A stretch of DNA of 50,756 bases from an uncultured Bdellovibrionales bacterium (GTDB taxonomy: Bacteria; Patescibacteriota; Minisyncoccia; Moranbacterales; UBA1568), in contig CAYLPD010000003.1 in assembly GCA_964385515.1 (NCBI GenBank), positions 1 through 50,756 of the forward strand, in the 5' to 3' direction. How positions within the stretch are numbered: position 1 is the first letter of the stretch; the number at the start of each line of letters is the position of its first letter. Of the stretch, positions 1-50,756 are shown piece after piece. The translations under genes were made by a program, and so were the position numbers. The notes below the pieces were generated by a model. It made no database searches, was not told where the DNA came from, and was given only the letters and a program-made list of their open reading frames with translations.

Positions 1-47
1 TTGTTCCGCACTCTGAAAGTTCACCAAGATGAATGAAAAGGTGGGAT

Positions 48-902
48 TCATAATGAAGCATCAGTATACGCCTGTTTCACGCTTTGAGCGACTTCTGAAG
101 ATCGGTACTGAACTTCAAACCTGTTTTTCAAACGGCGCAAGACAAAGAAAATACGCACCCACAGCCACCAAACTCCTCTGCTCTCGCGAAGGAAAAACTC
201 CACACCTGAACGAACCAGCCAATAAATCTTTTCTGGATTATGAGCACTCTCTTCGGAGTGAAAAACTTGAGCCTGGGGCACCACCCAGAGATGAAGTCCA
301 AATCGTTTGGCACGAAGCGAATAAGCCGCGTCCTCATAGTAGAGAAAATAGCGTTCATCAAGATAACCAATTGAATCAATCACGGCTTGCGGAATGAAAA
401 GCGCACAACCTGTAAGAAAATTTGTTTCGAGACAAGCAATGCTCTTGCGAAATACTTGGTCATGAGTCGTCCGCATCCGCAAGAAATCAATTTGCCCTCC
501 CGTAAACCAAAAAGCCTGATCCTCGCTCAAACGAATCACCGGTGAGAAAAGGCCCTGATGTCCCTTCTCAATCAAAGCCCGTTTCATATGGTTTAGAGAG
601 TTGGGGTCAACATACGCGTCATTATTGAGCAACCAAAATGCATCAAACATTCCCTTTTCTCGCATATGCCGAATGCCAAGATTCATTCCCGCCGCAAAGC
701 CGCGATTTGTCTTCGGACGAAGAATATCCATCCGACCATATCGATGGCTGAGCGAGGTGAGGAGGGATTCTTCTTGGCCATTATCAACAACAAGCACCTG
801 ATCGTTTGGACCCAACACTGCTTCAAGCGAATCAAGACAACGAGCCAGAACTCGTTCGCCTCGATAATTTAAGACGATAACCGCCACAGACAAGTTCGAC
901 AT
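48..902 (-). CDS. Family-2 glycosyltransferase (GT-A fold)
   Basis: 284-aa ORF. The N-terminus 'VAVIVLNYRG...VVDNGQ' and the 'LLNNDAYV' acidic motif are typical of GT2 enzymes. It sits directly downstream of a Wzx-like flippase gene. Confidence 0.8.
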   Translation of the reverse strand: MSNLSVAVIVLNYRGERVLARCLDSLEAVLGPNDQVLVVDNGQEESLLTSLSHRYGRMDILRPKTNRGFAAGMNLGIRHMREKGMFDAFWLLNNDAYVDPNSLNHMKRALIEKGHQGLFSPVIRLSEDQAFWFTGGQIDFLRMRTTHDQVFRKSIACLETNFLTGCALFIPQAVIDSIGYLDERYFLYYEDAAYSLRAKRFGLHLWVVPQAQVFHSEESAHNPEKIYWLVRSGVEFFLRESRGVWWLWVRIFFVLRRLKNRFEVQYRSSEVAQSVKQAYTDASL

Positions 903-905
903 ACA

Positions 906-2363
906 TCAGGCTGAAACTGATTCTATCGGCTCATGGTTCACTTGCCCCTTGTCACTAAAGATGCTCATGATTTCACGTGACGTGACAGCCCGCGTCAGCC
1001 ACAGCATCAATCCGTATGAAGCACCTGCAAGGAGTAGCTTCAGCACAAACGGGAGTGTTGCCACTGCAACCAAAACGGCTGCCATTGCCATAACCGAAAT
1101 GACAATTCGGAGAAGCCGATCCGGCCGCGGGAAAAAACCAATTGCACGAGATGCAATCACTCCCGAAAAGATAACTACCATTGCTTCAGTCACCGCGGAT
1201 GATGCAGCAGCACCAAAGTAGGAAAACTCCCGGATAAGGAAAACATTGAGTGAAACATTCACAATCGCAACCAGCATCAAAGCTTTGAGCAACTTCTTTT
1301 GCTTGTTTCCAACAAGAATGAGCATATTGAAGAAATGACCGAAGAAAATCCCCGCTAGTGAAAAAATGAGGATACGGAGCACATCTGCAGAAACCTCAAA
1401 TCCACTCCCACTCACTACAGCAACAATCTCTGGGGCCAAAAAAATGGTAGCAACAACAATCGGTAGAACAAGTGCAATAAAAACTTTTGCAGTTTTGTTC
1501 ACGATTTCACGAAAGAGTGGAGGGTCAATCTGATGCGCACGGGAAAGCAGTGGGAGGATAAGCCCGACAAGCATTGCAGGGAAAAAAATCAAATTCTCCA
1601 TGATCTTGTATGCCACATTGTAGATACCAACATGCGCTGCCGGCTGGAGAAGCGAGAGAATGATAGTATCAAACTTAAAGTACGCAAATGAGATGATCGC
1701 CGTTAAGCCAAGTGGCCAGGCATCACGCATGAAGCGCTTCCAAAAAATGGTATCCCACGAGAAATGAAACTGGATGTATTTTCTAGAGAGGTATAATTCA
1801 ACGGTTGCATTAAAAAACATAGTAAATAATACGGCACTCACAATCGCGATAAAGCCAAGATCAAATCGAACCGCCAGATACACAAGAAGAAGCTGCAATA
1901 TTTTTCCAATAAACTCCACCATTGCCACCCGATCCATGGCTAGTCGCTTCTGAAATACCCCGTTCAATAAAGTACTAAACTGGGCAAAAAAGAGAGCAAG
2001 CGCAATAACAAAAACACTCTCTTTCACGAGAGCAGAATAGTCGAACCAAAAGAGGACAACGGGGGTAACGAAGATGATCACTGTGCTTGCCAGGACCCGT
2101 AACGCCGCAACTTTACCAAGAAACTGCGCCTCATCTACGGTTGGTTTTGCTATCTCCCGAGCCGTGAGATTGGCTAGCCCCAAATCACCAATCGCTCCAA
2201 AAAAAGCAAAGAAGGCTAAAACCGTGGCATATTCTCCGAAACCCTCTTGCCCAAGGTAACCGGTGATAAGGCGAATGGAAAGAAGGGCAATAAAAACAGT
2301 CGATGTCACCTTGAGCACCGAATTAAACACCACATTATACGCAATTTTTCTGGCCAGTGCCAT
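906..2363 (-). CDS. Polysaccharide/oligosaccharide flippase (Wzx/MOP superfamily)
   Basis: 485-aa, strongly hydrophobic multi-TM ORF with a Wzx-like N-terminus (ARKIAYNVVFNSVLKV...). There is a 3-nt gap to the GT2 gene. Confidence 0.75.
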   Translation of the reverse strand: MALARKIAYNVVFNSVLKVTSTVFIALLSIRLITGYLGQEGFGEYATVLAFFAFFGAIGDLGLANLTAREIAKPTVDEAQFLGKVAALRVLASTVIIFVTPVVLFWFDYSALVKESVFVIALALFFAQFSTLLNGVFQKRLAMDRVAMVEFIGKILQLLLVYLAVRFDLGFIAIVSAVLFTMFFNATVELYLSRKYIQFHFSWDTIFWKRFMRDAWPLGLTAIISFAYFKFDTIILSLLQPAAHVGIYNVAYKIMENLIFFPAMLVGLILPLLSRAHQIDPPLFREIVNKTAKVFIALVLPIVVATIFLAPEIVAVVSGSGFEVSADVLRILIFSLAGIFFGHFFNMLILVGNKQKKLLKALMLVAIVNVSLNVFLIREFSYFGAAASSAVTEAMVVIFSGVIASRAIGFFPRPDRLLRIVISVMAMAAVLVAVATLPFVLKLLLAGASYGLMLWLTRAVTSREIMSIFSDKGQVNHEPIESVSA

Positions 2364-2373
2364 GAGGGAACGG

Positions 2374-2874
2374 TTACAGGATCTGTTCCTCTGCTATCGG
2401 TTCCGGTTTCAGCCGAATGAGGATCTTCCGGTCTCCACCCGTTCCGACACTCTCTGTCATCACGCTCCCGTGACTTGCGAGGAGGTGATGAATCATCTTG
2501 CGCTCAAAAGACAACATCGGGCGAAGCATTACCGGGAGGCCGGATTCCTCAACCTCCTTCACTGCGGCGAGAGCCTCCCGCTCAAGAAAACCTCGTTTCT
2601 CTGCAAAATAACCATTCACATCAATGCTGAGCAGCCCATTCTTGGGCAGTTCTTCCCGCACCAAAAGTTTTACTAGGTGCAACAAAGCGGCAACATTGGC
2701 ACCGTGCTGACCAATCAGGAGATTTTGCCCTTCCTGCAGAGTAATTTCGCAGCGGTATTGCACCATATCATTCGCGCTCATTTCTTCTCCCGTCTTCACC
2801 TCTGCCTCGAAACCCATCCGTTTCAGCAGATCTTTGACGGTATCATTGAGATAGAGGCGAAACGACTGTTCCAT
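2374..2874 (-). CDS. jag: Jag/KhpB-type KH + R3H RNA-binding protein
   Basis: 166 aa, in the canonical position immediately downstream of yidC. It has a KH-like core and a C-terminal R3H-like region (ERKMIHHLL...). Confidence 0.75.
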   Translation of the reverse strand: MEQSFRLYLNDTVKDLLKRMGFEAEVKTGEEMSANDMVQYRCEITLQEGQNLLIGQHGANVAALLHLVKLLVREELPKNGLLSIDVNGYFAEKRGFLEREALAAVKEVEESGLPVMLRPMLSFERKMIHHLLASHGSVMTESVGTGGDRKILIRLKPEPIAEEQIL

Positions 2875-2893
2875 AGAGAGAGTGTGGGAGGGG

Positions 2894-3652
2894 TTACTGA
2901 GCGACTATTGCTGAAGTCTTTTGACGTTGTGAGAAAATCCATTTCTGCTGGAGCCAGGCCAAGAGAGTCGACACAAACCAGTACAGTGAAAGAGCAGCGG
3001 GAAATTGAAAGCTGAAGAAAAACACAAGTGCCGGACCGAGATACAACATTTGCTTACCCATTATAGCAGCCATATCGGGCATTTCATCACCTTTCCCCGT
3101 GTCTTTCTTCCCAGCAGATACCTCCGTGTTGGGGAGAATCATCTTTGTTTGAAAGTATTGTGAAATTGCCGCCAAAGCCCCCAGTACCGGGCTCGCCTTC
3201 ACCATATCCAGAAATCCAAAGGCAATATGTTTGATTTCTCCTGGATTGGGAACAAAAGAGTAGACATCTGCACTATTAACAACTAGTCCATTGGTATTGA
3301 TCCCAATAATGACTCGATAGAATGTGATAAAAAATACAAGTTGGATGATCAGCGGCAAGCAACCAGCAAAAGGATTAACCTTATTTTCCTTATAACAAGC
3401 CATTATTGCCTTTGTCTGTTCCGCCTTGTCAGATTTGAATTTTTCTTGGATTGCTTTGAGTTTTGGCTGAATCTCCTGCATTCGCTTCTGTTGTTCGATT
3501 TGCATCCGGGAAAGCGAGAGAAAAGCCACCTTTATGAGAATGGTGCATAAAATGATAGACACTCCAAAATCTCGAATGGGCAGTCCGGCATAGAAAAAAA
3601 TAACTGCATTGTACAAAGGTTGATAGATAACCGCATGAAATATGTCTGCCAT
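2894..3652 (-). CDS. yidC: Membrane protein insertase YidC (short form)
   Basis: 252-aa multi-TM ORF with the conserved 'NPFAGCLPLIIQ' YidC/Oxa1 motif, within rnpA-yidC-jag synteny. Confidence 0.9.
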   Translation of the reverse strand: MADIFHAVIYQPLYNAVIFFYAGLPIRDFGVSIILCTILIKVAFLSLSRMQIEQQKRMQEIQPKLKAIQEKFKSDKAEQTKAIMACYKENKVNPFAGCLPLIIQLVFFITFYRVIIGINTNGLVVNSADVYSFVPNPGEIKHIAFGFLDMVKASPVLGALAAISQYFQTKMILPNTEVSAGKKDTGKGDEMPDMAAIMGKQMLYLGPALVFFFSFQFPAALSLYWFVSTLLAWLQQKWIFSQRQKTSAIVAQ

Positions 3653-3654
3653 AG

Positions 3655-4002
3655 TTATTTTTTTGCTTTATTAAGCCTTTCCACAAGCTGATACAGCTCA
3701 CCTTTCAGCCAAGGATAGGTCACGGGGGCTGAAAACGGCTTATGAAAGAGGACAACGATGTTAGTTGCCTTGGGGAGACGGGATGCCAACTCCCTCATTA
3801 TGGCACTTCCTTTGCGCTTGAGGAAATGCCGAGTAGTTGCACGAGGGAAAACCTTCTGTTTAAAGGCAAAACCAACTTTTGTCTCAATACTTGGCGCCGC
3901 ACGAAAAAAAATGCCAATTTCTCGGCTGAAAATGGCCTTTTTTGATTGAAAAACACTCTCAAAAGCTCCCTTCCCTCGCAAACGAAGGCGTTTAGGAAGC
4001 AT
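3655..4002 (-). CDS. rnpA: Ribonuclease P protein component
   Basis: 115-aa basic protein lying between rpmH and yidC (conserved order), with an RnpA-like 'KRLRLRGKGAFESVF' N-terminus. Confidence 0.85.
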   Translation of the reverse strand: MLPKRLRLRGKGAFESVFQSKKAIFSREIGIFFRAAPSIETKVGFAFKQKVFPRATTRHFLKRKGSAIMRELASRLPKATNIVVLFHKPFSAPVTYPWLKGELYQLVERLNKAKK

Positions 4003-4006
4003 AAGC

Positions 4007-4147
4007 CTAAACCGAAAGCTTTTTTCTTCCTTGACGACGACGGCGTGTTATCACGGCCTGTCCCCCTTTTTCGCTCATGCGCTTAAGAAAACCGTGACGA
4101 CGAGCTCGCCGACGCTTTTTTGGCTGATAGGTTCGTTTTGTTGCCAT
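4007..4147 (-). CDS. rpmH: 50S ribosomal protein L34
   Basis: Not in the ORF track because it is under 60 aa. Hand translation of the minus strand gives [46 protein letters not shown], a textbook L34. It is divergent from dnaA. Confidence 0.92.
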
Positions 4148-4283
4148 ACGGTACTGAGAAAATATGTGTAGTCCAATTTTATTTTAAATGAAGGAAAAAG
4201 TCAACTCCAGCAGCTGGGGTTGCTCTCGCTCTATTAAAGAGTGGAACTAAAATAAAATCACGGACTTTTTTGGTAAATACCAC

Positions 4284-4350
4284 TTATTCACAGACTTTCC
4301 ACACTTTATGCACTATTTTGCATCGATTCCATAGCTGAGACATGGTATAC
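4284..4350 (+). promoter_or_regulatory. DnaA-box-like sites plus dnaA promoter (-10)
   Basis: TTATTCACA (4284-4292) has one mismatch to TTATCCACA. Weaker sites follow: CTTTCCACA (4295-4303) and TTATGCACT. An extended -10 'TGgTATACT' ends at 4350, about 22 nt before the dnaA ATG. Confidence 0.5.
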
Positions 4351-4372
4351 TCAGGTTTGCTTGCTACAAATT

Positions 4373-5803
4373 ATGACCAACGAGGAGCTCTGGAAGGCGG
4401 CTTTGGGACAGATAGAACTCTCTATTTCAAAAGCCAACTTTATAACCTGGTTTAAGAATACTTCTATCCAATCCCATGAAAATGGACGTATTGTGATTGG
4501 TGTTCCCAATGGTTTTGCAAAGGAATGGCTAGAAAACAAGTACAATTTGTACATTATCAAGGCCTTGAAGAGCCTAGCTCCTGATGTACAGGATATAAAA
4601 TGTTCAATTCTCCCAAATAATGGGCAAAAAGGTGCTCCAGAAACATTTAAAAAATCCATGGATGGAGCTCGCCCATTCTCGGGCACTCAGAACGATAGTA
4701 CCATTCCAACCGGGTTTTCAAGAAAGCGGATCATTGAAAAGCCAGTTTTAACTGCGCCCAGCGGTGAAATATTCCAAAGCAACCTCAATACCCGTTATAC
4801 CTTCAACAATTTCATCGTCGCTGAAAACAATGAGCTTGCGCGTGCTGCCTGTTTTGCCATCTCTCAAAACCTTGGACACTTGTACAACCCACTCTTTATT
4901 TACGGGGGGGTAGGACTCGGGAAAACACACCTCCTCCAGGCCCTTGGTAATGAAATAGCAGAGAAACAGCCAGAAAAAAGGGTAAAATACATCACTTCTG
5001 AGCGGTTTACCAGCGAACTCGTTGAATCAATTAAAAGCCAGACCGTTGATCAATTTAAAGCTGAGTATGAACACATTGATCTCCTCATCATTGATGATGT
5101 GCAATTCCTTTCTGGCCGCGAAAAGACACAAAATGAGTTTTTTCATATATTTAACGCTCTCTATCAGCTCAATAAACAGATAGTCATCTCCAGTGACCGA
5201 ACACCAAAAGCCATCCCCACCCTAGAAGAACGCCTCCGGTCTCGATTTGAGGGTGGTATGATCGCAGATATTAGTCGACCAAGTCTTGAAACTCGAACAG
5301 CAATACTAGAAACAAAGGCTAAAGAAAAGGGTGTTGTCATAGATTCAGCCTCGATTCACTTTATTGCCGAACATATAAAAGAGAATGTTCGGGAGCTGGA
5401 AGGCGCGCTCGCTCGAGTCTGTGCCTATAGCGAATTCCAAAAAGTCCCTATTGGGTTATCGCTTGTACAAAAAGCGCTCTCTGATATGCTTATTCAAACG
5501 AAAAAGTCAGTTAAATTGGACGATATTGTCAAAATAGTGAGTGAGTTTTACGGTGTTTCAACCGAAGAAATGGTAAAGAAGGGGCGAAAGAAAGAAATTG
5601 CTCATCCGAGACAAGTTGCAATGTACCTCCTTCGAACCGAACTTGACACGCCATTTTCTACCATTGGTGATTTTTTTGGTGGACGAGACCATACTACCGT
5701 TCTCCATGCAGTCGAAAAGATTACAAAAAACCGAGAATCCACCCTCCGAATTCGAGAGGAGATAGCTTCCTTGAAAGAAAAACTTCAATCAACACCTGTA
5801 TAA
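4373..5803 (+). CDS. dnaA: Chromosomal replication initiator DnaA
   Basis: Walker A 'GGVGLGKTHLL', AAA+ core and a C-terminal DnaA-box-binding helix (HTTVLHA). The ORF opens at a TTG at 4361. The ATG at 4373 (MTNEELW...) is the likelier start. Confidence 0.95.
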   Translation: MTNEELWKAALGQIELSISKANFITWFKNTSIQSHENGRIVIGVPNGFAKEWLENKYNLYIIKALKSLAPDVQDIKCSILPNNGQKGAPETFKKSMDGARPFSGTQNDSTIPTGFSRKRIIEKPVLTAPSGEIFQSNLNTRYTFNNFIVAENNELARAACFAISQNLGHLYNPLFIYGGVGLGKTHLLQALGNEIAEKQPEKRVKYITSERFTSELVESIKSQTVDQFKAEYEHIDLLIIDDVQFLSGREKTQNEFFHIFNALYQLNKQIVISSDRTPKAIPTLEERLRSRFEGGMIADISRPSLETRTAILETKAKEKGVVIDSASIHFIAEHIKENVRELEGALARVCAYSEFQKVPIGLSLVQKALSDMLIQTKKSVKLDDIVKIVSEFYGVSTEEMVKKGRKKEIAHPRQVAMYLLRTELDTPFSTIGDFFGGRDHTTVLHAVEKITKNRESTLRIREEIASLKEKLQSTPV

Positions 5804-6014
5804 GTACTGAATAACTTTGTATTTTCGTTTATAACGGGGGTAAAAAACGTATTCTTATGTGGATAAATCAACAAAATGAGAAAATCCCTACAATTTCATC
5901 CACTATTTCTTAATTTATTTTTCGCTCTCCAAGCCGACTCTTCCCACTTTCCCACATATACACAACAGTAATAACAATAAATTTATATATAAACTCTTCT
6001 AAGAATTACTCCAT
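5804..6014. other. Candidate oriC core (dnaA-dnaN intergenic region)
   Basis: A perfect DnaA box TGTGGATAA (the reverse complement of TTATCCACA) lies at 5858-5866. Degenerate boxes lie at 5896-5904 (TCATCCACT) and 5948-5956 (TTTCCCACA). They are followed by a very AT-rich tract (about 5966-6010) suitable as an unwinding element. Confidence 0.6.
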
Positions 6015-7145
6015 ATGAAACTCTCATGCACTCAAGAAAATCTTCGGACAGCACTCTCAATTCTGGAAAGAATTGCTGGTAAACAAAGTTCGTTACCAAT
6101 TTTGAGTAATATATTACTTGAAACCGAAAAGGGACAATTGCATCTCTCTGCTACTAATCTCGAAATTGGTGTAATTACATCAATTGGAGCAAAAATAGAA
6201 GAAGATGGACGAGTAACTATCCCCGCCAAGCTTTTTATTAATTTTATTCAAAATCTAGCCCTTGATCAGGTGGTTAATATTGAACAGATTGGAACACAAA
6301 TTGTACTTGAAAGTGGTAATTATAAAGTGAAAATTAATGGTTTAGATGGAAAAGATTTCCCAATTATACCTAGACGTTCAAGTGGAGAGATATTTACACT
6401 TGAAGCAAATGGATTACGAAAAGGATTACAAAAGACTTTGTTTTGTGTATCGCTCAATCAAAGCCGGCCCGAACTTACAGGTGTTCTCTTTGGAATTACA
6501 GAGGGTGTTGTTTTTCTCGCGGCAACTGATAGTTTTCGACTTGCCGAATGGAAAATGACAGGGAAGGTGCAGGGTGATATTAGTGCTCTCGAATCGAGAC
6601 AATCATCAATTATTATCCCATCATCTACTCTGCAGGAAGTTCTTCGAGTAATATCTCAGGGTGCAGATGATGTAAATATTGCATTAGAGGAAAATCAAAT
6701 ATTTTTTGAGATCGGGAGTACGCGAATTGTTTCTCGTTTGATTAATGGAAAATACCCAGAATATCAAGCGATTATACCAAAGCAATTCTCAACTGAAATT
6801 AGCTTAAATCAAGCTGAATTTCAACGAGCGTTGAAAATTGCAACCTCATTTTCATCATATAGCGCAAGCGAGGTAGTCTTTCAATTTAATACGGAGGATG
6901 GGTGGCTTGAGATCAAGTCTCAATCCCAGGGAATTGGAGAGCAAGTTGCAAAAATAGCGTATGAGGGCGTGTTGTCAGCGCCGCTCCAGATTGTCTTTAA
7001 TCCACGCTATATTCTCGAGGGGACGGCTGCTCTCGCGGGAACTGAAATACGGCTTGCTCTAAATACATCATCAACGCCGGTAAAGATATTTTCTGAGGCA
7101 GAACCCGACGAGTACATATACATCGTGATGCCGATCAGAAAATAA
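6015..7145 (+). CDS. dnaN: DNA polymerase III beta sliding clamp
   Basis: 376 aa immediately after dnaA, with a clamp-like three-domain length and the N-terminus 'MKLSCTQENL...L..ILLE'. Confidence 0.93.
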   Translation: MKLSCTQENLRTALSILERIAGKQSSLPILSNILLETEKGQLHLSATNLEIGVITSIGAKIEEDGRVTIPAKLFINFIQNLALDQVVNIEQIGTQIVLESGNYKVKINGLDGKDFPIIPRRSSGEIFTLEANGLRKGLQKTLFCVSLNQSRPELTGVLFGITEGVVFLAATDSFRLAEWKMTGKVQGDISALESRQSSIIIPSSTLQEVLRVISQGADDVNIALEENQIFFEIGSTRIVSRLINGKYPEYQAIIPKQFSTEISLNQAEFQRALKIATSFSSYSASEVVFQFNTEDGWLEIKSQSQGIGEQVAKIAYEGVLSAPLQIVFNPRYILEGTAALAGTEIRLALNTSSTPVKIFSEAEPDEYIYIVMPIRK

Positions 7146-7199
7146 CGAAAACAAGCGTGGCGAGTAGATAGTTTTGACTCGGTAAAGAGTAGCTGTTCT

Positions 7200-7496
7200 A
7201 TGCGTTCTCTGAAGGAGTGTATTGGTAAGCGAAATGGTAGAACGACGGGGACACCTCTTGATGATAAGACGGTATTTTTTATGTTTCGGAAAATAATTAA
7301 AGAGGAATATGGAGCACGTGGTGTTGCTGAGTTGGAACCAATAGCGTTTCTTGAGGGAGTGCTTTCAGTGAAATCTCATAACCCGCTCTATTCAGGCGAA
7401 TTATGGATTCATCGGGAACAGATTATTACGCGAATGAACTCAGCCCTTGAACAGGAGGCTATTCAAGAGCTTCGGCTTGTCCGGTATGTTCCCTAA
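7200..7496 (+). CDS. DUF721/DciA-like small protein
   Basis: 98 aa downstream of dnaN. The pattern resembles DUF721 proteins that commonly follow dnaN. This is a recollection-based call. Confidence 0.5.
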   Translation: MRSLKECIGKRNGRTTGTPLDDKTVFFMFRKIIKEEYGARGVAELEPIAFLEGVLSVKSHNPLYSGELWIHREQIITRMNSALEQEAIQELRLVRYVP

Positions 7497-10105
7497 TACG
7501 CGACAGAAACGCTCCCACTCGCGCTTGTGGTATTTCCGTTTTTATCCTCAAGCGTAACCTTGATATCAAGCGTCGAATTGTTTTGGCTTTCTGGAACTGA
7601 GTAGGTCATCGAAAATGGTTTTTCATTTCGTTCCCCAATCTTATTTCCCCCGACTAAAAAAGTAACTTTAGAGACCCCGTATGGCGCCTCGACACCCGCA
7701 CTCAAGGTGAGAGTATTTGAAGTGATAGAGTTTGGAACATTTAGGCTGATTGAGGGTTGATATTTTTTGAAGTCATCTGCACTACATTCTTTCTTGGGTG
7801 GTTCCTCGGCAATGACATCTTTCTGTTTCTTGTACCATTCCTTCACGGATTTTTCCCAGTTTTTATACTGACTGTCATCTTCTGGATCATCAGGTTTTTC
7901 GCCCCTTGGGTTGGAGCGCTTTACGTAGTGAAGGATATCGTGGGGTTCTACAAAATCTTTTTTCTTTGCTTTTCCATCAGGACAATATTTATTCGCGATA
8001 CAGAATTTGTCTTCGTTGGGAATCTCACAGACCTTTAAATCTTCTTTCGCCTCTAATGTGCCGTCAAGCATTGGTTTATCAAGATCCTCCTTCTCATACT
8101 TTGGAAAGCGTTCCGTCGCGTAGTTGACAAGCGCTTTGTCGAGGAAAGCACGCCAGATGGGAGCTGCGACATTCACACCGTCAGCTCCTGTAACCATGGG
8201 ACTATTGTCATTGTTTCCAGCCCAAACGCCGACAGCGAGAGAGGGTGTGAATCCAATTGTCCAGCCGTCACGAAATTCATTGGTAGTTCCAGTTTTAGCG
8301 GCGACATCACGTTGGTCAAAACGGAGGGGGCTATTTTCTCCAAACACCGGTGCACGAAAACTATTGGTTGACATGATATGTTCAAGCATGGTCACGTATT
8401 TTTCCTCTACAACGCGTTCGCCGGGACCACCCGCGTACTCTTCTAAAGTTGTTCCCTTGGAATCCTCAATCTTCAGGATAGCTGCTAGAGGATGTTTGAC
8501 TCCGCCTGTTGCTAGGGTCGAGAACGCGTGGACATGGTCGAGAAGGTGGACTTCGCCGCCTCCCAAAACGAGTGAGAGTCCAAGGCGATCTGGATTGTCG
8601 AGGCCGACGATGCCAAGGCGCTTGGCCGTATCTATAGCCTCTTTCACACCAACGAGGTAGAGTGTTTTTACCGCGGGGATATTGAGAGATTGGGCAAGTG
8701 ACTCAGCTAGAGATAGCGGCCCACGAAACTTTCCATCGTAATTTTGTGGTTTGTAGCTTTTCCCATCTGCTGTATCAAAGTTAGTTTCGACATCGTATAT
8801 GAGTGTCTCGGGGATGTAGCCTTTGGTAAAGGCGGTTAAATAAACATAGGGCTTAAAAGAGGATCCTGGCTGTCGAGGTGCTGTTGTCACATTGAAGTTG
8901 GCTTCAAAAACACAGGTCTTCCCACTGATACAGTTGGCTGGTTCTGAGGCGCCGAAATAGTCTTTTGAGCCAACCATAGAGAGCAGCTGCCCCGTCTTTG
9001 GATCTATCGCGATGAGGGCTGCATTGGCAGCTTTCCAGCGTTTGTTTTTTTCGGCCCCCGTTCGGACTGCCTCTTCAGCAATCTGCTGTTTATCCCAGTC
9101 GAGAGTGGTTATCACACGATAGCCGCCTTCCTCGACAGCTCGATCACCATATTTTTCTTGAAGATAGTCCTTGATGTACATGACGAAATGCGGTGCCGCA
9201 AAAATATTTTTCTGAGGCATTATCTTTCCAAGCGTATCTGCGTTTATTGCCTCCTCGGCCTGCTCATCGGTGATGTAGCCAAGGCTTGCCATTTGCTTGA
9301 GTGCGTATGTTTGTCGCCCGGAGAGTGCTTCGGTATGAGAACCATAGGGAGAATAGAATGTTGTCGCCTGAGGAAGCGCTGCTAGGAGAGCCGCTTCATC
9401 AAGACCAAGTTCGCGGGCTGGCTTGCCGAAGTATGTTTGAGCAGCTGATTCGATACCGTATGCATTTGACCCATATGGAATTTCGTTCAGATACATCTCG
9501 AGAATCTCGTCCTTTGAATACTTTGTCTCGAGTTCGAGCGCGAGGATAACCTCTTTTATTTTTCGAGCAACCGATTTCTCATTTGTGAGGAGGGTGTTCT
9601 TCACCAATTGCTGAGTGATAGTGGAGCCACCCTGGGATTTGTCGAGGGTAACGATATCCCTCAAAACAGCACGCAGGATGGAAGAGAGTTTGATACCGAA
9701 GTGATGGTAGAAATCCTGATCTTCGAGGGAGATGGTGGCATATTTCACTACCTCAGGCATTTCAGAGAAGGGTATAACGGTGCGTTTTTCCTCGCCGTGC
9801 ACTTCGTACAAGAGGTGGGTGCCAGTACGATCATAAATTTTGGTTGATTCTGCCACAAAACGATCGCTGACATTTCCGGGACTGGGTAAATCCTTTGCAA
9901 TGTAGAGAAAAAGCCCAATGAGTGCAACGAGACCGAAACTACCTGCAACCGCTAACCCAAGCCAAATTTTCTTCCAGGGCCAGGGTTGTTTCGGTTTTGG
10001 GTTCATGCCGACTATTTCAATCGCTGGACGGCGACGAAAGCTCCGGTGGGAAAACAGTGATTTAGGCCTAGAATAAAGCATAAAGTGACTATATGTATGC
10101 CTCAT
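7493..10105 (-). CDS. Class A penicillin-binding protein (glycosyltransferase + transpeptidase, PBP1A-like)
   Basis: It has an N-terminal TM helix, GT51 motifs (EDQDFYHHFG, GGSTITQQL, RKIKE) and the transpeptidase motif SSFKP. There is also a roughly 150-aa C-terminal extension ending in an Ig-like beta-rich segment. The start is uncertain (10105, or the internal ATG at 10006). Confidence 0.9.
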   Translation of the reverse strand: MRHTYSHFMLYSRPKSLFSHRSFRRRPAIEIVGMNPKPKQPWPWKKIWLGLAVAGSFGLVALIGLFLYIAKDLPSPGNVSDRFVAESTKIYDRTGTHLLYEVHGEEKRTVIPFSEMPEVVKYATISLEDQDFYHHFGIKLSSILRAVLRDIVTLDKSQGGSTITQQLVKNTLLTNEKSVARKIKEVILALELETKYSKDEILEMYLNEIPYGSNAYGIESAAQTYFGKPARELGLDEAALLAALPQATTFYSPYGSHTEALSGRQTYALKQMASLGYITDEQAEEAINADTLGKIMPQKNIFAAPHFVMYIKDYLQEKYGDRAVEEGGYRVITTLDWDKQQIAEEAVRTGAEKNKRWKAANAALIAIDPKTGQLLSMVGSKDYFGASEPANCISGKTCVFEANFNVTTAPRQPGSSFKPYVYLTAFTKGYIPETLIYDVETNFDTADGKSYKPQNYDGKFRGPLSLAESLAQSLNIPAVKTLYLVGVKEAIDTAKRLGIVGLDNPDRLGLSLVLGGGEVHLLDHVHAFSTLATGGVKHPLAAILKIEDSKGTTLEEYAGGPGERVVEEKYVTMLEHIMSTNSFRAPVFGENSPLRFDQRDVAAKTGTTNEFRDGWTIGFTPSLAVGVWAGNNDNSPMVTGADGVNVAAPIWRAFLDKALVNYATERFPKYEKEDLDKPMLDGTLEAKEDLKVCEIPNEDKFCIANKYCPDGKAKKKDFVEPHDILHYVKRSNPRGEKPDDPEDDSQYKNWEKSVKEWYKKQKDVIAEEPPKKECSADDFKKYQPSISLNVPNSITSNTLTLSAGVEAPYGVSKVTFLVGGNKIGERNEKPFSMTYSVPESQNNSTLDIKVTLEDKNGNTTSASGSVSVAY

Positions 10106-10142
10106 TTATACCACGATATACCGCTCTCTCCAACAGTAGGGA

Positions 10143-11117
10143 TTAAGTTTGTAAACCAAAGTATTGACGCAGGATCTGTTCTGCAGGATCAAAATACGGA
10201 CGTTTGATCGACCCCTGGTGGAGCGAAAGATCTGGCCCCCCGTTTATCTCGATGATCACGCCGCCAGTTTTGATCAGTGGCAGGTTGATATCTTCGGTGA
10301 TGACATCAATGCCGGCAATATTCAGGTGAATAGCTCTTGTGGCCGCGAGAAAGAGTTCTACATTGATGGGGTGAATACGATCCGTCACGTCTACCGCATG
10401 CCCACCGTGTGAAATCGGCGCCGCACGGTAGAGGTTGATAGTCTCACCGGGCTCTGGGATCATTGAGAACGCGAGACCTTGTTCATTGAGGATACGGACG
10501 AGTTCGGGCTTTATTGGGATAGGCACCGTATTGCTCCCGGGGATAATCGAGTTATTGTGCTGATTGATGAGCAAGAGAATGGTATCACTCCCATTCCCCG
10601 TGAGCGTGGGAGGAATAAATTCAGCCGCCGCTATAATCTGATTTTCAAAAATAAGAATCCGGTACTCTTTACCTCGAATCTTTTTCTCAATGACAACATA
10701 TTGGAATTCTTTCTGAATCGTCTTGAAAGCGTTCCTTGCTTCTTCGATGGTTTGGATAGACGCGTGTACCCCTCTCCCGAGAGTGGAACCGAGTGGTTTC
10801 ATCAAGACATCACCCTGATGTTTGTTGTAAAACGCCTCAAGTTCTGGTAGAGAACTTACGATGAGTTGTTCAGTCGTGGGAATCCCATGGTGTCGAAGAA
10901 TCTCGTTTGTAGTCGCTTTGTCAGCTGCGATCTTCATCCCGATAAATGAAGTGGAAAGGATGGTCGCGCCGAGGGTAAAGAGTTCTCTCTGTCCATCAGA
11001 AATCCGATAAACGGAGCGTCGTTCTGGCGAAGATCCTTTTATCGAGGCGTAGGGTTTGAGACTGAGGCCGAGTCGTTTGGCAGCCTGAGCAAACCCGAAT
11101 TTTTTTGAGTGAGACAT
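10143..11117 (-). CDS. Stand-alone cyanophycin-synthetase-like ATP-grasp (G-domain-like) ligase
   Basis: 324 aa, counted from the ATG at 11117, which is preceded by AGGAG. The track ORF extends to 11228. The order of motifs matches the CphA ATP-grasp region: 'LMKPLGSTLGRGV', 'VIEKKIRGKEYRILIF', 'PPTLTGNGSDTI', 'ISHGGHAVDVTDRIHP', 'AGIDVITEDI', 'IIEINGGPD'. No Mur-ligase-like M domain is attached. Confidence 0.7.
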   Translation of the reverse strand: MSHSKKFGFAQAAKRLGLSLKPYASIKGSSPERRSVYRISDGQRELFTLGATILSTSFIGMKIAADKATTNEILRHHGIPTTEQLIVSSLPELEAFYNKHQGDVLMKPLGSTLGRGVHASIQTIEEARNAFKTIQKEFQYVVIEKKIRGKEYRILIFENQIIAAAEFIPPTLTGNGSDTILLLINQHNNSIIPGSNTVPIPIKPELVRILNEQGLAFSMIPEPGETINLYRAAPISHGGHAVDVTDRIHPINVELFLAATRAIHLNIAGIDVITEDINLPLIKTGGVIIEINGGPDLSLHQGSIKRPYFDPAEQILRQYFGLQT

Positions 11118-11140
11118 AGTTTGGCTCCTGACTAAGGCTG

Positions 11141-11162
11141 AAAAAAGCGCCACACTGGGCGC
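11141..11162 (-). terminator. Intrinsic terminator/attenuator hairpin between the DUF1704 gene and the CphA-like gene
   Basis: On the minus strand the sequence reads GCGCC-cagtgt-GGCGC followed by TTTTTT. It lies about 24 nt upstream of the 11117 start codon. Confidence 0.55.
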
Positions 11163-11254
11163 AAGAGAAAAAGAGCTTTTGACTTTAACGCCGGACGGGA
11201 AAGAGCAACAGCTAATGAGTTGTACCACAGAAACAATAAAGAGTGAAGACTAGA

Positions 11255-12640
11255 CTATTCCTTTTGGAGTGATGCAAGATCGGTGTCAGTAATGCCAAGC
11301 TCATCCAACACCCAGAGATGCCGCGGATTGCTCGGATCGTATTTCCCGATATTCCAGCGTTGCATCTCGGGCTCTTTCCGATGGAGCGTTTCCCAGACAG
11401 CGATATTGCCTTCGCGATAGATGATGTCCTTGGTGAAACAGGCCCCGGGAGTCTTGCAATCGGTCCCGCGAAAGGTGCGGACTGCACGGCCCCAGGCAGT
11501 GTTCGCTGCCTTCTTTTCTGCTTCGGGAGCATCTATTCCGCGCGCGAGGTTTTTGATGAAGTAGTAACGGAACAGGAGATCATAGGTCCCACGGAAATCC
11601 CGGGGATGCCCGTCGAGCCCTGACGCGAGGCTAATCGCGAAGTGTCCGTCAAAGCCCGAGTAGTCGTCAGCTTCGCCCGCGAGCGCCTGTTCCCGGAGCG
11701 TTGCGATGCCTTCTTCGCCACCTTCGTAACGATCAAGTCCGAGGCCGAGCAGGCGGAGTCTGGCCCGCTCGCCATTGAGCCGTCTTGCAGTGTGTGTGCC
11801 AATCTCATGAGCGATCAGACCTTTGAGTTCGACGGTCGGCATTTTCCGGTCCGGAGGAACTTGGACCGCTTTTCTCTCTTGGTTCACGCTGATCCCGGCC
11901 CGTTTCGGATCGATGACCGCGACCCAGCCATCGGCCGATAAGGACTGAAGTGCGGATTCAAACGATGCCCGGATCTCTTCATCAGTCAGTTTTTCAGGAG
12001 CGTCAGGGATATCCAGTATGTCGCCGAGATCACGCTCAGTTTGGCTCTTTACGGCAGGGAGCATCGATTTGTCCGGTCCGCTGATTGCCGAGGCGCCACT
12101 CACGTCGGGGAGATCATTGATGAGGTGGGAGATCTCCTGCTGAATGAGGGGACTCGGGTTTTGATCAGCGATCTGCTTGAGTTCCTGCCGAACTTGCCCC
12201 AGAGTGTATTCAAAGATTTCTTTTGAGGGTTTTCCGTAGATGAATTCTGAGTAGCGCCTGAATCGGCGCATATTGCCAGTCGCCGCCGCGAGGAGCAGGC
12301 GGTTCTCGGCGATCTTCTCGTTGAGTCGCCAGCGGTAGACGTTTTTTACCACTTCATTCTTCTCACTGGCGAGAATCTTTTCTTTCAGGTCGAGTAATTC
12401 GCCATCTTTGGCGAGGAGTGCTCCTTCTTCAAGTCGCGGATAGTCGAGATCGGGATTTTCCTTTCCGTCGGAAAGAAAGGCTTCTTTTTCTTTGGCGCGG
12501 GCAGTGCTATCGCCATCGAGATACTCGTATGCCTGAAAAGCCCCAATTTCTTCAAAACGGGGATACCACCTTCTATCGAGTGCCGACAGTTTGGTAGCGG
12601 ATTCTTTTCTCGGTTTTAGCTTGAGTGGTTGTTCGAACAT
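11255..12640 (-). CDS. DUF1704-family (MATCAP-like) HExxH metallopeptidase
   Basis: 461 aa. It carries 'AHEIGTHTARRLNG' (HExxH, nt 11792-11809) and, about 30 residues later, 'GGEEGIATLREQ' (a QEGLA-like Glu motif, nt 11702-11716). This is the layout I recall for DUF1704 'QEGLA motif' proteins. Confidence 0.65.
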   Translation of the reverse strand: MFEQPLKLKPRKESATKLSALDRRWYPRFEEIGAFQAYEYLDGDSTARAKEKEAFLSDGKENPDLDYPRLEEGALLAKDGELLDLKEKILASEKNEVVKNVYRWRLNEKIAENRLLLAAATGNMRRFRRYSEFIYGKPSKEIFEYTLGQVRQELKQIADQNPSPLIQQEISHLINDLPDVSGASAISGPDKSMLPAVKSQTERDLGDILDIPDAPEKLTDEEIRASFESALQSLSADGWVAVIDPKRAGISVNQERKAVQVPPDRKMPTVELKGLIAHEIGTHTARRLNGERARLRLLGLGLDRYEGGEEGIATLREQALAGEADDYSGFDGHFAISLASGLDGHPRDFRGTYDLLFRYYFIKNLARGIDAPEAEKKAANTAWGRAVRTFRGTDCKTPGACFTKDIIYREGNIAVWETLHRKEPEMQRWNIGKYDPSNPRHLWVLDELGITDTDLASLQKE

Positions 12641-13286
12641 CTCGGACTGAATCAGTAAGATCAGTATAGCGTATCAACTGGAAAGGGCGGATGAGTTTCT
12701 GAAAAGCTCCGCTTCGGAGAAAGGTGAGCTCTCCTTCGCGCTCCTGGTTGTAGGGATAGGTGCAGCGTTTGTCAAAATAGCCGGGATGAGTGACGAGCTC
12801 AGTGACGAGGAACGAACGCGAAGCGAGGAGTCGTTCTATGAGCACAGGGATTCGCTTTGGATGCCAGGAGACAAAGTGGTTTGGAGTGACTATGCCACTG
12901 CACAGTAAATGGGCGCGGTCAGTCGGGAGCCGTGACCGGATGGGAAGACCATAGCGCCGCGCTGCTCGGATGACCCGGTCGATATTGTCTGGTGTGACAT
13001 GCTTGTGCTGGTGTCCATCGAGGTAGGCGGGGAGTCTCCCAAAGCGTTTTTTGAATCGCTTAATTTGCGAAATGATCTCCCGGTAGGAAGATGAGCTTTC
13101 GAGTTCGAGGTGGAGACCGAGAGCAATATCGAGCGCGAGGAGTTCGGTTTTTCGGACATATTTCCGCTTGATCATGACGGAAATCCCGGTAATGATTCCT
13201 GCGCGTGCTACTTCAAGCACGCCTTGGTTGAACCGTGGGGACATCCCGTAGTCATCAGCGGTGATGATGAGTTCAGGACGAGACAT
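12573..13286 (-). CDS. YdjC/ChbG-family (carbohydrate) deacetylase
   Basis: 237 aa from the ATG at 13286, which is 1 nt after the upstream stop codon. The track ORF extends to 13493. The N-terminal 'LIITADDYGMS' metal-binding signature and 'LDGHQHKH' are typical of YdjC-like proteins. Confidence 0.75.
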   Translation of the reverse strand: MSRPELIITADDYGMSPRFNQGVLEVARAGIITGISVMIKRKYVRKTELLALDIALGLHLELESSSSYREIISQIKRFKKRFGRLPAYLDGHQHKHVTPDNIDRVIRAARRYGLPIRSRLPTDRAHLLCSGIVTPNHFVSWHPKRIPVLIERLLASRSFLVTELVTHPGYFDKRCTYPYNQEREGELTFLRSGAFQKLIRPFQLIRYTDLTDSVRDVRTTTQAKTEKRIRYQTVGTR

Positions 13287-13287
13287 C

Positions 13288-15180
13288 TTATTTCTTTTGG
13301 ACGGCGAACTTGAGCGCGCCGATGATCGCCTGGTAAAGTCTCCCAATGTGTGGTCGCTCTGATTCGTCCGGGTAGAGCCCCGGCATAGTATTGAGTTCGA
13401 CAATCCACGGTCGTCCGGTTGGATCAAACATGAGATCGATTGTATAAATCTTTGGCGAGAATTTTTCATAGTGAGACTGAACGGCATGAACAATAGGCCA
13501 GACCGAGTTGGGTATATCCTCTTCCGCGATCATTGTTTGTTTCCCGCCCTGGGCGACATTGGCCAAATAACCTCCGGCCCTTGGCGTGCGGTAATACGCA
13601 TATACTAGCGACTCATTGCAGTAGATGATTCGGAGATCATGGAGCCCTTTCATTACTCCTGGTATACCATTGCTTGAGTCGATGAATTCTTGGACGAGTA
13701 TTGGAAAAGCTACTCGTTCGAGTATTTCGGCCTTCTCAGCGATAAGAATTCCCTCGCCGCTGTTGCCGCGTTCCGGTTTAGCGACAACCAATGTATCCGG
13801 CAGTTGAGCGAGGATATTGATCAGATCCTCTCGAGAAGTGGCTCGGAAATACGGCTTGGCGAATTCTTTGAAGGCGCGACTAACTTGGAGTTTGCTGCCG
13901 GCGTGCAGGGAAAACGCAGGGTGATTGATCATCGGGTAGTGTTTGAGTAGGGCATCCTTGGCGGGTGTTGTCTCGGCGTTTACTGCCGCCTTGTCATAGA
14001 TAACATCAGGAGTAATAGAGTGGGCAAGTGTCCAGTTGTCTCCATCCCAATGCCAGGCCGCCCGAAACATACCGGTTGCCGCATCGTACCAGCGAGTCGA
14101 GCTTCGGTAGAGTGCTACACCTTCGCGGGCTGCGAGCTTAACAAAGTCGGTATATGCTTCACAATAGATGTCTTTTTCGAATGGCACTACCCCGTCATTT
14201 TCTTGGGGTGTAGAGATGATGACGGCAGTAATGGGATCAAGGAAGCGGCGCAGCTCTTCGAGCAATCGAGTATAGACGCGGCGCATTGTGGCATCTTCTT
14301 CGGGTGGAAAGAACATTCCAGGCATCGTGTTAAATTCGATAATCCAGGGGCGACCGGTTTCATCGAACATAACATCGATTGTATAGGTCTTCTGAGGAAA
14401 GCGCGCAAAGAGTGTCCGCGTGTCTTCGATGATGGGGGTAAGTACCTCAGGAAGTTCATCCGTTGGAATGATCCTCATACTGCCGCCCTGTGCGATATTG
14501 GCAAGGAACGACCCGTCCTTTGGTGTTCGGATATACGTGTAGACGAGTTCATCACCGATGAAGACCATACGGAAATCATGGTAGGTGTCAGTGATCCCGG
14601 GTATTCCATGGGAACTGTCGATAAACTCCTGGGTGATAACGGGAAATGTGAGAGTGAGAGATTTCGCTTCTTCTTTCGAAACAATATGAACACCCTGTCC
14701 GCCGCTTCCTACTATAGGTTTTATGACGAGCCGATCGCTGCTAAAGGTCTCTAGAAATTCAGCAAATTCTTTTGAGTCATCAATTTTTCGGTAGGGCTTG
14801 AAGTATTGTGGGAGTTGTCGACTGGTCTCGTACTTGTTGCTAGCAAATAAGGTGAAGGCGGGATCATCCATGAAACGGTAACGGGAAATGATGAGCGCGC
14901 GCGTTTTATCGAGAGCGGAACGTCCGTTGGTCTTATCATAAATAAGATCTGGCCTGACCGGTCCCGAGAGCTGCCACTTCCCCTCGACAAATTCCCAGGA
15001 GTCACGAAAAATATCGCGTTTGGCATCATACCAATCAATCGGTGCTCGGCAGAGATGGAGTCCGTGTGTTTCTCCAAGTGAGTAAAGCATTTCATAGCAG
15101 CGCTGATACTTGGGATCAGAAAACGGAATGTCTGGCCCCGCATTATGCGAAGTGTAGAGAATGAGAACGGTTTTTTTCAT
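13288..15180 (-). CDS. Internally duplicated (tandem) ATP-grasp amidoligase, RimK/YheCD/TTL-like
   Basis: 630 aa made of two homologous halves of about 315 aa each. Both halves carry 'KP..GS/NSG.G', 'QEFIDSS.GIPG', 'AN(I/V)AQGG' and '(I/V)E(F/L)NTMPG'. Confidence 0.75.
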   Translation of the reverse strand: MKKTVLILYTSHNAGPDIPFSDPKYQRCYEMLYSLGETHGLHLCRAPIDWYDAKRDIFRDSWEFVEGKWQLSGPVRPDLIYDKTNGRSALDKTRALIISRYRFMDDPAFTLFASNKYETSRQLPQYFKPYRKIDDSKEFAEFLETFSSDRLVIKPIVGSGGQGVHIVSKEEAKSLTLTFPVITQEFIDSSHGIPGITDTYHDFRMVFIGDELVYTYIRTPKDGSFLANIAQGGSMRIIPTDELPEVLTPIIEDTRTLFARFPQKTYTIDVMFDETGRPWIIEFNTMPGMFFPPEEDATMRRVYTRLLEELRRFLDPITAVIISTPQENDGVVPFEKDIYCEAYTDFVKLAAREGVALYRSSTRWYDAATGMFRAAWHWDGDNWTLAHSITPDVIYDKAAVNAETTPAKDALLKHYPMINHPAFSLHAGSKLQVSRAFKEFAKPYFRATSREDLINILAQLPDTLVVAKPERGNSGEGILIAEKAEILERVAFPILVQEFIDSSNGIPGVMKGLHDLRIIYCNESLVYAYYRTPRAGGYLANVAQGGKQTMIAEEDIPNSVWPIVHAVQSHYEKFSPKIYTIDLMFDPTGRPWIVELNTMPGLYPDESERPHIGRLYQAIIGALKFAVQKK

Positions 15181-15182
15181 GA

Positions 15183-16604
15183 CTATTTCTTACTGACGTC
15201 GACAAGAAACATCCCGAGGTTACGGCGGCCGATGATGGCTCGATACTGGAGTGACGAACGGTCCACCACTGTCGGACTAGCAGAGATCTCTTGACCATCC
15301 ATGACGAGCGTTAGTCCGATTTTCGGTCGCATGCTGACACCGTTTGATGCGTAAACGAAAACAATGTCTTTCAGGTCGGGTATATCCTGGCGCAAATGAG
15401 TTCTTTTTAGAGATTCTCTGAGCTTTTCTCCTGTTTCCTGATTTTCCGGAAATACGGGATTGATTGTATCAAAATACTGGAGTGCTTCCCCAAATCCGAG
15501 TTCCTCGGCAAGCGCTCGATCGATCGCCGAGGAATCCGCTCCCGTGTCGATTTTCGCCTCGATCTCGATTTCCTTGCCGTCTTTGCCAATAAACTTTACT
15601 TTTTCGACAGAGCCGATGACGCGTTTTCCCGAGAGTCCCTCAATGTTTTCTTCAATCTCGCCACCAAACAGATTCATACCAACACGGACGCCGTGATCGA
15701 CACTTTTAATTTTTACACCCTTTACCCGCTCGAGGCGTTCTTTCAAGCCGGCCATATTTGCAAGTTGGATCGAGAGGCCGGGCCGAGCGTTCAGCTCGAG
15801 GATAACCGGGCCAGCGTCACGGTCGATGGCGATATCAGCACCGAGAAATCCGAGCCCAGACACTTCCTGGGCCTTCACGGCCATCGTGAGGATTTCTTTC
15901 CAGCGGGGGATCTTGATACCGGATAACAGGAGACGGGTCTTCGGGGCATATTCGATGATGCGTCCTTTGCCGACGATCGCGCTTGTCGTCGTGCCATTCG
16001 CCATGTCGATACCGACGCCGATTGCGCCCTGATGCAGGTTGGCTTTGCCGCCCGAATCCTGGGTCGGGAGACGCAACATTGCCATCACCGGGACACGATT
16101 GAAGACGATGACACGAATATCAGGAATCCCTTTCCATGTGTAGGGTTTGAAGAGTTTAAGGAGTTTGAGTCGCTCTTCAAAAAAGGCAATATCAGGTTTA
16201 TTGGAAAGCGAAAATGTACCGTCAAGGATATTCTGAACATGGTTTTTCAGGTCAGCAATGGTGATTAAGCTTCCGTCAGCCTTCACCCAAGCATCGTCCC
16301 GACCTTTCTTTTTTGCATACACCACCACTATCCCTTCACCGCCGAATCCGCGATTCGGTTTCAGGGCAAAACTGCTGGGGAGCATTTGCCAATCGAAATT
16401 TTCAAGCGATTCGGAAGAGCTGATTTTTGCAACGAGCTTTGAGACGGGAAGCCCATTTTTTTTCAACGCAACTTTACATTTTAACTTTTGATCCGCAAAG
16501 CGCCGACCTTGGGCATGATTATACCGCCGTACATAGTCGAGGTTGCGGGCATTCATCCCGAGGAGTGTGCGGCTGTGCGCGTACCAGGAAAGCATAGAGG
16601 GCAA
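15183..16604 (-). CDS. Alpha-L-glutamate-ligase-like (RimK-related) ATP-grasp fused to a retropepsin-like aspartic protease domain
   Basis: 473 aa. The N-terminus has 'LGMNARNLDYV', 'LKPNRGFGGEGI', 'ANLHQGA' and 'ILELNARPG'. The C-terminus (residues about 325-473) has 'KIDTGADSS' (DTGA at nt 15537-15548) and 'AIIGRRNL...FLVD', as in the RimB/'ATP-dependent zinc protease' retropepsin-like family. Confidence 0.8.
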   Translation of the reverse strand: MPSMLSWYAHSRTLLGMNARNLDYVRRYNHAQGRRFADQKLKCKVALKKNGLPVSKLVAKISSSESLENFDWQMLPSSFALKPNRGFGGEGIVVVYAKKKGRDDAWVKADGSLITIADLKNHVQNILDGTFSLSNKPDIAFFEERLKLLKLFKPYTWKGIPDIRVIVFNRVPVMAMLRLPTQDSGGKANLHQGAIGVGIDMANGTTTSAIVGKGRIIEYAPKTRLLLSGIKIPRWKEILTMAVKAQEVSGLGFLGADIAIDRDAGPVILELNARPGLSIQLANMAGLKERLERVKGVKIKSVDHGVRVGMNLFGGEIEENIEGLSGKRVIGSVEKVKFIGKDGKEIEIEAKIDTGADSSAIDRALAEELGFGEALQYFDTINPVFPENQETGEKLRESLKRTHLRQDIPDLKDIVFVYASNGVSMRPKIGLTLVMDGQEISASPTVVDRSSLQYRAIIGRRNLGMFLVDVSKK

Positions 16605-16607
16605 ACG

Positions 16608-17267
16608 CTACGGTTTTTGCTTCAAGATATGACGGAAGCGGAAAAGTTCCACGAGCCGCAACCCTGACCACTTGCCAAGACCGATATTGATGAAGAAAGT
16701 TGCAAAAATTGCCCAGGGATACTGGAGGAAGAAATCACGGAGTGCTGGCCACCCGATGGCGAAATAACCGATCATGGAGATGATGAGAGTCTCACCTGCC
16801 AGGATGAGAGCTGTCTTTGCACCTTGTTCTATCTGGGTCGCAATAAACTTTTCAGCCAGAGTGACGAGGATGAGAAGGGGGAAGATATCGACCGCAGCCA
16901 AGCCAGTTCGATGGAGTGTTGCTCCGAGCGCGAGGATGCTGAGTACGGTGAGCGATATAATAGAAAGTGTAATCGCGACGCGGGGCAGATACAGGAGCCG
17001 GAAAGGGCGCAGGAGGTAACGTGAGAGAATGCCCATTCCAATGACGGCAAAGAAGATAGCAATTCCATATTTTAATCCCTTTTCACCAAAGGCGAGGAAT
17101 GCAAAGGTGATGATGGATGGTGTGTAAATTCCAAAGGCCTTGATTCCGACGATCTGCCTGAAAAACGCAACGAGCGTCGCGATAACCGGCAGCATGAGCA
17201 AGAGATACACAGTCTCAACCGGTACGCCGGCAGCAACAAAAAACTGAATAATGGGATGATAGTTCAT
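16608..17267 (-). CDS. 7TM membrane protein (7TM_transglut-like, lacking the transglutaminase module)
   Basis: 219-aa polytopic ORF. 'RQIVGIKAFGIYTPSII' resembles the conserved first-loop motif of the 7TM proteins that partner RimK-like ligases. There is a 3-nt gap to the ligase-protease gene. Confidence 0.6.
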   Translation of the reverse strand: MNYHPIIQFFVAAGVPVETVYLLLMLPVIATLVAFFRQIVGIKAFGIYTPSIITFAFLAFGEKGLKYGIAIFFAVIGMGILSRYLLRPFRLLYLPRVAITLSIISLTVLSILALGATLHRTGLAAVDIFPLLILVTLAEKFIATQIEQGAKTALILAGETLIISMIGYFAIGWPALRDFFLQYPWAIFATFFINIGLGKWSGLRLVELFRFRHILKQKP

Positions 17268-17276
17268 ACTCCTCTA

Positions 17277-17765
17277 TTATACTCTCCGTTTTGCGAATGA
17301 TGCATGATGGATATGGCAGAGTGCGATCGCGAGCGCATCGGCAACATCATCGGGCTTGGGGATTTTGTTGAGATGAAGAATTTCTTTTGCCATACGTTGC
17401 ACCTGTTGCTTGTCAGCCTTGCCGTAGCCAGTGAGCGCCTGTTTCACCTGGAGCGGGGTGTAACCGGCAATACTAAGCCCGAAGTCAGCCAAAGTCAAGA
17501 GGAGAGCACCACGTGATTGGGCGACGGAGATGACCGTTTTCTGGTTGCTGAAGAAAAAAAGTTCTTCGAGGGCGGCTTCGTCGGGTTGATACTGCTTCAC
17601 GATCTCCGCTACGTCATCACGGATTTCTTGGAGTCGTTGCTCAAGCGCGAGATCTTTGCTCGTTGAAATATGCCCGTAGGCGATCGCCGCAGGGTTGCCT
17701 TTTACACTTTCGACGATTGCCCACCCTACTGTCGCGGTGCCAGGATCAATGCCGAGGATACGCAT
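17277..17765 (-). CDS. ruvC: Holliday junction resolvase RuvC
   Basis: 'MRILGIDPGTATVGWAIV' is the canonical RuvC N-terminus. The track ORF (to 17831) adds a 22-aa hydrophobic extension that is unlikely to be real. Confidence 0.9.
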   Translation of the reverse strand: MRILGIDPGTATVGWAIVESVKGNPAAIAYGHISTSKDLALEQRLQEIRDDVAEIVKQYQPDEAALEELFFFSNQKTVISVAQSRGALLLTLADFGLSIAGYTPLQVKQALTGYGKADKQQVQRMAKEILHLNKIPKPDDVADALAIALCHIHHASFAKRRV

Positions 17766-17858
17766 AATTGGAGGAGAATTGAGAACGAAGAAGAGTGAAT
17801 ATAGAATAAGCCGAATACTTTTTCTTGTCATTCCCGCGTAGGCGAGAATCTGGGATAT

Positions 17859-18650
17859 TTATTCGCTACCGACCCCAGTAATTCGGGTGGGGGTATCGTA
17901 CTTGCCTTCGAGGGATTTCCAGAGGAGTTCGAAGGTTTCGGCGAGCGCCTCGGCAAATTTTGGTGATTCGATGATGAGGGTCTGGGCACTCTCGATGAGG
18001 CAGATGCGGACAAACTGGTCACCGCAGGATTCGATCGAACATTTGGCGCTGTAGAGGTCTGCCGGCATAAATTTGGCCGTGATGCTGCCCTTTACCGGTT
18101 CGAGGAATTTCGAGAAGGGATCAAGCGAGGGATTATCGACCGTAAGACCGCGGACTTTTGGCCCGTGTTTGGCCTTGTATTCGTTCCACTCGAGAAAGAC
18201 CTTCATGACTTCCGGCGAGGCATCTTCGGCGGAGGCAAAGAACCCGACGATTTCCTTGTCGTGGAGCTCTTTCTGTTTGTATCGATAGGCCTGGCGCAGC
18301 CCGTCGATCCCTTCGAAATACAGGATACTTGGCTTTTCGGCGGTACTTTTTTGGAACGACTTGAGTTCTGGCAGGATTTGTTTCGCGGCTTTCAACTTTT
18401 CTTCCCGCTCCTCGATGAACGATTCTGGCGATTTGGCGATGTAGCGGCGCTTGTCTTCGCCCGGCACATGGACGATGAGGCCTTTTCCGACCAGCTCCTC
18501 GGCGATCACATAGGCGGTCGGGCGCTTGAGCTCGGCCTTTTTGGCGATCTGATAGGGGGTAGCGGGGCCAAGCTGAAGCAAGGCGAGATAGACTCGCGCC
18601 TCCTTCTCACTCAATCCGAGGTTTTTCAGTGGTTCAACAAGGTGGTCCAT
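17859..18650 (-). CDS. TrmB-family winged-helix transcriptional regulator (paralog 1)
   Basis: It has the N-terminal 'LGLSEKEARVYLALLQLGPATPYQIAKKAELKRPTAYVIAEELVGKGLI' TrmB HTH and a C-terminal sensor-like domain. Confidence 0.75.
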   Translation of the reverse strand: MDHLVEPLKNLGLSEKEARVYLALLQLGPATPYQIAKKAELKRPTAYVIAEELVGKGLIVHVPGEDKRRYIAKSPESFIEEREEKLKAAKQILPELKSFQKSTAEKPSILYFEGIDGLRQAYRYKQKELHDKEIVGFFASAEDASPEVMKVFLEWNEYKAKHGPKVRGLTVDNPSLDPFSKFLEPVKGSITAKFMPADLYSAKCSIESCGDQFVRICLIESAQTLIIESPKFAEALAETFELLWKSLEGKYDTPTRITGVGSE

Positions 18651-18788
18651 ACGCTCAGGATACTCTACTTTGATTATATAGTCAATACTATTGACGACTA
18701 TATATCTTATTTACCATATATTGTTTTATATAAAGCAAATATATGGGTAAAAAGAGGGGCATTGTTGACATATATTTAGACGGTATTA

Positions 18789-18817
18789 TTGACACATTGA
18801 CGATTTTGGAATATACT
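18789..18817 (+). promoter_or_regulatory. Sigma-70-like promoter for the 18925 gene
   Basis: TTGACA (18789-18794), 17-nt spacer, TATACT (18812-18817). Confidence 0.5.
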
Positions 18818-18924
18818 ACGGAGTCAAGTTGAGAGGCAGTAATGCTAAAACAACTTGAATTAGTTCTTTGAGAAATCCGCCACTACTGGCGACCGCACCT
18901 CGGGCACTGGGGTAGGAGACTGCA

Positions 18925-19284
18925 ATGAAAGTCGCGATCAATCACACCGTTGCGCAGTATATGGGTATGCTCGCATCGTGGTACTCACACGAGTGTAGAT
19001 ACTGCCGATCCAAGGAACGGCTCCCTGAGATTCCTAGTGAAATAGAGTGGGAATACAGGGATCACCCACAAGGAGGTGAGGTGCTTCACATACAAGGGAC
19101 AACGAGCGGGAGCTATTGGTTTACCGCAGAGATCTATGAAATAGGTGCTGTACCCGAGCCATACACAGAACTGCTAACAGCAGCTATCACCGACTCGTGG
19201 GGTACAAGAACATACACAAGAGAGGAGGTTCTCGCCATAGCAGGCAAGACCAAATTCCAGTGGATGGGCGCATCGAAGACATAG
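18925..19284 (+). CDS. Hypothetical protein (orphan, 119 aa)
   Basis: The ORF is preceded by 'GGTAGGAG' and by a consensus promoter. I recognise no domain. It is divergent from TrmB paralog 1. Confidence 0.5.
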   Translation: MKVAINHTVAQYMGMLASWYSHECRYCRSKERLPEIPSEIEWEYRDHPQGGEVLHIQGTTSGSYWFTAEIYEIGAVPEPYTELLTAAITDSWGTRTYTREEVLAIAGKTKFQWMGASKT

Positions 19285-19735
19285 ACATCTCTCCACGCTG
19301 AGACCCCAGTCTGACAGCGTGCAACAAATAAATGGGGACGCTCGTAGCGAAGAAAAGTACGGGAACGACAGGGGCATAAGAGACTGAAACCTCTGTCAGC
19401 GCTTCACTGGTAGATCATGCGCACACTACCCGTCCGCCCGAACGTGATCGGTGCCTTGGCGAGTGAGAGTGAACCCACCTCCTCGCCATCTTTATCAGAA
19501 TCATCATAATTATGGTGGTTCCGTAGAGATGAAGTTCTTTTAATTCTGTCTCCCCCTGTGGATTGTATACCGGTCAAGTTCTACTCCATGATTGAACCCT
19601 ATGATGACTGTGAGGGCTAGTGGGATAGGCATGAACAAAACTCCTTTGCGATGCTCTTCCGCGTGTAGATGAGACAGTCTGCTTGAGGCAGGTAAGGTTC
19701 CAAGGCCGACCTGAACAAAGCGCCTTACAGATATA

Positions 19736-19773
19736 CCGGATGATCAGCGTGTCATCCGGCTTTTCTTTTTTCT
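19736..19773 (+). terminator. Rho-independent terminator
   Basis: CCGGATGA-tcagcgtg-TCATCCGG followed by CTTTTCTTTTTTCTC. Confidence 0.75.
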
Positions 19774-19832
19774 CAAAACGAAATCTGACCCAATTCAAAA
19801 TCCCACCGCTTTCCTGCTGTCTATCCCAGCTA

Positions 19833-19864
19833 ATCCCATAAACCACGGCCGTTGTTTATGAGAT
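19833..19864. repeat. 32-bp palindromic element, copy 1
   Basis: ATCCCATAAACCACGG|CCGTTGTTTATGAGAT. The left arm is perfect and the right arm has 2 mismatches to the palindrome consensus. It overlaps the first ATG of the downstream ORF. Confidence 0.85.
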
Positions 19865-20462
19865 GGTATACTTAGGAGGTAGGAGATGCTATACAGAGTT
19901 AATGCTCAAGAAAATTGGTCCAATCCAAGAAAAAATCCTGTTGCTCCTTTTGAGTGGCACTGCCTTAAGTTTTGCTGGAACGCCAGCACAGTCATATCGG
20001 ATTCTGCGTGGTATTCCCAAAGAATGGAAGCGTATTAATCAAACTAATTTGCGCCGATCCTTCCGGATACTCTCCACCCAAAAGCTTCTTGAAGAAGTAA
20101 GGCAGAAAGATGGGACGTTTCTCCTTCGACTCACCGCATCGGGGGAAAATCGGGCTAGATATCAGAATATTTTTGGTAAAAAAATTAAGATACACAAGCC
20201 TCTGCGTTGGGACAAATATTGGCGCATTGTCCTTTTCGATATCCCGGAGAAGAAGCGTCAATTTCGTGATATTTTGCGTGAGCATCTGAAGGCGATCGGC
20301 TTTCGGGAATTGCAGCAGAGTGCCTTCGTCTTCCCTTATCCGTGTGAGAAAGAAATCCGTTGTCTTGTCGATCTGTATAGTGCCGCACCATATGTCCGTA
20401 TCCTCACTGTGAAACATATCGACAATGGGAAAGAACTAGAGAAACGATTCTTTCGAAATTAG
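19863..20462 (+). CDS. PaaX-like regulator: wHTH plus Cas2-like ferredoxin-fold domain
   Basis: 'YWRIVLFDIPEKKRQFRDILREHLKAIGFRELQQSAFVFPYP' follows the Cas2/PaaX beta-alpha-beta pattern (xDIP...R...L...G....Q.SVF). The likely true start is the ATG at 19902 (MLKKIGPIQ...), downstream of 'TAGGAGGTAGGAG'. Confidence 0.6.
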   Translation: MVYLGGRRCYTELMLKKIGPIQEKILLLLLSGTALSFAGTPAQSYRILRGIPKEWKRINQTNLRRSFRILSTQKLLEEVRQKDGTFLLRLTASGENRARYQNIFGKKIKIHKPLRWDKYWRIVLFDIPEKKRQFRDILREHLKAIGFRELQQSAFVFPYPCEKEIRCLVDLYSAAPYVRILTVKHIDNGKELEKRFFRN

Positions 20463-20500
20463 CCAGTCTTATTTTTTCCAGTTGCTGTATTTTGCCTGAA

Positions 20501-20532
20501 ATCATATAAACCACGGCCGTGGTTTATGGGAT
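20501..20532. repeat. 32-bp palindromic element, copy 2
   Basis: ATCATATAAACCACGG|CCGTGGTTTATGGGAT. The central 22 bp form a perfect palindrome. It lies in the convergent gap between the PaaX-like gene and yebC. Confidence 0.85.
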
Positions 20533-20588
20533 GTCTATAGATTTGACGGTGAGGATATGGAAAGTGGGCGCGAAGAAAGCGCGGGAGG

Positions 20589-21305
20589 TTAGGCAAGATT
20601 ATTCCACACAGCCTGGACGTCTTGGTGATCCTGAAGTTCTTCGAGGAAGGCGTCGAAAGTGATCTGCGTCTCGGCGTCGAGCGTGATAGTCTGGGTCGGT
20701 TTCCAGCCAAGCTGGGTGGCAGTTGGCATAAGGTTTTCTTTTTCGAAAAATGCCTGCACTGTCTGAAGGGTATCAACTTCAGTGTAGACCGTGAAAACCT
20801 GATCATTTACAACATAATCATCCGCGCCGGATTCAATGGAAAGCTCCTCCAGCCTTTCAACTGATGTTGTCCCGATTTCGAACGCAAGGAGCCCAACACG
20901 TTGAAACATGAAAGCAACCGATCCGGCATTGCCGAGCTTGCCACCCTTTTTTGCAAGCAATGCCCGAAGCTCACTCACGGTCCGGTTGCGGTTGTCGGTC
21001 GTGGTTTCGATGAGGAGGGCAACTTGGCCAGGACCAAAGCCCTCGTACATGATCGATTCGATTTTCTCTCCGACGAGCTCACCGGTGCCACGTTTGATGG
21101 CACGCTCAATTTTATCTTTTGGCATGTTGAGCGCGCGAGCCTCAGCGATGGCGATCTTCAGAAGATAGTTCGAATCCGGGTTACCGCCGCCGCGTTCGGC
21201 TGCGAGGATAATATTGCGGCCGGCTTTGGTGAAGATAGCGGCCCGTTTGGCGTCATTTATACCCTTGGCACGGTGAGTGGTGGCCCAGTGTGAATGTCCA
21301 GACAT
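20589..21305 (-). CDS. yebC: YebC/PmpR-family transcriptional regulator / translation factor
   Basis: 'MSGHSHWATTHRAKGINDAKRAAIFTK' is the canonical YebC N-terminus. The track ORF (to 21374) adds 23 aa. Confidence 0.9.
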   Translation of the reverse strand: MSGHSHWATTHRAKGINDAKRAAIFTKAGRNIILAAERGGGNPDSNYLLKIAIAEARALNMPKDKIERAIKRGTGELVGEKIESIMYEGFGPGQVALLIETTTDNRNRTVSELRALLAKKGGKLGNAGSVAFMFQRVGLLAFEIGTTSVERLEELSIESGADDYVVNDQVFTVYTEVDTLQTVQAFFEKENLMPTATQLGWKPTQTITLDAETQITFDAFLEELQDHQDVQAVWNNLA

Positions 21306-21427
21306 AGCAAATGAGCAGAGAGCAATTAGGAGGTGACAGTTTCTTAGCTTAAGTACGAAATCGGAAATTGGCAAGCCTCAGAGGACCGATTGAGAAGCCT
21401 GTCATGACTGACTACCCAAGAGAGGCT

Positions 21428-22009
21428 TTAAGCCTTCTTGGTTTGAGCAGCACGGACAACGCGGTCAATTTCCTCGTCGCGTTCGGTACGGAGGCGCTCC
21501 ATGATGATGTCTTTCACATGATAGGGGTCTGGTACACGGCGAAAGAGAAAAAAATCTTCTTCTGATGCAGTCTGAACCTTTACATCACCGAAGTTCAGGA
21601 TGGTGGGGAGCATACCGCTTACCTCTGAGGTCACGTCTTGGATTCGCGAGAACTTTAATTCGCTGACAGAACGGACAAAGAGCCCCTTTTGTTCGATATT
21701 GATGACACGCTCATTGGTGATGATCCAGACATCGAAAAAATAGTCGATCCAAATGAGAAAAGCATAGAGCCAGACCATGAGTACAAGTGAATTCTGAATA
21801 AAGAGGATGAAACGGGACATCTCGCTTCCGAGCCAATTTGGATACAGGAGTGGCAGGAGCGAGAGCGAACCAAAGAGCACGGCAATGAAAACGAGGATCG
21901 CAATAAAATGTGTGGCAATGTCAAACCAGTGTCGATGAACGACACGGAGGATCGTCTCGTTTTCGCGTTGACCCTGGAAGTGATAACGATTGAAGTCTTG
22001 ATGGGGCAT
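21428..22009 (-). CDS. Membrane protein with bacterial PH (bPH_2/YdbT-like) domain
   Basis: 193 aa with two TM helices followed by 'WIITNERVINIEQKGLFVRSVSELKFSRIQDV', which resembles bPH_2. Confidence 0.6.
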   Translation of the reverse strand: MPHQDFNRYHFQGQRENETILRVVHRHWFDIATHFIAILVFIAVLFGSLSLLPLLYPNWLGSEMSRFILFIQNSLVLMVWLYAFLIWIDYFFDVWIITNERVINIEQKGLFVRSVSELKFSRIQDVTSEVSGMLPTILNFGDVKVQTASEEDFFLFRRVPDPYHVKDIIMERLRTERDEEIDRVVRAAQTKKA

Positions 22010-22010
22010 A

Positions 22011-22232
22011 TCAACGATTCATCGGGATAAGCAATGTGTCGAGAGGGAGACTGAAAAAGAGCAGAGCGTTGGCCCACAGGAGTACGGCGGTGACGACGAC
22101 GAAGAGTGCGGTCATACCGGTGGCGAGCCGACGATTGAGCGAGTAGCGCGAGAGGTGAAACATGATAAAAAGACTCGCTACGACGATGCCAAAGAAAAAA
22201 ATAAGATAGGTGATGCCGAAGAAAAGCTGCAT
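22011..22232 (-). CDS. Small two-TM membrane protein (hypothetical)
   Basis: 73-aa, very hydrophobic ORF. Its stop codon is 1 nt from the start of the PH-domain gene, which suggests translational coupling. Confidence 0.45.
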   Translation of the reverse strand: MQLFFGITYLIFFFGIVVASLFIMFHLSRYSLNRRLATGMTALFVVVTAVLLWANALLFFSLPLDTLLIPMNR

Positions 22233-22324
22233 GTGTTTTATTTTCTCTAGTATACCATCATCCGCTAGCGAACAACCTCAGCAGCGCATTGCCCCTGCAG
22301 TGCCATTGAATCAGAGTGCGGACT

Positions 22325-22353
22325 TTGACAGTATGCGAAAGATACTGTATACT
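22325..22353 (+). promoter_or_regulatory. Sigma-70-like promoter
   Basis: TTGACA (22325-22330), 17-nt spacer, TATACT (22348-22353). It leaves a leader of about 190 nt before the ATG at 22549. Confidence 0.5.
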
Positions 22354-22548
22354 GTGCCTTTGTTATTTACCCTTTACGTATTCCATTACGACTCACTGAA
22401 AAGGCTTGCTTCAGTGGTTGAAATCATCTGACGCCTCCCTCTCAAAGCTCTCCCAACTGAGATTTTTGAAAGGGAATGGGTCCCTGGTTGTACTTTAATT
22501 GTCGCTTGGCGACACCTGCACCTCGGGGTTCTGGGGTGGGAGAAAAAG

Positions 22549-23274
22549 ATGAAAAAAGTGATAGCTGTTCTGGCCGTGGCGATTATGTTGTTTGGTACAG
22601 GGGCGACATGGGCTGCCTCCTCCGTGCTTGTATACGGAGGGGTGATGAACAAATATGTTATTGGCAATGGGATCATCTCAGCCAAAGATCCAGTTGCACA
22701 GGGTGGAGTGAAGTTCTCATTCGAGAACGGAACCTATCTTGACCTCTGGCTATCACGTCGATTTTCAGATGCCGAGGGCAATGCCTATGGCAATGAGAGC
22801 GACCTGACGCTTGGCTGGAGTGGTGCAGTCGGGAGTGTATCTGTCGACACGGGTGTCGCCGTCTTCAATCTTTATCCCACGACTCGTGTTGATCGGAACG
22901 ACGTCACTCAACTGTTTGCTGAGGTGTTACCGAAAACCGCCTGGATGATTGGGACGACGACATTGTCACCCTATGTCCGGTTGGAAGTAGTCAGCTCGAC
23001 CGGCATGGGATTCAGAAATGAGCCCATCTACTTCGTTGGGTTGCGGCACACATGGCCAGCGACAGGAAGGCTTTCTGTTCTGCAGCGGCTACAGATCTCG
23101 GAACAGCCAGACTTACCAGGTGTATCGGGTGGTGTGGTTGTTTCGTACAAGCTCCAGGTGCCGTATACCATCGGCGGTATCACGGTGACCCCATTGTATG
23201 AGCGGATTCACCCCATCATCAATGGTCGTCCGAAGAGCAATATCTTGGGTTTGCAGTTTGCTCGTGCGTTTTGA
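22549..23274 (+). CDS. Secreted beta-rich protein, Gcw_chp (TIGR02001)-like putative beta-barrel
   Basis: It has a signal peptide (MKKVIAVLAVAIMLFGTGATWAASS). 'PVAQGGVKFSFENGTYLDLWLS...ESDLTLGW' follows the Gcw_chp pattern. There are alternating beta-strand-like segments and a C-terminal '...FARAF' aromatic end. Confidence 0.45.
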   Translation: MKKVIAVLAVAIMLFGTGATWAASSVLVYGGVMNKYVIGNGIISAKDPVAQGGVKFSFENGTYLDLWLSRRFSDAEGNAYGNESDLTLGWSGAVGSVSVDTGVAVFNLYPTTRVDRNDVTQLFAEVLPKTAWMIGTTTLSPYVRLEVVSSTGMGFRNEPIYFVGLRHTWPATGRLSVLQRLQISEQPDLPGVSGGVVVSYKLQVPYTIGGITVTPLYERIHPIINGRPKSNILGLQFARAF

Positions 23275-23283
23275 CTGAAAAAA

Positions 23284-23319
23284 AGAGGCCGGGGCTTGTA
23301 CGGAACACCGTATGAGCCT
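23284..23319. terminator. Possible bidirectional terminator hairpin (convergent genes)
   Basis: GAGGC ... GCCTC encloses TACGG-aaca-CCGTA. It is flanked by an A-run upstream and GTTTTCG downstream. Confidence 0.35.
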
Positions 23320-23337
23320 CGTTTTCGTATCTGAAAC

Positions 23338-24348
23338 TTATAGTAACTTTTCCTCGATACCAAACGGTGGTTCAAGACCAAGGTGACGATAGCCTTCGGG
23401 CGTGACGATGCGGCCGCGCGGTGTGCGGGCGAGGAAACCGATCTGAATCAGATAGGGTTCGATGACATCCTCGATAGTGTGCATTTCTTCACTGGTGACA
23501 GCCGAAATTGCTTGGAGGCCGGCGGGACCACCCTTGAAGCGGTCGACAATAGCCTGGAGCACAGCACGGTCGGCAGGTTCAAGGCCGAGTCGGTCGATCT
23601 CGAATAGGGCAAGAGCCTCACTCGCGATAGTCTGAGTGATGAGGCCGTCGTGATGTACCTCGGCATAGTCGCGGACGCGCTTCAAGATGCGGTTGGCAAC
23701 GCGCGGAGTGCGGCGACTCGCTCCAGAGATCTCTCTTGCACCCATTTCATCAAGCATGACACCGAGGATACCGGCAGAGCGTTGAACGATCTGCTCAATT
23801 TCGTTGGCATTGTAAAACTCGAGTCGGTGAATAGAACCGAAGCGGTTTCGGAGCGGATTGGTGAGCGCTCCGAGCCGAGTGGTAGCGCCGATGAGGGTGA
23901 AACGCGGGAGGTCGAGCTGAATTGTGCGTGCAGCGGGTCCTTTGCCGATGATGATGTCGAGTTTATAGTCCTCCATCGCTGGGTAGAGTACTTCTTCAAT
24001 TGATTTGTTTAACCGATGGATCTCATCGATGAAGAGTACGTCGCCTGGCTCGAGATTGGTGAGGATGCTACCGAGATCACCGACGCGCTCAATGGCTGGT
24101 CCCGAAGTGACCTTGATACCCGCGCCCATTTCGCGGGCGATAATATGCGCGAGAGTAGTCTTGCCCAAACCGGCAGGGCCGTAGAGGAGTACATGGTCAA
24201 TTGCTTCACCGCGTTGTTTGGCAGCCTGGATGAATATCTCGAGGTTTTGCTTGGTTTTTTCTTGACCAATATATTCATCGAACCCTCGAGGACGGAGTGT
24301 GTTCTCGATAACGACATCTTCTTCTGTATGTTCGGTTGTGTTGAGCAT
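23338..24348 (-). CDS. ruvB: Holliday junction branch-migration ATPase RuvB
   Basis: '[14 protein letters not shown]', Walker A 'GPAGLGKTT' and '[11 protein letters not shown]', at a typical RuvB length (336 aa). Confidence 0.95.
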
Positions 24349-24520
24349 AGTGGCGAATTTTCAAATTCTCAATTCAGAACAAAGTCGTATGATCTCGCAA
24401 TCAAGTGTCTATTTTAAAACTCGAAAGTCTAACTTGGCATTTCTTCTTTCTATTCTATCATTCATCGCCTGGTTCTGGCAGACAGAATATTATGGCTTAA
24501 AAAAGGGAAAAAATGTATAC

Positions 24521-24549
24521 TTGACAGTCTTGCTGAGACATGCTATCCT
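24521..24549 (+). promoter_or_regulatory. Sigma-70-like promoter for the SemiSWEET leader
   Basis: TTGACA (24521-24526), 17-nt spacer, TATCCT (24544-24549) with a TG at the extended -10 position. Confidence 0.45.
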
Positions 24550-24641
24550 GCTCCTTCAAACAAAAAAGGAGAAATAACAAAAAAGGAGAAATTCAGACCG
24601 GCCGACGCCGTTTTTTGTTGCCTCCATGTCCTTTCGAAATT

Positions 24642-24820
24642 CCTCACATGTAGACAACTGGAGAGTTCTATCTTTTCTCTTCAGCTTAGGAGGGGTCTCG
24701 CTTCGGCGATAGTCAAGATCGGGTAGGGTGGTTTCGGCTGCGCTATACCTCGACACCAATCCATACCCCGGGCTCCCATGCTCAGGGACTTGTCTACAGG
24801 TGAGGGATTTTTTTTCTTTT
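24642..24820 (+). promoter_or_regulatory. Candidate structured cis-regulatory RNA / attenuator
   Basis: CCTCACATGTAGACAA (24642-24657) pairs with TTGTCTACAGGTGAGG (24790-24805), 15 of 16 bp. The helix encloses 132 nt containing local hairpins, including a UUCG-capped TCGC/GCGA stem. It is followed by T8-C-T4 (24808-24820), 35 nt upstream of the SemiSWEET start. Confidence 0.45.
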
Positions 24821-24854
24821 ACAATGAAGCGTCCGAGCACACGGAAAGGATATC

Positions 24855-25121
24855 GTGGAAGCACTCATTCGTATTGTCGATCTCGCCGTCCTCGGGGTGA
24901 GTCTTCTCGTTTGGGCGGTATTTATTCCCCAGATCCGGCTCCTTTATCGGGCGAAGAAGTCCGAAGGTCTTTCGCTTGCCACAGTCTGGGGCTCATTTAC
25001 CGTTCAATCGCTCATTTGGCTTCAGTCTTTGTTGAAACAGAACTGGCCAGTGCTTGTGGTCATGACGATGAGCGTTATTTGTCTCGTCATCATTCTTGTT
25101 CTTGCGTACCGGTATCGATAG
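24855..25121 (+). CDS. SemiSWEET / PQ-loop family transporter
   Basis: 88 aa with 3 TM helices and the PQ motif 'FIPQIRLLYRAKKSEGLSL'. It has a GTG start. Confidence 0.65.
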   Translation: MEALIRIVDLAVLGVSLLVWAVFIPQIRLLYRAKKSEGLSLATVWGSFTVQSLIWLQSLLKQNWPVLVVMTMSVICLVIILVLAYRYR

Positions 25122-25202
25122 CCGCGTACTAGCAATAAAGCCCGAGTAGTCAAACGACTGCCCGGGCTTTGAAGTTTTTGATTCTTTCAGAATGATTTGC
25201 GA

Positions 25203-27023
25203 CTAGGCCTTCGGTATTTCCTGAGTAGTGTCAGTGGTGGGTGTTTCGGTCACCGTCTCGTCGGACCTGGTTTCTGTAGTGTCATCATCGAGCCCTTTGT
25301 CATCGAACGCGTCATACAGATCCCGCAGGGAATCCTCTCGGCCCGAGGCGGCCCAGACCTCATCCATGGTCGTAATGCCCTCCAAGACTTTGATGAGTCC
25401 ATCTTGGGCCATTGTCGCCATACCGTCTTTTACAGCAGCATCAAAGATTTCTTTTTCCGTTGCAATCGAATCAATCAAGTCGCGAATTTCTTGGGTGATA
25501 GGCAGAACCTCAAAGATACCCTTTCGGCCATAGTAGCCAGTGAAGTTGCAGTGGACACAACCCTTTGGGCGGTAGAGGATATCGACAGTAGGGAATTGTT
25601 TTGTCTTGGCCTTTTCGGGTATCATCGCGAGCAACTTTTTAATCGCGTCGATAGTACTGGCTGCAGGCAGATAGGGCTCCTTGCATTCTTCGCAGAGGAT
25701 ACGGACGAGACGCTGAGCCATGATGATATTTATGGCTGACGCGATGAGGGAAGGTTTCACTCCGAGATCGAGCAGCCGGGGAACAGTCGCGACCGCGTTG
25801 TTGGTATGGAGCGTGGAGAGGACGAGATGGCCGGTGAGTGAGGCCGATACGGCGACATCCGCTGTTTCGTCATCACGAATTTCACCGACAAGGATGACAT
25901 CGGGGTCTTGGCGGACGATAGCGCGGAGCGCCGAAGCAAAGGTGTAGTCACGGTCTTTTGATACTTCTGTTTGAACGATACCGGCGATATTGTATTCGAT
26001 CGGATCTTCGATGGTGATGATTTTGATCTCTGGGTTGTTGATGCGGTTGATGAGGGAATAGAGCGTCGTTGTTTTTCCGGAACCAGTGGGGCCGGTATTG
26101 AGGATGATCCCGTTGGGTTTCTCTATGGCTCGCTGGACCTCTTCAAAGGCGCGGCCATAGATACCGAGATGTGTGACGTCGACATCGACATCCGCGTTGT
26201 TGAGGAGACGCATGTCGATGTTCTCACCATGGTTACCGGGGATGAGCGAGACACGGATATCGACACGATCTCCACCACTTACCATAGAGAAATGCCCGTC
26301 TTGGGCGCGGTCGCGGACATTGATACGCATGCCACTGAGCATCTTGATGCGGGCGAGTGCGAGTTGGTACATGTGTTGGGGCAGATCCCCGATATCCTGC
26401 AGCAGGCCATCGATGCGATACCGTAAGCGAGCGGTTGTTTCTCCCGGTTCGATGTGAACATCACTTCCTCGCATTTTGGTTGCACCAGCCAGGATGATTT
26501 CGATGATTTGTGAGGTTGAGATGGAGGTGTTTCCTGTACCGAGGCTGAGTAAGTCGCCAAAGTTTTTCTCAAAGTTTTTGAGGTCATCGCCTTTGAGCGA
26601 GACGCGCAGGATATCAAGACTGACGAGGAGCGGCTTATTGTTGTAGTTCGCCCAAATTTTTTCTAGGGATTGGCGAGAAACAACGGATATGGTCATTCGC
26701 CACCGTTTTTCGTTTGCGAGCCCCTGAAGAAACTCCATAGCTTCGGGTAACTCGGGATTTTCGATACCGATATACACGTGGTTGCCATTTTTTCGGAAGA
26801 GTGCAACACCGTGTTTTTTTGCATCCGATTCTGGAAGCAGGCCAACGTCTTTTGGATCAGCAGGGAAGAGATGGAGGTCGAGGTAGGGGAGCCCAACGCG
26901 GTTACCGAGCGCATGCGCCCGATCCTCCATTGATTGCTCACGCAGCTTTTTGAGGAGGTCGGTGGTGCGGAGTGCTTTCTCGCTTGTAGTGTTGGGTACG
27001 ATACGACGGCTGACAGTAGGCAT
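25203..27023 (-). CDS. pilB: Type IV pilus / type II secretion assembly ATPase (PilB/GspE family)
   Basis: It has a T2SSE N-domain, Walker A 'GPTGSGKTT', 'ITIEDPIE', 'ILVGEIRD', and Cys residues in the zinc-site region ('CEEC', 'CVHC'). There is an acidic C-terminal tail. Confidence 0.9.
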   Translation of the reverse strand: MPTVSRRIVPNTTSEKALRTTDLLKKLREQSMEDRAHALGNRVGLPYLDLHLFPADPKDVGLLPESDAKKHGVALFRKNGNHVYIGIENPELPEAMEFLQGLANEKRWRMTISVVSRQSLEKIWANYNNKPLLVSLDILRVSLKGDDLKNFEKNFGDLLSLGTGNTSISTSQIIEIILAGATKMRGSDVHIEPGETTARLRYRIDGLLQDIGDLPQHMYQLALARIKMLSGMRINVRDRAQDGHFSMVSGGDRVDIRVSLIPGNHGENIDMRLLNNADVDVDVTHLGIYGRAFEEVQRAIEKPNGIILNTGPTGSGKTTTLYSLINRINNPEIKIITIEDPIEYNIAGIVQTEVSKDRDYTFASALRAIVRQDPDVILVGEIRDDETADVAVSASLTGHLVLSTLHTNNAVATVPRLLDLGVKPSLIASAINIIMAQRLVRILCEECKEPYLPAASTIDAIKKLLAMIPEKAKTKQFPTVDILYRPKGCVHCNFTGYYGRKGIFEVLPITQEIRDLIDSIATEKEIFDAAVKDGMATMAQDGLIKVLEGITTMDEVWAASGREDSLRDLYDAFDDKGLDDDTTETRSDETVTETPTTDTTQEIPKA

Positions 27024-27122
27024 AGAAGTGATATTTTCATTCCCATTCTATCATTGTTCGGACCAAGAGGGCTATTCGGCCAGGTCTTTCTGATCCAAGG
27101 AACGATGAAATGCTTTGGGTTC

Positions 27123-28268
27123 TCAGTCTGCCTCACTCACACTCTGAAACCACTCGTTCAAGAGTCGTTCAGCGGTGGGAAAATCTGTTGCTGGCAAAGT
27201 GCCTTCCAGCATGTCGCCGACAAGCTGACTTCCAGAGAAGACAGATAAAACATGTTCGAGTCGATCTTCTTGTTGACTCTTGATGAACACACGCATCGAA
27301 CGGGCACTTTCTTTGAAGAAGAGGGCGAAGACCGTGGCACCGGAGTAGTTGTTTCGGATCTTGTCGAGCACGATCGGCAAGTCATCGCTCTTGGAATGTG
27401 ACTCTATCAAATCTTCAAGCGTGACGGGCGCCCACATGAGGTGGAGTTTTTCATTGGTGCGAATATTGCCCATGATGCGTCCCCAGAGCTTGAGGATGTG
27501 GAGTGGTTGGGTTTTGTAGAGACTTTTCACAATCTTTTGTTGGTCAGCGCCATGACCCATGAGAGCGGAGGCGAGCTGCAGCGTTTTCGGAGTAGTGTTT
27601 TTTTTCTGAAATGAATCAGTGGCTGACATGATGCCAGTGAGCAGCGCTTCCGCAACGGTTGGGTCAATGAATTCAGGCCCGACAGTCTCAATGAAGTGAG
27701 CGACAATCTCGGAAGCAGATGAGGCAGTGACGTCGACGAGGTTGAGCTGCCCGTACTGTTCGTTGTTTGAATGTCGGTCAATATTTATGATGGGTACTTC
27801 ATAGAAAATATCCGGGTTGTCTTCATAGAGCTTGCCAAGACTGTCTTTGTCGGGAGCGTCGATGGTGAGGACGACATCATACTTATATTTTGCAAGAATG
27901 AAAGAGAAGTCTCGCGGATCGATAGTGCCGTGCTCAGGTGTTAGGTGAATGCGTAACTCCTGATTGAGGCGCTCCGTTCGGACATCGAGGATATTGTTGT
28001 GCTCGGTATTGAAGGAAAGGACAAAATCACGGGCACCGGATATTGCAGTCAGGACCGTTTCGGGCCAGGCGAGGAAGCCAAGGTCTTCACGACGTTCATC
28101 AATTCGTTCGGCTGCGAGTGTCGGCTTTTTTCCGAGTGCGGTGGTGAAGTGAGCGAGGGCGAGACCGCTCGCGATTGCATCACGAGTCGGGAAAGGGGGG
28201 AGGAGGATGAGCGGGTGGGCCGCCGGCTTGAGGAGTTCGAGGAATTGCGCTTCTTTCGTGAGAGACAT
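27123..28268 (-). CDS. DHH-superfamily (NrnA-like) protein with degenerate catalytic motifs
   Basis: 381 aa, colinear with NrnA. However, motif I reads 'PTRDAIAS' (not DxD), motif III reads 'NIDRHSNN' (DRH rather than DHH), and no GGGH motif is visible in the DHHA1 region. Confidence 0.65.
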   Translation of the reverse strand: MSLTKEAQFLELLKPAAHPLILLPPFPTRDAIASGLALAHFTTALGKKPTLAAERIDERREDLGFLAWPETVLTAISGARDFVLSFNTEHNNILDVRTERLNQELRIHLTPEHGTIDPRDFSFILAKYKYDVVLTIDAPDKDSLGKLYEDNPDIFYEVPIINIDRHSNNEQYGQLNLVDVTASSASEIVAHFIETVGPEFIDPTVAEALLTGIMSATDSFQKKNTTPKTLQLASALMGHGADQQKIVKSLYKTQPLHILKLWGRIMGNIRTNEKLHLMWAPVTLEDLIESHSKSDDLPIVLDKIRNNYSGATVFALFFKESARSMRVFIKSQQEDRLEHVLSVFSGSQLVGDMLEGTLPATDFPTAERLLNEWFQSVSEAD

Positions 28269-28415
28269 AGAGGGGAAGGTCGAGATAAGTTCTCTACCCT
28301 AACAAGATTTTTGGTATTGGTCAAACCTAGATTTATCCCAGAGAGAGGATGCTGGCCAAATCTTGGTTTCACAGAACATAAAACATGAAATAGAGAGCAG
28401 GAACGAGGGTTTGCA

Positions 28416-28901
28416 ATGTCCAGTCGGAAGTTTTATGTTCTCTGCTTTATGCTCTATGATTGTGTCATGCAGACCGTAATCGCTGAGTCGAAAGAAGCGA
28501 CCCAGGCGTGGGGGAAACAATTTGCTGCCACACTTCGTCCGGCGACGCTTGTCGCACTCTCGGGTGAGCTTGGTGCGGGCAAGACGACACTCGTCCAAGG
28601 TGTTCTCGAAGGCTTGGGCGCCGTGGCACCCTATCCGTCTCCGACCTTTGTCCTCATGAACCAGTATGAGTTGCCGCAGGCGACCGCGACTGGCATCCGG
28701 CGCGTCTATCATGCCGATGCATATCGCGTCGGAGCGGACGACTTCGAGCGGCTCGGCTTCCGTGAATGGTGTGCTGACCCCGAGGGGCTCGTCCTTCTTG
28801 AATGGCCGGAGCGGATAGTGGAACTCTTGCCGGGAAAATATACCGAAGTGAATATCGAGAGCGTGTCGGAATCGGAACGACGGATAGCAATTTCAGAGTA
28901 A
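28416..28901 (+). CDS. tsaE: tRNA t6A biosynthesis ATPase TsaE
   Basis: 'LSGELGAGKTTLVQG' P-loop, 'SPTFVLMNQY' and 'YHADAYR' signatures. The likely start is the internal ATG at 28467. Confidence 0.85.
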   Translation: MSSRKFYVLCFMLYDCVMQTVIAESKEATQAWGKQFAATLRPATLVALSGELGAGKTTLVQGVLEGLGAVAPYPSPTFVLMNQYELPQATATGIRRVYHADAYRVGADDFERLGFREWCADPEGLVLLEWPERIVELLPGKYTEVNIESVSESERRIAISE

Positions 28902-28903
28902 GA

Positions 28904-28933
28904 AAAAAGCCCCGGTATCGTTGTTTCGATACA
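28904..28933 (-). terminator. Possible terminator for the 28975-29394 gene
   Basis: On the minus strand, a GTATCG-aaacaa-CGATAC hairpin is followed a few nt later by TTTTTT. Confidence 0.35.
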
Positions 28934-28974
28934 GAGGCCTTAACCAAACCACTGCGAGTCGATCCCTGCACTTC

Positions 28975-29394
28975 CTATTCGATCGGGAGCCCGATAAAGT
29001 CATCGAGGACTTTACAGAGTCTTTCTAGATAGTTTTTCAGCGTTTCCGCTGAGGGCCCGCACTCTTTTCTCACAAAATCCATGTTGTTGGAGAATCCACC
29101 CTCCAACCGGCCCAGGCTAATGTACAGCCGGTGGGTGTTACTCGGGACATCATTGTGCCCCTCGAGGTTGTGGCGGAGGGAGCAACATCCCTCCAGCCCA
29201 GTTGCGTCATGTCTAAACCAGAAGGTGAATCTGAGTCTCTGGACCGCACTGTTGGGGTCGTCGTGTACCTCCTCCTGTGTCACGACAAACCCCGTTTCGC
29301 CTGCAATTTTTCTGAACTCATCAGCTGTGACTGTCGTCATTTTCTTCTCCACCCCGAGATACCGCTCGGGAAAGTCGGTGGGCTTGCGGCCCAA
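28975..29394 (-). CDS. Hypothetical protein (orphan)
   Basis: 139-aa ORF (possibly starting at the internal MTTVTADEF). I recognise no domain. It is divergent from TrmB paralog 2. Confidence 0.4.
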   Translation of the reverse strand: MGRKPTDFPERYLGVEKKMTTVTADEFRKIAGETGFVVTQEEVHDDPNSAVQRLRFTFWFRHDATGLEGCCSLRHNLEGHNDVPSNTHRLYISLGRLEGGFSNNMDFVRKECGPSAETLKNYLERLCKVLDDFIGLPIE

Positions 29395-29508
29395 GGTTTC
29401 AATTTTTAACGAACCGGTATTACAACCTTACCGCTTTCGGTCCTGTATCGTAACGACGTAGTATACTCCAAAACACCATAACAGTCAACTATACGAATAC
29501 AATAATAA

Positions 29509-29537
29509 TTGACATAATGCTTACAATAAGCTAAAAT
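29509..29537 (+). promoter_or_regulatory. Sigma-70-like promoter for TrmB paralog 2
   Basis: TTGACA (29509-29514), 17-nt spacer, TAAAAT (29532-29537). Confidence 0.45.
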
Positions 29538-29582
29538 AAGTACATAAATATACAAGTGTCGTAGAATATTGACAAACAGAAT

Positions 29583-30305
29583 ATGAAGGAAAAACAGGCT
29601 TTGCTCGACTTCGGGCTCTCGGATTCGGAGGCGGATGTCTATCTCGCCCTGTTTCGTCTAGGCGGGGCGACGGCGAGCGTCGTGGCCAAGGAAGCTAGCC
29701 TGAAACGGACGACCGTGTACCCGATTCTGAAGTCGCTCGCGGCCAAGGGCTGTCTCCAGGTGTATTTCCGCAAGCATCAGCAGCACTACTACGCCCAAAA
29801 GCCAGATCGGCTGGTCAGTCTGTTCGAGCAAAAACTAGAGCTGTTCAAGAGCATCGTCCCGCTTTTTGCATCGGCGGAGAAAAAACACGCGCAGACGGAG
29901 GGCCTGCGCTTCATCGAGACCAAGGAAGAACTCCGGCAGTTTTACTTGGATATCCTACAGGGCCACACAAGCTACCGTGTCATTGGCAACGCCTCTGCCT
30001 GGCAGAATATCGATCCGGAGTTTTTCGAAGAGTACCGGAAGATGCGGGCGCGGCTAAGGATCAAGGTCAGACTGCTCCTCTCGGCGGATTCTCGGGTAGC
30101 AAATCCGACCAGTCCGGATCTCTTGCGGGAGTGCCGGTACCTGCCGGAGCGGCACGCGTTCCAGAGTACGCTAAATATCTTTAATGATCAGGTCCTCGTC
30201 ATCAACCCGGAGTCAGCGTCGCTCGCCGTGGTGATCGCAGTGCCGGCGATGACGGATATCTTTCGGTCGATGTTTGAGGTGCTCTGGGAAGGCGCCGAGG
30301 AATAG
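29583..30305 (+). CDS. TrmB-family transcriptional regulator (paralog 2)
   Basis: 'FGLSDSEADVYLALFRLGGATASVVAKEASLKRTTVYPILKSLAAKG' HTH, with the same architecture as 17859-18650. Confidence 0.7.
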   Translation: MKEKQALLDFGLSDSEADVYLALFRLGGATASVVAKEASLKRTTVYPILKSLAAKGCLQVYFRKHQQHYYAQKPDRLVSLFEQKLELFKSIVPLFASAEKKHAQTEGLRFIETKEELRQFYLDILQGHTSYRVIGNASAWQNIDPEFFEEYRKMRARLRIKVRLLLSADSRVANPTSPDLLRECRYLPERHAFQSTLNIFNDQVLVINPESASLAVVIAVPAMTDIFRSMFEVLWEGAEE

Positions 30306-30411
30306 GCCTGGGAAGTGCTATGGTGGATGGACAGCAAGATCAATAGTCCGTAATATCTACTGCTCACCCGCTCAATAGTAGAAACCGGAAGGGGAGACTA
30401 TACTTCTGAAT

Positions 30412-33048
30412 ATGGCTACCAAGCGAAAATTGCTCGTGCTCATTGATGGGAACGCGATCATCCATCGGTCGTACCATGCTTTGCCGCCGATGGCGACGAA
30501 GGCGGGCGAGTCAGTTCATGCGGTCTATGGCTTTGCGTTGACACTGTTTTCAGTTATTGAAAAATTCAAACCGGACTATATTGCAGCCTCGTTCGATCTG
30601 CCTGGCGGGACATTCCGGGATGAACTGTACGCTGAGTACAAAGCCACACGAGTTGCAGCGCCAGATGACTTGTATGCTCAAATCCCAAGGGTCAAGGAAC
30701 TCGTTCAGGCGATGAATATCCCAATCTATGAACTTCCGGGGTTCGAAGCTGACGATTGTGTGGGGGCGCTGTCCAAGCAGGGAGAGGCGGCTGGCGTCGA
30801 GACGATCATCGTGACGGGTGATACGGATACACTCCAGCTTGTAACGGAGCATGTGAAAGTTTACACCCTACGGAAAGGGTTGAAGGACATGGTGCTTTAC
30901 GGTGTTTCGGAAGTGACGGCGAAATACGGCTTTCCGCCCGAGCGGCTGATTGATTACAAGGGGCTACGCGGCGATACATCAGACAATATTCCAGGCGTGA
31001 AAGGTATCGGCGAAAAGGGTGCGACGGATCTGATTCAGGAATTCGGATCGCTCGAGGATATTTATGCAGCACTGGAGCGGGTGAAACCGAAGGTGCGCGA
31101 GAAGCTGGTTGCTGGCCGCGAAATGGCCTTTCTCTCGAAAAAACTTGGGACAATTGATCGTGAAGCACCGGTGATACTCAAGCTGGATGAATGTGCGACG
31201 CATGATTTCAACCATGAGACGATTGAACATTTTCTCCGCACACTCGACTTTTTTAGTCTCCTGAAGCGTATTCCGGGTGGGGAGAAGAAGGGTCAAGAAT
31301 CTCATATCATTCGGTCGGAAAAACCAAAGAAGCGAGGACAGAAAAGGATTGAAACGGGAGAGGATATTGAGGAGTTTCTCCGCCGATGTTTGACCGAACC
31401 AATAGCCGTGGTCTTGTCTGAGACGGATGCATCGCTGTTTGGGAGCAGCGGTGTCGAGGCGGTCGGACTGGCAGCATCGAGTGAGGCGGTCGAGGTTGTG
31501 TGGAATGAAGCGACTGGTAGGGTACTCGCCGAATTCTTGGCTGACTCTGACCGGAAGAAGATAGCGATCGATGCGAAGGCACTGGCCCACACGCTTGCGG
31601 GTCTTGGTATGAAACTTTCAGGCATCGTCGAAGATATTCTCCTTTCGGCGTATATGCTCCAGGCAGGTAATCGCTTGGATGTGGAGACACTCATTATTGA
31701 AGAGAGTGGCACGGATTGGACGAGTCTCGCACTTTTAGAAAAAGCGAGGGCGGTCAGAGCACTCGCCCACTCACTTCGGAAGAAACTGGAGGTGCTCGCA
31801 GAGGAGCAAGGTGGCGAACATACGGTCGTGACCTTGCTTCGAGATATTGAACTTCCACTCGTGTCTGTTCTGTTTGCGATGGAGGAGGCGGGCATCTTGC
31901 TTGATCCAGCCACCTTCAAGCAGTTATCACAAGAGATCGATGCTTCGGTGAGATTGCTCGAAAGCGAAGTGTACAAGTTTGCTGGCAAGGAATTTAATGT
32001 AAATTCGCCGAAGCAACTGGCCGACGTGCTCTTTGTCGACCTTGCAATTCCGACTGATGGCATCAAGAAAAATAAGACGGGCTACTCCACCGCCTCGACC
32101 GAGCTCGAAAAACTCCGATCCGACTACCCAATCGTGAAACTGATCGAGGAGTACCGTGAGACGTTCAAACTGAAAACTACGTACGTTGATGTACTCCCGG
32201 GATTGGTGAAATCCGATGGTCGTCTCCACACAACCTATCGTCAAGATGTGGCTGCGACTGGTCGCCTCTCGTCCGTTGATCCGAATCTCCAGAACATTCC
32301 GATTCGTACGGCACTTGGCGCGCGCATCCGGGACGGGTTTGTCGCTGCTCCGGGGAAAAAACTCGTCGGCGCGGACTATTCGCAGATCGAACTTCGTATC
32401 GCGGCTCATCTCTCGGGTGATGTAAATATGACGCGTGCGTTCATTGAGGGCGAAGATATTCATCGGGCGACCGCGGCACTTGTTCATGGACTCAAACCCG
32501 AAGACGTGAGCGACAGTCTTCGCCGCGAAGCGAAGGCACTCAACTTTGGTATTATCTATGGTATGGGCGCGTACGGACTGGCTCAGGCAACCGATATGGA
32601 CCAGAAGAAAGCCGCACAGTTTATCAAGGAATACCTCAAGAAATTTTCGGGCATTGCGAAGTATATGGATGATATGCGGAAGTTCGCCCATGAGAAGGGC
32701 TATGTCGAAACAGCGCTTGGTCGCCGTCGTACACTCCCCGAAATTCAGTCGACGAATCAGGCACTCGTTCGTGGCGCAGAACGCATGGCGATCAATATGC
32801 CGATTCAGGGCTTGGCAGCCGATATTATGAAACTCGCGATGCTTGCAGCCGAGCGACTCGTCGAGACCAAGTACGCAAATTCAGCCAGGCTCCTCCTCCA
32901 GATTCACGACGAGCTCATCGCCGAAGTTGATGAGAAAGACGCGGTCGCGTTTGCGGCCGACCTTCAGAATGCGATGGAAGGTGTCTACCAGCTTTCCGTG
33001 CCCCTGGCTGTCTCAGTCGAAATCGGGAAGAATTGGGGAGAGATTTAA
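30412..33048 (+). CDS. polA: DNA polymerase I
   Basis: 878 aa with a 5'-nuclease domain (LIDGNAIIHRSYHA...), a central exonuclease-like domain, and polymerase motifs A 'VGADYSQIELRIAAH', B 'RREAKALNFGIIYG' and C 'LQIHDELI'. Confidence 0.95.
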   Translation: MATKRKLLVLIDGNAIIHRSYHALPPMATKAGESVHAVYGFALTLFSVIEKFKPDYIAASFDLPGGTFRDELYAEYKATRVAAPDDLYAQIPRVKELVQAMNIPIYELPGFEADDCVGALSKQGEAAGVETIIVTGDTDTLQLVTEHVKVYTLRKGLKDMVLYGVSEVTAKYGFPPERLIDYKGLRGDTSDNIPGVKGIGEKGATDLIQEFGSLEDIYAALERVKPKVREKLVAGREMAFLSKKLGTIDREAPVILKLDECATHDFNHETIEHFLRTLDFFSLLKRIPGGEKKGQESHIIRSEKPKKRGQKRIETGEDIEEFLRRCLTEPIAVVLSETDASLFGSSGVEAVGLAASSEAVEVVWNEATGRVLAEFLADSDRKKIAIDAKALAHTLAGLGMKLSGIVEDILLSAYMLQAGNRLDVETLIIEESGTDWTSLALLEKARAVRALAHSLRKKLEVLAEEQGGEHTVVTLLRDIELPLVSVLFAMEEAGILLDPATFKQLSQEIDASVRLLESEVYKFAGKEFNVNSPKQLADVLFVDLAIPTDGIKKNKTGYSTASTELEKLRSDYPIVKLIEEYRETFKLKTTYVDVLPGLVKSDGRLHTTYRQDVAATGRLSSVDPNLQNIPIRTALGARIRDGFVAAPGKKLVGADYSQIELRIAAHLSGDVNMTRAFIEGEDIHRATAALVHGLKPEDVSDSLRREAKALNFGIIYGMGAYGLAQATDMDQKKAAQFIKEYLKKFSGIAKYMDDMRKFAHEKGYVETALGRRRTLPEIQSTNQALVRGAERMAINMPIQGLAADIMKLAMLAAERLVETKYANSARLLLQIHDELIAEVDEKDAVAFAADLQNAMEGVYQLSVPLAVSVEIGKNWGEI

Positions 33049-33071
33049 TGCGGATTTAGGAAAAGAATAAA

Positions 33072-33087
33072 CCGGCCTTTCGGCCGG
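33072..33087. terminator. Short GC hairpin between convergent genes
   Basis: CCGGCC-tttc-GGCCGG, immediately after the polA stop codon. Confidence 0.45.
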
Positions 33088-33096
33088 CTTATGTAC

Positions 33097-33360
33097 CTAG
33101 TTCTGATTGCTCCGAATCAGCTTATCGAGACGATCTCGTACTTGAGTAAGGGCTGCAAGCGTATCGGCATCTCTGGGTTCCTGCTGAAGGCGATCCTCCA
33201 TGCGACCAACCGCTTCTTCAAGTTCATTTATTTCTGCGCTTTCGATTGCTGTATCTCGGACTACCTGTTCGAGTACTGAACCCTCACCTACTTTTGTTGG
33301 ATCAAGATGGAAATCGGGCGTTGGCTTCTTCCACTCCTCTGTCGGCATTTCTAGTGACAT
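33097..33360 (-). CDS. Small acidic coiled-coil protein (hypothetical)
   Basis: 87-aa ORF with its own consensus promoter (next feature). I recognise no domain. Confidence 0.5.
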   Translation of the reverse strand: MSLEMPTEEWKKPTPDFHLDPTKVGEGSVLEQVVRDTAIESAEINELEEAVGRMEDRLQQEPRDADTLAALTQVRDRLDKLIRSNQN

Positions 33361-33424
33361 ACAATTTGTTTCTGTTGGTTAATTAAACAAAAAAGACAAA
33401 CTATCTAACTCTCTTACCACAGTA

Positions 33425-33453
33425 AGTATAGCAGAAAAAAGCAGCTCAGTCAA
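33425..33453 (-). promoter_or_regulatory. Sigma-70-like promoter for 33097-33360
   Basis: On the minus strand: TTGACT, 17-nt spacer, TATACT. Confidence 0.5.
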
Positions 33454-33519
33454 TCCATTTTTTGCTCGTCAGTTCCTTGAAAAGCGATTACAATGCCTCT
33501 ACCGAAATATATTGCTATC

Positions 33520-34368
33520 ATGCCCGAATTGCCAGAAGTCCAAACTGTGGTGAGTCAGCTCGCGAAGAAAATCACGGGCAAGCGGATTGCTGGTTTTTGG
33601 TCGGACTGGGAAAAACAGGTGAAGCCAGGGTTGAAGAAGCTTTCGAAACTCGCAGTCAGCGGGACCGTGCTCGGCGCGCGACGAATCGGTAAACATATCG
33701 TTATTGATCTTGACAATGATCATTCGCTTGTCATTCATTTGAAGATGTCGGGCCATCTTCTCTACAAAGATGCAGCAAATGCCGAGGCAAGAGAGTGGCA
33801 AGATCCAGTGAATCGTTTCATCCATCACCGGATTGATTTCACTGATGGATCCTGGGTGGATTTTTCCGATCTCCGGAAATTTGGGTGGATCGACTGTGTG
33901 GCGACACCTGAAGTGGAAATGATGAAGTCCATCGCCTCCCTTGGCTGCGATGCGCTGGCGGGTGAATGCAGTCCTGATTTTTTCAAGGTGCTCTTCAAGA
34001 AGAATGCGCGGAAAAAGGTTGCGATACTTTTGCTTGAGCAGGACAAAATCGCAGGTATTGGCAATATCTATCGGAGTGAGATGCTGTATCGTGCTGGTAT
34101 CCGCCCGCTCCGAACGGTGGGTCGGATCACGCAAACCGAACGAACACGGCTTTTTACGGTGATGAAAGAAGTTCTTCGGGAAGCTGTGCGACTTCGCGGA
34201 ACGACAGATGGGGATTTTCGTGATACAGCTGGTAAGCCGGGCGGTTTCCAGAAAACACTCTTTGTTTATGGTCGTGAAAACTTGCCGTGCAAGCGCTGTG
34301 ATACAATTATCGTACGTGAAAAATTGGGGCAACGAAGTGTTTTTTATTGCCCCGTGTGTCAAAGGTAA
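33520..34368 (+). CDS. mutM: Formamidopyrimidine-DNA glycosylase
   Basis: Canonical 'MPELPEV' N-terminus (catalytic Pro2), H2TH region, and a C-terminal zinc finger 'CKRCDTIIVREKLGQRSVFYCPVCQ'. The track ORF starts 27 nt upstream at 33493. Confidence 0.9.
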   Translation: MPELPEVQTVVSQLAKKITGKRIAGFWSDWEKQVKPGLKKLSKLAVSGTVLGARRIGKHIVIDLDNDHSLVIHLKMSGHLLYKDAANAEAREWQDPVNRFIHHRIDFTDGSWVDFSDLRKFGWIDCVATPEVEMMKSIASLGCDALAGECSPDFFKVLFKKNARKKVAILLLEQDKIAGIGNIYRSEMLYRAGIRPLRTVGRITQTERTRLFTVMKEVLREAVRLRGTTDGDFRDTAGKPGGFQKTLFVYGRENLPCKRCDTIIVREKLGQRSVFYCPVCQR

Positions 34369-34389
34369 AACGTGTAAATACTTCAAAGT

Positions 34390-35565
34390 ATGCAAACGCG
34401 GCAAAAAGTTATCATTGTGATTATCGTGCTCCTCATCGGGGGTATCGTTTACATGTATTTTTTTGGCAACGCGGCACAGAAAGCTGGGAAGCAGATCGAT
34501 ATTAACAATGTGCCCAAAGTAGGGGTTGTCGATGACAGTCCAAAGAATCCCGAAAATGTCAGTCCCATTTCGGGATTGCCTTGTGCTGATTGGCAGCGAC
34601 GACCGGTTGCGGTTATGCAGCCAGCTGATGTAAGCGCTCGTCCAGCCGCTGGTTTTTCGGAGGCGGATATGGTTTTTGAACTGCCGGTCTTTACGGGTTC
34701 AAACACCCGACTCATGGGGGTCTACCTCTGTACTATTCCACTCGACATCGGTTCGATGCGGAGCGCTCGCCATGATTATATCCCCCTTGCAAAGGGCCTT
34801 GATGCCGTATTTATCCATTGGGGCTACTCGAAATTCGCCGAGACCTTACTTGAACGTAAACTCATTGACAACATCGACTGTCTGACCACCTCGTTTTGTC
34901 CGCGGTGGTTACAAACAGGCAAGATGAAGCTAGAGGATACTGGACACATCACAAAAGACAGTATCGCTCAGGCGTTTGCGAAGTATGGCTATCGGACAAC
35001 AGGCACATTCTCCGGTTATCCTCACCAAGATGAGAAGCCGCTCGAGCAGCGCCCTGAGGGAGGACATCTGCGGCTGGCTTTCCCAAATCCCTATGATGTT
35101 TCCTATGACTATGACAAGGCGACAAATTCGTATCTTCGCACATGGGATCAATCTCCCGATACTGACAAGAACAATGGTAAGCGGATTGCTCCAAAGAATG
35201 TGGTGGTCATGTTTGCTCAATCAGAACAGATCAAACTCGCTACCGACTATCAAGCCCGTGGTGTTCAGAATCCTTGGGAGCTTGTTCCCGAAGAAGAGCG
35301 GGCCGGTCTTGATTATGGCGGAGTGGGGCGTTACAACAATCTCGAGATGGGGGATCCGTGGTTTGACACCAAGGATTCGGGTGACGCATACTTTTACTTC
35401 AATGGTCAGCAGTATCATGGTTCGTGGAAGAAGGACAAGAGCAAACTTGAGAGTAAACTCACGTTCTTCGATGAGACTGGGAATGAAGTGCGATTTGTTC
35501 CTGGCCAAATCTGGGTTGACGTCCTTGAACCCGGACAGAGTCTGAAGTGGGAACCTGAGGCGTGA
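34390..35565 (+). CDS. DUF3048-domain secreted/membrane-anchored protein
   Basis: It has an N-terminal TM anchor. 'RRPVAVMQPADVSARPAAGFSEADMVFELPVFTGSNTRLMGVY' matches the DUF3048 (YerB-like) signature. Confidence 0.75.
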   Translation: MQTRQKVIIVIIVLLIGGIVYMYFFGNAAQKAGKQIDINNVPKVGVVDDSPKNPENVSPISGLPCADWQRRPVAVMQPADVSARPAAGFSEADMVFELPVFTGSNTRLMGVYLCTIPLDIGSMRSARHDYIPLAKGLDAVFIHWGYSKFAETLLERKLIDNIDCLTTSFCPRWLQTGKMKLEDTGHITKDSIAQAFAKYGYRTTGTFSGYPHQDEKPLEQRPEGGHLRLAFPNPYDVSYDYDKATNSYLRTWDQSPDTDKNNGKRIAPKNVVVMFAQSEQIKLATDYQARGVQNPWELVPEEERAGLDYGGVGRYNNLEMGDPWFDTKDSGDAYFYFNGQQYHGSWKKDKSKLESKLTFFDETGNEVRFVPGQIWVDVLEPGQSLKWEPEA

Positions 35566-35592
35566 TTTCTTCAATCGTGAATCTCCGTTTGC

Positions 35593-35617
35593 ACCCCGCT
35601 GGCCTTGGCGGGGTTTT
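35593..35617 (+). terminator. Rho-independent terminator (short U-run)
   Basis: ACCCCGC-tggccttg-GCGGGGT followed by TTT. Confidence 0.5.
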
Positions 35618-35631
35618 GGTATACTGTGTCT

Positions 35632-36591
35632 ATGCTTATCTTTTTGTCTGGTACCGACCATTTCCGTCTTCGTCTGCGTGAGCACGCTCTCGTAGAAGAT
35701 TTTCGGCAGAAATATCCCAGGAGTGAGAGGCGAGTTTTCGATGGTCGTGATACGACCGAGCAACTGATTTCGACACTCCAGGAAGAACTCTCGGGAAATC
35801 TCTTTACCACTTCTCGAGTGATATTGGTCCGACATGCCGAACTTTTCGATGAACGTTTGTGCGAAGCCGTGCGCGTGCAGTTGGATCAAACGTTGCCAGA
35901 CGATGTTCTGGTGCTCGTAAGTGCGGAATCAATCGGTCGAGCAAAGAAAGGCAATGCGCTGGAGACTTGGCTGTCACAACGAGCGTCAGCGGAAAATATC
36001 GATATCCTCAGTGGTCGTGCCCTCTGCCAATCCATTGTAGACATTCTTCGCGGTATTGATTCGGAGATACACATCGAGCCACATGCCGTTGAAGCACTCG
36101 CATTTCGGACAGGTGGCATGACAGGGTATATCTATCATGATCTCTTGAAACTTATCCTCGCTACCGATAAAAAAATCATCACGGGTGACGATGTGAAAAA
36201 TCTCATTGAAGAACCGGCTAGTGAGAGCGTCGCATTTATCCTTCTTGATGCGATCGTCAGAGGGAACCGGGAGCGAGCAGTATCACTCCTCCGCCAAGAG
36301 GAAACGAACGAGGATGCAGTTTTTAAGCTTCTCGGCCTCTTCGCTTGGCAGATCCGTCAGGCGATTATGGTGCGCGACGAGTATGATCGGGGGAATATTT
36401 CCCCAGAGGGTATCGCTGCTTCGATTGGTGCCAAACCCTTTTCAGTGAAGAAACTCATGCCGCTTATCTCCAGACTCTCACTTGCACGGCTCAAACAATC
36501 ACTCGTCTACCTTTCTGATCTCGACCGGGAAATAAAAACCGGCCAGATCCGTCCGGGTGTTGCCCTCGATCTCTTCGTCTGGAAATTCTAG
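35632..36591 (+). CDS. holA: DNA polymerase III delta subunit
   Basis: 319 aa from the ATG at 35632 (MLIFLSGTDHF...), with HolA-like length and N-terminal pattern. The track ORF begins at a TTG at 35605. A TGgTATACT -10 element ends 6 nt before the ATG. Confidence 0.7.
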   Translation: MLIFLSGTDHFRLRLREHALVEDFRQKYPRSERRVFDGRDTTEQLISTLQEELSGNLFTTSRVILVRHAELFDERLCEAVRVQLDQTLPDDVLVLVSAESIGRAKKGNALETWLSQRASAENIDILSGRALCQSIVDILRGIDSEIHIEPHAVEALAFRTGGMTGYIYHDLLKLILATDKKIITGDDVKNLIEEPASESVAFILLDAIVRGNRERAVSLLRQEETNEDAVFKLLGLFAWQIRQAIMVRDEYDRGNISPEGIAASIGAKPFSVKKLMPLISRLSLARLKQSLVYLSDLDREIKTGQIRPGVALDLFVWKF

Positions 36592-36600
36592 GGAAAAAAG

Positions 36601-36636
36601 AGTGCCGAAGGGGTCGATACCGTTCGGCACTTTTTT
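36601..36636 (+). terminator. Rho-independent terminator
   Basis: AGTGCCGAA-13 nt-TTCGGCACT followed by TTTTT. Confidence 0.8.
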
Positions 36637-36867
36637 GACTCATCCGGACCCCCCCCTGGGCTTACATAAATAGCCTGATTGCAAGTGGTCAGAGTCCAAG
36701 TGCTGCAGTGCTAAGTAATGCGTGGATAATCGATCCTAGGAGTAAGCACTGTACTTTCTTGGATTGATATTGGCCCAGCATTAGGAGTGAAAAAAAGTAT
36801 GACAAATAACCGGATGAGTATCCACTTATCAAGGTGCAGAGAATAGTTGAACATAGTTTTCACTCCA

Positions 36868-37239
36868 TCAATCTAACAATGAGCAGAGGACATGAGTATA
36901 GATGATCCAGGACAATGTGCTCATCATGAGGGTTGTCGCTCCGCATGTAGAAACAACAAACAGGGTCCAGAATATACGATTCAATACTCGATCCGTGGTA
37001 ATTACTTCGAAGAGCCTCTTCAGAGAGGTCAGAATCCAACTAAACCAACGTTGCAAGACCCCCACTCTAGGCTGAAAGCCAGGTAGCGTGAGCTGTTGGG
37101 GGTGAGGAGCGTCAGATCCCATCCAAGTAACCATGATATAGCCCGAAACCAGGGAGTTGAGTACACTGCTGCAATACGTTAGAGCAGTCACTGGGGCCAA
37201 GAACGTTTCAACAGCTTTGAATTCGATGTAACTGCACAT
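36868..37239 (-). CDS. Hypothetical small membrane protein (weak call)
   Basis: 123-aa ORF with two hydrophobic segments and no recognisable domain. It is divergent from TrmB paralog 3. Confidence 0.3.
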   Translation of the reverse strand: MCSYIEFKAVETFLAPVTALTYCSSVLNSLVSGYIMVTWMGSDAPHPQQLTLPGFQPRVGVLQRWFSWILTSLKRLFEVITTDRVLNRIFWTLFVVSTCGATTLMMSTLSWIIYTHVLCSLLD

Positions 37240-37368
37240 GTCATTCCTCGCTTTCTTGCGTGAATTGTCAAAGAGCCTTCGGAGAGTACGATCTTATCCG
37301 AAGAGAGGAGTGTAGCAATCCGTCATATAAATGTCGATTTATCCGACTATTTATGTTATCCTAGCTTC

Positions 37369-38136
37369 ATGAAAAGGAAAATCAGCCAGTTGAAGATACT
37401 CGGACTATCCCCAAGCGAAGTTCGGATTTATTCCGTTCTGGATGGAGTGCCACGCATTATTGCCGAAATTGAAAAGCGGGCAGGGATTCCGCATGCTACC
37501 ACTCATGATGTCCTGAGGAGATTTGTTGTGAGAGGGCTCGCAAGTACGGTGTCACTCGGAGGGAAACGATGTGGCTATATGCGTCAGGCTATTGGGGGAG
37601 TCATGAAACGTCAGTCAGAAAGTAACAGGTCATCAGGGGAGGTGCAGGTACTTGAGGGGAAGGAGGCTTTACTCGGTCTTATTGATACACTGTTGGCCGA
37701 GCGACGAGGTGAGCGGATGCTGTCTTTTCATGGAACCTCGGTGCTTCCAGGGTGGCTCGCCATACTTTCGAAAGCAGAGATCAAAAAACGTAATGAGCTT
37801 ATCGTAGCCAGTGGCATCATCGTCGAGCGGTTTGTGCCGGTGCATGGTTACCACAAGCTTTTTACAGCACTCCCTACTGACTGGCAACAGACTATGCTTG
37901 GTCGCGCCCATATCACCTATTTCTTGCCGGATGAGCTCTTCACATCAAAAACAGAAATTATACTTTTTACTGACAGAGCGCTCATCTATGAAACGGACCA
38001 GTTACGTATGACAATTTTTTCCCACAGAGAAACGGTTAAGCTTTTTTCGGCTTGGTTTCAAATGTTGCGCATGCTTGGAAAAAAGATCGATTCAGAACGG
38101 GAATTTTTGCGATATATTGACGAAGGTAAGGCGTGA
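37369..38136 (+). CDS. TrmB-like transcriptional regulator (paralog 3, divergent)
   Basis: N-terminal 'LGLSPSEVRIYSVLDGVPRIIAEIEKRAGIPHATTHDVLRRFVVRGL' wHTH, with length and layout like the other two paralogs. Confidence 0.6.
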   Translation: MKRKISQLKILGLSPSEVRIYSVLDGVPRIIAEIEKRAGIPHATTHDVLRRFVVRGLASTVSLGGKRCGYMRQAIGGVMKRQSESNRSSGEVQVLEGKEALLGLIDTLLAERRGERMLSFHGTSVLPGWLAILSKAEIKKRNELIVASGIIVERFVPVHGYHKLFTALPTDWQQTMLGRAHITYFLPDELFTSKTEIILFTDRALIYETDQLRMTIFSHRETVKLFSAWFQMLRMLGKKIDSEREFLRYIDEGKA

Positions 38137-38145
38137 TAAAACAAA

Positions 38146-38168
38146 AAACTCCCCGGTCAGAGGAGTTT
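38146..38168. terminator. Bidirectional terminator between convergent genes
   Basis: AAACTCC-9 nt-GGAGTTT, flanked by an A-run on one side and TTTCT on the other. Confidence 0.6.
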
Positions 38169-38189
38169 CTGTGTTGCTTCGACTTCGCG

Positions 38190-38459
38190 TTACTTTGTGG
38201 CGAGCTTCTTCACGGCAGCGTTCAGGCGGGATTTGCGCCGGGCGGCGTTGTTTTTCTTGATGACATTCTTTTCAGCGGCTTTATCGAGTGCTTTCTGGGC
38301 CTTTTGAAACCATTCCTTGGCACCAGCAACGTCGGCCTTGGCGATCGCCTCACGTGTTCCTTTTACAGCGCTCTTGACAACGCCTTTGATGGAGCGGTTA
38401 CGGAGGGTGTTCTTCGCGGTGACACGCATGTACTTCTTGGCAGAATCCTTGATCGGCAT
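38190..38459 (-). CDS. rpsT: 30S ribosomal protein S20
   Basis: 89-aa basic protein. 'MPIKDSAKKYMRVTAKNTLRNRSIK...' is S20-like. Confidence 0.9.
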   Translation of the reverse strand: MPIKDSAKKYMRVTAKNTLRNRSIKGVVKSAVKGTREAIAKADVAGAKEWFQKAQKALDKAAEKNVIKKNNAARRKSRLNAAVKKLATK

Positions 38460-38608
38460 ATTGTACGATTCAAAAGTTAAACTTCAAAAATCAAAGTAGG
38501 AACATCTGAAAAAGGGCAGAACGGAGAAATCAGAGACGTCTCCATTTTTAGCACAGGTTACCGCTTTAGGCAAGCCATTTCCCTCCATGGTAAAATACGG
38601 CCATCTCT

Positions 38609-39181
38609 ATGATCCGAACACTCAAAGGAGCCCTAGACTCTATCCATCCCAACTTTGCAGTCGTCTTGGTCGGTGGTATTGGCTACCAGGTCTATGCTTC
38701 ACCGTATACGCTTGGCAAGTTGGCCGGAATGAGCGACGTCTCGCTGCATATTCATACCCATGTGCGGGAGGATCAATTCAATCTCTTTGGTTTCCTCACT
38801 GAGGATGAATTGTCAATGTTTGAACTCCTTATTTCCGTCTCAGGCGTTGGACCGAAGGCGGCGCTTGGTATCTTGGCCATTGCGGAACCCAAGACAATTC
38901 GGACAGCAATTGTGAACAAGGACCCATCCATCCTCACTCGGGTTTCTGGTGTGGGGAAAAAGACAGCAGAGAAAGTTATCGTCGAGCTTCAGAACAAGGT
39001 CTCTGCTGTGGATGTGACGGATCAGGCGGGAGCTTTGGCTGAACAAGAATCCATTGAGGCTTTGACGGCGCTCGGCTATTCTGTTTCGGAAGCGCGCGAT
39101 GCACTGAAAAGTGTCCCGATGGATATCACCAGTGTGGGTGAGCGGCTGAAGCTTGCGCTCAGGAGTCTCGGCAAGAAATAA
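38609..39181 (+). CDS. ruvA: Holliday junction DNA helicase subunit RuvA
   Basis: 'MIRTLKG.L......VVLVGGIGYQV', HhH motifs 'SVSGVGPKAAL' and 'VSGVGKKTAEKV', and a C-terminal domain III. Confidence 0.9.
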   Translation: MIRTLKGALDSIHPNFAVVLVGGIGYQVYASPYTLGKLAGMSDVSLHIHTHVREDQFNLFGFLTEDELSMFELLISVSGVGPKAALGILAIAEPKTIRTAIVNKDPSILTRVSGVGKKTAEKVIVELQNKVSAVDVTDQAGALAEQESIEALTALGYSVSEARDALKSVPMDITSVGERLKLALRSLGKK

Positions 39182-39186
39182 TATCT

Positions 39187-40197
39187 GTGACCTCACGATC
39201 ATTTCTGACAACTCATGCACCGGACGGCGGACTCCTCCAGTCGGATGAGTGGGCGGCGCTTCAGACTGCATCCGAACGTACAGCCTTCGCTTTTCGAGGG
39301 GAGGGTTTTGAGGGATCGGCCTTTCAGCACACGCTTCCATTTTTTGGTAATTATCTTTTCATTCCTCGCGGACCGGTTATTGATCCCGATGTATTCAATA
39401 ATGAGGCGTTGAAAAAAGAATTCGTTCGCGTTGCGAATTCAACCGGATCACACTGGCTTCGAGTTGAACCTCAAACTGAAGAATGTTTGAAACAATTACG
39501 ACAGGCATTTGGTGAAGCGAACGTTGCTCTTGCGTCGCACGACATCAACCCCCGAGAGACACTGGTGGTTTCTCTCACGGGAGATATGAGCGATTGGCTT
39601 GGGAGGATGAAATCGAAGACGCGCTACAATGTCCGACTCGCCGAGAAGCACGGGGTAACAATCCGGTTTTCGCGTGCCTCAGGAGATCTGGAAACATTCA
39701 TTGATCTCATCTATGCCACGACGAATCGGAAAGCGATCATACCCCACCCCAAATTCTATTATCGAAACTTTCTCTCACATCTACCTGAGGAGATGTGCAC
39801 CGTTGCAATGGCTGAGTATAACGGTGTATCAGTCGCGGCTGCCCTCCTCGTGTTCTTTGGGGATACAACGTACTACCTTCATGGCGGATCCAGTGATCAC
39901 CATCGTGAACTGATGGCGCCATTTCTCCTGCACTTCCAATGTATGGGAGAGGCGAAACGTCGCGGCGCATGGCGCTATGATTTCGGCGGGGTTCGGGTAC
40001 GTACCAAAAATGGTGTGGGCGATACTGGCTGGGACGGCATCACTCGCTTTAAACAGGGTTTTGATCCGAAAGCCGAAACGCTCATTTTTCCAGGGACCTA
40101 TGATATTGTTCTCTCGCCCGTTCATTACTCACTCTATCGTCAGTCGCATCGCCTGGCAGGTCCTTGGAGATACTTGCATCGATTTTTAAATCACTGA
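39187..40197 (+). CDS. FemAB-family peptidoglycan interpeptide-bridge aminoacyltransferase
   Basis: 336 aa. 'KSKTRYNVRLAEKHGV', 'YYLHGGSS' and 'RFKQGF' are FemX/FemAB hallmarks. It has a GTG start. Confidence 0.8.
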   Translation: MTSRSFLTTHAPDGGLLQSDEWAALQTASERTAFAFRGEGFEGSAFQHTLPFFGNYLFIPRGPVIDPDVFNNEALKKEFVRVANSTGSHWLRVEPQTEECLKQLRQAFGEANVALASHDINPRETLVVSLTGDMSDWLGRMKSKTRYNVRLAEKHGVTIRFSRASGDLETFIDLIYATTNRKAIIPHPKFYYRNFLSHLPEEMCTVAMAEYNGVSVAAALLVFFGDTTYYLHGGSSDHHRELMAPFLLHFQCMGEAKRRGAWRYDFGGVRVRTKNGVGDTGWDGITRFKQGFDPKAETLIFPGTYDIVLSPVHYSLYRQSHRLAGPWRYLHRFLNH

Positions 40198-40207
40198 CAT
40201 TTACACC

Positions 40208-41374
40208 ATGCGCACTTTCCTCAAGAAATTTCAGCTCGCTGGAAAACGTCAGATTTATCGCGTTTCTGTTTCGCATACGATTCGTGGGATTGCGCTTTCT
40301 TGTGTGAGTGTCTATGTCCCGATTTACTTTCTCAGCCGAGGCTTTTCACTCACTGAGGTTATTGGATACTATGCCCTGTTACATCTGTCGGGTGTATTGA
40401 TGGCGCTAGCAGTTATCCCTCGACTGATTGAACGATTCGGTCTGATTCGAGTATTCAAGCTCAACTACCCGTTTGAAATCACATACTTTGTCCTTTTGTT
40501 TCTTCTCCCTTATTTTCCAATTCCCATTTATAGCATCGCTTTTATCGGCGGTGTGGCGACGTTCTTCTATTGGGTGCCACTCAATATCCTCCTGATTAAG
40601 AATGCCGACTTCGATAAGATGGGGACCGATCTCGCTCATTTCTTTGCACTCCCAAAGTTTTTCTCGATTGTCGGCCCGCTTGTTGGTGCCGCGCTCGTTT
40701 TCTTTGTTGGTTTTTGGCCTACGTTCTTGATTGCCATGCTCGGACTGGTACTTTCATATTTACCACTCGTCGGCATCAGTGTGAGTGAGACTTCTGCGTC
40801 ATTCAATTTTAGTCAGGCTTGGCAGAAAATCAAAGCGCGAAAACTCCTCTTTTTGCTCGAGGGATTTGATAATATCATTGAGGAGTCAGAGTGGTTTTGG
40901 GGTATTTATGTCTTTCTTGTCGTTGGCGTGATCACTGTCCCGGGCATCATTGGGAGCCTGGAAACGATCGGGGCTGTACTCTTTACGCTGCTTATTGGTA
41001 AGCGAGCGAATCGTTCAGACCGAAAAATCGTTCTTTGGTCGGCACTCGGTCTCATGCTCATTTCAGCGACGCGGATATTTGTAGAGAGCCAGACAACAGC
41101 TTTTGTTGTGAGTGTTGTTGCGTCATTCGCGATGACTGCTTTTCTAGTTTCTTATTTCAGTGTCATCTATCGTGCCGTGAAGGGCGATGAAGAGGAGGAG
41201 TTTATTATTCTACGCGAGATCCCGACGGTTCTAGGCAGGATGGTAGTATTCGGGAGTATCCTCCTCACCATCGCTTATCCAAAATATTTTTTCCTCCTAC
41301 CCCTCTTGGCGACGTTTGTGCTGGCAATCATTTTTCTGACAAAAATGCGAACCACTAGCAATATGACGGTGTAA
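40208..41374 (+). CDS. MFS-type transporter (putative)
   Basis: 388-aa ORF with about 11-12 TM helices. The family call rests on topology and length only. Confidence 0.5.
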   Translation: MRTFLKKFQLAGKRQIYRVSVSHTIRGIALSCVSVYVPIYFLSRGFSLTEVIGYYALLHLSGVLMALAVIPRLIERFGLIRVFKLNYPFEITYFVLLFLLPYFPIPIYSIAFIGGVATFFYWVPLNILLIKNADFDKMGTDLAHFFALPKFFSIVGPLVGAALVFFVGFWPTFLIAMLGLVLSYLPLVGISVSETSASFNFSQAWQKIKARKLLFLLEGFDNIIEESEWFWGIYVFLVVGVITVPGIIGSLETIGAVLFTLLIGKRANRSDRKIVLWSALGLMLISATRIFVESQTTAFVVSVVASFAMTAFLVSYFSVIYRAVKGDEEEEFIILREIPTVLGRMVVFGSILLTIAYPKYFFLLPLLATFVLAIIFLTKMRTTSNMTV

Positions 41375-41378
41375 TAGT

Positions 41379-42650
41379 ATGTCCTCTTTCAAACGTTTTT
41401 TCTCGCGGCTTGTTCCTCAGGTGGTCAAAAACTATGGCTACCATCTGCCGCTAGCGGTGTTTGCAAACCTTGCTTTTGGCTTCCCATCGCGCCGTATGAC
41501 GGTGATCGGCGTGACTGGAACGAATGGCAAGACCACAACAACCAAGCTCATCGCGACGATGCTTTCCACGAGTGGAAAGAAGACGGCATATGCATCAACG
41601 ATTGAATACGGTATTGGCGAAAAACGTTGGACAAATGCCTCAAAGTTTACGACTTCATCAGCTTGGCAACTCCAGAAATTTTTATCGGAGGCGAAAAAGG
41701 CTGATTGTACGCACGTAGTACTCGAGACATCGTCGCATGCGCTCGACCAGTTTCGGACGTGGGGTATCCTGTATAGGATCGCCGTTATCACCAATGTGAC
41801 GCGCGAGCATCTCGACTATCATGAGACGATGGATGCGTATCGAACGGCCAAACGGAAGCTGTTCCATGGCGTACAAGCGGCCATTGTGAATGCGGATATG
41901 GAAAGACCGGAAGAATACTTTATTGCAAAGCCGGGTGAGACGATCACCTACAGCACCAAAGATATGCAGGCACATGTGTCAGCCAGTGAAATTGAACTCG
42001 ATTTGAACGGTTCGCGATTCCTTGCACTTGGGACTTCATTTCGAATAAAGCTTCCGGGTCTCTTCAATATTGAAAACGCGCTTGCTGCTCTTGCTGTAGG
42101 AGAGTGGTTGGGTATTGATACAGAAACGATGAAACAAAGTCTCGCGAATATTTCCGGTGTGCCGGGACGGATGGAACTCGTTTCCAATGAACGCGCACTC
42201 GACATCGTCATTGATTATGCCGTGACGCCAGATTCATTTGAGAAGCTGTATCAGACCGTGAAACCGATGCAGATCCCAGGAACGAAAATCATCCATGTCT
42301 TTGGCGCATGTGGGGAGCGTGATCGGGGCAAGCGGCCGATTCTGGGGAAAATTTCCTCTGACAATGCAGACGTTATTCTCCTGACAAACGAAGATCCATA
42401 CCATGAGGATCCGGAACGAATCATTGATGAGATCGAAACCGGTGTGACAAAAAAGAAAGGTGAAAGTTATTTCCGAATATTTGATCGGCGTGAAGCGATC
42501 AAAAAAGCCATCGAAATTGCTGAACCGGGCGATATCGTTCTCGTCACTGGTAAGGGCGCCGAAGAAACGATGGCGATTGGTGAACAACGGATTCCGTGGA
42601 AAGAGCGGCAGGTTATCGAAAGTGTTCTCCAGGAGTTGAAGAAAGAATAA
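41379..42650 (+). CDS. murE: Mur ligase, MurE-like (short N-terminus)
   Basis: 'VIGVTGTNGKTTT', 'LETSSHALDQFR', 'NVTREHLDYH', 'IDYAVTPDS' and 'FGACGERDRGKRP' match MurE. Only about 40 aa precede the P-loop. The position of the DNPR specificity motif reads 'NEDPYHEDP'. Confidence 0.8.
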   Translation: MSSFKRFFSRLVPQVVKNYGYHLPLAVFANLAFGFPSRRMTVIGVTGTNGKTTTTKLIATMLSTSGKKTAYASTIEYGIGEKRWTNASKFTTSSAWQLQKFLSEAKKADCTHVVLETSSHALDQFRTWGILYRIAVITNVTREHLDYHETMDAYRTAKRKLFHGVQAAIVNADMERPEEYFIAKPGETITYSTKDMQAHVSASEIELDLNGSRFLALGTSFRIKLPGLFNIENALAALAVGEWLGIDTETMKQSLANISGVPGRMELVSNERALDIVIDYAVTPDSFEKLYQTVKPMQIPGTKIIHVFGACGERDRGKRPILGKISSDNADVILLTNEDPYHEDPERIIDEIETGVTKKKGESYFRIFDRREAIKKAIEIAEPGDIVLVTGKGAEETMAIGEQRIPWKERQVIESVLQELKKE

Positions 42651-42689
42651 GTCGTTTACCTCTCAGTCAAGCAAAATGCTCGAAGAGCG

Positions 42690-43133
42690 CTAGCCGAGAA
42701 TGCGGATAAGGATGGTTGAGAGAAAGAAACCGATGAAACCGCCGACGAGGACTTCGCTGGTGCGATGCCCAACGCGTTCCTTCAAGCGTGGAAAATCCCC
42801 AATGGGGAGCTTCAATGTCTGGACGAGGGTGTTCAGATAACGCCCTTGATCACCTAGGTACATGCGGAGGCGAACGGCGTCGTCAATGATGAGGAAGGCA
42901 ATTGCCACCGCAACAGCGAATGCTCCCGAACCAATGCCCTCGTAGTAGCCGATAGAGGTGAGGAGTGAGATAGCGAAAGCGCTGTGAGCACTTGGCATAT
43001 GGCCGTGGGTGGCGATATATTCCAGCTTCCAGCCATGTTTCATTCCGAACATGATAAATTTGAGGCATTGGGTGAAAATGCTTACCACGATTGGGATGAT
43101 GAAGATAGCGTGGGCCTGGAGAAATGCGTGCAT
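42690..43133 (-). CDS. Divergent PAP2 (DUF212/YuiD-like) membrane phosphatase-like protein
   Basis: 147 aa with a 'GHMPSAHSA' motif and 4 TM helices. Confidence 0.7.
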   Translation of the reverse strand: MHAFLQAHAIFIIPIVVSIFTQCLKFIMFGMKHGWKLEYIATHGHMPSAHSAFAISLLTSIGYYEGIGSGAFAVAVAIAFLIIDDAVRLRMYLGDQGRYLNTLVQTLKLPIGDFPRLKERVGHRTSEVLVGGFIGFFLSTILIRILG

Positions 43134-43195
43134 AGAAATCTCTCATAGTATAGCACTCTGGGGAGAACGGTGGGGACTCAGGTCTTTGCATTAGG

Positions 43196-43798
43196 GTGAT
43201 TTCTGCTATACTGATGCTACAGAAAATTCCTAATCTCTCGCGTATGCTGAGTCTCCCTCTCATCCTTATCGGTGTTGTTGTCCTGGTGCTCCTCTATGGT
43301 GTTGGGCTGTATAACGGTTTTGTGCGTCTCGCCACACGTGTGGATGAAGCGTGGAGTGATATCGATGTTCAATTGAAACGGCGGTACGATCTCATCCCAA
43401 ATCTCGTGAATACAGTGAAGGGCTATGCAGCTCATGAGAGTAGCGTTTTTGAGAAAGTAACCGAAGCGCGGTCGCAAGCGATGCAGGCTGGATCAGTCGC
43501 TGATCATGGCGCAGCGGAGAACATGTTGTCGGGTGCCCTGAAAAGTCTCTTTGCGATCGCTGAGGCGTACCCTGATCTCAAGGCGAACACAAATTTTCTT
43601 GAGTTACAACGCGAGCTCTCTGATACTGAAAACAAGATTCAGGCGTCGCGCCGTTTCTACAATGGCACCGTGATGGAGCTCAACACAAAAGTTGATATGT
43701 TTCCATCCAACATTATTGCCAACATGTTCAAATTTTTGAAGCGTGAATTTTTTGAGATTGAGGAGAGTCAGAAGGAACCAGTGAAGGTGGAGTTCTAG
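43196..43798 (+). CDS. lemA: LemA family protein
   Basis: An N-terminal TM helix is followed by 'YNGFVRL...VDEAWSDIDVQLKRRYDLIPNLV' and 'RRFYNGTV', all LemA signatures. The likely start is the internal ATG at 43244. Confidence 0.85.
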   Translation: MISAILMLQKIPNLSRMLSLPLILIGVVVLVLLYGVGLYNGFVRLATRVDEAWSDIDVQLKRRYDLIPNLVNTVKGYAAHESSVFEKVTEARSQAMQAGSVADHGAAENMLSGALKSLFAIAEAYPDLKANTNFLELQRELSDTENKIQASRRFYNGTVMELNTKVDMFPSNIIANMFKFLKREFFEIEESQKEPVKVEF

Positions 43799-43802
43799 GT
43801 GT

Positions 43803-45671
43803 ATGATTGGTAGTCTTGGCAGACAAGTGCTCACGCTTGTCTGCTTTGTTTTTGTGAGTTTCTATCCAGTGGTTGCGCAGGCTTCGAACGAGTCGGATGT
43901 GACAGAACACATTGCGCATTTTGATGTTGATGTACTGATTGCCCGAGACGGGACGCTTGATGTGAGGGAAACGATTCACTATATATTTGGTCAGGCTGAA
44001 AAACATGGAATCTTTCGTGATATACCGATTGAATACGCGGCTGCATTGGGTACCCAGAAATCGATCACGATCGATGTTGAGAGTGTCCAGGATGAGACTG
44101 GCAAGCCATTAGCCCATACTGAGAGTCGGGTTGGTGGTCATCTGCGTATCAAGATTGGCGATGCGGATCGTCTTATTTCGGGGGCTGCTACTTATGTGAT
44201 CCGCTACCGTGTGGCCGGCGCGCTTACGTTCAATGAAGACTTTGATGAACTCTACTGGAATGTGACCGGTCACGACTGGGTAGTGCCGATTACAGCTACG
44301 TCGGTAGCTGTTCGGACAGCGGCCCCGGTGGCTCATGATCGCTTTGTCTGTTATGTCGGGTTACGGGGGAGTACGACACGGTGTGATGACACATCAGCTG
44401 CAACCGTAGCGACTCCCCGGTCGGAGTGGCAGATCGATTGGAACCAGACACTCTCAGCTGGTTCTGGCATTACGATTGCACTCGGATTCGAAAAGGGGTA
44501 CGCAACGGAGCCGACAGAGTGGGAACGGGCGTTTGCTTTTCTCAAGAATAATCCACTCGTCTTTTTGCCTCTTGTGGTATTTGGGTTGATGTTCCGACGT
44601 TGGCATCGTGAGGGTCGAGACCCAAAGGGGCGCGGCACTATTGTTCCTGAATACGATGTGCCAGATGGTCTTTCGCCGCTTCACATTGCTGCTTTACAAG
44701 ACGGGCAGCTAACGGGGAAAGAAATCCCACCGGCGATCATCGACCTCGCAGTAAAGGGGTATCTCATGATTGAGCGAGTGACTCATGATGGACTCATCTT
44801 TGATGCAGCTGATTATCGGTTGACCGAAACGGCACATCATCCGGCCGTAGGATCGATTGAGGCAGCATTGGTCGAGGCGTTGTTTGCTGCCGATCAGTCA
44901 ACGGCCGGTGCAGAGTCCGTTCAGAAGCTATCTACTTCTCCGCTTGCAGCATTACTCCCAGTTTTTTTGAAGCGCGCGATTGAAGCACGCGGGCCGAAAA
45001 CTGATGTGAGAGCCGAAAACACACTACGATCAGTAGAGGTGTCAGCTCTCAAGAACAAGTTTTATTCACAAATCCCAGTACTTCAGAAACGGACTGTGGA
45101 TGATCTTATTGCACGGCGGTTATTGGTAGCAAGTCCCCAGGCTATTTGGGGCAAGTATGCTCTGTGGGGGATCTTACTGCTTGTCGGCGGATTTTTCTTG
45201 CTCTCCCATCTTGAACTCCAGGGGATGAGTATCTTTGCGCTTGTCATCTGTATCCCGATCTATATTGTCTTTGCCTATCTCATGCCGCGAGTCACGCGAG
45301 AAGGTGCGATTGTGAAAGAACGTCTTCTCGGACTCAAAGACTATCTCCAAATCGCTGAAAAGCGTCGCTTGGAATTTCACAATGCCCCAGAGAAAACGCC
45401 AGCGCTCTTTGAACGACTCCTTCCGGCCGCACTCCTTCTCGGAGTTTCTGACATTTGGGCCAAAGAATTTGCTGACCTCACTCTGTCTCAGCCGGATTGG
45501 TATCAGGGTGGAAATTCGGCATCTTTTTCGGCGACGTCCTTTGCTTCTGATCTTGGCAGTTTTAATTCGGCGACAACCTCATCCCTTGTCTCGGCTCCCT
45601 CTGGGAGTGGTTCTGGCGGTGGTGGATTTTCTGGTGGCGGCAGTGGTGGTGGCGGCGGTGGGAGCTGGTAG
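43803..45671 (+). CDS. DUF2207-domain membrane protein
   Basis: 622 aa with a signal/anchor, 'DGTLDVRETIHYIFGQAEKHGIFRDIP' (DUF2207 N-domain), central TM helices and a Gly-rich tail 'GSGSGGGGFSGGGSGGGGGGSW'. This is the typical LemA partner. Confidence 0.8.
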   Translation: MIGSLGRQVLTLVCFVFVSFYPVVAQASNESDVTEHIAHFDVDVLIARDGTLDVRETIHYIFGQAEKHGIFRDIPIEYAAALGTQKSITIDVESVQDETGKPLAHTESRVGGHLRIKIGDADRLISGAATYVIRYRVAGALTFNEDFDELYWNVTGHDWVVPITATSVAVRTAAPVAHDRFVCYVGLRGSTTRCDDTSAATVATPRSEWQIDWNQTLSAGSGITIALGFEKGYATEPTEWERAFAFLKNNPLVFLPLVVFGLMFRRWHREGRDPKGRGTIVPEYDVPDGLSPLHIAALQDGQLTGKEIPPAIIDLAVKGYLMIERVTHDGLIFDAADYRLTETAHHPAVGSIEAALVEALFAADQSTAGAESVQKLSTSPLAALLPVFLKRAIEARGPKTDVRAENTLRSVEVSALKNKFYSQIPVLQKRTVDDLIARRLLVASPQAIWGKYALWGILLLVGGFFLLSHLELQGMSIFALVICIPIYIVFAYLMPRVTREGAIVKERLLGLKDYLQIAEKRRLEFHNAPEKTPALFERLLPAALLLGVSDIWAKEFADLTLSQPDWYQGGNSASFSATSFASDLGSFNSATTSSLVSAPSGSGSGGGGFSGGGSGGGGGGSW

Positions 45672-45752
45672 CTTCACTCGACAAAAGTGCTGTTTTGATC
45701 TACACTAGTCGGGCACAGAGGGTGCACGTCCACTTTTTTCTATCGTTCACTT

Positions 45753-46637
45753 ATGGGCACTGCGTATTCGCACAGTACAAAAAATATCGAATTGACTTGG
45801 CTGTATCTCAGTATTTTTTTTCTTGGTGTTATTGGAGTTGGCTACCTCTTTGCTCAAGTCTATGGCAATAGCTCCATCCTTTATATAGCAGTGGCCTTTT
45901 CAGTCCTCACAAGTTTTGCTTCCTACTGGTGGAGTGACAAGATTGTTTTGTCCATGGCCCAGGCGACGCTCGTTGAGCGCGAAACAAATCCCGAGATCTA
46001 TAACCTTGTCGAAAATCTCTGTATCACTGCCGGACTTCCGATACCCAAGATCTACATTGCTGAGGATCCAGCGCTCAATGCATTTGCGACGGGTCGTGAT
46101 CCGGAACACGGTGTCGTTTGTCTGACGACCGGTATCCTCGCGCGGCTGAACAAGATGGAGCTTGAAGGCGTTATCGCACACGAACTCTCTCATATTCGGA
46201 ATCGGGATACGTTGCTCTCGACAGCGGTTGTCATCCTTGCTGGTTTTATCTCAATCCTTGCGGACATGTTTCAACGCTCGCTTTTGTTCCGGAGTCGCGA
46301 TAATGACAACCGCGGCGGTGGATTAATCCTGGTTGGAATCATTCTCTCTCTCCTCGCCCCGCTCGCCGCGCTGCTTATCCGTATGGCGATTTCTCGCAAA
46401 CGTGAACTATTGGCCGACGCTTCCGGCGCGCTGTTGACACGTTATCCCGAAGGTCTTGCCAGCGCGCTCGAAAAAATCTCTAGTGACCCGAAACCACTCG
46501 ATACCGCTAGTGGTGCAACTGCTCATCTGTATATTTCAAACCCATTCAAATCGGGAAGCCTCATGAAACTTTTTATGACGCACCCACCCATCGAAGAACG
46601 TCTCAAGGCGCTTCGAGAAATGGATCTTGACCGCTAG
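45753..46637 (+). CDS. htpX: Zinc metalloprotease HtpX (M48)
   Basis: 'HELSHIRNRD' HExxH motif, 4 TM helices and 'THPPIEERL' at the C-terminus. Confidence 0.9.
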   Translation: MGTAYSHSTKNIELTWLYLSIFFLGVIGVGYLFAQVYGNSSILYIAVAFSVLTSFASYWWSDKIVLSMAQATLVERETNPEIYNLVENLCITAGLPIPKIYIAEDPALNAFATGRDPEHGVVCLTTGILARLNKMELEGVIAHELSHIRNRDTLLSTAVVILAGFISILADMFQRSLLFRSRDNDNRGGGLILVGIILSLLAPLAALLIRMAISRKRELLADASGALLTRYPEGLASALEKISSDPKPLDTASGATAHLYISNPFKSGSLMKLFMTHPPIEERLKALREMDLDR

Positions 46638-47121
46638 TATGCTGTCAGGTTGGGGCCGTTCGAAGAAACCGAAAATGCTCGCCGCCGGAAAAAGCGGACG
46701 CTATTATTTTACGTTGCATTCTGAGTACAAGATGCGCGAGTATCACCTGTCGCGCCAGCGCATTATCCGTGTTATCCGGAGCCCCAAGCGGACTGAGACG
46801 GGGATTGTAGAAAACACGATTGCGGTAATGCAGCCGGCTTCGACCAAACGAATTGGCGGCCAAGAAACCTGGACACAGGAACTTTGGGTGATGTACAAGG
46901 TGCAAAAACAGGGGAGAGGGATTAGGGGTGAGGGATTAGAAGTGAAACCGATCCATCAGTCGAGTCATGCCGCCCTACTGAATCAGCCAGAGCTGAAAAT
47001 CATCTCGGCCTGGCGATATCCAGGAGTTTCACCGGAGCGGGATCCAATTCCAGCCGATATTCTCCGTGAGATTGCTCGCGGATTGGAAGAAAGTGAGCTA
47101 GCTGAAGAAATGGCTGACTAG
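46627..47121 (+). CDS. Hypothetical protein
   Basis: 164-aa ORF that overlaps the htpX end by 11 nt and has an acidic C-terminus. There is a vague resemblance to small DUF4258-like proteins ('FTLHSEYKMREYHLSRQRIIRVI'), but it is not secure. Confidence 0.4.
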   Translation: MTASMLSGWGRSKKPKMLAAGKSGRYYFTLHSEYKMREYHLSRQRIIRVIRSPKRTETGIVENTIAVMQPASTKRIGGQETWTQELWVMYKVQKQGRGIRGEGLEVKPIHQSSHAALLNQPELKIISAWRYPGVSPERDPIPADILREIARGLEESELAEEMAD

Positions 47122-47207
47122 AGCCAATACCTACAAATGTGTGCTTTAAATGGCTTGAAAAAGCCTTTTATTTTGCTTTATTGAAGCCATAAACTGGTCG
47201 TCTCTAC

Positions 47208-47236
47208 TTGACTGGTAGGCGATTTTGGTGTATACT
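47208..47236 (+). promoter_or_regulatory. Sigma-70-like promoter
   Basis: TTGACT (47208-47213), 17-nt spacer, TATACT (47231-47236). It is preceded by a weak hairpin plus T-run at 47152-47175. Confidence 0.5.
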
Positions 47237-47296
47237 GTTCTTTCAGTTCTTTAAGTCACTGTTTCTCAACCCAACCACCCACGAAAGGGGAATTAC

Positions 47297-47629
47297 ATGT
47301 TCTTGAATGTCGACCAAACGCTTTTTTGGATCAATAACGCGATGGTGTGGTATGTCGTCGGTCTTCTCGGCGCGATAGGCATAGCACAGTACTTATTCGG
47401 CGCCCTCAATCAGACGCCCTCGCGAGAGGCCCTGAAGACCTTCGCCCTAATTCAAGTGGCAGCCTGCATTCTCTACTTCGTCGGCGTGGCGTGGGGTTGG
47501 CTGATGATTCTGAATTCGGTCGACATCCGGTCACTTTTCGGGCAAATCGTACTTGTGATCAGCGCGACCATCATCAATGCGTCTGTACTGATGCTGGTCA
47601 GGCTATGGCTCGTGCACCCTAGGAAGTAA
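47297..47629 (+). CDS. Small 3-TM membrane protein (hypothetical)
   Basis: 110-aa hydrophobic ORF downstream of a consensus promoter, with 'AAAGGGGAA' upstream of the ATG. Confidence 0.45.
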   Translation: MFLNVDQTLFWINNAMVWYVVGLLGAIGIAQYLFGALNQTPSREALKTFALIQVAACILYFVGVAWGWLMILNSVDIRSLFGQIVLVISATIINASVLMLVRLWLVHPRK

Positions 47630-47786
47630 GGAGTCGCTTCGTAAGGTGTCGGGAGATGCATGTCAACAACGTGCATCTCCCCTCAACCGGAGGACGAATG
47701 AGCGATCATTCGAAATCCCAAGAGTTCAGTGCTCAACCCGTAACTTCACAACTCACGTTTCTAACACGGCAAGGAGGCCGTTAATT

Positions 47787-48554
47787 ATGAACGCACTTCG
47801 TTCCTCGTTCCTCGTTGTACTCGTTGTGCTGTGTGGCCTCGTGGGCTGCGCAGCGCCCATGCCATATGTAGGCAGCGGTGGGTATGCTGGTCAAACCGAC
47901 CGGTACAACACAGGGTACGGCTATCAGCAGCCAATCCCGGCCGGGTACGCCAACGCTCACACTCCCTATATGGGGATGCATGGTGGGCGGTGCTATCACC
48001 ATGGGTTCATCCAGCCGACGAATGAGTTGTGTCTCAGCGGCGCGATCCAAACGCCGACCACGAACACAGCCTACACGTCGCAGTATGGAGTATCTGGGTC
48101 CGGTGTCGCGCCGAGTCTCGGCGGTGGCATGAGTCCAGAAATGGCGACTGAACTCCTCGCCGAGCTCGAGCGGCAGCCGAACCCATGCACCACGCAGGAA
48201 AGCACGCTCCGGACCTCGATCGGTGCAGCCGTCGGTGCAGCTGTCGGTGCTGTGATCACGAGCGGACGCAATCATAATCGCGGCGCGATCATCGGTGGCC
48301 TCGTCGGGGCAGCCGGTGGCAATAGCAGCGCCGCCTGGACCTGCCAGCGCTACACTGACATGAAACTGGCGCTCCGTGCGACTATCGACGGAGCCAAAGC
48401 GCGGTGCCGCGACGAGCTGCACCAAGTCGAGGTCGACGGGCGCCTCGTCACGCGGAAGACGCGTGACTGTGGCGTGACCGAAGCGCGGGACTTCGAACGG
48501 ATTGGGTCGCAAATCGCAACCAAACCGGCGCCGGTCCAGATGCCGCCGAAGTGA
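47787..48554 (+). CDS. Lipoprotein with glycine-zipper domain
   Basis: The ATG at 47787 lies 9 nt after AAGGAGG. The signal peptide has a lipobox ('VVLCGLVGC'). The glycine zipper reads 'GAAVGAAVGAVITSG...GAIIGGLVGAAGG'. The track ORF (from 47646) has an implausible N-terminal extension. Confidence 0.6.
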   Translation: MNALRSSFLVVLVVLCGLVGCAAPMPYVGSGGYAGQTDRYNTGYGYQQPIPAGYANAHTPYMGMHGGRCYHHGFIQPTNELCLSGAIQTPTTNTAYTSQYGVSGSGVAPSLGGGMSPEMATELLAELERQPNPCTTQESTLRTSIGAAVGAAVGAVITSGRNHNRGAIIGGLVGAAGGNSSAAWTCQRYTDMKLALRATIDGAKARCRDELHQVEVDGRLVTRKTRDCGVTEARDFERIGSQIATKPAPVQMPPK

Positions 48555-48586
48555 AGTAACCAGCGCTTACGATGGCCTCCTTATCG

Positions 48587-48630
48587 CAGCGATTCCTCGC
48601 CTCATCGAGGAATCGCTGTTTTCTTTTTCT
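48587..48630 (+). terminator. Strong rho-independent terminator
   Basis: A 13-bp stem, CAGCGATTCCTCG-cctcat-CGAGGAATCGCTG, is followed by TTTTCTTTTTCT. Confidence 0.85.
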
Positions 48631-48845
48631 TACATTTTACTGATTGAAAAGGAGTACCAAACAGAATATGGGGGGCCGGGAGAGAGTATTCGCGACAAAT
48701 ACAACTTTTCGGGTATACTAAAATGTATTCGTGCCTGGTTCGGTAGCGGACAACCAATGCCAGCAGATCACTCCCGTGCGGGGGTGCTTGTTTTCTCGGG
48801 TTGTCATGCTGCATAATTCATTCGTTAGGTCATCCTGAAAGGAAT

Positions 48846-50270
48846 ATGAAACATACCAAAATCATTGCGACACTGGGGCCGGTTTCGGGGAACAAAGACA
48901 TGATTGGTGAAATGGCTCGGGCGGGAGCAAATGTCTTCCGTTTGAATTTTTCGCATGGTGATTTTGATTGGCGTCGGTCTGTCATCAAAGCAATTCGTGA
49001 AGTTTCAGAGGAAATGGTCAGCCCGCTGGCTATTTTGGCTGACCTGCAGGGGCCACGCATTCGGACGGAAGTGATGTTTCCGATTGACGTGAAGAAAGGC
49101 TTTGCGCTGCGAGTGTGTGAGCTCGCAGAACGTATTCGTTTTGGTGCTGAGGAGCCAGTTGTTGCACTCGATACGCCGGGCGTGCTCGGCAAAGTCGCGG
49201 TTGGTCATCGTCTGCTCATTGATGATGGTATCATCGGGCTTACCGTTACTCATGTCGGGACTGGTTTTATCGATGTCCAAGCTGAAAATGACGGGACGAT
49301 AAAGAATCGGAAAGGCGTCATTTTGCCAGATACACCACTGGATCTCCCCATTCTCTCCAAGAAGGATAGAGAGGATCTGGCGTTTATCCTTGGAGAGGGT
49401 GTGGAATATCTCGGGCTTTCGTTTGTCGGATCAGTGGCAGATATCGAAAGCGTGAAGCGAGAGATGGACTCGATTGCCGGACCGGTGGCGCGCAAGCCAC
49501 TTATCTGTTCCAAAATCGAACGCAAGGTCGCCCTTCAACATCTCGATGAGATTATCCGGGCGAGTGATGCGGTGATGGTGGCGCGTGGCGACCTGGGGAT
49601 TGAGATGCCGTCGAGCGAGATTGCGATTCTCCAGAAACAGATCATCGCAGCGAGTCTCCGTGAGGCTCGGCCAGTCATCGTTGCCACTCAGATGATGCAG
49701 AGCATGGTGTCGAATCCTCGACCGACTCGGGCCGAGGTCTCTGATGTCTCAAATGCCGTCATCGATCACGCTGACGCGGTGATGCTCTCGGAGGAAACTG
49801 CTGCGGGCAAGTATCCGGTCGAGACGATTGCAACCATGAAAGAGATCATCGAAAAAACAGAAGAATCCCCATTTGATGATTTGTACCAGACACTCGATCT
49901 GAATTTGAAGTCGGAGTATGCCGTGATGATCCGAAGTGTGTATGAACTCGCCCAGAGTTTTCGTGTTAAAGCGATACTTGTTTTGTCAGTGAGCGGTTTT
50001 ACGGCGCGTCTTCTTTCCCATTTCCGACCTGATGCGCGCCTCCTCGTGGCAACCAATTCGCTTGAAACCTGGCGCGAACTGGCTCTCGTTTGGGGAGTGG
50101 AACCATATCTTTTTCCTGATGATCAGAAACTTGAGACGCTGATCGAACGCTTCATCACGAGTCTGAAAATACAGTCCGTGCTCGTGCCGGACGATCAGGT
50201 CGCTGTCTTCTATGGCCGGACACCCGAGCAGACAACCATGAAACTGGTTGGCATCCGGACTGTACGCTAG
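48846..50270 (+). CDS. pyk: Pyruvate kinase
   Basis: 'MKHTKIIATLGP', 'NFSHG', 'MVARGDLGIE' and 'ATQMMQSM' are canonical. The track ORF adds 15 aa upstream (48801). Confidence 0.92.
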   Translation: MKHTKIIATLGPVSGNKDMIGEMARAGANVFRLNFSHGDFDWRRSVIKAIREVSEEMVSPLAILADLQGPRIRTEVMFPIDVKKGFALRVCELAERIRFGAEEPVVALDTPGVLGKVAVGHRLLIDDGIIGLTVTHVGTGFIDVQAENDGTIKNRKGVILPDTPLDLPILSKKDREDLAFILGEGVEYLGLSFVGSVADIESVKREMDSIAGPVARKPLICSKIERKVALQHLDEIIRASDAVMVARGDLGIEMPSSEIAILQKQIIAASLREARPVIVATQMMQSMVSNPRPTRAEVSDVSNAVIDHADAVMLSEETAAGKYPVETIATMKEIIEKTEESPFDDLYQTLDLNLKSEYAVMIRSVYELAQSFRVKAILVLSVSGFTARLLSHFRPDARLLVATNSLETWRELALVWGVEPYLFPDDQKLETLIERFITSLKIQSVLVPDDQVAVFYGRTPEQTTMKLVGIRTVR

Positions 50271-50316
50271 TTGATTAGGTGTATACTGAAAGCAGTAATT
50301 TATTGGGTATAAACAT

Positions 50317-50756
50317 ATGGATGAGAGCACCAATGCCGCGCCGCAGCCTAGGAACACTGCTGGTACGGGTCAAGGAGAGATGAAACATGAAGTCATGGGG
50401 TTTGTTGCCAGAGTTGAAGCCTGGCTTGATGAGTACATGGTGACGAAAGCCCCGTTTCAGATTCCCATGGGTGGGAAAGAATTCTTGGCTATGGTTGCCC
50501 CGTACCTCATCATCGTTGGGATCGTGCTCTTTGTCTTGACTCTTCCAGTACTCCTCGGGTTTGGCGCGATGACGGCTGGAATGGGGATGATGACTGGCAA
50601 CGCTAGTTGGGGGCTCACAACGCTTGTGGCGCTTGTCGCTGGTGTGATCACAGCTGGTCTTGAGGCATGGGCGATTCCTGGTCTTTTCAAGCGAACGCAG
50701 CACGCCTGGAAGCTGGTGTTTTATGCAACGCTTGTTTCGTTTGCAGGAAACATCCT
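50317..50756 (+). CDS. Hypothetical membrane protein (partial, runs off the window)
   Basis: Hand translation gives MDESTNAAPQPRN...FLAMVAPYLIIVGIVLFVLTLPVLLGFGAM...TLVALVAGVITAGLEAW..., open to the end of the window with clear TM segments. I prefer it over the antisense 142-aa ORF at 50275-50703. Confidence 0.5.
   Translation, partial: MDESTNAAPQPRNTAGTGQGEMKHEVMGFVARVEAWLDEYMVTKAPFQIPMGGKEFLAMVAPYLIIVGIVLFVLTLPVLLGFGAMTAGMGMMTGNASWGLTTLVALVAGVITAGLEAWAIPGLFKRTQHAWKLVFYATLVSFAGNI

What the first reader, a model, noticed from the sequence alone, without database searches (positions are those of the whole stretch)
10143..17267. Operon with four ATP-grasp ligase modules, two peptidases, a YdjC deacetylase and a 7TM protein: candidate ribosome-independent peptide-ligation/trimming system
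SEEN IN THE SEQUENCE.
- On the minus strand, directly after ruvC, the ORFs run 17267->16608 (7TM), 16604->15183, 15180->13288, 13286->12573 and 12640->11255. Gaps are 1-3 nt, with one 68-nt overlap.
- After a hairpin plus U6 comes 11117->10143, followed by PBP1A.
- Four independent ATP-grasp cores are visible, each with a Gly-rich KP..G..G.G loop and a terminal E-x-N-x-x-P-G/D site. They are LKPNRGFGGEGI/ILELNARPG, VIKPIVGSGGQGV/IIEFNTMPG, VAKPERGNSGEGI/IVELNTMPG and LMKPLGSTLGRGV/IIEINGGPD.
- Also present are a retropepsin-like DTGA domain, an HExxH DUF1704-type peptidase, a YdjC-type deacetylase (ADDYG) and a 7TM protein.
ESTABLISHED KNOWLEDGE.
- RimK-type ligases add amino-acid tails.
- CphA polymerises Asp/Arg.
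- Comparative genomics (the Iyer/Aravind amidoligase survey) predicted that the triad of RimK-like ligase, retropepsin-like protease and 7TM(-transglutaminase) is a peptide-tagging or peptide-synthesis system. To my knowledge no product has been defined.
INFERENCE.
- This expanded, fused version is a multi-ligase machine. One possibility is that it builds and trims a poly-amino-acid tail or polymer on a membrane or cell-wall acceptor.
- The other possibility is a deacetylate-then-ligate route to an aminosugar-peptide conjugate.
- I know of no characterised system with this composition.
Basis: partly seen in the sequence, partly recalled or inferred. Interest (0 to 1): 0.88.

Follow-up and report, generated by a model that had tools for sequence, protein, structure and literature searches.

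The report
Membrane-linked multi-ligase peptide-building gene cluster
In a tiny uncultured bacterium (Moranbacteria), a conserved pair of genes, a seven-helix membrane protein and a peptide-bond-forming ligase fused to a protease, is followed by a strain-variable set of extra ligases and trimming enzymes, which looks like a ribosome-free peptide-building system whose product is still unknown.

Summary
Six co-directional genes (10143-17267, minus strand) encode:
- a 7TM_transglut membrane protein (A);
- an RloC-type ATP-grasp ligase fused to an RloA/RimB-type retropepsin (B);
- a tandem double ATP-grasp (C);
- a YdjC deacetylase (D);
- a MATCAP/DUF1704 metallocarboxypeptidase (E);
- a free-standing CphA-G-domain-like ATP-grasp (F).

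- **Functional linkage is real.** A and B are adjacent in every one of 80 related loci from the Candidate Phyla Radiation (CPR). Single polypeptides elsewhere fuse the B-type ligase to MATCAP, YdjC, another ATP-grasp or the 7TM.
- **It is not a fixed seven-gene machine.** Only A+B is constant. The genes after B form a hypervariable cassette: 33 gene orders in 56 bounded loci, with 1-4 extra ligase modules.
- **The core is no longer uncharacterised.** It is a fused, transglutaminase-less version of the RloABC system, studied genetically in Pseudomonas aeruginosa in 2025.

Best reading: a membrane-coupled, ATP-dependent system that extends a carboxylate with amino acids, probably acidic ones, and trims the product with its own peptidases. 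C and D probably form a sugar-amine side branch. The product and acceptor are unknown.

Novelty: new variant of a known kind. Interest: moderate to high.

The parts
16608..17267 (-). A: seven-helix membrane protein of the 7TM_transglut family, without the transglutaminase-like domain. Predicted N-terminus outside and C-terminus inside, with conserved basic residues on the cytoplasmic loops and tail.
   Evidence: PF14402 at 100 bits, E = 2e-28. It matches the C-terminal part (313-507) of the NCBIfam RloB model. The AF2 model has pLDDT 82.9 and is all-helical. No solved fold relative was found; the best Foldseek E-value is 0.27. It lies next to B in all 80 loci.
15183..16604 (-). B: fusion of an RloC-type ATP-grasp ligase and a retropepsin. 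The probable true start is the ATG at 16595.
   Evidence: Homologues of 464-475 aa at 64-99% identity show that the fusion is conserved.
15717..16574 (-). B, ATP-grasp domain (residues 11-296). Motifs LKPNRGFGGEGI and ILELNARPG.
   Evidence: PF14397 E = 4.6e-68; TIGR02291 at 287 bits against a cut-off of 314. The best Foldseek matches are ArgX, LysX, RimK, PsnB and Ddl.
15189..15626 (-). B, retropepsin-like domain (residues 327-472). Catalytic DTGA at 353-356. K351, R426 and R449 align with the polyglutamate-binding K46, R114 and R137 of RloA.
   Evidence: A profile of the domain hits the RloA structures 9G58 and 9G59 (E = 5e-10 and 5e-9), then 2PMA, Ddi1 and ApRick. DTG is invariant in 75 loci. 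pLDDT is 84-93. The residue roles come from PMC12239564.
14233..15180 (-). C, ligase module 1 (residues 1-316). Motifs VIKPIVGSGGQGV and IIEFNTMPG.
   Evidence: RimK, YheCD, TTL and GshB hits. The two halves of C are 35% identical. A profile of the module hits RimK structures at 1.7e-11, then LysX, GshB and TTLL6/7.
13288..14232 (-). C, ligase module 2 (residues 317-630). Motifs VAKPERGNSGEGI and IVELNTMPG.
   Evidence: Same calls as module 1. In 30 other loci this module is a single ~318-aa gene.
12573..13286 (-). D: YdjC-family carbohydrate deacetylase (motif ITADDYG). Its 3' end overlaps the start of E by 68 nt.
   Evidence: PF04794 E = 3e-34; chitin disaccharide deacetylase model E = 3e-21. 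It is present in 11 of 76 loci, always together with the C-type module. It is fused to a B-type protein in P0122.
11255..12640 (-). E: MATCAP/DUF1704-family zinc carboxypeptidase. Motifs HEIGTH, EEG and CFTKD.IY are present.
   Evidence: PF08014 at 73 bits against a cut-off of 27. The active-site motifs align with human MATCAP, 7Z5G. A MATCAP-class gene is present in 11 of 76 loci (9 clear matches plus 2 copies of a 629-aa HExxxH protein that Pfam does not call). MATCAP is fused to the B-type ligase in 44 of 45 long representatives.
11141..11162 (-). GC-rich hairpin plus T6 in the 138-nt gap between E and F. It lies downstream of a TGTGGTAcAAC box that resembles a promoter -10 element and upstream of an AGGAG ribosome-binding site.
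   Evidence: The whole ~150-nt region upstream of F is conserved in L005, and also in L001 where E is absent. No Rfam family matches.
10143..11117 (-). F: free-standing ATP-grasp ligase resembling the G domain of cyanophycin synthetase. Motifs LMKPLGSTLGRGV and IIEINGGPD. It has no N or M domain.
   Evidence: NCBIfam cyanophycin synthetase E = 7e-65, covering model positions 183-453 only. phmmer hits CphA1 7WAC residues 208-462 at 1.5e-39. It is the commonest accessory gene, present in 36 of 76 loci.

Best explanation
This is a CPR (Moranbacteria) version of the Rlo/Rim type of ATP-grasp peptide-ligation system. It is built as a constant core plus a variable cassette.

**Core (shown by homology, gene order and fusions)**
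- The 7TM protein A sits in the membrane with its basic C-terminal tail in the cytoplasm.
- There it partners protein B.
- B's ATP-grasp domain is expected to activate a carboxylate as an acyl-phosphate and add amino acids to it one at a time. This follows from the family chemistry of RimK, LysX and GshB. The residues are most likely glutamate or other acidic ones.
- B's fused retropepsin domain is expected to cut runs of acidic residues, and so to limit or recycle the product. It keeps the catalytic DTG and three of the four basic residues that RloA is modelled to use pseudo-symmetrically on polyglutamate. Two of these, R114 and R137, are the ones whose mutation most impairs RloA.

**Cassette (inferred)**
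- In this genome three more ligase modules (the two in C, and F) add further residues.
- E removes C-terminal residues.
- D makes a free amine on an N-acetyl-hexosamine. That amine could serve as an acceptor or attachment point for the C-type ligase.

The cassette differs between close relatives, so the product is expected to differ between strains. That pattern fits an envelope-exposed or exported molecule better than a housekeeping modification.

**Not known:** the identity of the acceptor (protein C-terminus, free amino acid, glycan or lipid), the residues added, and the role of A (export, anchoring or regulation).
For: **Domain identities.**

**Constant core.** A and B are adjacent in all 80 loci, with B identity ranging from 43% to 88%. 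These loci span record titles naming Moranbacteria, Saccharibacteria, Doudnabacteria, Dojkabacteria and Woesebacteria.

**Extra ligases.** At least one further ligase directly follows B in 74 of 76 loci. All 56 bounded loci have 1-4 extra modules.

**Fusions.**
- ATPgrasp_ST with MATCAP in 44 of 45 long cluster representatives.
- Fusions with YdjC (P0122) and with a second ATP-grasp (P0146).
- 7TM fused N-terminally to the ligase (P0248, P0264), which fits a C-terminus-inside topology.

**Evidence that the peptidases act on the ligase product.** In the MATCAP fusions the retropepsin-like middle domain has usually lost DTG (39 of 45). This suggests that the two peptidases do the same job.

**Acidic substrate.** B's K351, R426 and R449 align with RloA K46, R114 and R137. 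Alanine substitutions at the coordinating residues reduce polyE cleavage, and R114A and R137A have the strongest effect.

**Genetics in P. aeruginosa.** Loss of the RloA proteases is toxic, and deleting rloB or rloC rescues it. This implies a product made by the ligase and membrane protein that must be cleaved.

**Variability.** There are 33 gene orders in 56 bounded loci. Only 21% of locus pairs with a B protein at least 85% identical share a cassette.

**Sugar link.** YdjC or GT4 genes occur only with the C-type module, in 15 of 15 loci (p = 1.6e-5, not corrected for phylogeny).
Against: - No substrate, acceptor or product can be read from the sequence.
- B scores below the NCBIfam cut-off for TIGR02291 (287 against 314 bits), so its specificity may differ from that of RloC.
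- The fused protease has no signal peptide, so it is cytoplasmic. RloA is secreted. The logic of export followed by cleavage may therefore not carry over.
- A has no solved structural relative and nothing shows that it transports anything.
- ruvC and PBP1A are as tightly spaced as the system's own genes, so spacing alone does not define the transcript.
- A terminator-like hairpin separates F from the rest.
- The association statistics ignore shared ancestry.
Confidence: 0.6

Rival explanations
1. Protein tailing. The ligases add a C-terminal amino-acid tail to one specific protein, and the two peptidases remove it. Precedents are RimK/RimB on ribosomal protein S6 and TTL/MATCAP on tubulin. The system would be a reversible post-translational switch, with A as the target or as a sensor.
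For: - The closest solved relatives of the ligases (RimK, LysX, ArgX, TTLL) all act on protein C-termini or carrier proteins.
- MATCAP is a protein C-terminal carboxypeptidase.
- RimB trims glutamate tails from RpsF.
- The ligase-peptidase fusions fit a write-and-erase pair.
Against: - No candidate acceptor gene is conserved in the locus.
- The C-terminus of A is basic, not acidic.
- A single protein target does not explain why 1-4 different extra ligases turn over between close relatives.
- It also does not explain why sugar enzymes (YdjC, GT4) join the cassette.
Confidence: 0.2
2. Aminosugar-peptide or glycopolymer decoration. A GlcNAc-bearing molecule (lipid, glycan or small metabolite) is deacetylated by D. 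The C-type ligase then acylates the free amine with an amino acid or peptide. This follows the logic of mycothiol and bacillithiol synthesis: GT4 transferase, then deacetylase, then ligase. A handles the membrane step.
For: - YdjC or GT4 genes occur only with the C-type module (15 of 15 loci). One locus (L035) has module, GT4 and YdjC together.
- YdjC is fused to a B-type protein in P0122.
- The GT4 shows weak similarity to MshA, BshA and the GlcNAc-phosphatidylglycerol synthase.
- Pfam describes PF14397 as 'Sugar-transfer associated ATP-grasp'.
Against: - Most loci (61 of 76) have no sugar enzyme, so this can be only a branch of the system and not its core function.
- The GT4 hits are far below their cut-offs.
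- No nucleotide-sugar genes lie in the window's cluster.
- The known relatives of these ligases join amino-acid amines to carboxylates, not sugar amines.
Confidence: 0.12
3. Cytoplasmic polymer for storage or osmotic buffering. The ligases polymerise free amino acids (glutamate or aspartate) into a cyanophycin-like or polyglutamate-like polymer. The peptidases release the monomers again. A would act as a membrane-stress sensor.
For: - F resembles the CphA G domain.
- Other loci carry a free-standing protein resembling the CphA M domain (E = 8.6e-56).
- RimK makes free poly-alpha-glutamate.
- The Rlo phenotypes in P. aeruginosa are hypo-osmotic (PMC12239564).
- The fused protease is cytoplasmic.
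Against: - The window has no M-domain-like gene and F lacks the N domain of CphA, so this is not cyanophycin synthetase.
- A bulk storage polymer does not need a strain-variable set of ligases.
- It gives no role to D.
Confidence: 0.06
4. No system. The genes are unrelated enzymes that merely sit in one co-directional gene string between ruvC and PBP1A.
For: - ruvC and PBP1A are spaced as tightly as the other genes.
- C-F are individually dispensable across relatives.
Against: - A+B plus ligases persist in distant CPR lineages where ruvC or PBP1A are not adjacent.
- Many independent domain fusions join the parts.
Confidence: 0.02

Closest known systems
RloABC operon of Pseudomonas aeruginosa (Lormand et al. 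2025, PMC12239564). From memory, this is the ATP-grasp / 7TM-transglutaminase / retropepsin triad predicted in the Iyer-Aravind 2009 amidoligase survey; that paper could not be read here.
   Same: - The same three families: PF14397/TIGR02291 ligase, PF14402 7TM and PF05618 retropepsin.
- The basic residues that RloA uses on polyglutamate are kept.
- The product is unknown in both.
   Different: - The protease is fused to the ligase and has no signal peptide, so it is cytoplasmic rather than secreted.
- The 7TM protein lacks the periplasmic inactive-transglutaminase domain.
- One to four extra amide ligases and optional MATCAP, YdjC or GT4 genes follow.
- The host is a CPR bacterium, whereas RloB was reported as 96% proteobacterial.
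RimK/RimB (with RimA) modification of ribosomal protein S6
   Same: - A cytoplasmic ATP-grasp ligase is paired with a cytoplasmic retropepsin-like protease that trims the ligase's polyglutamate product.
- RimK structures are the nearest solved relatives of the C module. True RimK-family genes occur in 30 related cassettes.
   Different: - B and C score far below the RimK family cut-off (45 and 72 bits against 143).
- A membrane partner is obligatory here.
- There is no link to rpsF.
Tubulin tyrosine ligase / MATCAP tyrosination cycle of eukaryotes
   Same: An ATP-grasp ligase that adds a C-terminal residue is paired with a MATCAP-family HExxxH zinc carboxypeptidase that removes it. In many CPR proteins both are in one polypeptide.
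   Different: - The setting is bacterial and there is no tubulin.
- E matches only part of the MATCAP profile.
- The substrate is unknown.
Cyanophycin synthetase CphA1
   Same: F is about 40% identical to the G (ATP-grasp) domain, which extends a peptide backbone at its C-terminus. Other loci carry a separate protein resembling the M domain.
   Different: F is a 324-aa free-standing protein without the N or M domains. It scores 219 bits against a cut-off of 877.
Stepwise peptide assembly by free-standing ligases: Mur ligases plus Ddl in peptidoglycan, the pseudomurein peptide ligases, and GshA/GshB
   Same: Several single-step ATP-dependent amide ligases are encoded together, and each presumably adds one residue type.
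   Different: The ligase families and gene content differ. Built-in peptidases and a dedicated 7TM partner are present. The cassette varies between strains.

Membership tests
Rlo-type system (RloA/RloB/RloC) | ATP-grasp ligase of the RloC type (PF14397 / TIGR02291) | tested here: met
   PF14397 scores 229.9 bits against a cut-off of 31.4. TIGR02291 gives E = 1.4e-85 but 287 bits, just under its 314-bit equivalog cut-off. The domain is therefore family-level and not a strict equivalog.
Rlo-type system (RloA/RloB/RloC) | 7TM_transglut membrane protein encoded next to the ligase | tested here: met
   PF14402 scores 100 bits against a cut-off of 25. It is adjacent to B in all 80 loci.
Rlo-type system (RloA/RloB/RloC) | Inactive transglutaminase domain on the 7TM protein | tested here: not met
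   A is 219 aa and matches only positions 313-507 of the RloB model. Some CPR relatives instead carry other N-terminal extensions, for example PKD in L081.
Rlo-type system (RloA/RloB/RloC) | Retropepsin-like aspartic protease with DTG and basic substrate-channel residues | tested here: met
   The domain profile hits RloA structures 9G58 and 9G59 at 5e-10 and 5e-9. DTG is invariant. K351, R426 and R449 align with K46, R114 and R137.
Rlo-type system (RloA/RloB/RloC) | Protease is secreted (N-terminal signal peptide) | tested here: not met
   The protease is the C-terminal domain of a 473-aa protein whose N-terminal domain is a soluble ATP-grasp ligase. It has no signal peptide of its own.
RimK family alpha-L-glutamate ligases | Score above the TIGR00768 family cut-off | tested here: not met
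   B scores 44.8, C 71.7 and F 39 bits against a cut-off of 143.4. A different accessory gene class in other loci does pass, at 155 bits.
Cyanophycin synthetase | N domain, G (ATP-grasp) domain and M (Mur-ligase-like) domain in one protein | tested here: not met
   F covers model positions 183-453 only and scores 219.7 bits against a cut-off of 877.
MATCAP / DUF1704 metallocarboxypeptidases (PF08014) | Pfam score above cut-off, with the HExxxH and downstream Glu zinc site | tested here: met
   E scores 73.4 bits against a cut-off of 27. HEIGTH, EEG and CF(T/S)KD.IY align with human MATCAP 7Z5G. Carboxypeptidase activity was not tested.
YdjC carbohydrate deacetylases (PF04794) | Pfam score above cut-off, with the N-terminal metal-binding Asp-Asp motif | tested here: met
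   D scores 119.4 bits against a cut-off of 29.7 and carries ITADDYG at residues 8-14. The substrate is unknown.
Graspetide (ATP-grasp RiPP) clusters | A precursor-peptide gene next to the ATP-grasp maturase | tested here: not met
   The only intergenic gap is 138 nt and holds a hairpin. No credible small ORF is present. Maturase models do not match the window proteins.
Known anti-phage defence systems | Match to a PADLOC model | tested here: not met
   None of the six proteins gives a hit.

The most novel reading that the evidence does not exclude
CPR bacteria carry a previously undescribed, membrane-coupled, ribosome-independent peptide assembly line. It is built from free-standing ATP-grasp and Mur-type ligases. 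Its strain-variable cassette specifies a variable acidic peptide or glycopeptide displayed on, or exported through, the envelope. In effect this would be a hypervariable surface peptide code, comparable in role to O-antigen or teichoic-acid diversity, with built-in editing peptidases.
Probability: 0.25. Interest if true: 0.85.

Novelty: new variant of a known kind. Interest (0 to 1): 0.64.

Why it matters
- **A simpler form of the Rlo system.** The product of the Rlo-type ligase, 7TM and retropepsin system is an open question. In Pseudomonas the system affects osmotic tolerance, antibiotic sensitivity, biofilm and cell shape. The CPR version gives a stripped-down, fused form in very small genomes. 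It also comes with natural fusions that say which enzymes work together, and with natural cassette variants that could be compared by mass spectrometry.
- **Wider distribution.** It extends this system well beyond Proteobacteria.
- **A bacterial parallel to a eukaryotic cycle.** Bacterial MATCAP relatives are physically fused to ATP-grasp ligases. This parallels the eukaryotic tubulin ligase / carboxypeptidase cycle and may be its ancestor.
- **Biology of uncultured symbionts.** If the product sits in the envelope, the strain-level variability would bear on how these bacteria interact with hosts and phages.

Tried and rejected
- **Fold search of the A model against the PDB.** No significant match. 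The best E-value was 0.27, with a weak resemblance to NqrD/E and RnfA/E subunits. The fold gives no transport or enzymatic assignment.
- **Fold search of full-length B.** It returned only ATP-grasp hits. The protease domain was therefore tested with a sequence profile instead.
- **phmmer of B against the PDB.** No hit.
- **Rfam scan of the whole window.** No family matched, so the F leader and hairpin are not a known riboswitch. Alignment folding of the leader kept the hairpin but showed no covariation with three sequences.
- **PADLOC scan.** No defence-system match.
- **Search for a precursor peptide or small ORF in the cluster.** None found. A graspetide/RiPP reading is rejected.
- **The Iyer-Aravind 2009 paper.** It could not be read by DOI or PMC id. 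What is said about it rests on memory and on citing papers.
- **A Klebsiella ATP-grasp paper (CfmP).** It concerns a different, TupA-like family and is not relevant.
- **Cyanophycin synthetase, RimK proper and poly-gamma-glutamate synthesis.** Rejected as memberships on domain content and score cut-offs.
- **Third homologous-protein search.** Left unused.

Full report
**Observation**

The minus strand of the window carries a tight string of genes:

| Gene | Coordinates | Length |
|---|---|---|
| ruvC | 17277-17831 | 184 aa |
| A | 16608-17267 | 219 aa |
| B | 15183-16604 | 473 aa |
| C | 13288-15180 | 630 aa |
| D | 12573-13286 | 237 aa |
| E | 11255-12640 | 461 aa |
| F | 10143-11117 | 324 aa |
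| PBP1A | 7493-10105 | 870 aa |

- The A-B, B-C and C-D gaps are 3, 2 and 1 nt. D and E overlap by 68 nt in different frames.
- B has an in-frame ATG at 16595. That start would give the 470 aa seen in its 99%-identical homologue P0001.
- The 138-nt E-F spacer holds GCGCCCAGTGTGGCGC followed by T6. An AGGAG lies 8 nt before the ATG of F.

**Domain identities**

- **A.** It matches Pfam 7TM_transglut at E = 2e-28. It covers only the C-terminal 7TM part of the NCBIfam RloB model.
- **B, N-terminal two-thirds.** ATPgrasp_ST at E = 4.6e-68, and TIGR02291 'alpha-L-glutamate ligase-like' at E = 1.4e-85. The TIGR02291 score is 287 bits against a cut-off of 314.
- **B, C-terminal third.** Pfam gives only borderline hits. 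A profile built from 24 diverse copies hits the RloA crystal structures 9G58 and 9G59 at 5e-10 and 5e-9, followed by 2PMA, Ddi1 and ApRick. The PDB codes are identified.
- **B, catalytic residues.** DTG is invariant in 75 loci. The AF2 model of this domain is confident, at pLDDT 84-93. The 293-328 linker is disordered.
- **B, substrate-binding residues.** K351, R426 and R449 align with RloA K46, R114 and R137. In RloA these contact a modelled octaglutamate. Alanine substitutions at the coordinating residues reduce cleavage, R114A and R137A most strongly, and those two mutants fail to complement.
- **C.** It is a tandem duplication of a ~315-aa ATP-grasp module. The halves are 35% identical, E = 6e-77. 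The nearest solved relatives of the module are RimK (1.7e-11), LysX and GshB, with TTLL6/7 more weakly.
- **D.** A YdjC deacetylase with the ADDYG motif.
- **E.** A MATCAP/DUF1704 member. Its HEIGTH (HExxxH), EEG and CFTKD.IY motifs align with human MATCAP.
- **F.** About 40% identical to the G domain of cyanophycin synthetase, and to nothing else in that enzyme.

All four ATP-grasp modules keep the lysine/glycine loop and the E-x-N metal site.

**Organism and context**

- The best hits to A and B are annotated Candidatus Moranbacteria/Moraniibacteriota.
- The window also carries yidC, dnaA and dnaN, together with a GC-skew sign change. It therefore lies next to the replication origin of a CPR chromosome.

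**Is it one system?**

Eighty loci encoding a B relative were fetched from species-representative genomes. B identity ranges from 43% to 88%. By record title they run from Moranbacteria out to Saccharibacteria, Doudnabacteria, Dojkabacteria and Woesebacteria.

- A directly precedes B in every locus.
- At least one additional amide ligase directly follows B in 74 of the 76 loci with at least 1 kb downstream.

Gene content after B is highly variable. Counts are out of 76 loci:

| Accessory gene class | Loci |
|---|---|
| F-type ligase | 36 |
| Single C-type module | 30 |
| Double C-type module | 10 |
| True RimK-family ligase | 30 |
| RimK fused to DUF3541 | 8 |
| Free-standing CphA-M-domain-like ligase | 5 |
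| ATP-grasp_3 protein | 4 |
| YdjC | 11 |
| MATCAP-like peptidase | 9-11 |
| GT4 glycosyltransferase | 5 |

- The 56 loci bounded by PBP1A contain 33 different gene orders, with 1-4 extra ligase modules each.
- Only 21% of locus pairs whose B proteins are at least 85% identical share a cassette.
- Only L005 repeats the window's C-D-E-F set.
- Relatives at 82-88% B identity show C-D-F, C-D, C-D-E, module-GT4-F, or module-D-(E fragment)-F.

The seven genes are therefore not a fixed operon. They are a constant two-gene core with a fast-changing accessory cassette.

**Fusions**

An exhaustive search of 1.84 billion cluster representatives with B found 433 clusters at E <= 1e-30. The architectures found:

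- ATPgrasp_ST-retropepsin-MATCAP. Forty-four of the 45 long representatives scanned carry both ATPgrasp_ST and MATCAP.
- ATPgrasp_ST-retropepsin-YdjC (P0122).
- ATPgrasp_ST-retropepsin-ATP-grasp_3 (P0146).
- 7TM-ATPgrasp_ST (P0248, P0264).

One MATCAP fusion sits in a locus reading YebC, RuvC, PKD-7TM, fusion protein, with no further ligase (L081).

In 39 of the 45 long proteins (44 of them MATCAP fusions) the middle retropepsin-like domain has lost DTG. This is what is expected if MATCAP takes over the same trimming job. These fusions are the strongest evidence that ligase, peptidases, deacetylase and 7TM protein act in one pathway.

**What is known about the relatives**

The facts below come from PMC12239564.

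- In P. aeruginosa, RloA proteases are secreted retropepsins that cleave runs of eight or more glutamates in vitro.
- Loss of all three RloA proteases causes hypo-osmotic death, cell-shape defects and antibiotic sensitivity.
- Deleting rloB (7TM plus inactive transglutaminase) or rloC (ATP-grasp) rescues these defects fully for hypo-osmotic growth and partly for the others.
- The authors state that the physiological substrate is unknown.

RimB, the cytoplasmic paralogue, trims the glutamate tails that RimK adds to S6. The window's core combines RloC-type and RloB-type proteins with a RimB-like cytoplasmic placement of the protease.

**Mechanism proposed**

- *Shown by homology.* There are four acyl-phosphate-forming amide ligase modules, one aspartic endopeptidase with an acidic-peptide-type channel, one zinc carboxypeptidase, one sugar deacetylase and one 7TM protein.
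- *Inferred for the core.* B extends a carboxylate with acidic residues and limits the chain length itself.
- *Inferred for the cassette.* C and F add further residues. E edits the C-terminus. D supplies or unmasks a hexosamine amine.
- *Support for the sugar branch.* YdjC or GT4 genes are seen only with the C-type module (15 of 15 loci, Fisher p = 1.6e-5, uncorrected for phylogeny) and never with RimK-type genes.
- *Topology of A.* My reading of the positive-inside pattern in A gives N-terminus outside and C-terminus inside. Its conserved arginines and lysines then fall on the cytoplasmic face. This fits the N-terminal extracytoplasmic domains of relatives (transglutaminase-like, PKD) and the 7TM-ligase fusions.
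- *Role of A.* Whether A exports, anchors or regulates is not known. Its model (pLDDT 83) has no solved structural relative.
- *Meaning of the variability.* Strain-level cassette turnover argues for a product under diversifying pressure, such as an envelope or exported molecule. This is an inference.

**Rivals**

- *Reversible protein tailing.* This is the main alternative. It fits the enzymology but explains neither the variable ligase sets nor the sugar enzymes.
- *Aminosugar-peptide conjugate.* This route can be only a branch, because 61 of 76 loci lack sugar enzymes.
- *Cytoplasmic storage or osmotic polymer.* F and the M-domain-like genes elsewhere hint at this, but it does not need variable ligases.
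- *Chance juxtaposition.* The fusions exclude it.

**Comparison and novelty**

The system works like Rlo/Rim. It is a family-level member for three of the five Rlo features. It fails the other two: the transglutaminase domain and the secreted protease. It is not cyanophycin synthetase, not RimK proper, not a graspetide cluster (no precursor ORF) and not a listed defence system.

I found no paper describing the CPR form, the variable cassette or the ligase-MATCAP fusions. The 2009 survey that first predicted the triad could not be read.

I rate it a new variant of a known kind, with interest 0.64. However, the core already has a named and genetically studied relative, and the product remains undetermined.

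Noticed in passing
window 2894-7145: yidC (2894-3652, minus), dnaA (4361-5803, plus) and dnaN (6015-7145, plus), with a GC-skew sign change near 4-6 kb. The window spans the chromosomal replication origin region.
   Followed up: partly
window 11118-11255 (minus strand); L005 15340-15525; L001 13940-14125: The ~150 nt upstream of F is conserved wherever F occurs among close relatives, including L001, where E is missing and D precedes it. It contains a TGTGGTAcAAC box resembling a promoter -10 element, a pyrimidine-rich leader and the hairpin plus T6. F seems to travel with its own promoter and a possible attenuator. No Rfam match and no covariation with three sequences.
   Followed up: partly
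proteins P0132, P0145 and 42 other cluster representatives; locus L081 4990-7377: Single polypeptides of about 750-920 aa join an RloC-type ATP-grasp ligase, a retropepsin-like domain that has mostly lost DTG, and a MATCAP-family carboxypeptidase. This is a bacterial ligase / carboxypeptidase pairing that mirrors the eukaryotic TTL / MATCAP cycle. I found no mention of it in the searchable literature.
   Followed up: partly
window 15648-15671 (B residues 312-319): An LFGGEIEE motif is at least 90% conserved at most positions across CPR phyla. It lies in the linker that AlphaFold predicts as disordered, just before the retropepsin domain. It could be an autoprocessing or docking site. Stand-alone RloC-like proteins keep only the 'LF' part.
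   Followed up: no
L068, L070, L071, L073, L075 (A homologues of 500-563 aa); L081 3436-4980: In some CPR lineages the 7TM protein carries a long N-terminal, presumably extracytoplasmic, extension. It is PKD domains in L081. This takes the place of the transglutaminase-like domain of proteobacterial RloB. The outer domain is interchangeable while the 7TM part is constant.
   Followed up: partly
L006 13093-13815: A 240-aa fragment of the MATCAP-like gene remains between YdjC and the F-type ligase. This looks like gene decay caught in progress within the variable cassette.
   Followed up: no
L016, L018-L020, L028, L031, L040, L052, L056, L060, L062: DUF3541, alone or fused C-terminally to a RimK-family ligase, recurs in the cassettes (11 of 76 loci). 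It avoids the C-type module (p = 0.002). Its function is unknown.
   Followed up: no
window 17859-21374: In other CPR loci YebC sits directly upstream of RuvC (L081). Here YebC (20589-21374) is separated from ruvC by a TrmB-family regulator (17859-18650), a PaaX-like protein on the opposite strand (19863-20462) and a 119-aa ORF with no family match (18925-19284). This suggests an insertion between them.
   Followed up: no

What the first reader, a model, noticed from the sequence alone, without database searches (positions are those of the whole stretch)
11255..12640. DUF1704/MATCAP-like metallopeptidase next to TTL/RimK-like ligases: a possible prokaryotic 'add-and-remove C-terminal residue' pair
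Seen: an HExxH motif (AHEIGTH, nt 11792-11809) is followed about 30 residues later by GGEEGIATLREQ, a QEGLA-like third-ligand motif. Established, as I recall the literature: DUF1704 is the family that contains vertebrate KIAA0895L/MATCAP, the tubulin-detyrosinating carboxypeptidase. The enzyme that re-adds the tyrosine (TTL) is an ATP-grasp ligase. Inference: the gene sits in one operon with three to four ATP-grasp ligase modules. It may therefore be the trimming or editing carboxypeptidase for the peptide those ligases add, giving a ligase/carboxypeptidase cycle analogous to tubulin tyrosination. Bacterial DUF1704 proteins are essentially uncharacterised.
Basis: partly seen in the sequence, partly recalled or inferred. 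Interest (0 to 1): 0.7.

Follow-up and report, generated by a model that had tools for sequence, protein, structure and literature searches.

The report
MATCAP-family carboxypeptidase beside ATP-grasp ligases
A bacterial relative of the enzyme that clips the last residue off tubulin sits in one gene cluster with several peptide-building ligases, and this pairing recurs across very different bacteria, so the two probably act as an add-and-remove pair, although no experiment has shown this.

Summary
The ORF at 11255-12640 (minus strand, 461 aa) is a DUF1704/MATCAP-family protein: Pfam PF08014 scores 73 bits against a cut-off of 27. The zinc motif is HEIGTH, which is HExxxH and not HExxH. An EEG third-ligand motif lies 25 residues downstream, and both are invariant in 34 homologues. 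The window comes from a Candidate Phyla Radiation (CPR) bacterium resembling Moranbacteria.

The gene lies in a co-directional cluster: a 7TM protein, an RloC-like ATP-grasp fused to a retropepsin, a tandem RimK-like ATP-grasp, YdjC, DUF1704, a cyanophycin-synthetase-G-domain-like ATP-grasp, then PBP1A.

The link to ATP-grasp genes is not an accident of synteny:
- In 66 CPR genome loci, 35 have an ATP-grasp gene within four genes. This is an 11-fold local enrichment, seen in at least eight different gene arrangements.
- In Saccharibacteria, bona fide RimK sits beside a RimB-like retropepsin next to the DUF1704 gene.
- In the canonical QEGLA branch, about 88% of 67 metagenomic loci have a GshB-like ATP-grasp immediately downstream.

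Carboxypeptidase activity and trimming of a ligase-made tail remain inference. Structural superposition on MATCAP was inconclusive. I rate this a new variant of known ligase/peptidase systems, of moderate to high interest.

The parts
11255..12640 (-). DUF1704/MATCAP-family (PF08014) predicted zinc metallocarboxypeptidase, 461 aa. It has no signal peptide and no hydrophobic N-terminus. A helical N-terminal half (about residues 26-205) precedes the catalytic half.
   Evidence: Pfam gives 73.4 bits (gathering score 27). TIGR02421 gives only 57.6 bits (cut-off 338.65). The AlphaFold2 model has pLDDT 90.3.
11792..11809 (-). HEIGTH, an HExxxH zinc-binding and catalytic motif (H278, E279, H283).
   Evidence: It is invariant in 34 CPR homologues, in canonical QEGLA proteins and in human MATCAP.
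11708..11716 (-). EEG motif (E309, E310, G311). This is the predicted third metal ligand and corresponds to QEGLA in the canonical branch and EEGLA in MATCAP.
   Evidence: PMC10499314 describes the EEG motif next to HExxxH in KIAA0895L.
10143..11228 (-). Stand-alone ATP-grasp ligase resembling the G domain of cyanophycin synthetase. The true start is probably the ATG at 11117, giving about 324 aa.
   Evidence: NF010623 cyanophycin synthetase, 219 bits over profile positions 182-453 of 871, far below the 877 cut-off; orthologues of 330-342 aa in L001 and L002.
12573..13286 (-). YdjC-family predicted carbohydrate deacetylase. The listed ORF runs to 13493, but the conserved start MSRPELII is at 13286. 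Its 3' end overlaps the DUF1704 start by 68 nt.
   Evidence: The overlap is also seen in L001 and L002.
13288..15180 (-). Tandem fusion of two RimK-like ATP-grasp modules, 630 aa.
   Evidence: RimK 74.7 bits in two stretches, plus a TTL cross-hit of 45 bits.. The two halves are separate genes of about 320 aa in L033, L036 and L038.
15183..16604 (-). RloC-like ATP-grasp (ATPgrasp_ST / TIGR02291-like) fused to a C-terminal retropepsin-like domain that carries DTGA.
   Evidence: PF14397 229.9 bits, with Zn_protease and Asp_protease_2 hits at residues 347-472. TIGR02291 287 bits (cut-off 314) and RloA3 28 bits.
16608..17267 (-). 7TM membrane protein that matches only the C-terminal 7TM part of RloB. 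It has no transglutaminase domain.
   Evidence: PF14402 100 bits over profile positions 55-247. RloB 78 bits over profile positions 313-507 of 508.
17277..17831 (-). RuvC, the upstream co-directional flank. It is conserved beside the 7TM gene in Moranbacteria-like loci and is probably synteny only.
7493..10105 (-). Class A penicillin-binding protein (PBP1A-like), the downstream co-directional flank. It is conserved in Moranbacteria-like loci only.

Best explanation
The gene encodes an active, cytoplasmic zinc metallopeptidase of the MATCAP/DUF1704 gluzincin family. The metal ligands would be H278, H283 and E310, with E279 as the general base. It works as the exopeptidase partner of the co-encoded ATP-grasp alpha-amino-acid ligases.

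Those ligases are of the RimK, RloC and cyanophycin-synthetase-G-domain kinds. As established for RimK and the CphA G domain, such enzymes activate a C-terminal alpha-carboxylate and add residues, typically Glu or Asp, to peptides or protein tails. The most likely role of the DUF1704 enzyme is to remove C-terminal residues from that ligase-made, probably acidic, peptide or tail. It would act alongside the retropepsin-like endopeptidase domain fused to the RloC-like ligase. Together they would set the length or turnover of the product, which the 7TM partner may handle at the membrane.

Shown here: family membership, intact catalytic motifs, the cluster anatomy, and a conserved association between DUF1704 and ATP-grasp genes. 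Inferred: carboxypeptidase activity, the identity of the substrate, and an antagonistic (eraser) rather than a maturing role.
For: Family and active site:
- PF08014 scores 73 bits against a cut-off of 27, and all 34 homologues hit it.
- A profile of the homologues finds human MATCAP structures 7z5g/7z6s (E = 1e-4). The alignment covers HEIGTH, EEG and RG.TD..PG.F.KD..Y..G.
- The same residues are invariant across CPR, canonical and human sequences.
- The AlphaFold2 model has pLDDT 90. Its best fold matches are M32 metallocarboxypeptidases (probability 0.99) and ACE.

Gene context in CPR genomes:
- 35 of 66 loci have an ATP-grasp gene within four genes. Among loci with at least four genes on both sides the figure is 28 of 46.
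- ATP-grasp genes make up 67 of 459 genes at offsets 1-4, against 9 of 580 at offsets 5-12 (odds ratio 10.8, Fisher p = 1.5e-16).
- The association survives rearrangement. The arrangements include divergent, convergent and directly adjacent genes, as well as clusters interrupted by GT1, GNAT, LytR, YdjC or Mur-ligase genes.
- In Saccharibacteria the neighbour passes NCBI's RimK equivalog cut-off (343.8 against 331) and sits with a RimB-like retropepsin.

Gene context in the canonical QEGLA branch:
- A GshB-like ATP-grasp (NF009110, 448 bits against a cut-off of 408) lies directly downstream on the same strand in 59 of 67 evaluable metagenomic loci. It lies within two genes in about 66 of 67.

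Literature:
- KIAA0895L/KIAA0895 remove C-terminal Tyr and Glu and deglutamylate tubulin (PMC10499314).
- RloA and RimB cleave poly-Glu, and deleting rloB or rloC rescues rloA mutants (PMC12239564).
- In Photobacterium damselae the QEGLA gene (27-fold), the adjacent 'GshB' gene (38-fold) and rimK (52-fold) are induced together at low salinity (PMC10308900).
Against: - No biochemical data exist for any bacterial member.
- About half of the CPR loci have no ATP-grasp gene within 10 kb, so the enzyme can exist without a linked ligase.
- The fold search did not return MATCAP among the top 50. TM-scores to M32 were low (0.34) and E-values weak (2e-3). The truncated catalytic half modelled poorly (pLDDT 74) and gave only insignificant M1 hits.
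- The ligase partner differs between lineages (RloC-like, RimK, CphA-like, GshB-like), so the substrate may differ too, or may be a small metabolite rather than a protein tail.
- The cluster already carries a retropepsin peptidase, so a second 'eraser' is not obviously needed.
- Loci sharing an arrangement within a lineage, for example the Moranbacteria-like loci, are not independent, which inflates the Fisher test.
Confidence: 0.55

Rival explanations
1. The peptidase is biosynthetic rather than antagonistic. It would process a precursor, for example by removing a blocking C-terminal residue to expose the acceptor carboxylate. Alternatively it would generate primers or release and mature the final product, so that the ligases can act.
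For: - The conserved order DUF1704 then ATP-grasp, with translational coupling, in the canonical branch fits a linear pathway.
- The frequent upstream FGase-family amidohydrolase suggests a stepwise small-molecule pathway.
- The cluster already has a retropepsin for degradation.
Against: - Gene context cannot tell the order of reactions.
- The only characterised relatives (MATCAP/TMCP) are erasers of C-terminal residues.
- No precursor-peptide gene was seen, and the largest intergenic gap in the window cluster is at most 137 nt.
Confidence: 0.2
2. The system works on small metabolites, namely glutathione-like, NAGGN-like or other di- and oligopeptide osmolytes or storage peptides, and not on protein tails. 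DUF1704 would be the hydrolase that recycles them. The analogy with tubulin tyrosination would then be only formal.
For: - The canonical partner is GshB-like.
- The window's last ligase resembles cyanophycin synthetase, N-acetylglutaminylglutamine synthetase and GshAB.
- L036 and the Saccharibacteria loci carry CphA-like or Mur-ligase genes.
- The QEGLA gene, the adjacent 'GshB' gene and rimK are induced at low salinity, and the Rlo system has a hypo-osmotic phenotype.
Against: - In Saccharibacteria the neighbour is a bona fide S6-modifying RimK equivalog, although RimK also makes free poly-Glu according to PMC12239564.
- The fold search favours enzymes that act on oligopeptides, but it cannot tell free peptides from protein tails.
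Confidence: 0.2
3. The enzyme is a cell-wall peptidase, for example acting on peptidoglycan stem-peptide precursors or muropeptides. On this view its link to the ligases reflects a shared role in the envelope.
For: - PBP1A lies immediately downstream in the window and in 14 Moranbacteria-like loci.
- YdjC, GT1, LytR-CpsA-Psr, GNAT and Mur-ligase genes occur in the clusters.
- The Pfam family name ATPgrasp_ST stands for 'sugar-transfer associated'.
Against: - The protein has no signal peptide or transmembrane segment.
- The PBP1A neighbourhood is confined to one lineage and is absent from Saccharibacteria and canonical loci.
- The family-wide constant is the ATP-grasp gene, not an envelope gene.
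Confidence: 0.07
4. It is a housekeeping peptidase with no functional relation to its neighbours, and the clustering is inherited synteny.
For: - Roughly half of the CPR loci lack a nearby ATP-grasp gene.
- RuvC and PBP1A are also conserved neighbours in one lineage without an obvious functional link.
Against: - The association persists through at least eight different arrangements.
- It holds in two subfamilies that share only about 20-30 bits of pairwise similarity, each with a different kind of ATP-grasp partner.
- The local enrichment is 11-fold.
Confidence: 0.05

Closest known systems
Vertebrate MATCAP1/TMCP1 (KIAA0895L) and TMCP2 (KIAA0895) with the ATP-grasp ligases TTL/TTLL
   Same: - It belongs to the same Pfam family, PF08014.
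- It has the same HExxxH plus EEG metal site, and shares the RG.TD..PG.CF.KD..Y..G motif.
- As in the tubulin cycle, a carboxypeptidase is paired with an ATP-grasp ligase that extends a C-terminus.
   Different: - There is no tubulin and no microtubule-binding region.
- The protein carries a CPR-specific helical N-terminal half of about 200 aa.
- The partners are RimK/RloC/CphA-G-like, not TTL proper.
- The genes are operonic.
- Neither activity nor substrate has been tested, and the fold search did not retrieve 7z5g.
[quoted passage not shown]
   Same: It belongs to the same Pfam family and has the same catalytic motifs. It is likewise tightly linked to an ATP-grasp gene.
   Different: - The window protein scores 57.6 bits against the 338.65 cut-off.
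- It has EEGIA instead of QEGLA.
- It has an insert (TDxxxPGxCF) that the canonical branch lacks.
- Its ligase partners and neighbouring genes are different.
RimK-RimB (ribosomal protein S6 poly-glutamylation and its removal)
   Same: An ATP-grasp alpha-L-glutamate ligase sits beside a peptidase that removes the added Glu. In Saccharibacteria the DUF1704 gene lies right next to a RimK equivalog and a RimB-like retropepsin.
   Different: The known eraser is a retropepsin endopeptidase. DUF1704 has not been described as part of this system. The window's own ligases fall below the RimK family cut-off (71.7 against 143.4).
RloABC of Pseudomonas aeruginosa (PMC12239564)
   Same: It has a 7TM protein of the RloB type, followed by an ATPgrasp_ST/TIGR02291-type ligase, plus a retropepsin.
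   Different: - The retropepsin is fused to the C-terminus of the ligase and is not secreted.
- The 7TM protein lacks the inactive transglutaminase domain.
- Three further ATP-grasp modules, YdjC and DUF1704 are added.
- All three matches are below the NCBIfam cut-offs.
M32 (Taq-type) metallocarboxypeptidases and ACE (M2)
   Same: These are the best structural matches of the full-length model. They are helical two-lobe gluzincins that act on peptide C-termini.
   Different: They use HExxH rather than HExxxH. There is no sequence similarity detectable by Pfam. TM-scores are low, at about 0.3.

Membership tests
Pfam PF08014 MATCAP (formerly DUF1704) | A profile HMM score above the curated gathering score. 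| tested here: met
   73.4 bits against 27, E = 2.2e-20. All 34 homologues match. The match covers only part of the profile: the best stretch is profile positions 108-219 of 365.
Pfam PF08014 MATCAP (formerly DUF1704) | An HExxxH zinc motif, with a downstream Glu in an (E/Q)EG(L/I)A motif as third ligand. | tested here: met
   HEIGTH at residues 278-283 and EEGIA at 309-313. Both are invariant in alignment A1 and align to human MATCAP.
Pfam PF08014 MATCAP (formerly DUF1704) | A gluzincin fold that superposes on the MATCAP crystal structure (7z5g). | tested here: inconclusive
   The full model (pLDDT 90) matches the gluzincin carboxypeptidases M32 and M2 best (probability 0.99, TM 0.34). 7z5g is not in the top 50. 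The truncated model gives only insignificant M1 hits.
Pfam PF08014 MATCAP (formerly DUF1704) | Metallocarboxypeptidase activity, meaning removal of C-terminal residues. | not testable with these tools
   This is known only for the vertebrate members (PMC10499314).
NCBIfam TIGR02421 QEGLA (hypothetical equivalog) | A score above the 338.65-bit cut-off and a perfectly conserved QEGLA motif. | tested here: not met
   57.6 bits, and the motif is EEGIA. The protein belongs to a separate, CPR-centred subfamily.
RloABC system | RloC: an ATP-grasp of the TIGR02291 type. | tested here: inconclusive
   287.1 bits against a cut-off of 314.2. Pfam ATPgrasp_ST gives 229.9 bits over its full length.
RloABC system | [quoted passage not shown] | tested here: not met
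   Only the 7TM part is present: 219 aa, matching profile positions 313-507 of 508, 78 bits against 900.
RloABC system | RloA: a separate, secreted retropepsin with a signal peptide. | tested here: not met
   The retropepsin-like domain (DTGA) is fused to the C-terminus of the ligase. It scores 28 bits against 210.
RimK family (TIGR00768 / S6--L-glutamate ligase) | A score above the family cut-off for the window's own ligases. | tested here: not met
   The tandem ligase scores 71.7 against 143.4 and the CphA-like ligase 38.5. By contrast, the Saccharibacteria neighbour in L007 passes the cut-off (343.8 against 331).
Cyanophycin synthetase CphA | N, G (ATP-grasp) and M (Mur-ligase-like) domains in one protein. 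| tested here: not met
   Only the G-domain region (profile positions 182-453 of 871) is present in the window, at 219 bits against 877. A full-length 853-aa CphA-like gene is present in L036.
Tubulin-tyrosine ligase family (PF03133) | A full-length TTL domain match as the best family. | tested here: not met
   The TTL hit is 45 bits over only profile positions 227-268 of 292 in the tandem ligase, and RimK scores higher.

The most novel reading that the evidence does not exclude
DUF1704/MATCAP enzymes and ATP-grasp C-terminal ligases may form an ancient, operon-encoded writer/eraser module in bacteria. The module would reversibly build acidic (Glu/Asp) tails or free poly-amino-acid chains, possibly to buffer glutamate or charge during hypo-osmotic stress. 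The eukaryotic tubulin tail cycle (TTL/TTLL with MATCAP/TMCP) would descend from such a bacterial pair. The CPR-type subfamily would be the closest bacterial relative of MATCAP, because it shares the EEG and TDxxxPGxCF motifs that the proteobacterial QEGLA branch lacks.
Probability: 0.2. Interest if true: 0.85.

Novelty: new variant of a known kind. Interest (0 to 1): 0.6.

Why it matters
- The bacterial branch of the MATCAP family holds 1,708 clusters at 50% identity with E <= 1e-3. It has no assigned function.
- A near-obligate pairing with ATP-grasp ligases gives a concrete, testable hypothesis: a C-terminal exopeptidase that acts on ligase-made peptides.
- It adds a second, unrecognised peptidase to the RimK/RimB and Rlo systems. 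[quoted passage not shown]
- It suggests that the logic of the tubulin tyrosination/glutamylation cycle existed in bacteria before eukaryotes.
- For CPR bacteria, which have very small genomes, keeping a cluster with four ATP-grasp modules and two peptidases next to PBP1A points to an important but unknown peptide product.

Tried and rejected
- **Fold search with the full model.** It gave M32 and ACE but not MATCAP.
- **Second model of the catalytic half only.** It had lower confidence (pLDDT 74), and its fold search gave only insignificant leukotriene-A4-hydrolase/M1 hits. The direct superposition on MATCAP therefore remains open.
- **tblastn against 72,556 plasmids.** No match, so no annotated proteobacterial context came from that route.
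- **The look-up of encoding contigs with the window protein.** The protein is not on record.
- **Iyer et al. 2009 (PMC3268129, PubMed 20023723).** The paper is not held, so I could not check whether it already describes the DUF1704 context.
- **Literature searches for DUF1704, QEGLA, and RimK together with MATCAP.** These found no paper linking bacterial DUF1704 to ligases.
- **Promoter and terminator scan of 7000-19500.** Counts equal the shuffled expectation, so it says nothing about operon boundaries.
- **Relaxed Pfam search at E <= 10.** No second family appeared, so no other known domain explains the N-terminal half.
- **First greedy ORF picker on the GC-rich metagenomic loci.** It hid true ATP-grasp genes behind shadow ORFs and under-counted adjacency at 46 of 67. 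A six-frame HMM search corrected this.
- **Considered and rejected: a peptidoglycan carboxypeptidase.** The protein has no signal peptide, and the PBP1A neighbourhood is confined to one lineage.
- **Considered and rejected: pure synteny.** The association survives rearrangement and holds in two subfamilies.
Full report
**1. The observation**

The ORF at 11255-12640 on the minus strand (461 aa, ATG start) is real. The motif, however, is HExxxH and not HExxH. The tubulin carboxypeptidase paper notes that KIAA0895L carries exactly this extended motif, next to an 'EEG' motif that supplies the third metal ligand (PMC10499314). In the window, gaa gaa ggc (E309, E310, G311) lies at 11716-11708, 25 residues after H283.

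Pfam assigns the protein to PF08014 (MATCAP, formerly DUF1704) with E = 2.2e-20 and 73.4 bits, against a gathering score of 27. No other family matches even at E <= 10. NCBIfam TIGR02421 (the QEGLA motif protein) matches at only 57.6 bits against a cut-off of 338.65. The protein therefore belongs to the Pfam family but not to the canonical QEGLA equivalog.

**2. Origin and family**

The closest homologues, at 71-92% identity, come from Candidatus Moranbacteria/Moraniibacteriota. At about 50% identity the family runs through Saccharibacteria, Jacksonbacteria, Magasanikbacteria and other Patescibacteria. NCBI already names some of them 'tyrosine/phenylalanine carboxypeptidase domain-containing protein' or 'DUF1704 domain-containing protein'. 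An exhaustive HMMER scan found 1,708 clusters at 50% identity with E <= 1e-3.

In an alignment of 34 homologues, H278, E279, H283, E310 and G311 are invariant, together with many Arg and Lys residues. All 34 sequences hit PF08014. A profile of this alignment finds the human MATCAP crystal structures 7z5g/7z5h (E = 1e-4) and 7z6s. The alignment covers HEIGTH, EEG and the motif RG.TD..PG.F.KD..Y..G. A direct phmmer search with that human fragment hits both CPR-type and canonical bacterial proteins.

**3. Structure**

AlphaFold2 with the 34-sequence alignment gives a confident model (mean pLDDT 90.3, pTM 0.88). It has a helical N-terminal half (about residues 26-205). This is followed by a small sheet (240-261), the HExxxH helix (269-291) and the EEG helix (306-321).

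Foldseek against the PDB ranks M32 metallocarboxypeptidases first (5giv, E = 2e-3, probability 0.99, TM 0.34), then angiotensin-converting enzymes. All of these are gluzincins that act at peptide C-termini. MATCAP itself was not among the top 50.

A second model of residues 206-461 alone was weaker (pLDDT 74), which suggests the N-terminal half packs on the catalytic half. It gave only insignificant M1 hits. The gluzincin assignment is therefore supported mainly by sequence, and the requested superposition on MATCAP remains inconclusive.

**4. The cluster in the window**

All genes lie on the minus strand. Gaps are 1-9 nt, or the genes overlap, except where noted.

| Coordinates | Gene |
|---|---|
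| 17831-17277 | RuvC |
| 17267-16608 | 7TM protein matching only the membrane part of RloB (PF14402, 100 bits) |
| 16604-15183 | ATPgrasp_ST/TIGR02291-type ligase (PF14397, 230 bits; TIGR02291, 287 against 314) fused to a C-terminal retropepsin-like domain with DTGA |
| 15180-13288 | Tandem of two RimK-like ATP-grasp modules |
| 13286-12573 | YdjC-family protein; its 3' end overlaps the DUF1704 start by 68 nt |
| 12640-11255 | DUF1704 |
| probably 11117-10143 | ATP-grasp matching the G domain of cyanophycin synthetase (219 bits over profile positions 182-453 of 871) |
| 10105-7493 | PBP1A |

The TTL Pfam hit is a short cross-hit, and the ligases are best described as RimK/RloC/CphA-G-like. A consensus scan for promoters and terminators found nothing above the shuffled expectation.

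**5. Is the association with ligases real? CPR genomes**

A scan of one genome per GTDB species returned 68 loci. I called ORFs, clustered the neighbours and detected ATP-grasp and retropepsin domains with locally built HMMs.

- 35 of 66 loci with a DUF1704 ORF have an ATP-grasp gene within four genes. Among loci with at least four genes on both sides the figure is 28 of 46.
- 28 loci also have a retropepsin domain nearby.
- ATP-grasp genes make up 67 of 459 genes at offsets 1-4 but 9 of 580 at offsets 5-12 (odds ratio 10.8, p = 1.5e-16). Loci from related lineages are not independent, so this p-value is only indicative.

More telling is that the link survives rearrangement:
- The Moranbacteria-type array runs 7TM, RloC-retropepsin, RimK-like ligase(s), optional YdjC/GT1/GNAT genes, DUF1704, PBP1A.
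- L014 has 7TM, RloC-like ligase and DUF1704 directly in a row.
- L043 and L065 have DUF1704 convergent with the RloC-like ligase and 7TM genes.
- L061 has a RimK-like ligase, a CphA-like ligase and DUF1704.
- L030 and L050 have an ATP-grasp, a LytR gene and DUF1704.
- L036 has five ligase genes, including an 853-aa CphA-like protein with Mur-ligase domains.
- Saccharibacteria show two arrangements. In one, DUF1704 is divergent from a retropepsin-ATP-grasp fusion and RimK. In the other the order is DUF1704, an unknown 166-aa gene, a Mur ligase, a RimB-like retropepsin and RimK.

**6. Is the association real? The canonical QEGLA branch**

I scanned metagenome contigs for HE.GTH, a gap of 20-30 codons, then QEGLA (120 loci). 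These proteins match PF08014 over its full length (270-281 bits) and TIGR02421 at 300-312 bits.

A gene of about 348 aa with the GSH-S_N and GSH-S_ATP domains (NF009110 'glutathione synthetase' subfamily, 448 bits against a cut-off of 408) follows immediately on the same strand. A first count gave 46 of 67 evaluable loci. A six-frame HMM search then showed that 16 of the 17 apparent exceptions also contain the ligase, hidden by shadow ORFs in GC-rich DNA. The corrected figures are about 59 of 67 directly downstream and about 66 of 67 within two genes.

An FGase-family amidohydrolase (PF05013) often lies upstream. The DUF1704 proteins in this set share a median of 42% identity, and locus GC content ranges from 31% to 74%.

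Independent support comes from Photobacterium damselae. The QEGLA gene A0J47_RS17025 (27.5-fold), the gene with the next locus tag, annotated GshB (A0J47_RS17020, 38-fold), and rimK (52-fold) are all induced at low salinity (PMC10308900).

**7. Mechanism**

Established knowledge, named precisely:
- RimK and the G domain of cyanophycin synthetase are ATP-grasp enzymes that extend a peptide at its C-terminal alpha-carboxylate.
- RimB and RloA are retropepsins that cleave poly-Glu. Deleting rloB or rloC suppresses the defects of rloA1-3 mutants, which implies that RloBC make something RloA must remove (PMC12239564).
- The vertebrate family members remove C-terminal Tyr and Glu and deglutamylate tubulin (PMC10499314).

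Putting this together with the intact active site, the lack of any signal peptide and the family-wide ligase linkage, the best-supported explanation is as follows. The protein is a cytoplasmic zinc exopeptidase that removes C-terminal residues from the peptide or tail built by the neighbouring ligases, working alongside the retropepsin endopeptidase.

What is shown: family membership, motif conservation, cluster anatomy and the association. What is inferred: carboxypeptidase activity, an acidic substrate, and an eraser rather than a maturation role. I put 0.55 on the whole statement. I put more, about 0.8-0.9, on 'active MATCAP-family metallopeptidase functionally coupled to ATP-grasp ligases'.

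**8. Rivals**

- A maturation or priming role (0.2).
- A small-metabolite or osmolyte pathway rather than protein tails (0.2). This overlaps the main idea but weakens the tubulin analogy.
- A cell-wall peptidase (0.07). The PBP1A, YdjC, GT1 and LytR neighbours speak for it, while the cytoplasmic location and the lineage-restricted neighbourhood speak against it.
- Mere synteny (0.05).

**9. Comparison with known systems, and novelty**

The protein is a member of PF08014. It is not a member of TIGR02421, and the window's ligases are not RimK, CphA or TTL proper. The 7TM, RloC and retropepsin genes form a variant of RloABC: the retropepsin is fused and not secreted, and there is no transglutaminase domain.

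In the literature I could search, no paper links bacterial DUF1704 to ligases. The one paper most likely to have done so, Iyer et al. 2009, could not be read. I therefore rate the finding as a new variant of known ligase/peptidase systems, with interest 0.6. The association is strong and opens a large uncharacterised family to direct testing, but the function is still inferred.

Noticed in passing
window 15183-16604 (-): The RloC-like ATP-grasp carries a C-terminal retropepsin-like domain with an intact DTGA motif. In Pseudomonas the homologous peptidase RloA is a separate, secreted protein. The fusion implies that here the endopeptidase acts in the cytoplasm on the ligase's own product. The same ~470-aa gene recurs across the CPR loci, and retropepsin-domain hits accompany DUF1704 in 28 of them.
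   Followed up: partly
window 16608-17267 (-): The 7TM protein matches only the membrane half of RloB (profile positions 313-507 of 508). It lacks the periplasmic inactive transglutaminase domain that defines RloB.
   Followed up: partly
window 13288-15180 (-); L033, L036, L038: The 630-aa tandem ATP-grasp is a fusion of two RimK-like genes. These are separate ORFs of about 320 aa in other Moranbacteria-like loci.
   Followed up: partly
window 11255-12640 (-), residues 388-411; alignment: The CPR-type proteins share EEG and the insert RG-TDxxxPGxCFxKD with human MATCAP. Canonical proteobacterial QEGLA proteins have QEG and lack the insert. This hints that eukaryotic MATCAP is closer to the CPR-type branch. 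No phylogeny was made.
   Followed up: partly
L139:2107-5892, L133, L122, L089 and many other loci of L069-L188: There is a conserved triad in the canonical branch: an FGase-family amidohydrolase (PF05013), then DUF1704, then a GshB-like ATP-grasp. Many of the DUF1704 ORFs there are 610-680 aa, with an N-terminal extension of about 270-290 aa that has no Pfam match.
   Followed up: partly
L034:5940-10647, L058, L037, L045; L036:5874-8432: Saccharibacteria loci place a Mur-ligase-domain gene and an unknown 166-aa gene between DUF1704 and a RimB-like/RimK pair. L036 has a full 853-aa cyanophycin-synthetase-like gene (ATP-grasp plus Mur ligase) two genes upstream of DUF1704. This suggests a cyanophycin-like or poly-amino-acid product in some lineages.
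   Followed up: partly
window 12573-12640; L001, L002: The 3' end of the YdjC gene overlaps the DUF1704 start by 68 nt. The overlaps are 62 nt in L001 and 74 nt in L002. The overlap is conserved and suggests translational coupling.
   Followed up: no
window 4361-7145 (+) and GC skew profile: dnaA-like (480 aa) and dnaN-like (376 aa) genes lie just upstream of the cluster. The GC skew changes sign near position 6000, so the window probably spans the replication origin.
   Followed up: no
L002, L008, L014, L017, L039, L042, L050, L051, L066: Several MAG records carrying CPR-type DUF1704 loci are titled Gammaproteobacteria, Bdellovibrionales or Micavibrio. Their DUF1704 proteins, and in several the neighbouring genes too, match the Patescibacteria type, so these taxonomic labels look unreliable.
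   Followed up: no
L009:8956-9945: A DUF3541 protein (330 aa) lies between a RimK-like ligase and DUF1704 in a Paceibacterota locus. It is another uncharacterised family drawn into this neighbourhood.
   Followed up: no

What the first reader, a model, noticed from the sequence alone, without database searches (positions are those of the whole stretch)
13288..15180. Single 630-aa protein built from two tandem, diverged ATP-grasp units
Aligning residues about 1-318 with about 319-630 by eye gives colinear matches along the whole length. Examples:
- WYDAKRDIFRDSWEF / WYDAATGMFRAAWHW
- PDLIYDK / PDVIYDK
- DPAFTLFASNKYETS / HPAFSLHAGSKLQVS
- FPVITQEFIDSSHGIPG / FPILVQEFIDSSNGIPG
- FLANIAQGG / YLANVAQGG
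- YTIDVMFDETGRPWIIEFNTMPG / YTIDLMFDPTGRPWIVELNTMPG
Both halves keep apparently intact nucleotide- and Mg-binding motifs. That suggests two active sites that could add two different residues, or act as initiation and elongation modules. This is reminiscent of two-site logic in peptide-forming ligases. Tandem fusion of this YheCD/TTL-like type is unusual.
Basis: seen in the sequence. Interest (0 to 1): 0.62.

Follow-up and report, generated by a model that had tools for sequence, protein, structure and literature searches.

The report
Two peptide-ligase units fused in one protein
One gene of a tiny-genome (Moranbacteria, CPR) bacterium really does encode two complete, apparently active ATP-grasp ligase units joined head to tail; this is a rare, genus-restricted fusion of two neighbouring paralogous genes in a cell-envelope-linked ligase operon, and what it makes is still unknown.

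Summary
The ORF lies on the minus strand (13288-15180, 630 aa). Residues 1-316 and 317-630 align at 35% identity over 307 residues with one gap (E = 3e-76).

- **Each half is a full enzyme.** Each half is a complete three-domain ATP-grasp amidoligase of the RimK/LysX/GshB/Ddl structural class (AlphaFold pLDDT 94.8, pTM 0.81).
- **Both sites look intact.** Every ATP- and Mg-binding motif is invariant in both halves across 27 orthologues. Seventeen positions are fixed differently in the two halves.
- **The fusion is real.** Four independent metagenome assemblies carry it without indels.
- **It is rare.** It is found only in the window's own genus (11 of 15 genomes). Of the 150 best relatives, all are single units except one representative of this same fused family and one independent tandem.
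- **Related states exist.** Relatives often lie as 2-3 adjacent paralogous genes 0-23 nt apart. One lineage nested inside the fused clade has split the gene again.
- **Operon.** 7TM_transglut, RloC-like ATP-grasp fused to a retropepsin-like domain, the tandem ligase, YdjC, MATCAP-like peptidase (absent from one fused locus), PBP1A.

The most likely reading is a covalently linked hetero-pair of specialised ligases doing two ligation steps on one envelope-related product. That reading is inferred, not shown. Moderate interest.

The parts
13288..15180 (-). Whole ORF for the 630-aa tandem ATP-grasp protein (stop codon at 13288-13290)
   Evidence: There are 27 full-length orthologues of 630-648 aa. 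Independent assemblies carry it. No TM segment is present.
14233..15180 (-). N unit (aa 1-316), a complete three-domain ATP-grasp ligase
   Evidence: Self-alignment. Pfam RimK, YheCD and ATPgrasp_ST all above cutoff. Foldseek matches to LysX/ArgX, RimK and GshB.
14689..14727 (-). N unit ATP-binding Lys154 and Gly-rich loop (VIKPIVGSGGQGV)
   Evidence: Coordinates. K154, S159, G160 and G161 are invariant. The segment aligns with the RimK 'VVKLVEGTQGIGV' segment.
14317..14385 (-). N unit Mg-binding block YTIDVMFDETGRPWIIEFNTMPG (D269, E282, N284)
   Evidence: D269, E282 and N284 are invariant across the 27 orthologues. D269 and E282 are also invariant, and N284 nearly so, across 147 family members.
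14224..14247 (-). Junction and linker (RFLDPITA). It is about 3 residues here and up to about 19 in basal orthologues, where it is not conserved.
   Evidence: The model shows helix 293-314 leading directly into strand 317-323.
13291..14232 (-). C unit (aa 317-630), a second complete ATP-grasp ligase
   Evidence: The stand-alone orthologue P0032 is 57% identical.
13747..13785 (-). C unit ATP-binding Lys468 and Gly-rich loop (VAKPERGNSGEGI). The loop is fixed as GNSG, against GSGG in the N unit.
13378..13446 (-). C unit Mg-binding block YTIDLMFDPTGRPWIVELNTMPG (D582, E595, N597)
15183..16604 (-). Upstream gene: RloC-like ATPgrasp_ST ligase fused to a retropepsin (RimB)-like domain. Its stop codon lies 2 nt before the tandem gene's ATG.
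   Evidence: It is conserved next to the tandem gene in L013, L015 and L023.
16608..17267 (-). 7TM_transglut membrane protein, first gene of the module
   Evidence: Its C-terminus is basic and variable, not an acidic tail.
12573..13286 (-). YdjC-family deacetylase. Its ATG lies 1 nt after the tandem gene's stop codon.
   Evidence: It follows the fused gene in all five fused loci.
11255..12640 (-). MATCAP/DUF1704-like metallopeptidase
   Evidence: It is present in L013 and L023 and absent in L015.
10143..11228 (-). Additional stand-alone ATP-grasp protein with weak RimK and GARS_A matches. It is lineage-specific here.
   Evidence: It is absent from L013, L015 and L023 and present in distant G238.
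7493..10105 (-). Class A penicillin-binding protein (PBP1A), the conserved downstream neighbour

Best explanation
The gene encodes a soluble cytoplasmic protein made of two complete ATP-grasp amidoligase units of the RimK/LysX/GshB class.

Shown:
- The two units are paralogues at 35% identity.
- Both keep every residue needed to bind ATP and Mg and to form an acyl-phosphate.
- The fusion is old within one Moranbacteria genus and is under purifying selection in both halves.
- At least one lineage has split it again.

Inferred:
- The protein arose when two adjacent paralogous genes, which in relatives lie 0-23 nt apart and often in frame, lost the intervening stop codon. The long, unconserved linkers of basal orthologues would be the translated spacer.
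- The two units act as a fixed 1:1 hetero-pair. They carry out two different ATP-dependent amide-bond ligations on one substrate, either two different residues or initiation followed by extension.
- That substrate is made by the Rlo-like operon and relates to the cell envelope. The tightly coupled YdjC deacetylase may expose an amino-sugar amine as acceptor.
For: **Repeat and fold**
- Internal repeat at E = 3e-76.
- Model with pLDDT 94.8 and pTM 0.81 and colinear elements in both halves.
- Each half matches whole single-chain LysX/ArgX, RimK, GshB and Ddl structures at TM 0.66-0.75 normalised to the target.

**Conservation**
- K116/K430, K154/K468, the Gly loops, QEF, HDxR, NxxQGG, D269/D582, E282/E595 and N284/N597 are invariant in 27 orthologues.
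- Mean pairwise identity among orthologues is 70% for the N unit and 63% for the C unit.
- Seventeen positions are fixed differently in the two halves. They cluster in the first N-domain helix, the Gly loop, the residue after the GG motif and the loop after NTMPG.

**Evolution**
- The N and C subtrees are congruent, so the fusion predates the divergence of the orthologues.
- The split orthologue L018 has three stops and a frame change between its two genes. Its genes are 65% and 57% identical to the N and C units. It nests inside the fused clade with support 99/95 and 98/89.
- Adjacent paralogue pairs or triples occur in G167, L024, L026, G364, G456 and G524.
- The linker runs from 3 to about 19 residues and is not conserved.

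**Operon and context**
- The operon is conserved with 1-2 nt gene spacings.
- YdjC follows all five fused genes.
- A sibling species has a GT4 glycosyltransferase in the same slot.
- Other family members sit beside a Mur ligase with an LCP transferase, or beside Wzy_C.
- Pseudomonas rlo mutants have cell-shape, osmotic and beta-lactam phenotypes (PMC12239564).
Against: - There is no biochemical data for any member of this family.
- No substrate candidate was found. The 7TM partner has no conserved acidic tail.
- The tree does not resolve whether the N and C units are each other's closest relatives or descend from older paralogues.
- Sixty shared conserved positions and similar substrate-motif sequences (LANIAQGG and LANVAQGG) would also fit two sites doing the same chemistry.
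- The split L018 operon and the G167 operon lack YdjC, so the sugar-amine idea cannot hold for the whole family.
- Inter-site geometry could not be measured.
Confidence: 0.55

Rival explanations
1. Pseudo-homodimer. ATP-grasp ligases of this class work as dimers or tetramers. On this reading the fusion merely hard-wires a dimer, both sites catalyse the same reaction, and the sequence differences are neutral or structural.
For: The nearest structural relatives (RimK, LysX/ArgX, GshB, Ddl) are oligomeric enzymes (established knowledge). A pTM of 0.81 for a two-module chain suggests a fixed mutual arrangement. Sixty positions, including the substrate-side NxxQGG motif, are conserved identically in both halves. 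Plant-type Ddl is a precedent for fusing two like ligase units (PMC9954125).
Against: The halves are only 35% identical. Seventeen positions have stayed fixed differently throughout the genus. Conservation is asymmetric, with 19 N-only positions against 5 C-only. Distinct paralogue pairs recur as adjacent genes in other lineages. That recurrence is hard to explain if a single gene product could homodimerise.
Confidence: 0.27
2. One catalytic unit plus one regulatory or scaffolding unit. One half has become a non-catalytic substrate-binding or allosteric module.
For: Conservation is asymmetric. The N unit is more conserved, at 70% against 63% pairwise identity, with more unit-specific invariant sites. 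Duplicated enzyme domains often subfunctionalise this way (general knowledge).
Against: All canonical ATP- and Mg-binding residues are invariant in both halves in 27 orthologues spanning 55-91% identity. Each half alone passes the RimK domain threshold. Both halves are modelled at pLDDT above 90.
Confidence: 0.08
3. Artefact. On this reading two adjacent genes were joined by an assembly or sequencing error.
For: Relatives do carry adjacent in-frame gene pairs separated by a single stop codon.
Against: Twenty-seven protein clusters and 11 genomes of the genus carry the fused frame. Four assemblies from four independent studies cover the junction without any indel.
Confidence: 0.01

Closest known systems
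RimK (poly-alpha-L-glutamate ligase of ribosomal protein S6) and LysX/ArgX (amino-group carrier protein ligases)
   Same: They share the three-domain ATP-grasp fold and are the best fold matches (TM 0.69-0.75 normalised to the target). RimK is the only sequence-level PDB match (E about 1e-5). They share the ATP-Lys, Gly loop, DxR, NxxxGG and D/E/N Mg motifs. They have protease partners of the RimB/retropepsin type in the same operon (PMC12239564).
   Different: Those enzymes are single-unit chains of about 280-300 aa. The tandem protein scores far below the NCBIfam RimK-family and LysX cutoffs (71.7 against 143.4, and 39.3 against 275.6). No RpsF-like or LysW-like acidic-tailed substrate is evident.
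Carbamoyl-phosphate synthetase large subunit (CarB)
   Same: It is the classic case of an internal duplication giving two ATP-grasp units with two active sites that perform successive steps in one polypeptide (established knowledge).
   Different: It belongs to a different ATP-grasp clade and is about 1070 aa with extra domains. The overall arrangement is not superposable (TMq 0.33, rmsd 26 Å). Its chemistry is carboxyphosphate and carbamate phosphorylation, not amide ligation.
Plant-type / Patescibacterial tandem D-Ala-D-Ala ligase (fusion of two Ddl genes)
   Same: It is a head-to-tail fusion of two complete amidoligase-type ATP-grasp units with a cell-wall connection (PMC9954125; earlier scan notes).
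   Different: It is a different family. Here the Dala_Dala_lig_C match covers only the roughly 22-residue Mg motif. Its distribution is large and ancient, whereas this fusion is confined to one genus.
RloABC system of Pseudomonas (retropepsin RloA, 7TM inactive-transglutaminase RloB, ATP-grasp RloC)
   Same: The two genes immediately upstream are a 7TM_transglut protein and an ATPgrasp_ST ligase carrying a RimB/RloA-like domain. There is an envelope link through the conserved PBP1A neighbour.
   Different: The tandem ligase itself has no counterpart in the described rlo operon. It is an add-on found in Patescibacteria. The Rlo substrates are also unknown.
TTL/TTLL ligases with MATCAP carboxypeptidase (eukaryotic tubulin tail code); TTLL initiases versus elongases
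   Same: An ATP-grasp ligase lies beside a MATCAP-family peptidase. The idea of separate initiating and elongating ligase sites is shared.
   Different: The TTL Pfam match is restricted to about 40 residues around the Mg motif. MATCAP is missing from some fused operons, such as L015. No tubulin-like acidic tail was found.

Membership tests
ATP-grasp superfamily (amidoligase type) | Three-domain fold with the nucleotide grasped between the central and C-terminal domains | tested here: met
   AlphaFold model with pLDDT 94.8. Foldseek probability 1.00 to LysX/ArgX, RimK, GshB and Ddl, each covering one half.
ATP-grasp superfamily (amidoligase type) | ATP-binding lysines, Gly-rich loop and the Asp/Glu/Asn Mg-binding triad, present in BOTH halves | tested here: met
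   K116/K430, K154/K468, GSGG/GNSG, D269/D582, E282/E595 and N284/N597 are invariant in 27 orthologues. They align to the RimK motifs.
ATP-grasp superfamily (amidoligase type) | ATP-dependent carboxylate-amine ligase activity | not testable with these tools
   This needs an enzyme assay.
RimK family alpha-L-glutamate ligases (TIGR00768 / PF08443) | Score above the curated family cutoffs | tested here: inconclusive
   The Pfam RimK domain cutoff is met (74.7 bits for the whole protein; 41.8 and 36.0 bits per half, against 21). The NCBIfam subfamily model TIGR00768 is not met (71.7 against 143.4). The equivalog models for RimK, MptN, CofF and LysX are far below cutoff.
RimK family alpha-L-glutamate ligases (TIGR00768 / PF08443) | An acidic C-terminal protein substrate (RpsF-like), or poly-Glu synthesis | tested here: not met
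   No operon protein has a conserved acidic C-terminus. Product chemistry was not tested.
YheC/D-like ATP-grasp (PF14398) | Full-length match to the family model above cutoff | tested here: inconclusive
   The N half scores 42.5 bits against a cutoff of 26.8 but covers only model positions 141-250 of 255. The C half scores 22.5 bits, below cutoff.
Tubulin-tyrosine ligase family (PF03133) | Match along the TTL domain | tested here: not met
   Only model positions of about 226-268 of 292, the Mg-motif stretch, are matched in either half.
CarB-type tandem ATP-grasp | Same mutual arrangement of the two ATP-grasp units and the same family | tested here: not met
   1bxr and 1a9x align at TMq 0.32-0.33 and rmsd 26 Å. 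No CPSase family hit above cutoff was found.
Tandem (plant-type) D-Ala-D-Ala ligase | Ddl family membership of both units | tested here: not met
   TIGR01205 scores 30 bits against a cutoff of 245.65. The Dala_Dala_lig_C match covers 22 residues only.
Rlo-like (7TM_transglut + ATPgrasp_ST + retropepsin) gene module, as genomic context | Adjacent 7TM_transglut and ATPgrasp_ST genes with a RimB/RloA-like protease domain | tested here: met
   PF14402 at 2e-28. PF14397 at 4.6e-68 with a weak C-terminal PF05618 match. The same pair stands upstream in L013, L015, L018, L019 and L023. The inactive-transglutaminase domain of RloB is absent here, leaving the 7TM part only.

The most novel reading that the evidence does not exclude
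The fused enzyme is a two-site 'dipeptide-unit' synthetase that works on a sugar, not a protein. On this reading YdjC, in some species together with a GT4 glycosyltransferase, exposes an amino-sugar amine on an envelope glycan or its lipid- or nucleotide-linked precursor. One unit then attaches the first amino acid and the other extends it. The RimB-like and MATCAP-like peptidases trim the product. This would give Patescibacteria a Mur-ligase-independent way of putting peptides onto cell-envelope glycans.
Probability: 0.12. Interest if true: 0.75.

Novelty: new variant of a known kind. Interest (0 to 1): 0.4.

Why it matters
Tandem ATP-grasp enzymes are few (CarB, plant-type Ddl). Where they are understood, the two sites do successive chemistry.

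This locus offers a natural three-state series for one enzyme pair:
- adjacent paralogous genes;
- a fused gene with a shrinking linker;
- a secondarily split gene.

That makes it a clean system for asking what fusion buys a two-ligase pathway. It also marks the variable 'ligase slot' of an Rlo-like operon. The products of the Pseudomonas counterpart are unknown, although that operon affects cell shape, osmotic tolerance and beta-lactam sensitivity. Identifying the tandem enzyme's product could therefore help to find the substrate class of the whole system in Patescibacteria.

The fusion itself is a modest architectural variation confined to one genus, and no function is demonstrated.

Tried and rejected
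- **Single-sequence AlphaFold.** It gave an unusable model (pLDDT 37) and was replaced by the alignment-based model.
- **Inter-site geometry.** Model coordinates are not exposed in the Python box, so I could not check whether the two sites share a cleft.
- **7TM tail as substrate.** An earlier scan note suggested that the 7TM partner carries a conserved -Glu-Glu tail that serves as ligase substrate. In this operon family the C-termini are basic and variable (…ILKQKP, …ILRTER, …IFDQN), so I rejected the idea here.
- **Possible extra fusions.** The genome search reported open frames of 625-656 aa in G364, G353, G456 and G524. The ORF listing shows separate 302-324-aa family genes in G364, G456 and G524, and in G353's multi-gene cluster. 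In G364, G456 and G524 they are separated by in-frame stop codons. These are gene arrays, not fusions.
- **N/C sisterhood.** The tree of halves plus single-unit relatives did not resolve whether the N and C units are sisters. They fall in a polytomy, so 'internal duplication' against 'fusion of older paralogues' stays open.
- **Literature.** Searches for tandem, double or fused ATP-grasp or RimK proteins found only CarB and engineered microviridin-ligase fusions.
- **Sequence search of the PDB with the C half alone.** It gave nothing significant.
- **Promoter and terminator scan.** Counts did not exceed the shuffled expectation, so the scan did not define the operon ends.
Full report
**1. Observation**

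The ORF at 13288-15180 is on the minus strand and encodes 630 residues.

BLASTP of residues 1-318 against 319-630 gives one colinear alignment: 307 columns, one gap, 35% identity, 54% positives, 224 bits, E = 3e-76. The internal repeat is therefore real and far beyond chance.

Pfam finds two stretches of RimK, ATPgrasp_ST, YheCD, GSH-S_ATP and TTL in the whole protein. Each half alone passes the RimK domain cutoff, with 41.8 and 36.0 bits against 21. No NCBIfam model reaches its cutoff. RimK family scores 71.7 against 143.4, MptN 76 against 350 and LysX 39 against 276. The protein therefore belongs to no named equivalog.

**2. The fused frame is not an artefact**

- Twenty-seven protein clusters of 630-648 aa, at 55-91% identity, carry the same two-unit architecture.
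- Within the window's own genus, nine species genomes have it complete and two have it broken across contig ends, out of 15.
- Contigs from four independent activated-sludge and wastewater studies cover the whole gene and its junction with 1-12 substitutions and no indel or joint.
- The genome is a 1.06-Mb, 97%-complete Patescibacteria (CPR) assembly. Source names on related proteins point to Candidatus Moranbacteria.

**3. Anatomy**

A single-sequence fold failed. With a 147-sequence alignment the model has mean pLDDT 94.8 and pTM 0.81.

The secondary-structure elements of residues 1-314 repeat in the same order in residues 317-629. Helix 293-314 runs almost directly into strand 317-323.

Foldseek against the PDB gives LysX/ArgX (5k2m, 3vpb), RimK (4iwx, 5zct, 7qys), GshB (1gsa) and Ddl as best matches. 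Each covers one half, with TM 0.66-0.75 normalised to the target. Each half is therefore a whole three-domain amidoligase, not only an ATP-grasp core. CarB, the classic double ATP-grasp protein, aligns poorly (TMq 0.33, rmsd 26 Å).

By sequence, the only PDB relatives are RimK proteins at E about 1e-5. That alignment equates:
- K154 with the RimK ATP lysine;
- QEF(184-186) with QEY;
- D202/R204 with DIR;
- N228…G232-G233 with SN…GG;
- D269, E282 and N284 with the Mg ligands.

The protein has no hydrophobic segment (maximum 19-residue Kyte-Doolittle mean 1.34), so it is cytoplasmic.

**4. Are both sites intact?**

In the 27 orthologues the following pairs are invariant or nearly so:
- K116/K430 and K154/K468;
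- the Gly loops;
- Q184-E185-F186 and Q497-E498-F499;
- H201-D202-x-R204 and H514-D515-x-R517;
- R218/R531 and N228/N541;
- G232-G233 and G545-G546;
- D269/D582, E282/E595 and N284/N597.

The residues invariant across 147 family members (K116, K154, R204, D269, E282) all have their counterparts in the C half.

Mean pairwise identity among orthologues is 70% for the N unit and 63% for the C unit, so both are under purifying selection.

Sixty aligned positions are conserved identically in both halves. Seventeen are fixed differently, 19 are conserved only in the N unit and 5 only in the C unit.

The differently fixed positions cluster in four places:
- the first helix of the N-terminal domain (C28/A342, E30/T344, L32/F346, C44/Y358);
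- the Gly loop (GSGG against GNSG);
- the residue after the GG motif (M235/Q548);
- the loop after NTMPG (MFFPPEE against LYPDESERP).

This pattern fits two working sites that have specialised. It does not fit one decaying copy. That reading is an inference from sequence, and no assay exists.

**5. How unusual is the fusion, and how did it arise?**

A scan of 1.84 billion cluster representatives finds 870 relatives. Of the best 150, all but two are single units of about 300-330 aa. The exceptions are the family's own representative P0027 and P0035 (648 aa). Both halves of P0035 fall together in a distant clade, so it is an independent tandem.

Both the N-unit and the C-unit clades are strongly supported, and their internal topologies agree. 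The fusion therefore predates the divergence of the 27 orthologues. Whether N and C are each other's closest relatives is unresolved, because they sit in a polytomy with single-unit proteins.

Locus L018 has the same operon but two separate genes of 316 and 326 aa. They are 65% and 57% identical to the N and C units. Twenty-three nucleotides holding three stop codons and a frame change separate them.

In a paralogue-rooted tree L018 nests inside the fused clade in both subtrees (99/95 and 98/89), with fused P0027 and P0021-P0025 branching earlier. L018 is therefore most simply a secondary fission. This shows that each unit can exist as its own polypeptide.

Outside the genus, relatives carry one copy or arrays of two to three adjacent paralogues:
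- G167, 5 nt apart;
- L024, 1 nt apart;
- L026;
- G364, with TAG followed directly by ATG, in frame;
- G456 and G524, in frame and 3-6 nt apart.

Such arrays are one point mutation away from a fusion.

The linker between the units is about 3 residues in the window's clade. It is up to about 19 unconserved Pro/Lys/Ser/Gln-rich residues in the deepest-branching orthologues. A translated former spacer that was later trimmed would look like this.

**6. Context**

All genes lie on the minus strand, in this order:
1. RuvC;
2. 7TM_transglut (PF14402);
3. ATPgrasp_ST (PF14397, 4.6e-68) with a C-terminal retropepsin/RimB-like domain;
4. the tandem ligase;
5. YdjC;
6. a MATCAP/DUF1704-like peptidase;
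7. an extra ATP-grasp protein;
8. PBP1A.

The upstream stop codon lies 2 nt before the tandem ATG. The YdjC ATG lies 1 nt after the tandem stop codon.

The order 7TM, RloC/RimB, tandem, YdjC, (MATCAP), PBP1A, DciA, DnaN, DnaA recurs in L013, L015 and L023. YdjC follows the fused gene in all five fused loci. It is absent from the split L018, the paired G167 and the single-unit L017.

In sibling species G189 the slot holds one distant family member plus a GT4 glycosyltransferase before YdjC. Other family members sit with three RimK-like genes, a Mur-type ligase and an LCP transferase (L024). P0035 sits beside Wzy_C and a CDP-alcohol phosphatidyltransferase.

The first two genes correspond to RloB (7TM part only) and to RloC plus RloA of the Pseudomonas rlo operon. 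Mutants of that operon have cell-shape, hypo-osmotic and beta-lactam phenotypes, its protease cleaves poly-glutamate, and its substrates are unknown (PMC12239564).

The context is therefore consistently cell-envelope and glycan related, but it names no substrate.

**7. Mechanism proposed**

Shown:
- two complete ATP-grasp amidoligase units are present;
- both have intact catalytic motifs;
- they are covalently linked;
- the gene is co-oriented and tightly spaced with YdjC and an Rlo-like pair.

Inferred:
- the units form a fixed 1:1 hetero-pair;
- they perform two different ATP-dependent ligations (acyl-phosphate formation followed by amine attack, as in RimK, LysX, GshB and Ddl) on one growing product;
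- the acceptor may be an amino-sugar amine exposed by YdjC.

The main rival is a hard-wired pseudo-homodimer doing one reaction at two sites. A pseudoenzyme half is unlikely, and an artefact is excluded.

**8. Comparison and novelty**

[quoted passage not shown] No report of a tandem RimK/LysX-class ligase was found.

This is a new architectural variant of a known enzyme kind, restricted to one CPR genus, with one independent case elsewhere. Its value lies in two things. The first is the natural series of pair, fusion and fission. The second is that it marks a variable ligase slot in an uncharacterised envelope system.

Interest is moderate (0.4).

Noticed in passing
L027 (G364:C7) 1056-2932, minus strand: Two family ATP-grasp genes (307 and 316 aa) lie in the same reading frame. 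Only a TAG stop followed directly by ATG separates them, so they are one substitution away from a fused tandem gene.
   Followed up: partly
L020 (G189, same genus) 8219-10858: In a sibling species the slot between RloC/RimB and YdjC holds a distant single-unit family member (318 aa) plus a GT4 glycosyltransferase (341 aa) in place of the tandem ligase. This hints at a sugar-linked substrate.
   Followed up: partly
L024 (NCBI GCA_964344485.1 contig) 2540-9736: A cluster holds three RimK-like ATP-grasp genes, a stand-alone Mur-type ligase (Mur_ligase_M and Mur_ligase_C), two adjacent members of this family and an LytR/CpsA/Psr transferase. It looks like a multi-ligase envelope-peptide system. 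G353 (L028) has a cluster of similar gene sizes that I did not annotate.
   Followed up: no
window 10143-11228 (-): The extra stand-alone ATP-grasp gene between MATCAP and PBP1A is absent from the orthologous operons L013, L015 and L023. A homologue at 29% identity sits in the related operon of distant G238 (L021), so the set of accessory ligases is shuffled between lineages.
   Followed up: partly
window 12573-12640 (-): The YdjC ORF's 3' end overlaps the annotated ATG of the MATCAP-like ORF by 68 nt in another frame. In L013 the two genes overlap by only 4 nt.
   Followed up: no
L022 (JGI 3300064042 contig) 4956-9947: The independent 648-aa tandem P0035 lies next to a Wzy_C (O-antigen ligase-like) protein and a CDP-alcohol phosphatidyltransferase, not next to an Rlo-like pair.
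   Followed up: no
G456:C44 and G524:C4 (L029 3781-5727; L030 4370-7207): the genome search reported open frames of 627-653 aa here. The ORF listing shows two and three separate 311-324-aa genes separated by in-frame stop codons. The 'open_frame_aa' value should not be read as evidence of a fusion.
   Followed up: yes
window 16608-17267 (-) and orthologues: The 7TM_transglut protein here is only about 219 aa, the 7TM part alone without the periplasmic inactive-transglutaminase domain of Pseudomonas RloB. Its C-terminus is basic (…RFRHILKQKP).
   Followed up: partly
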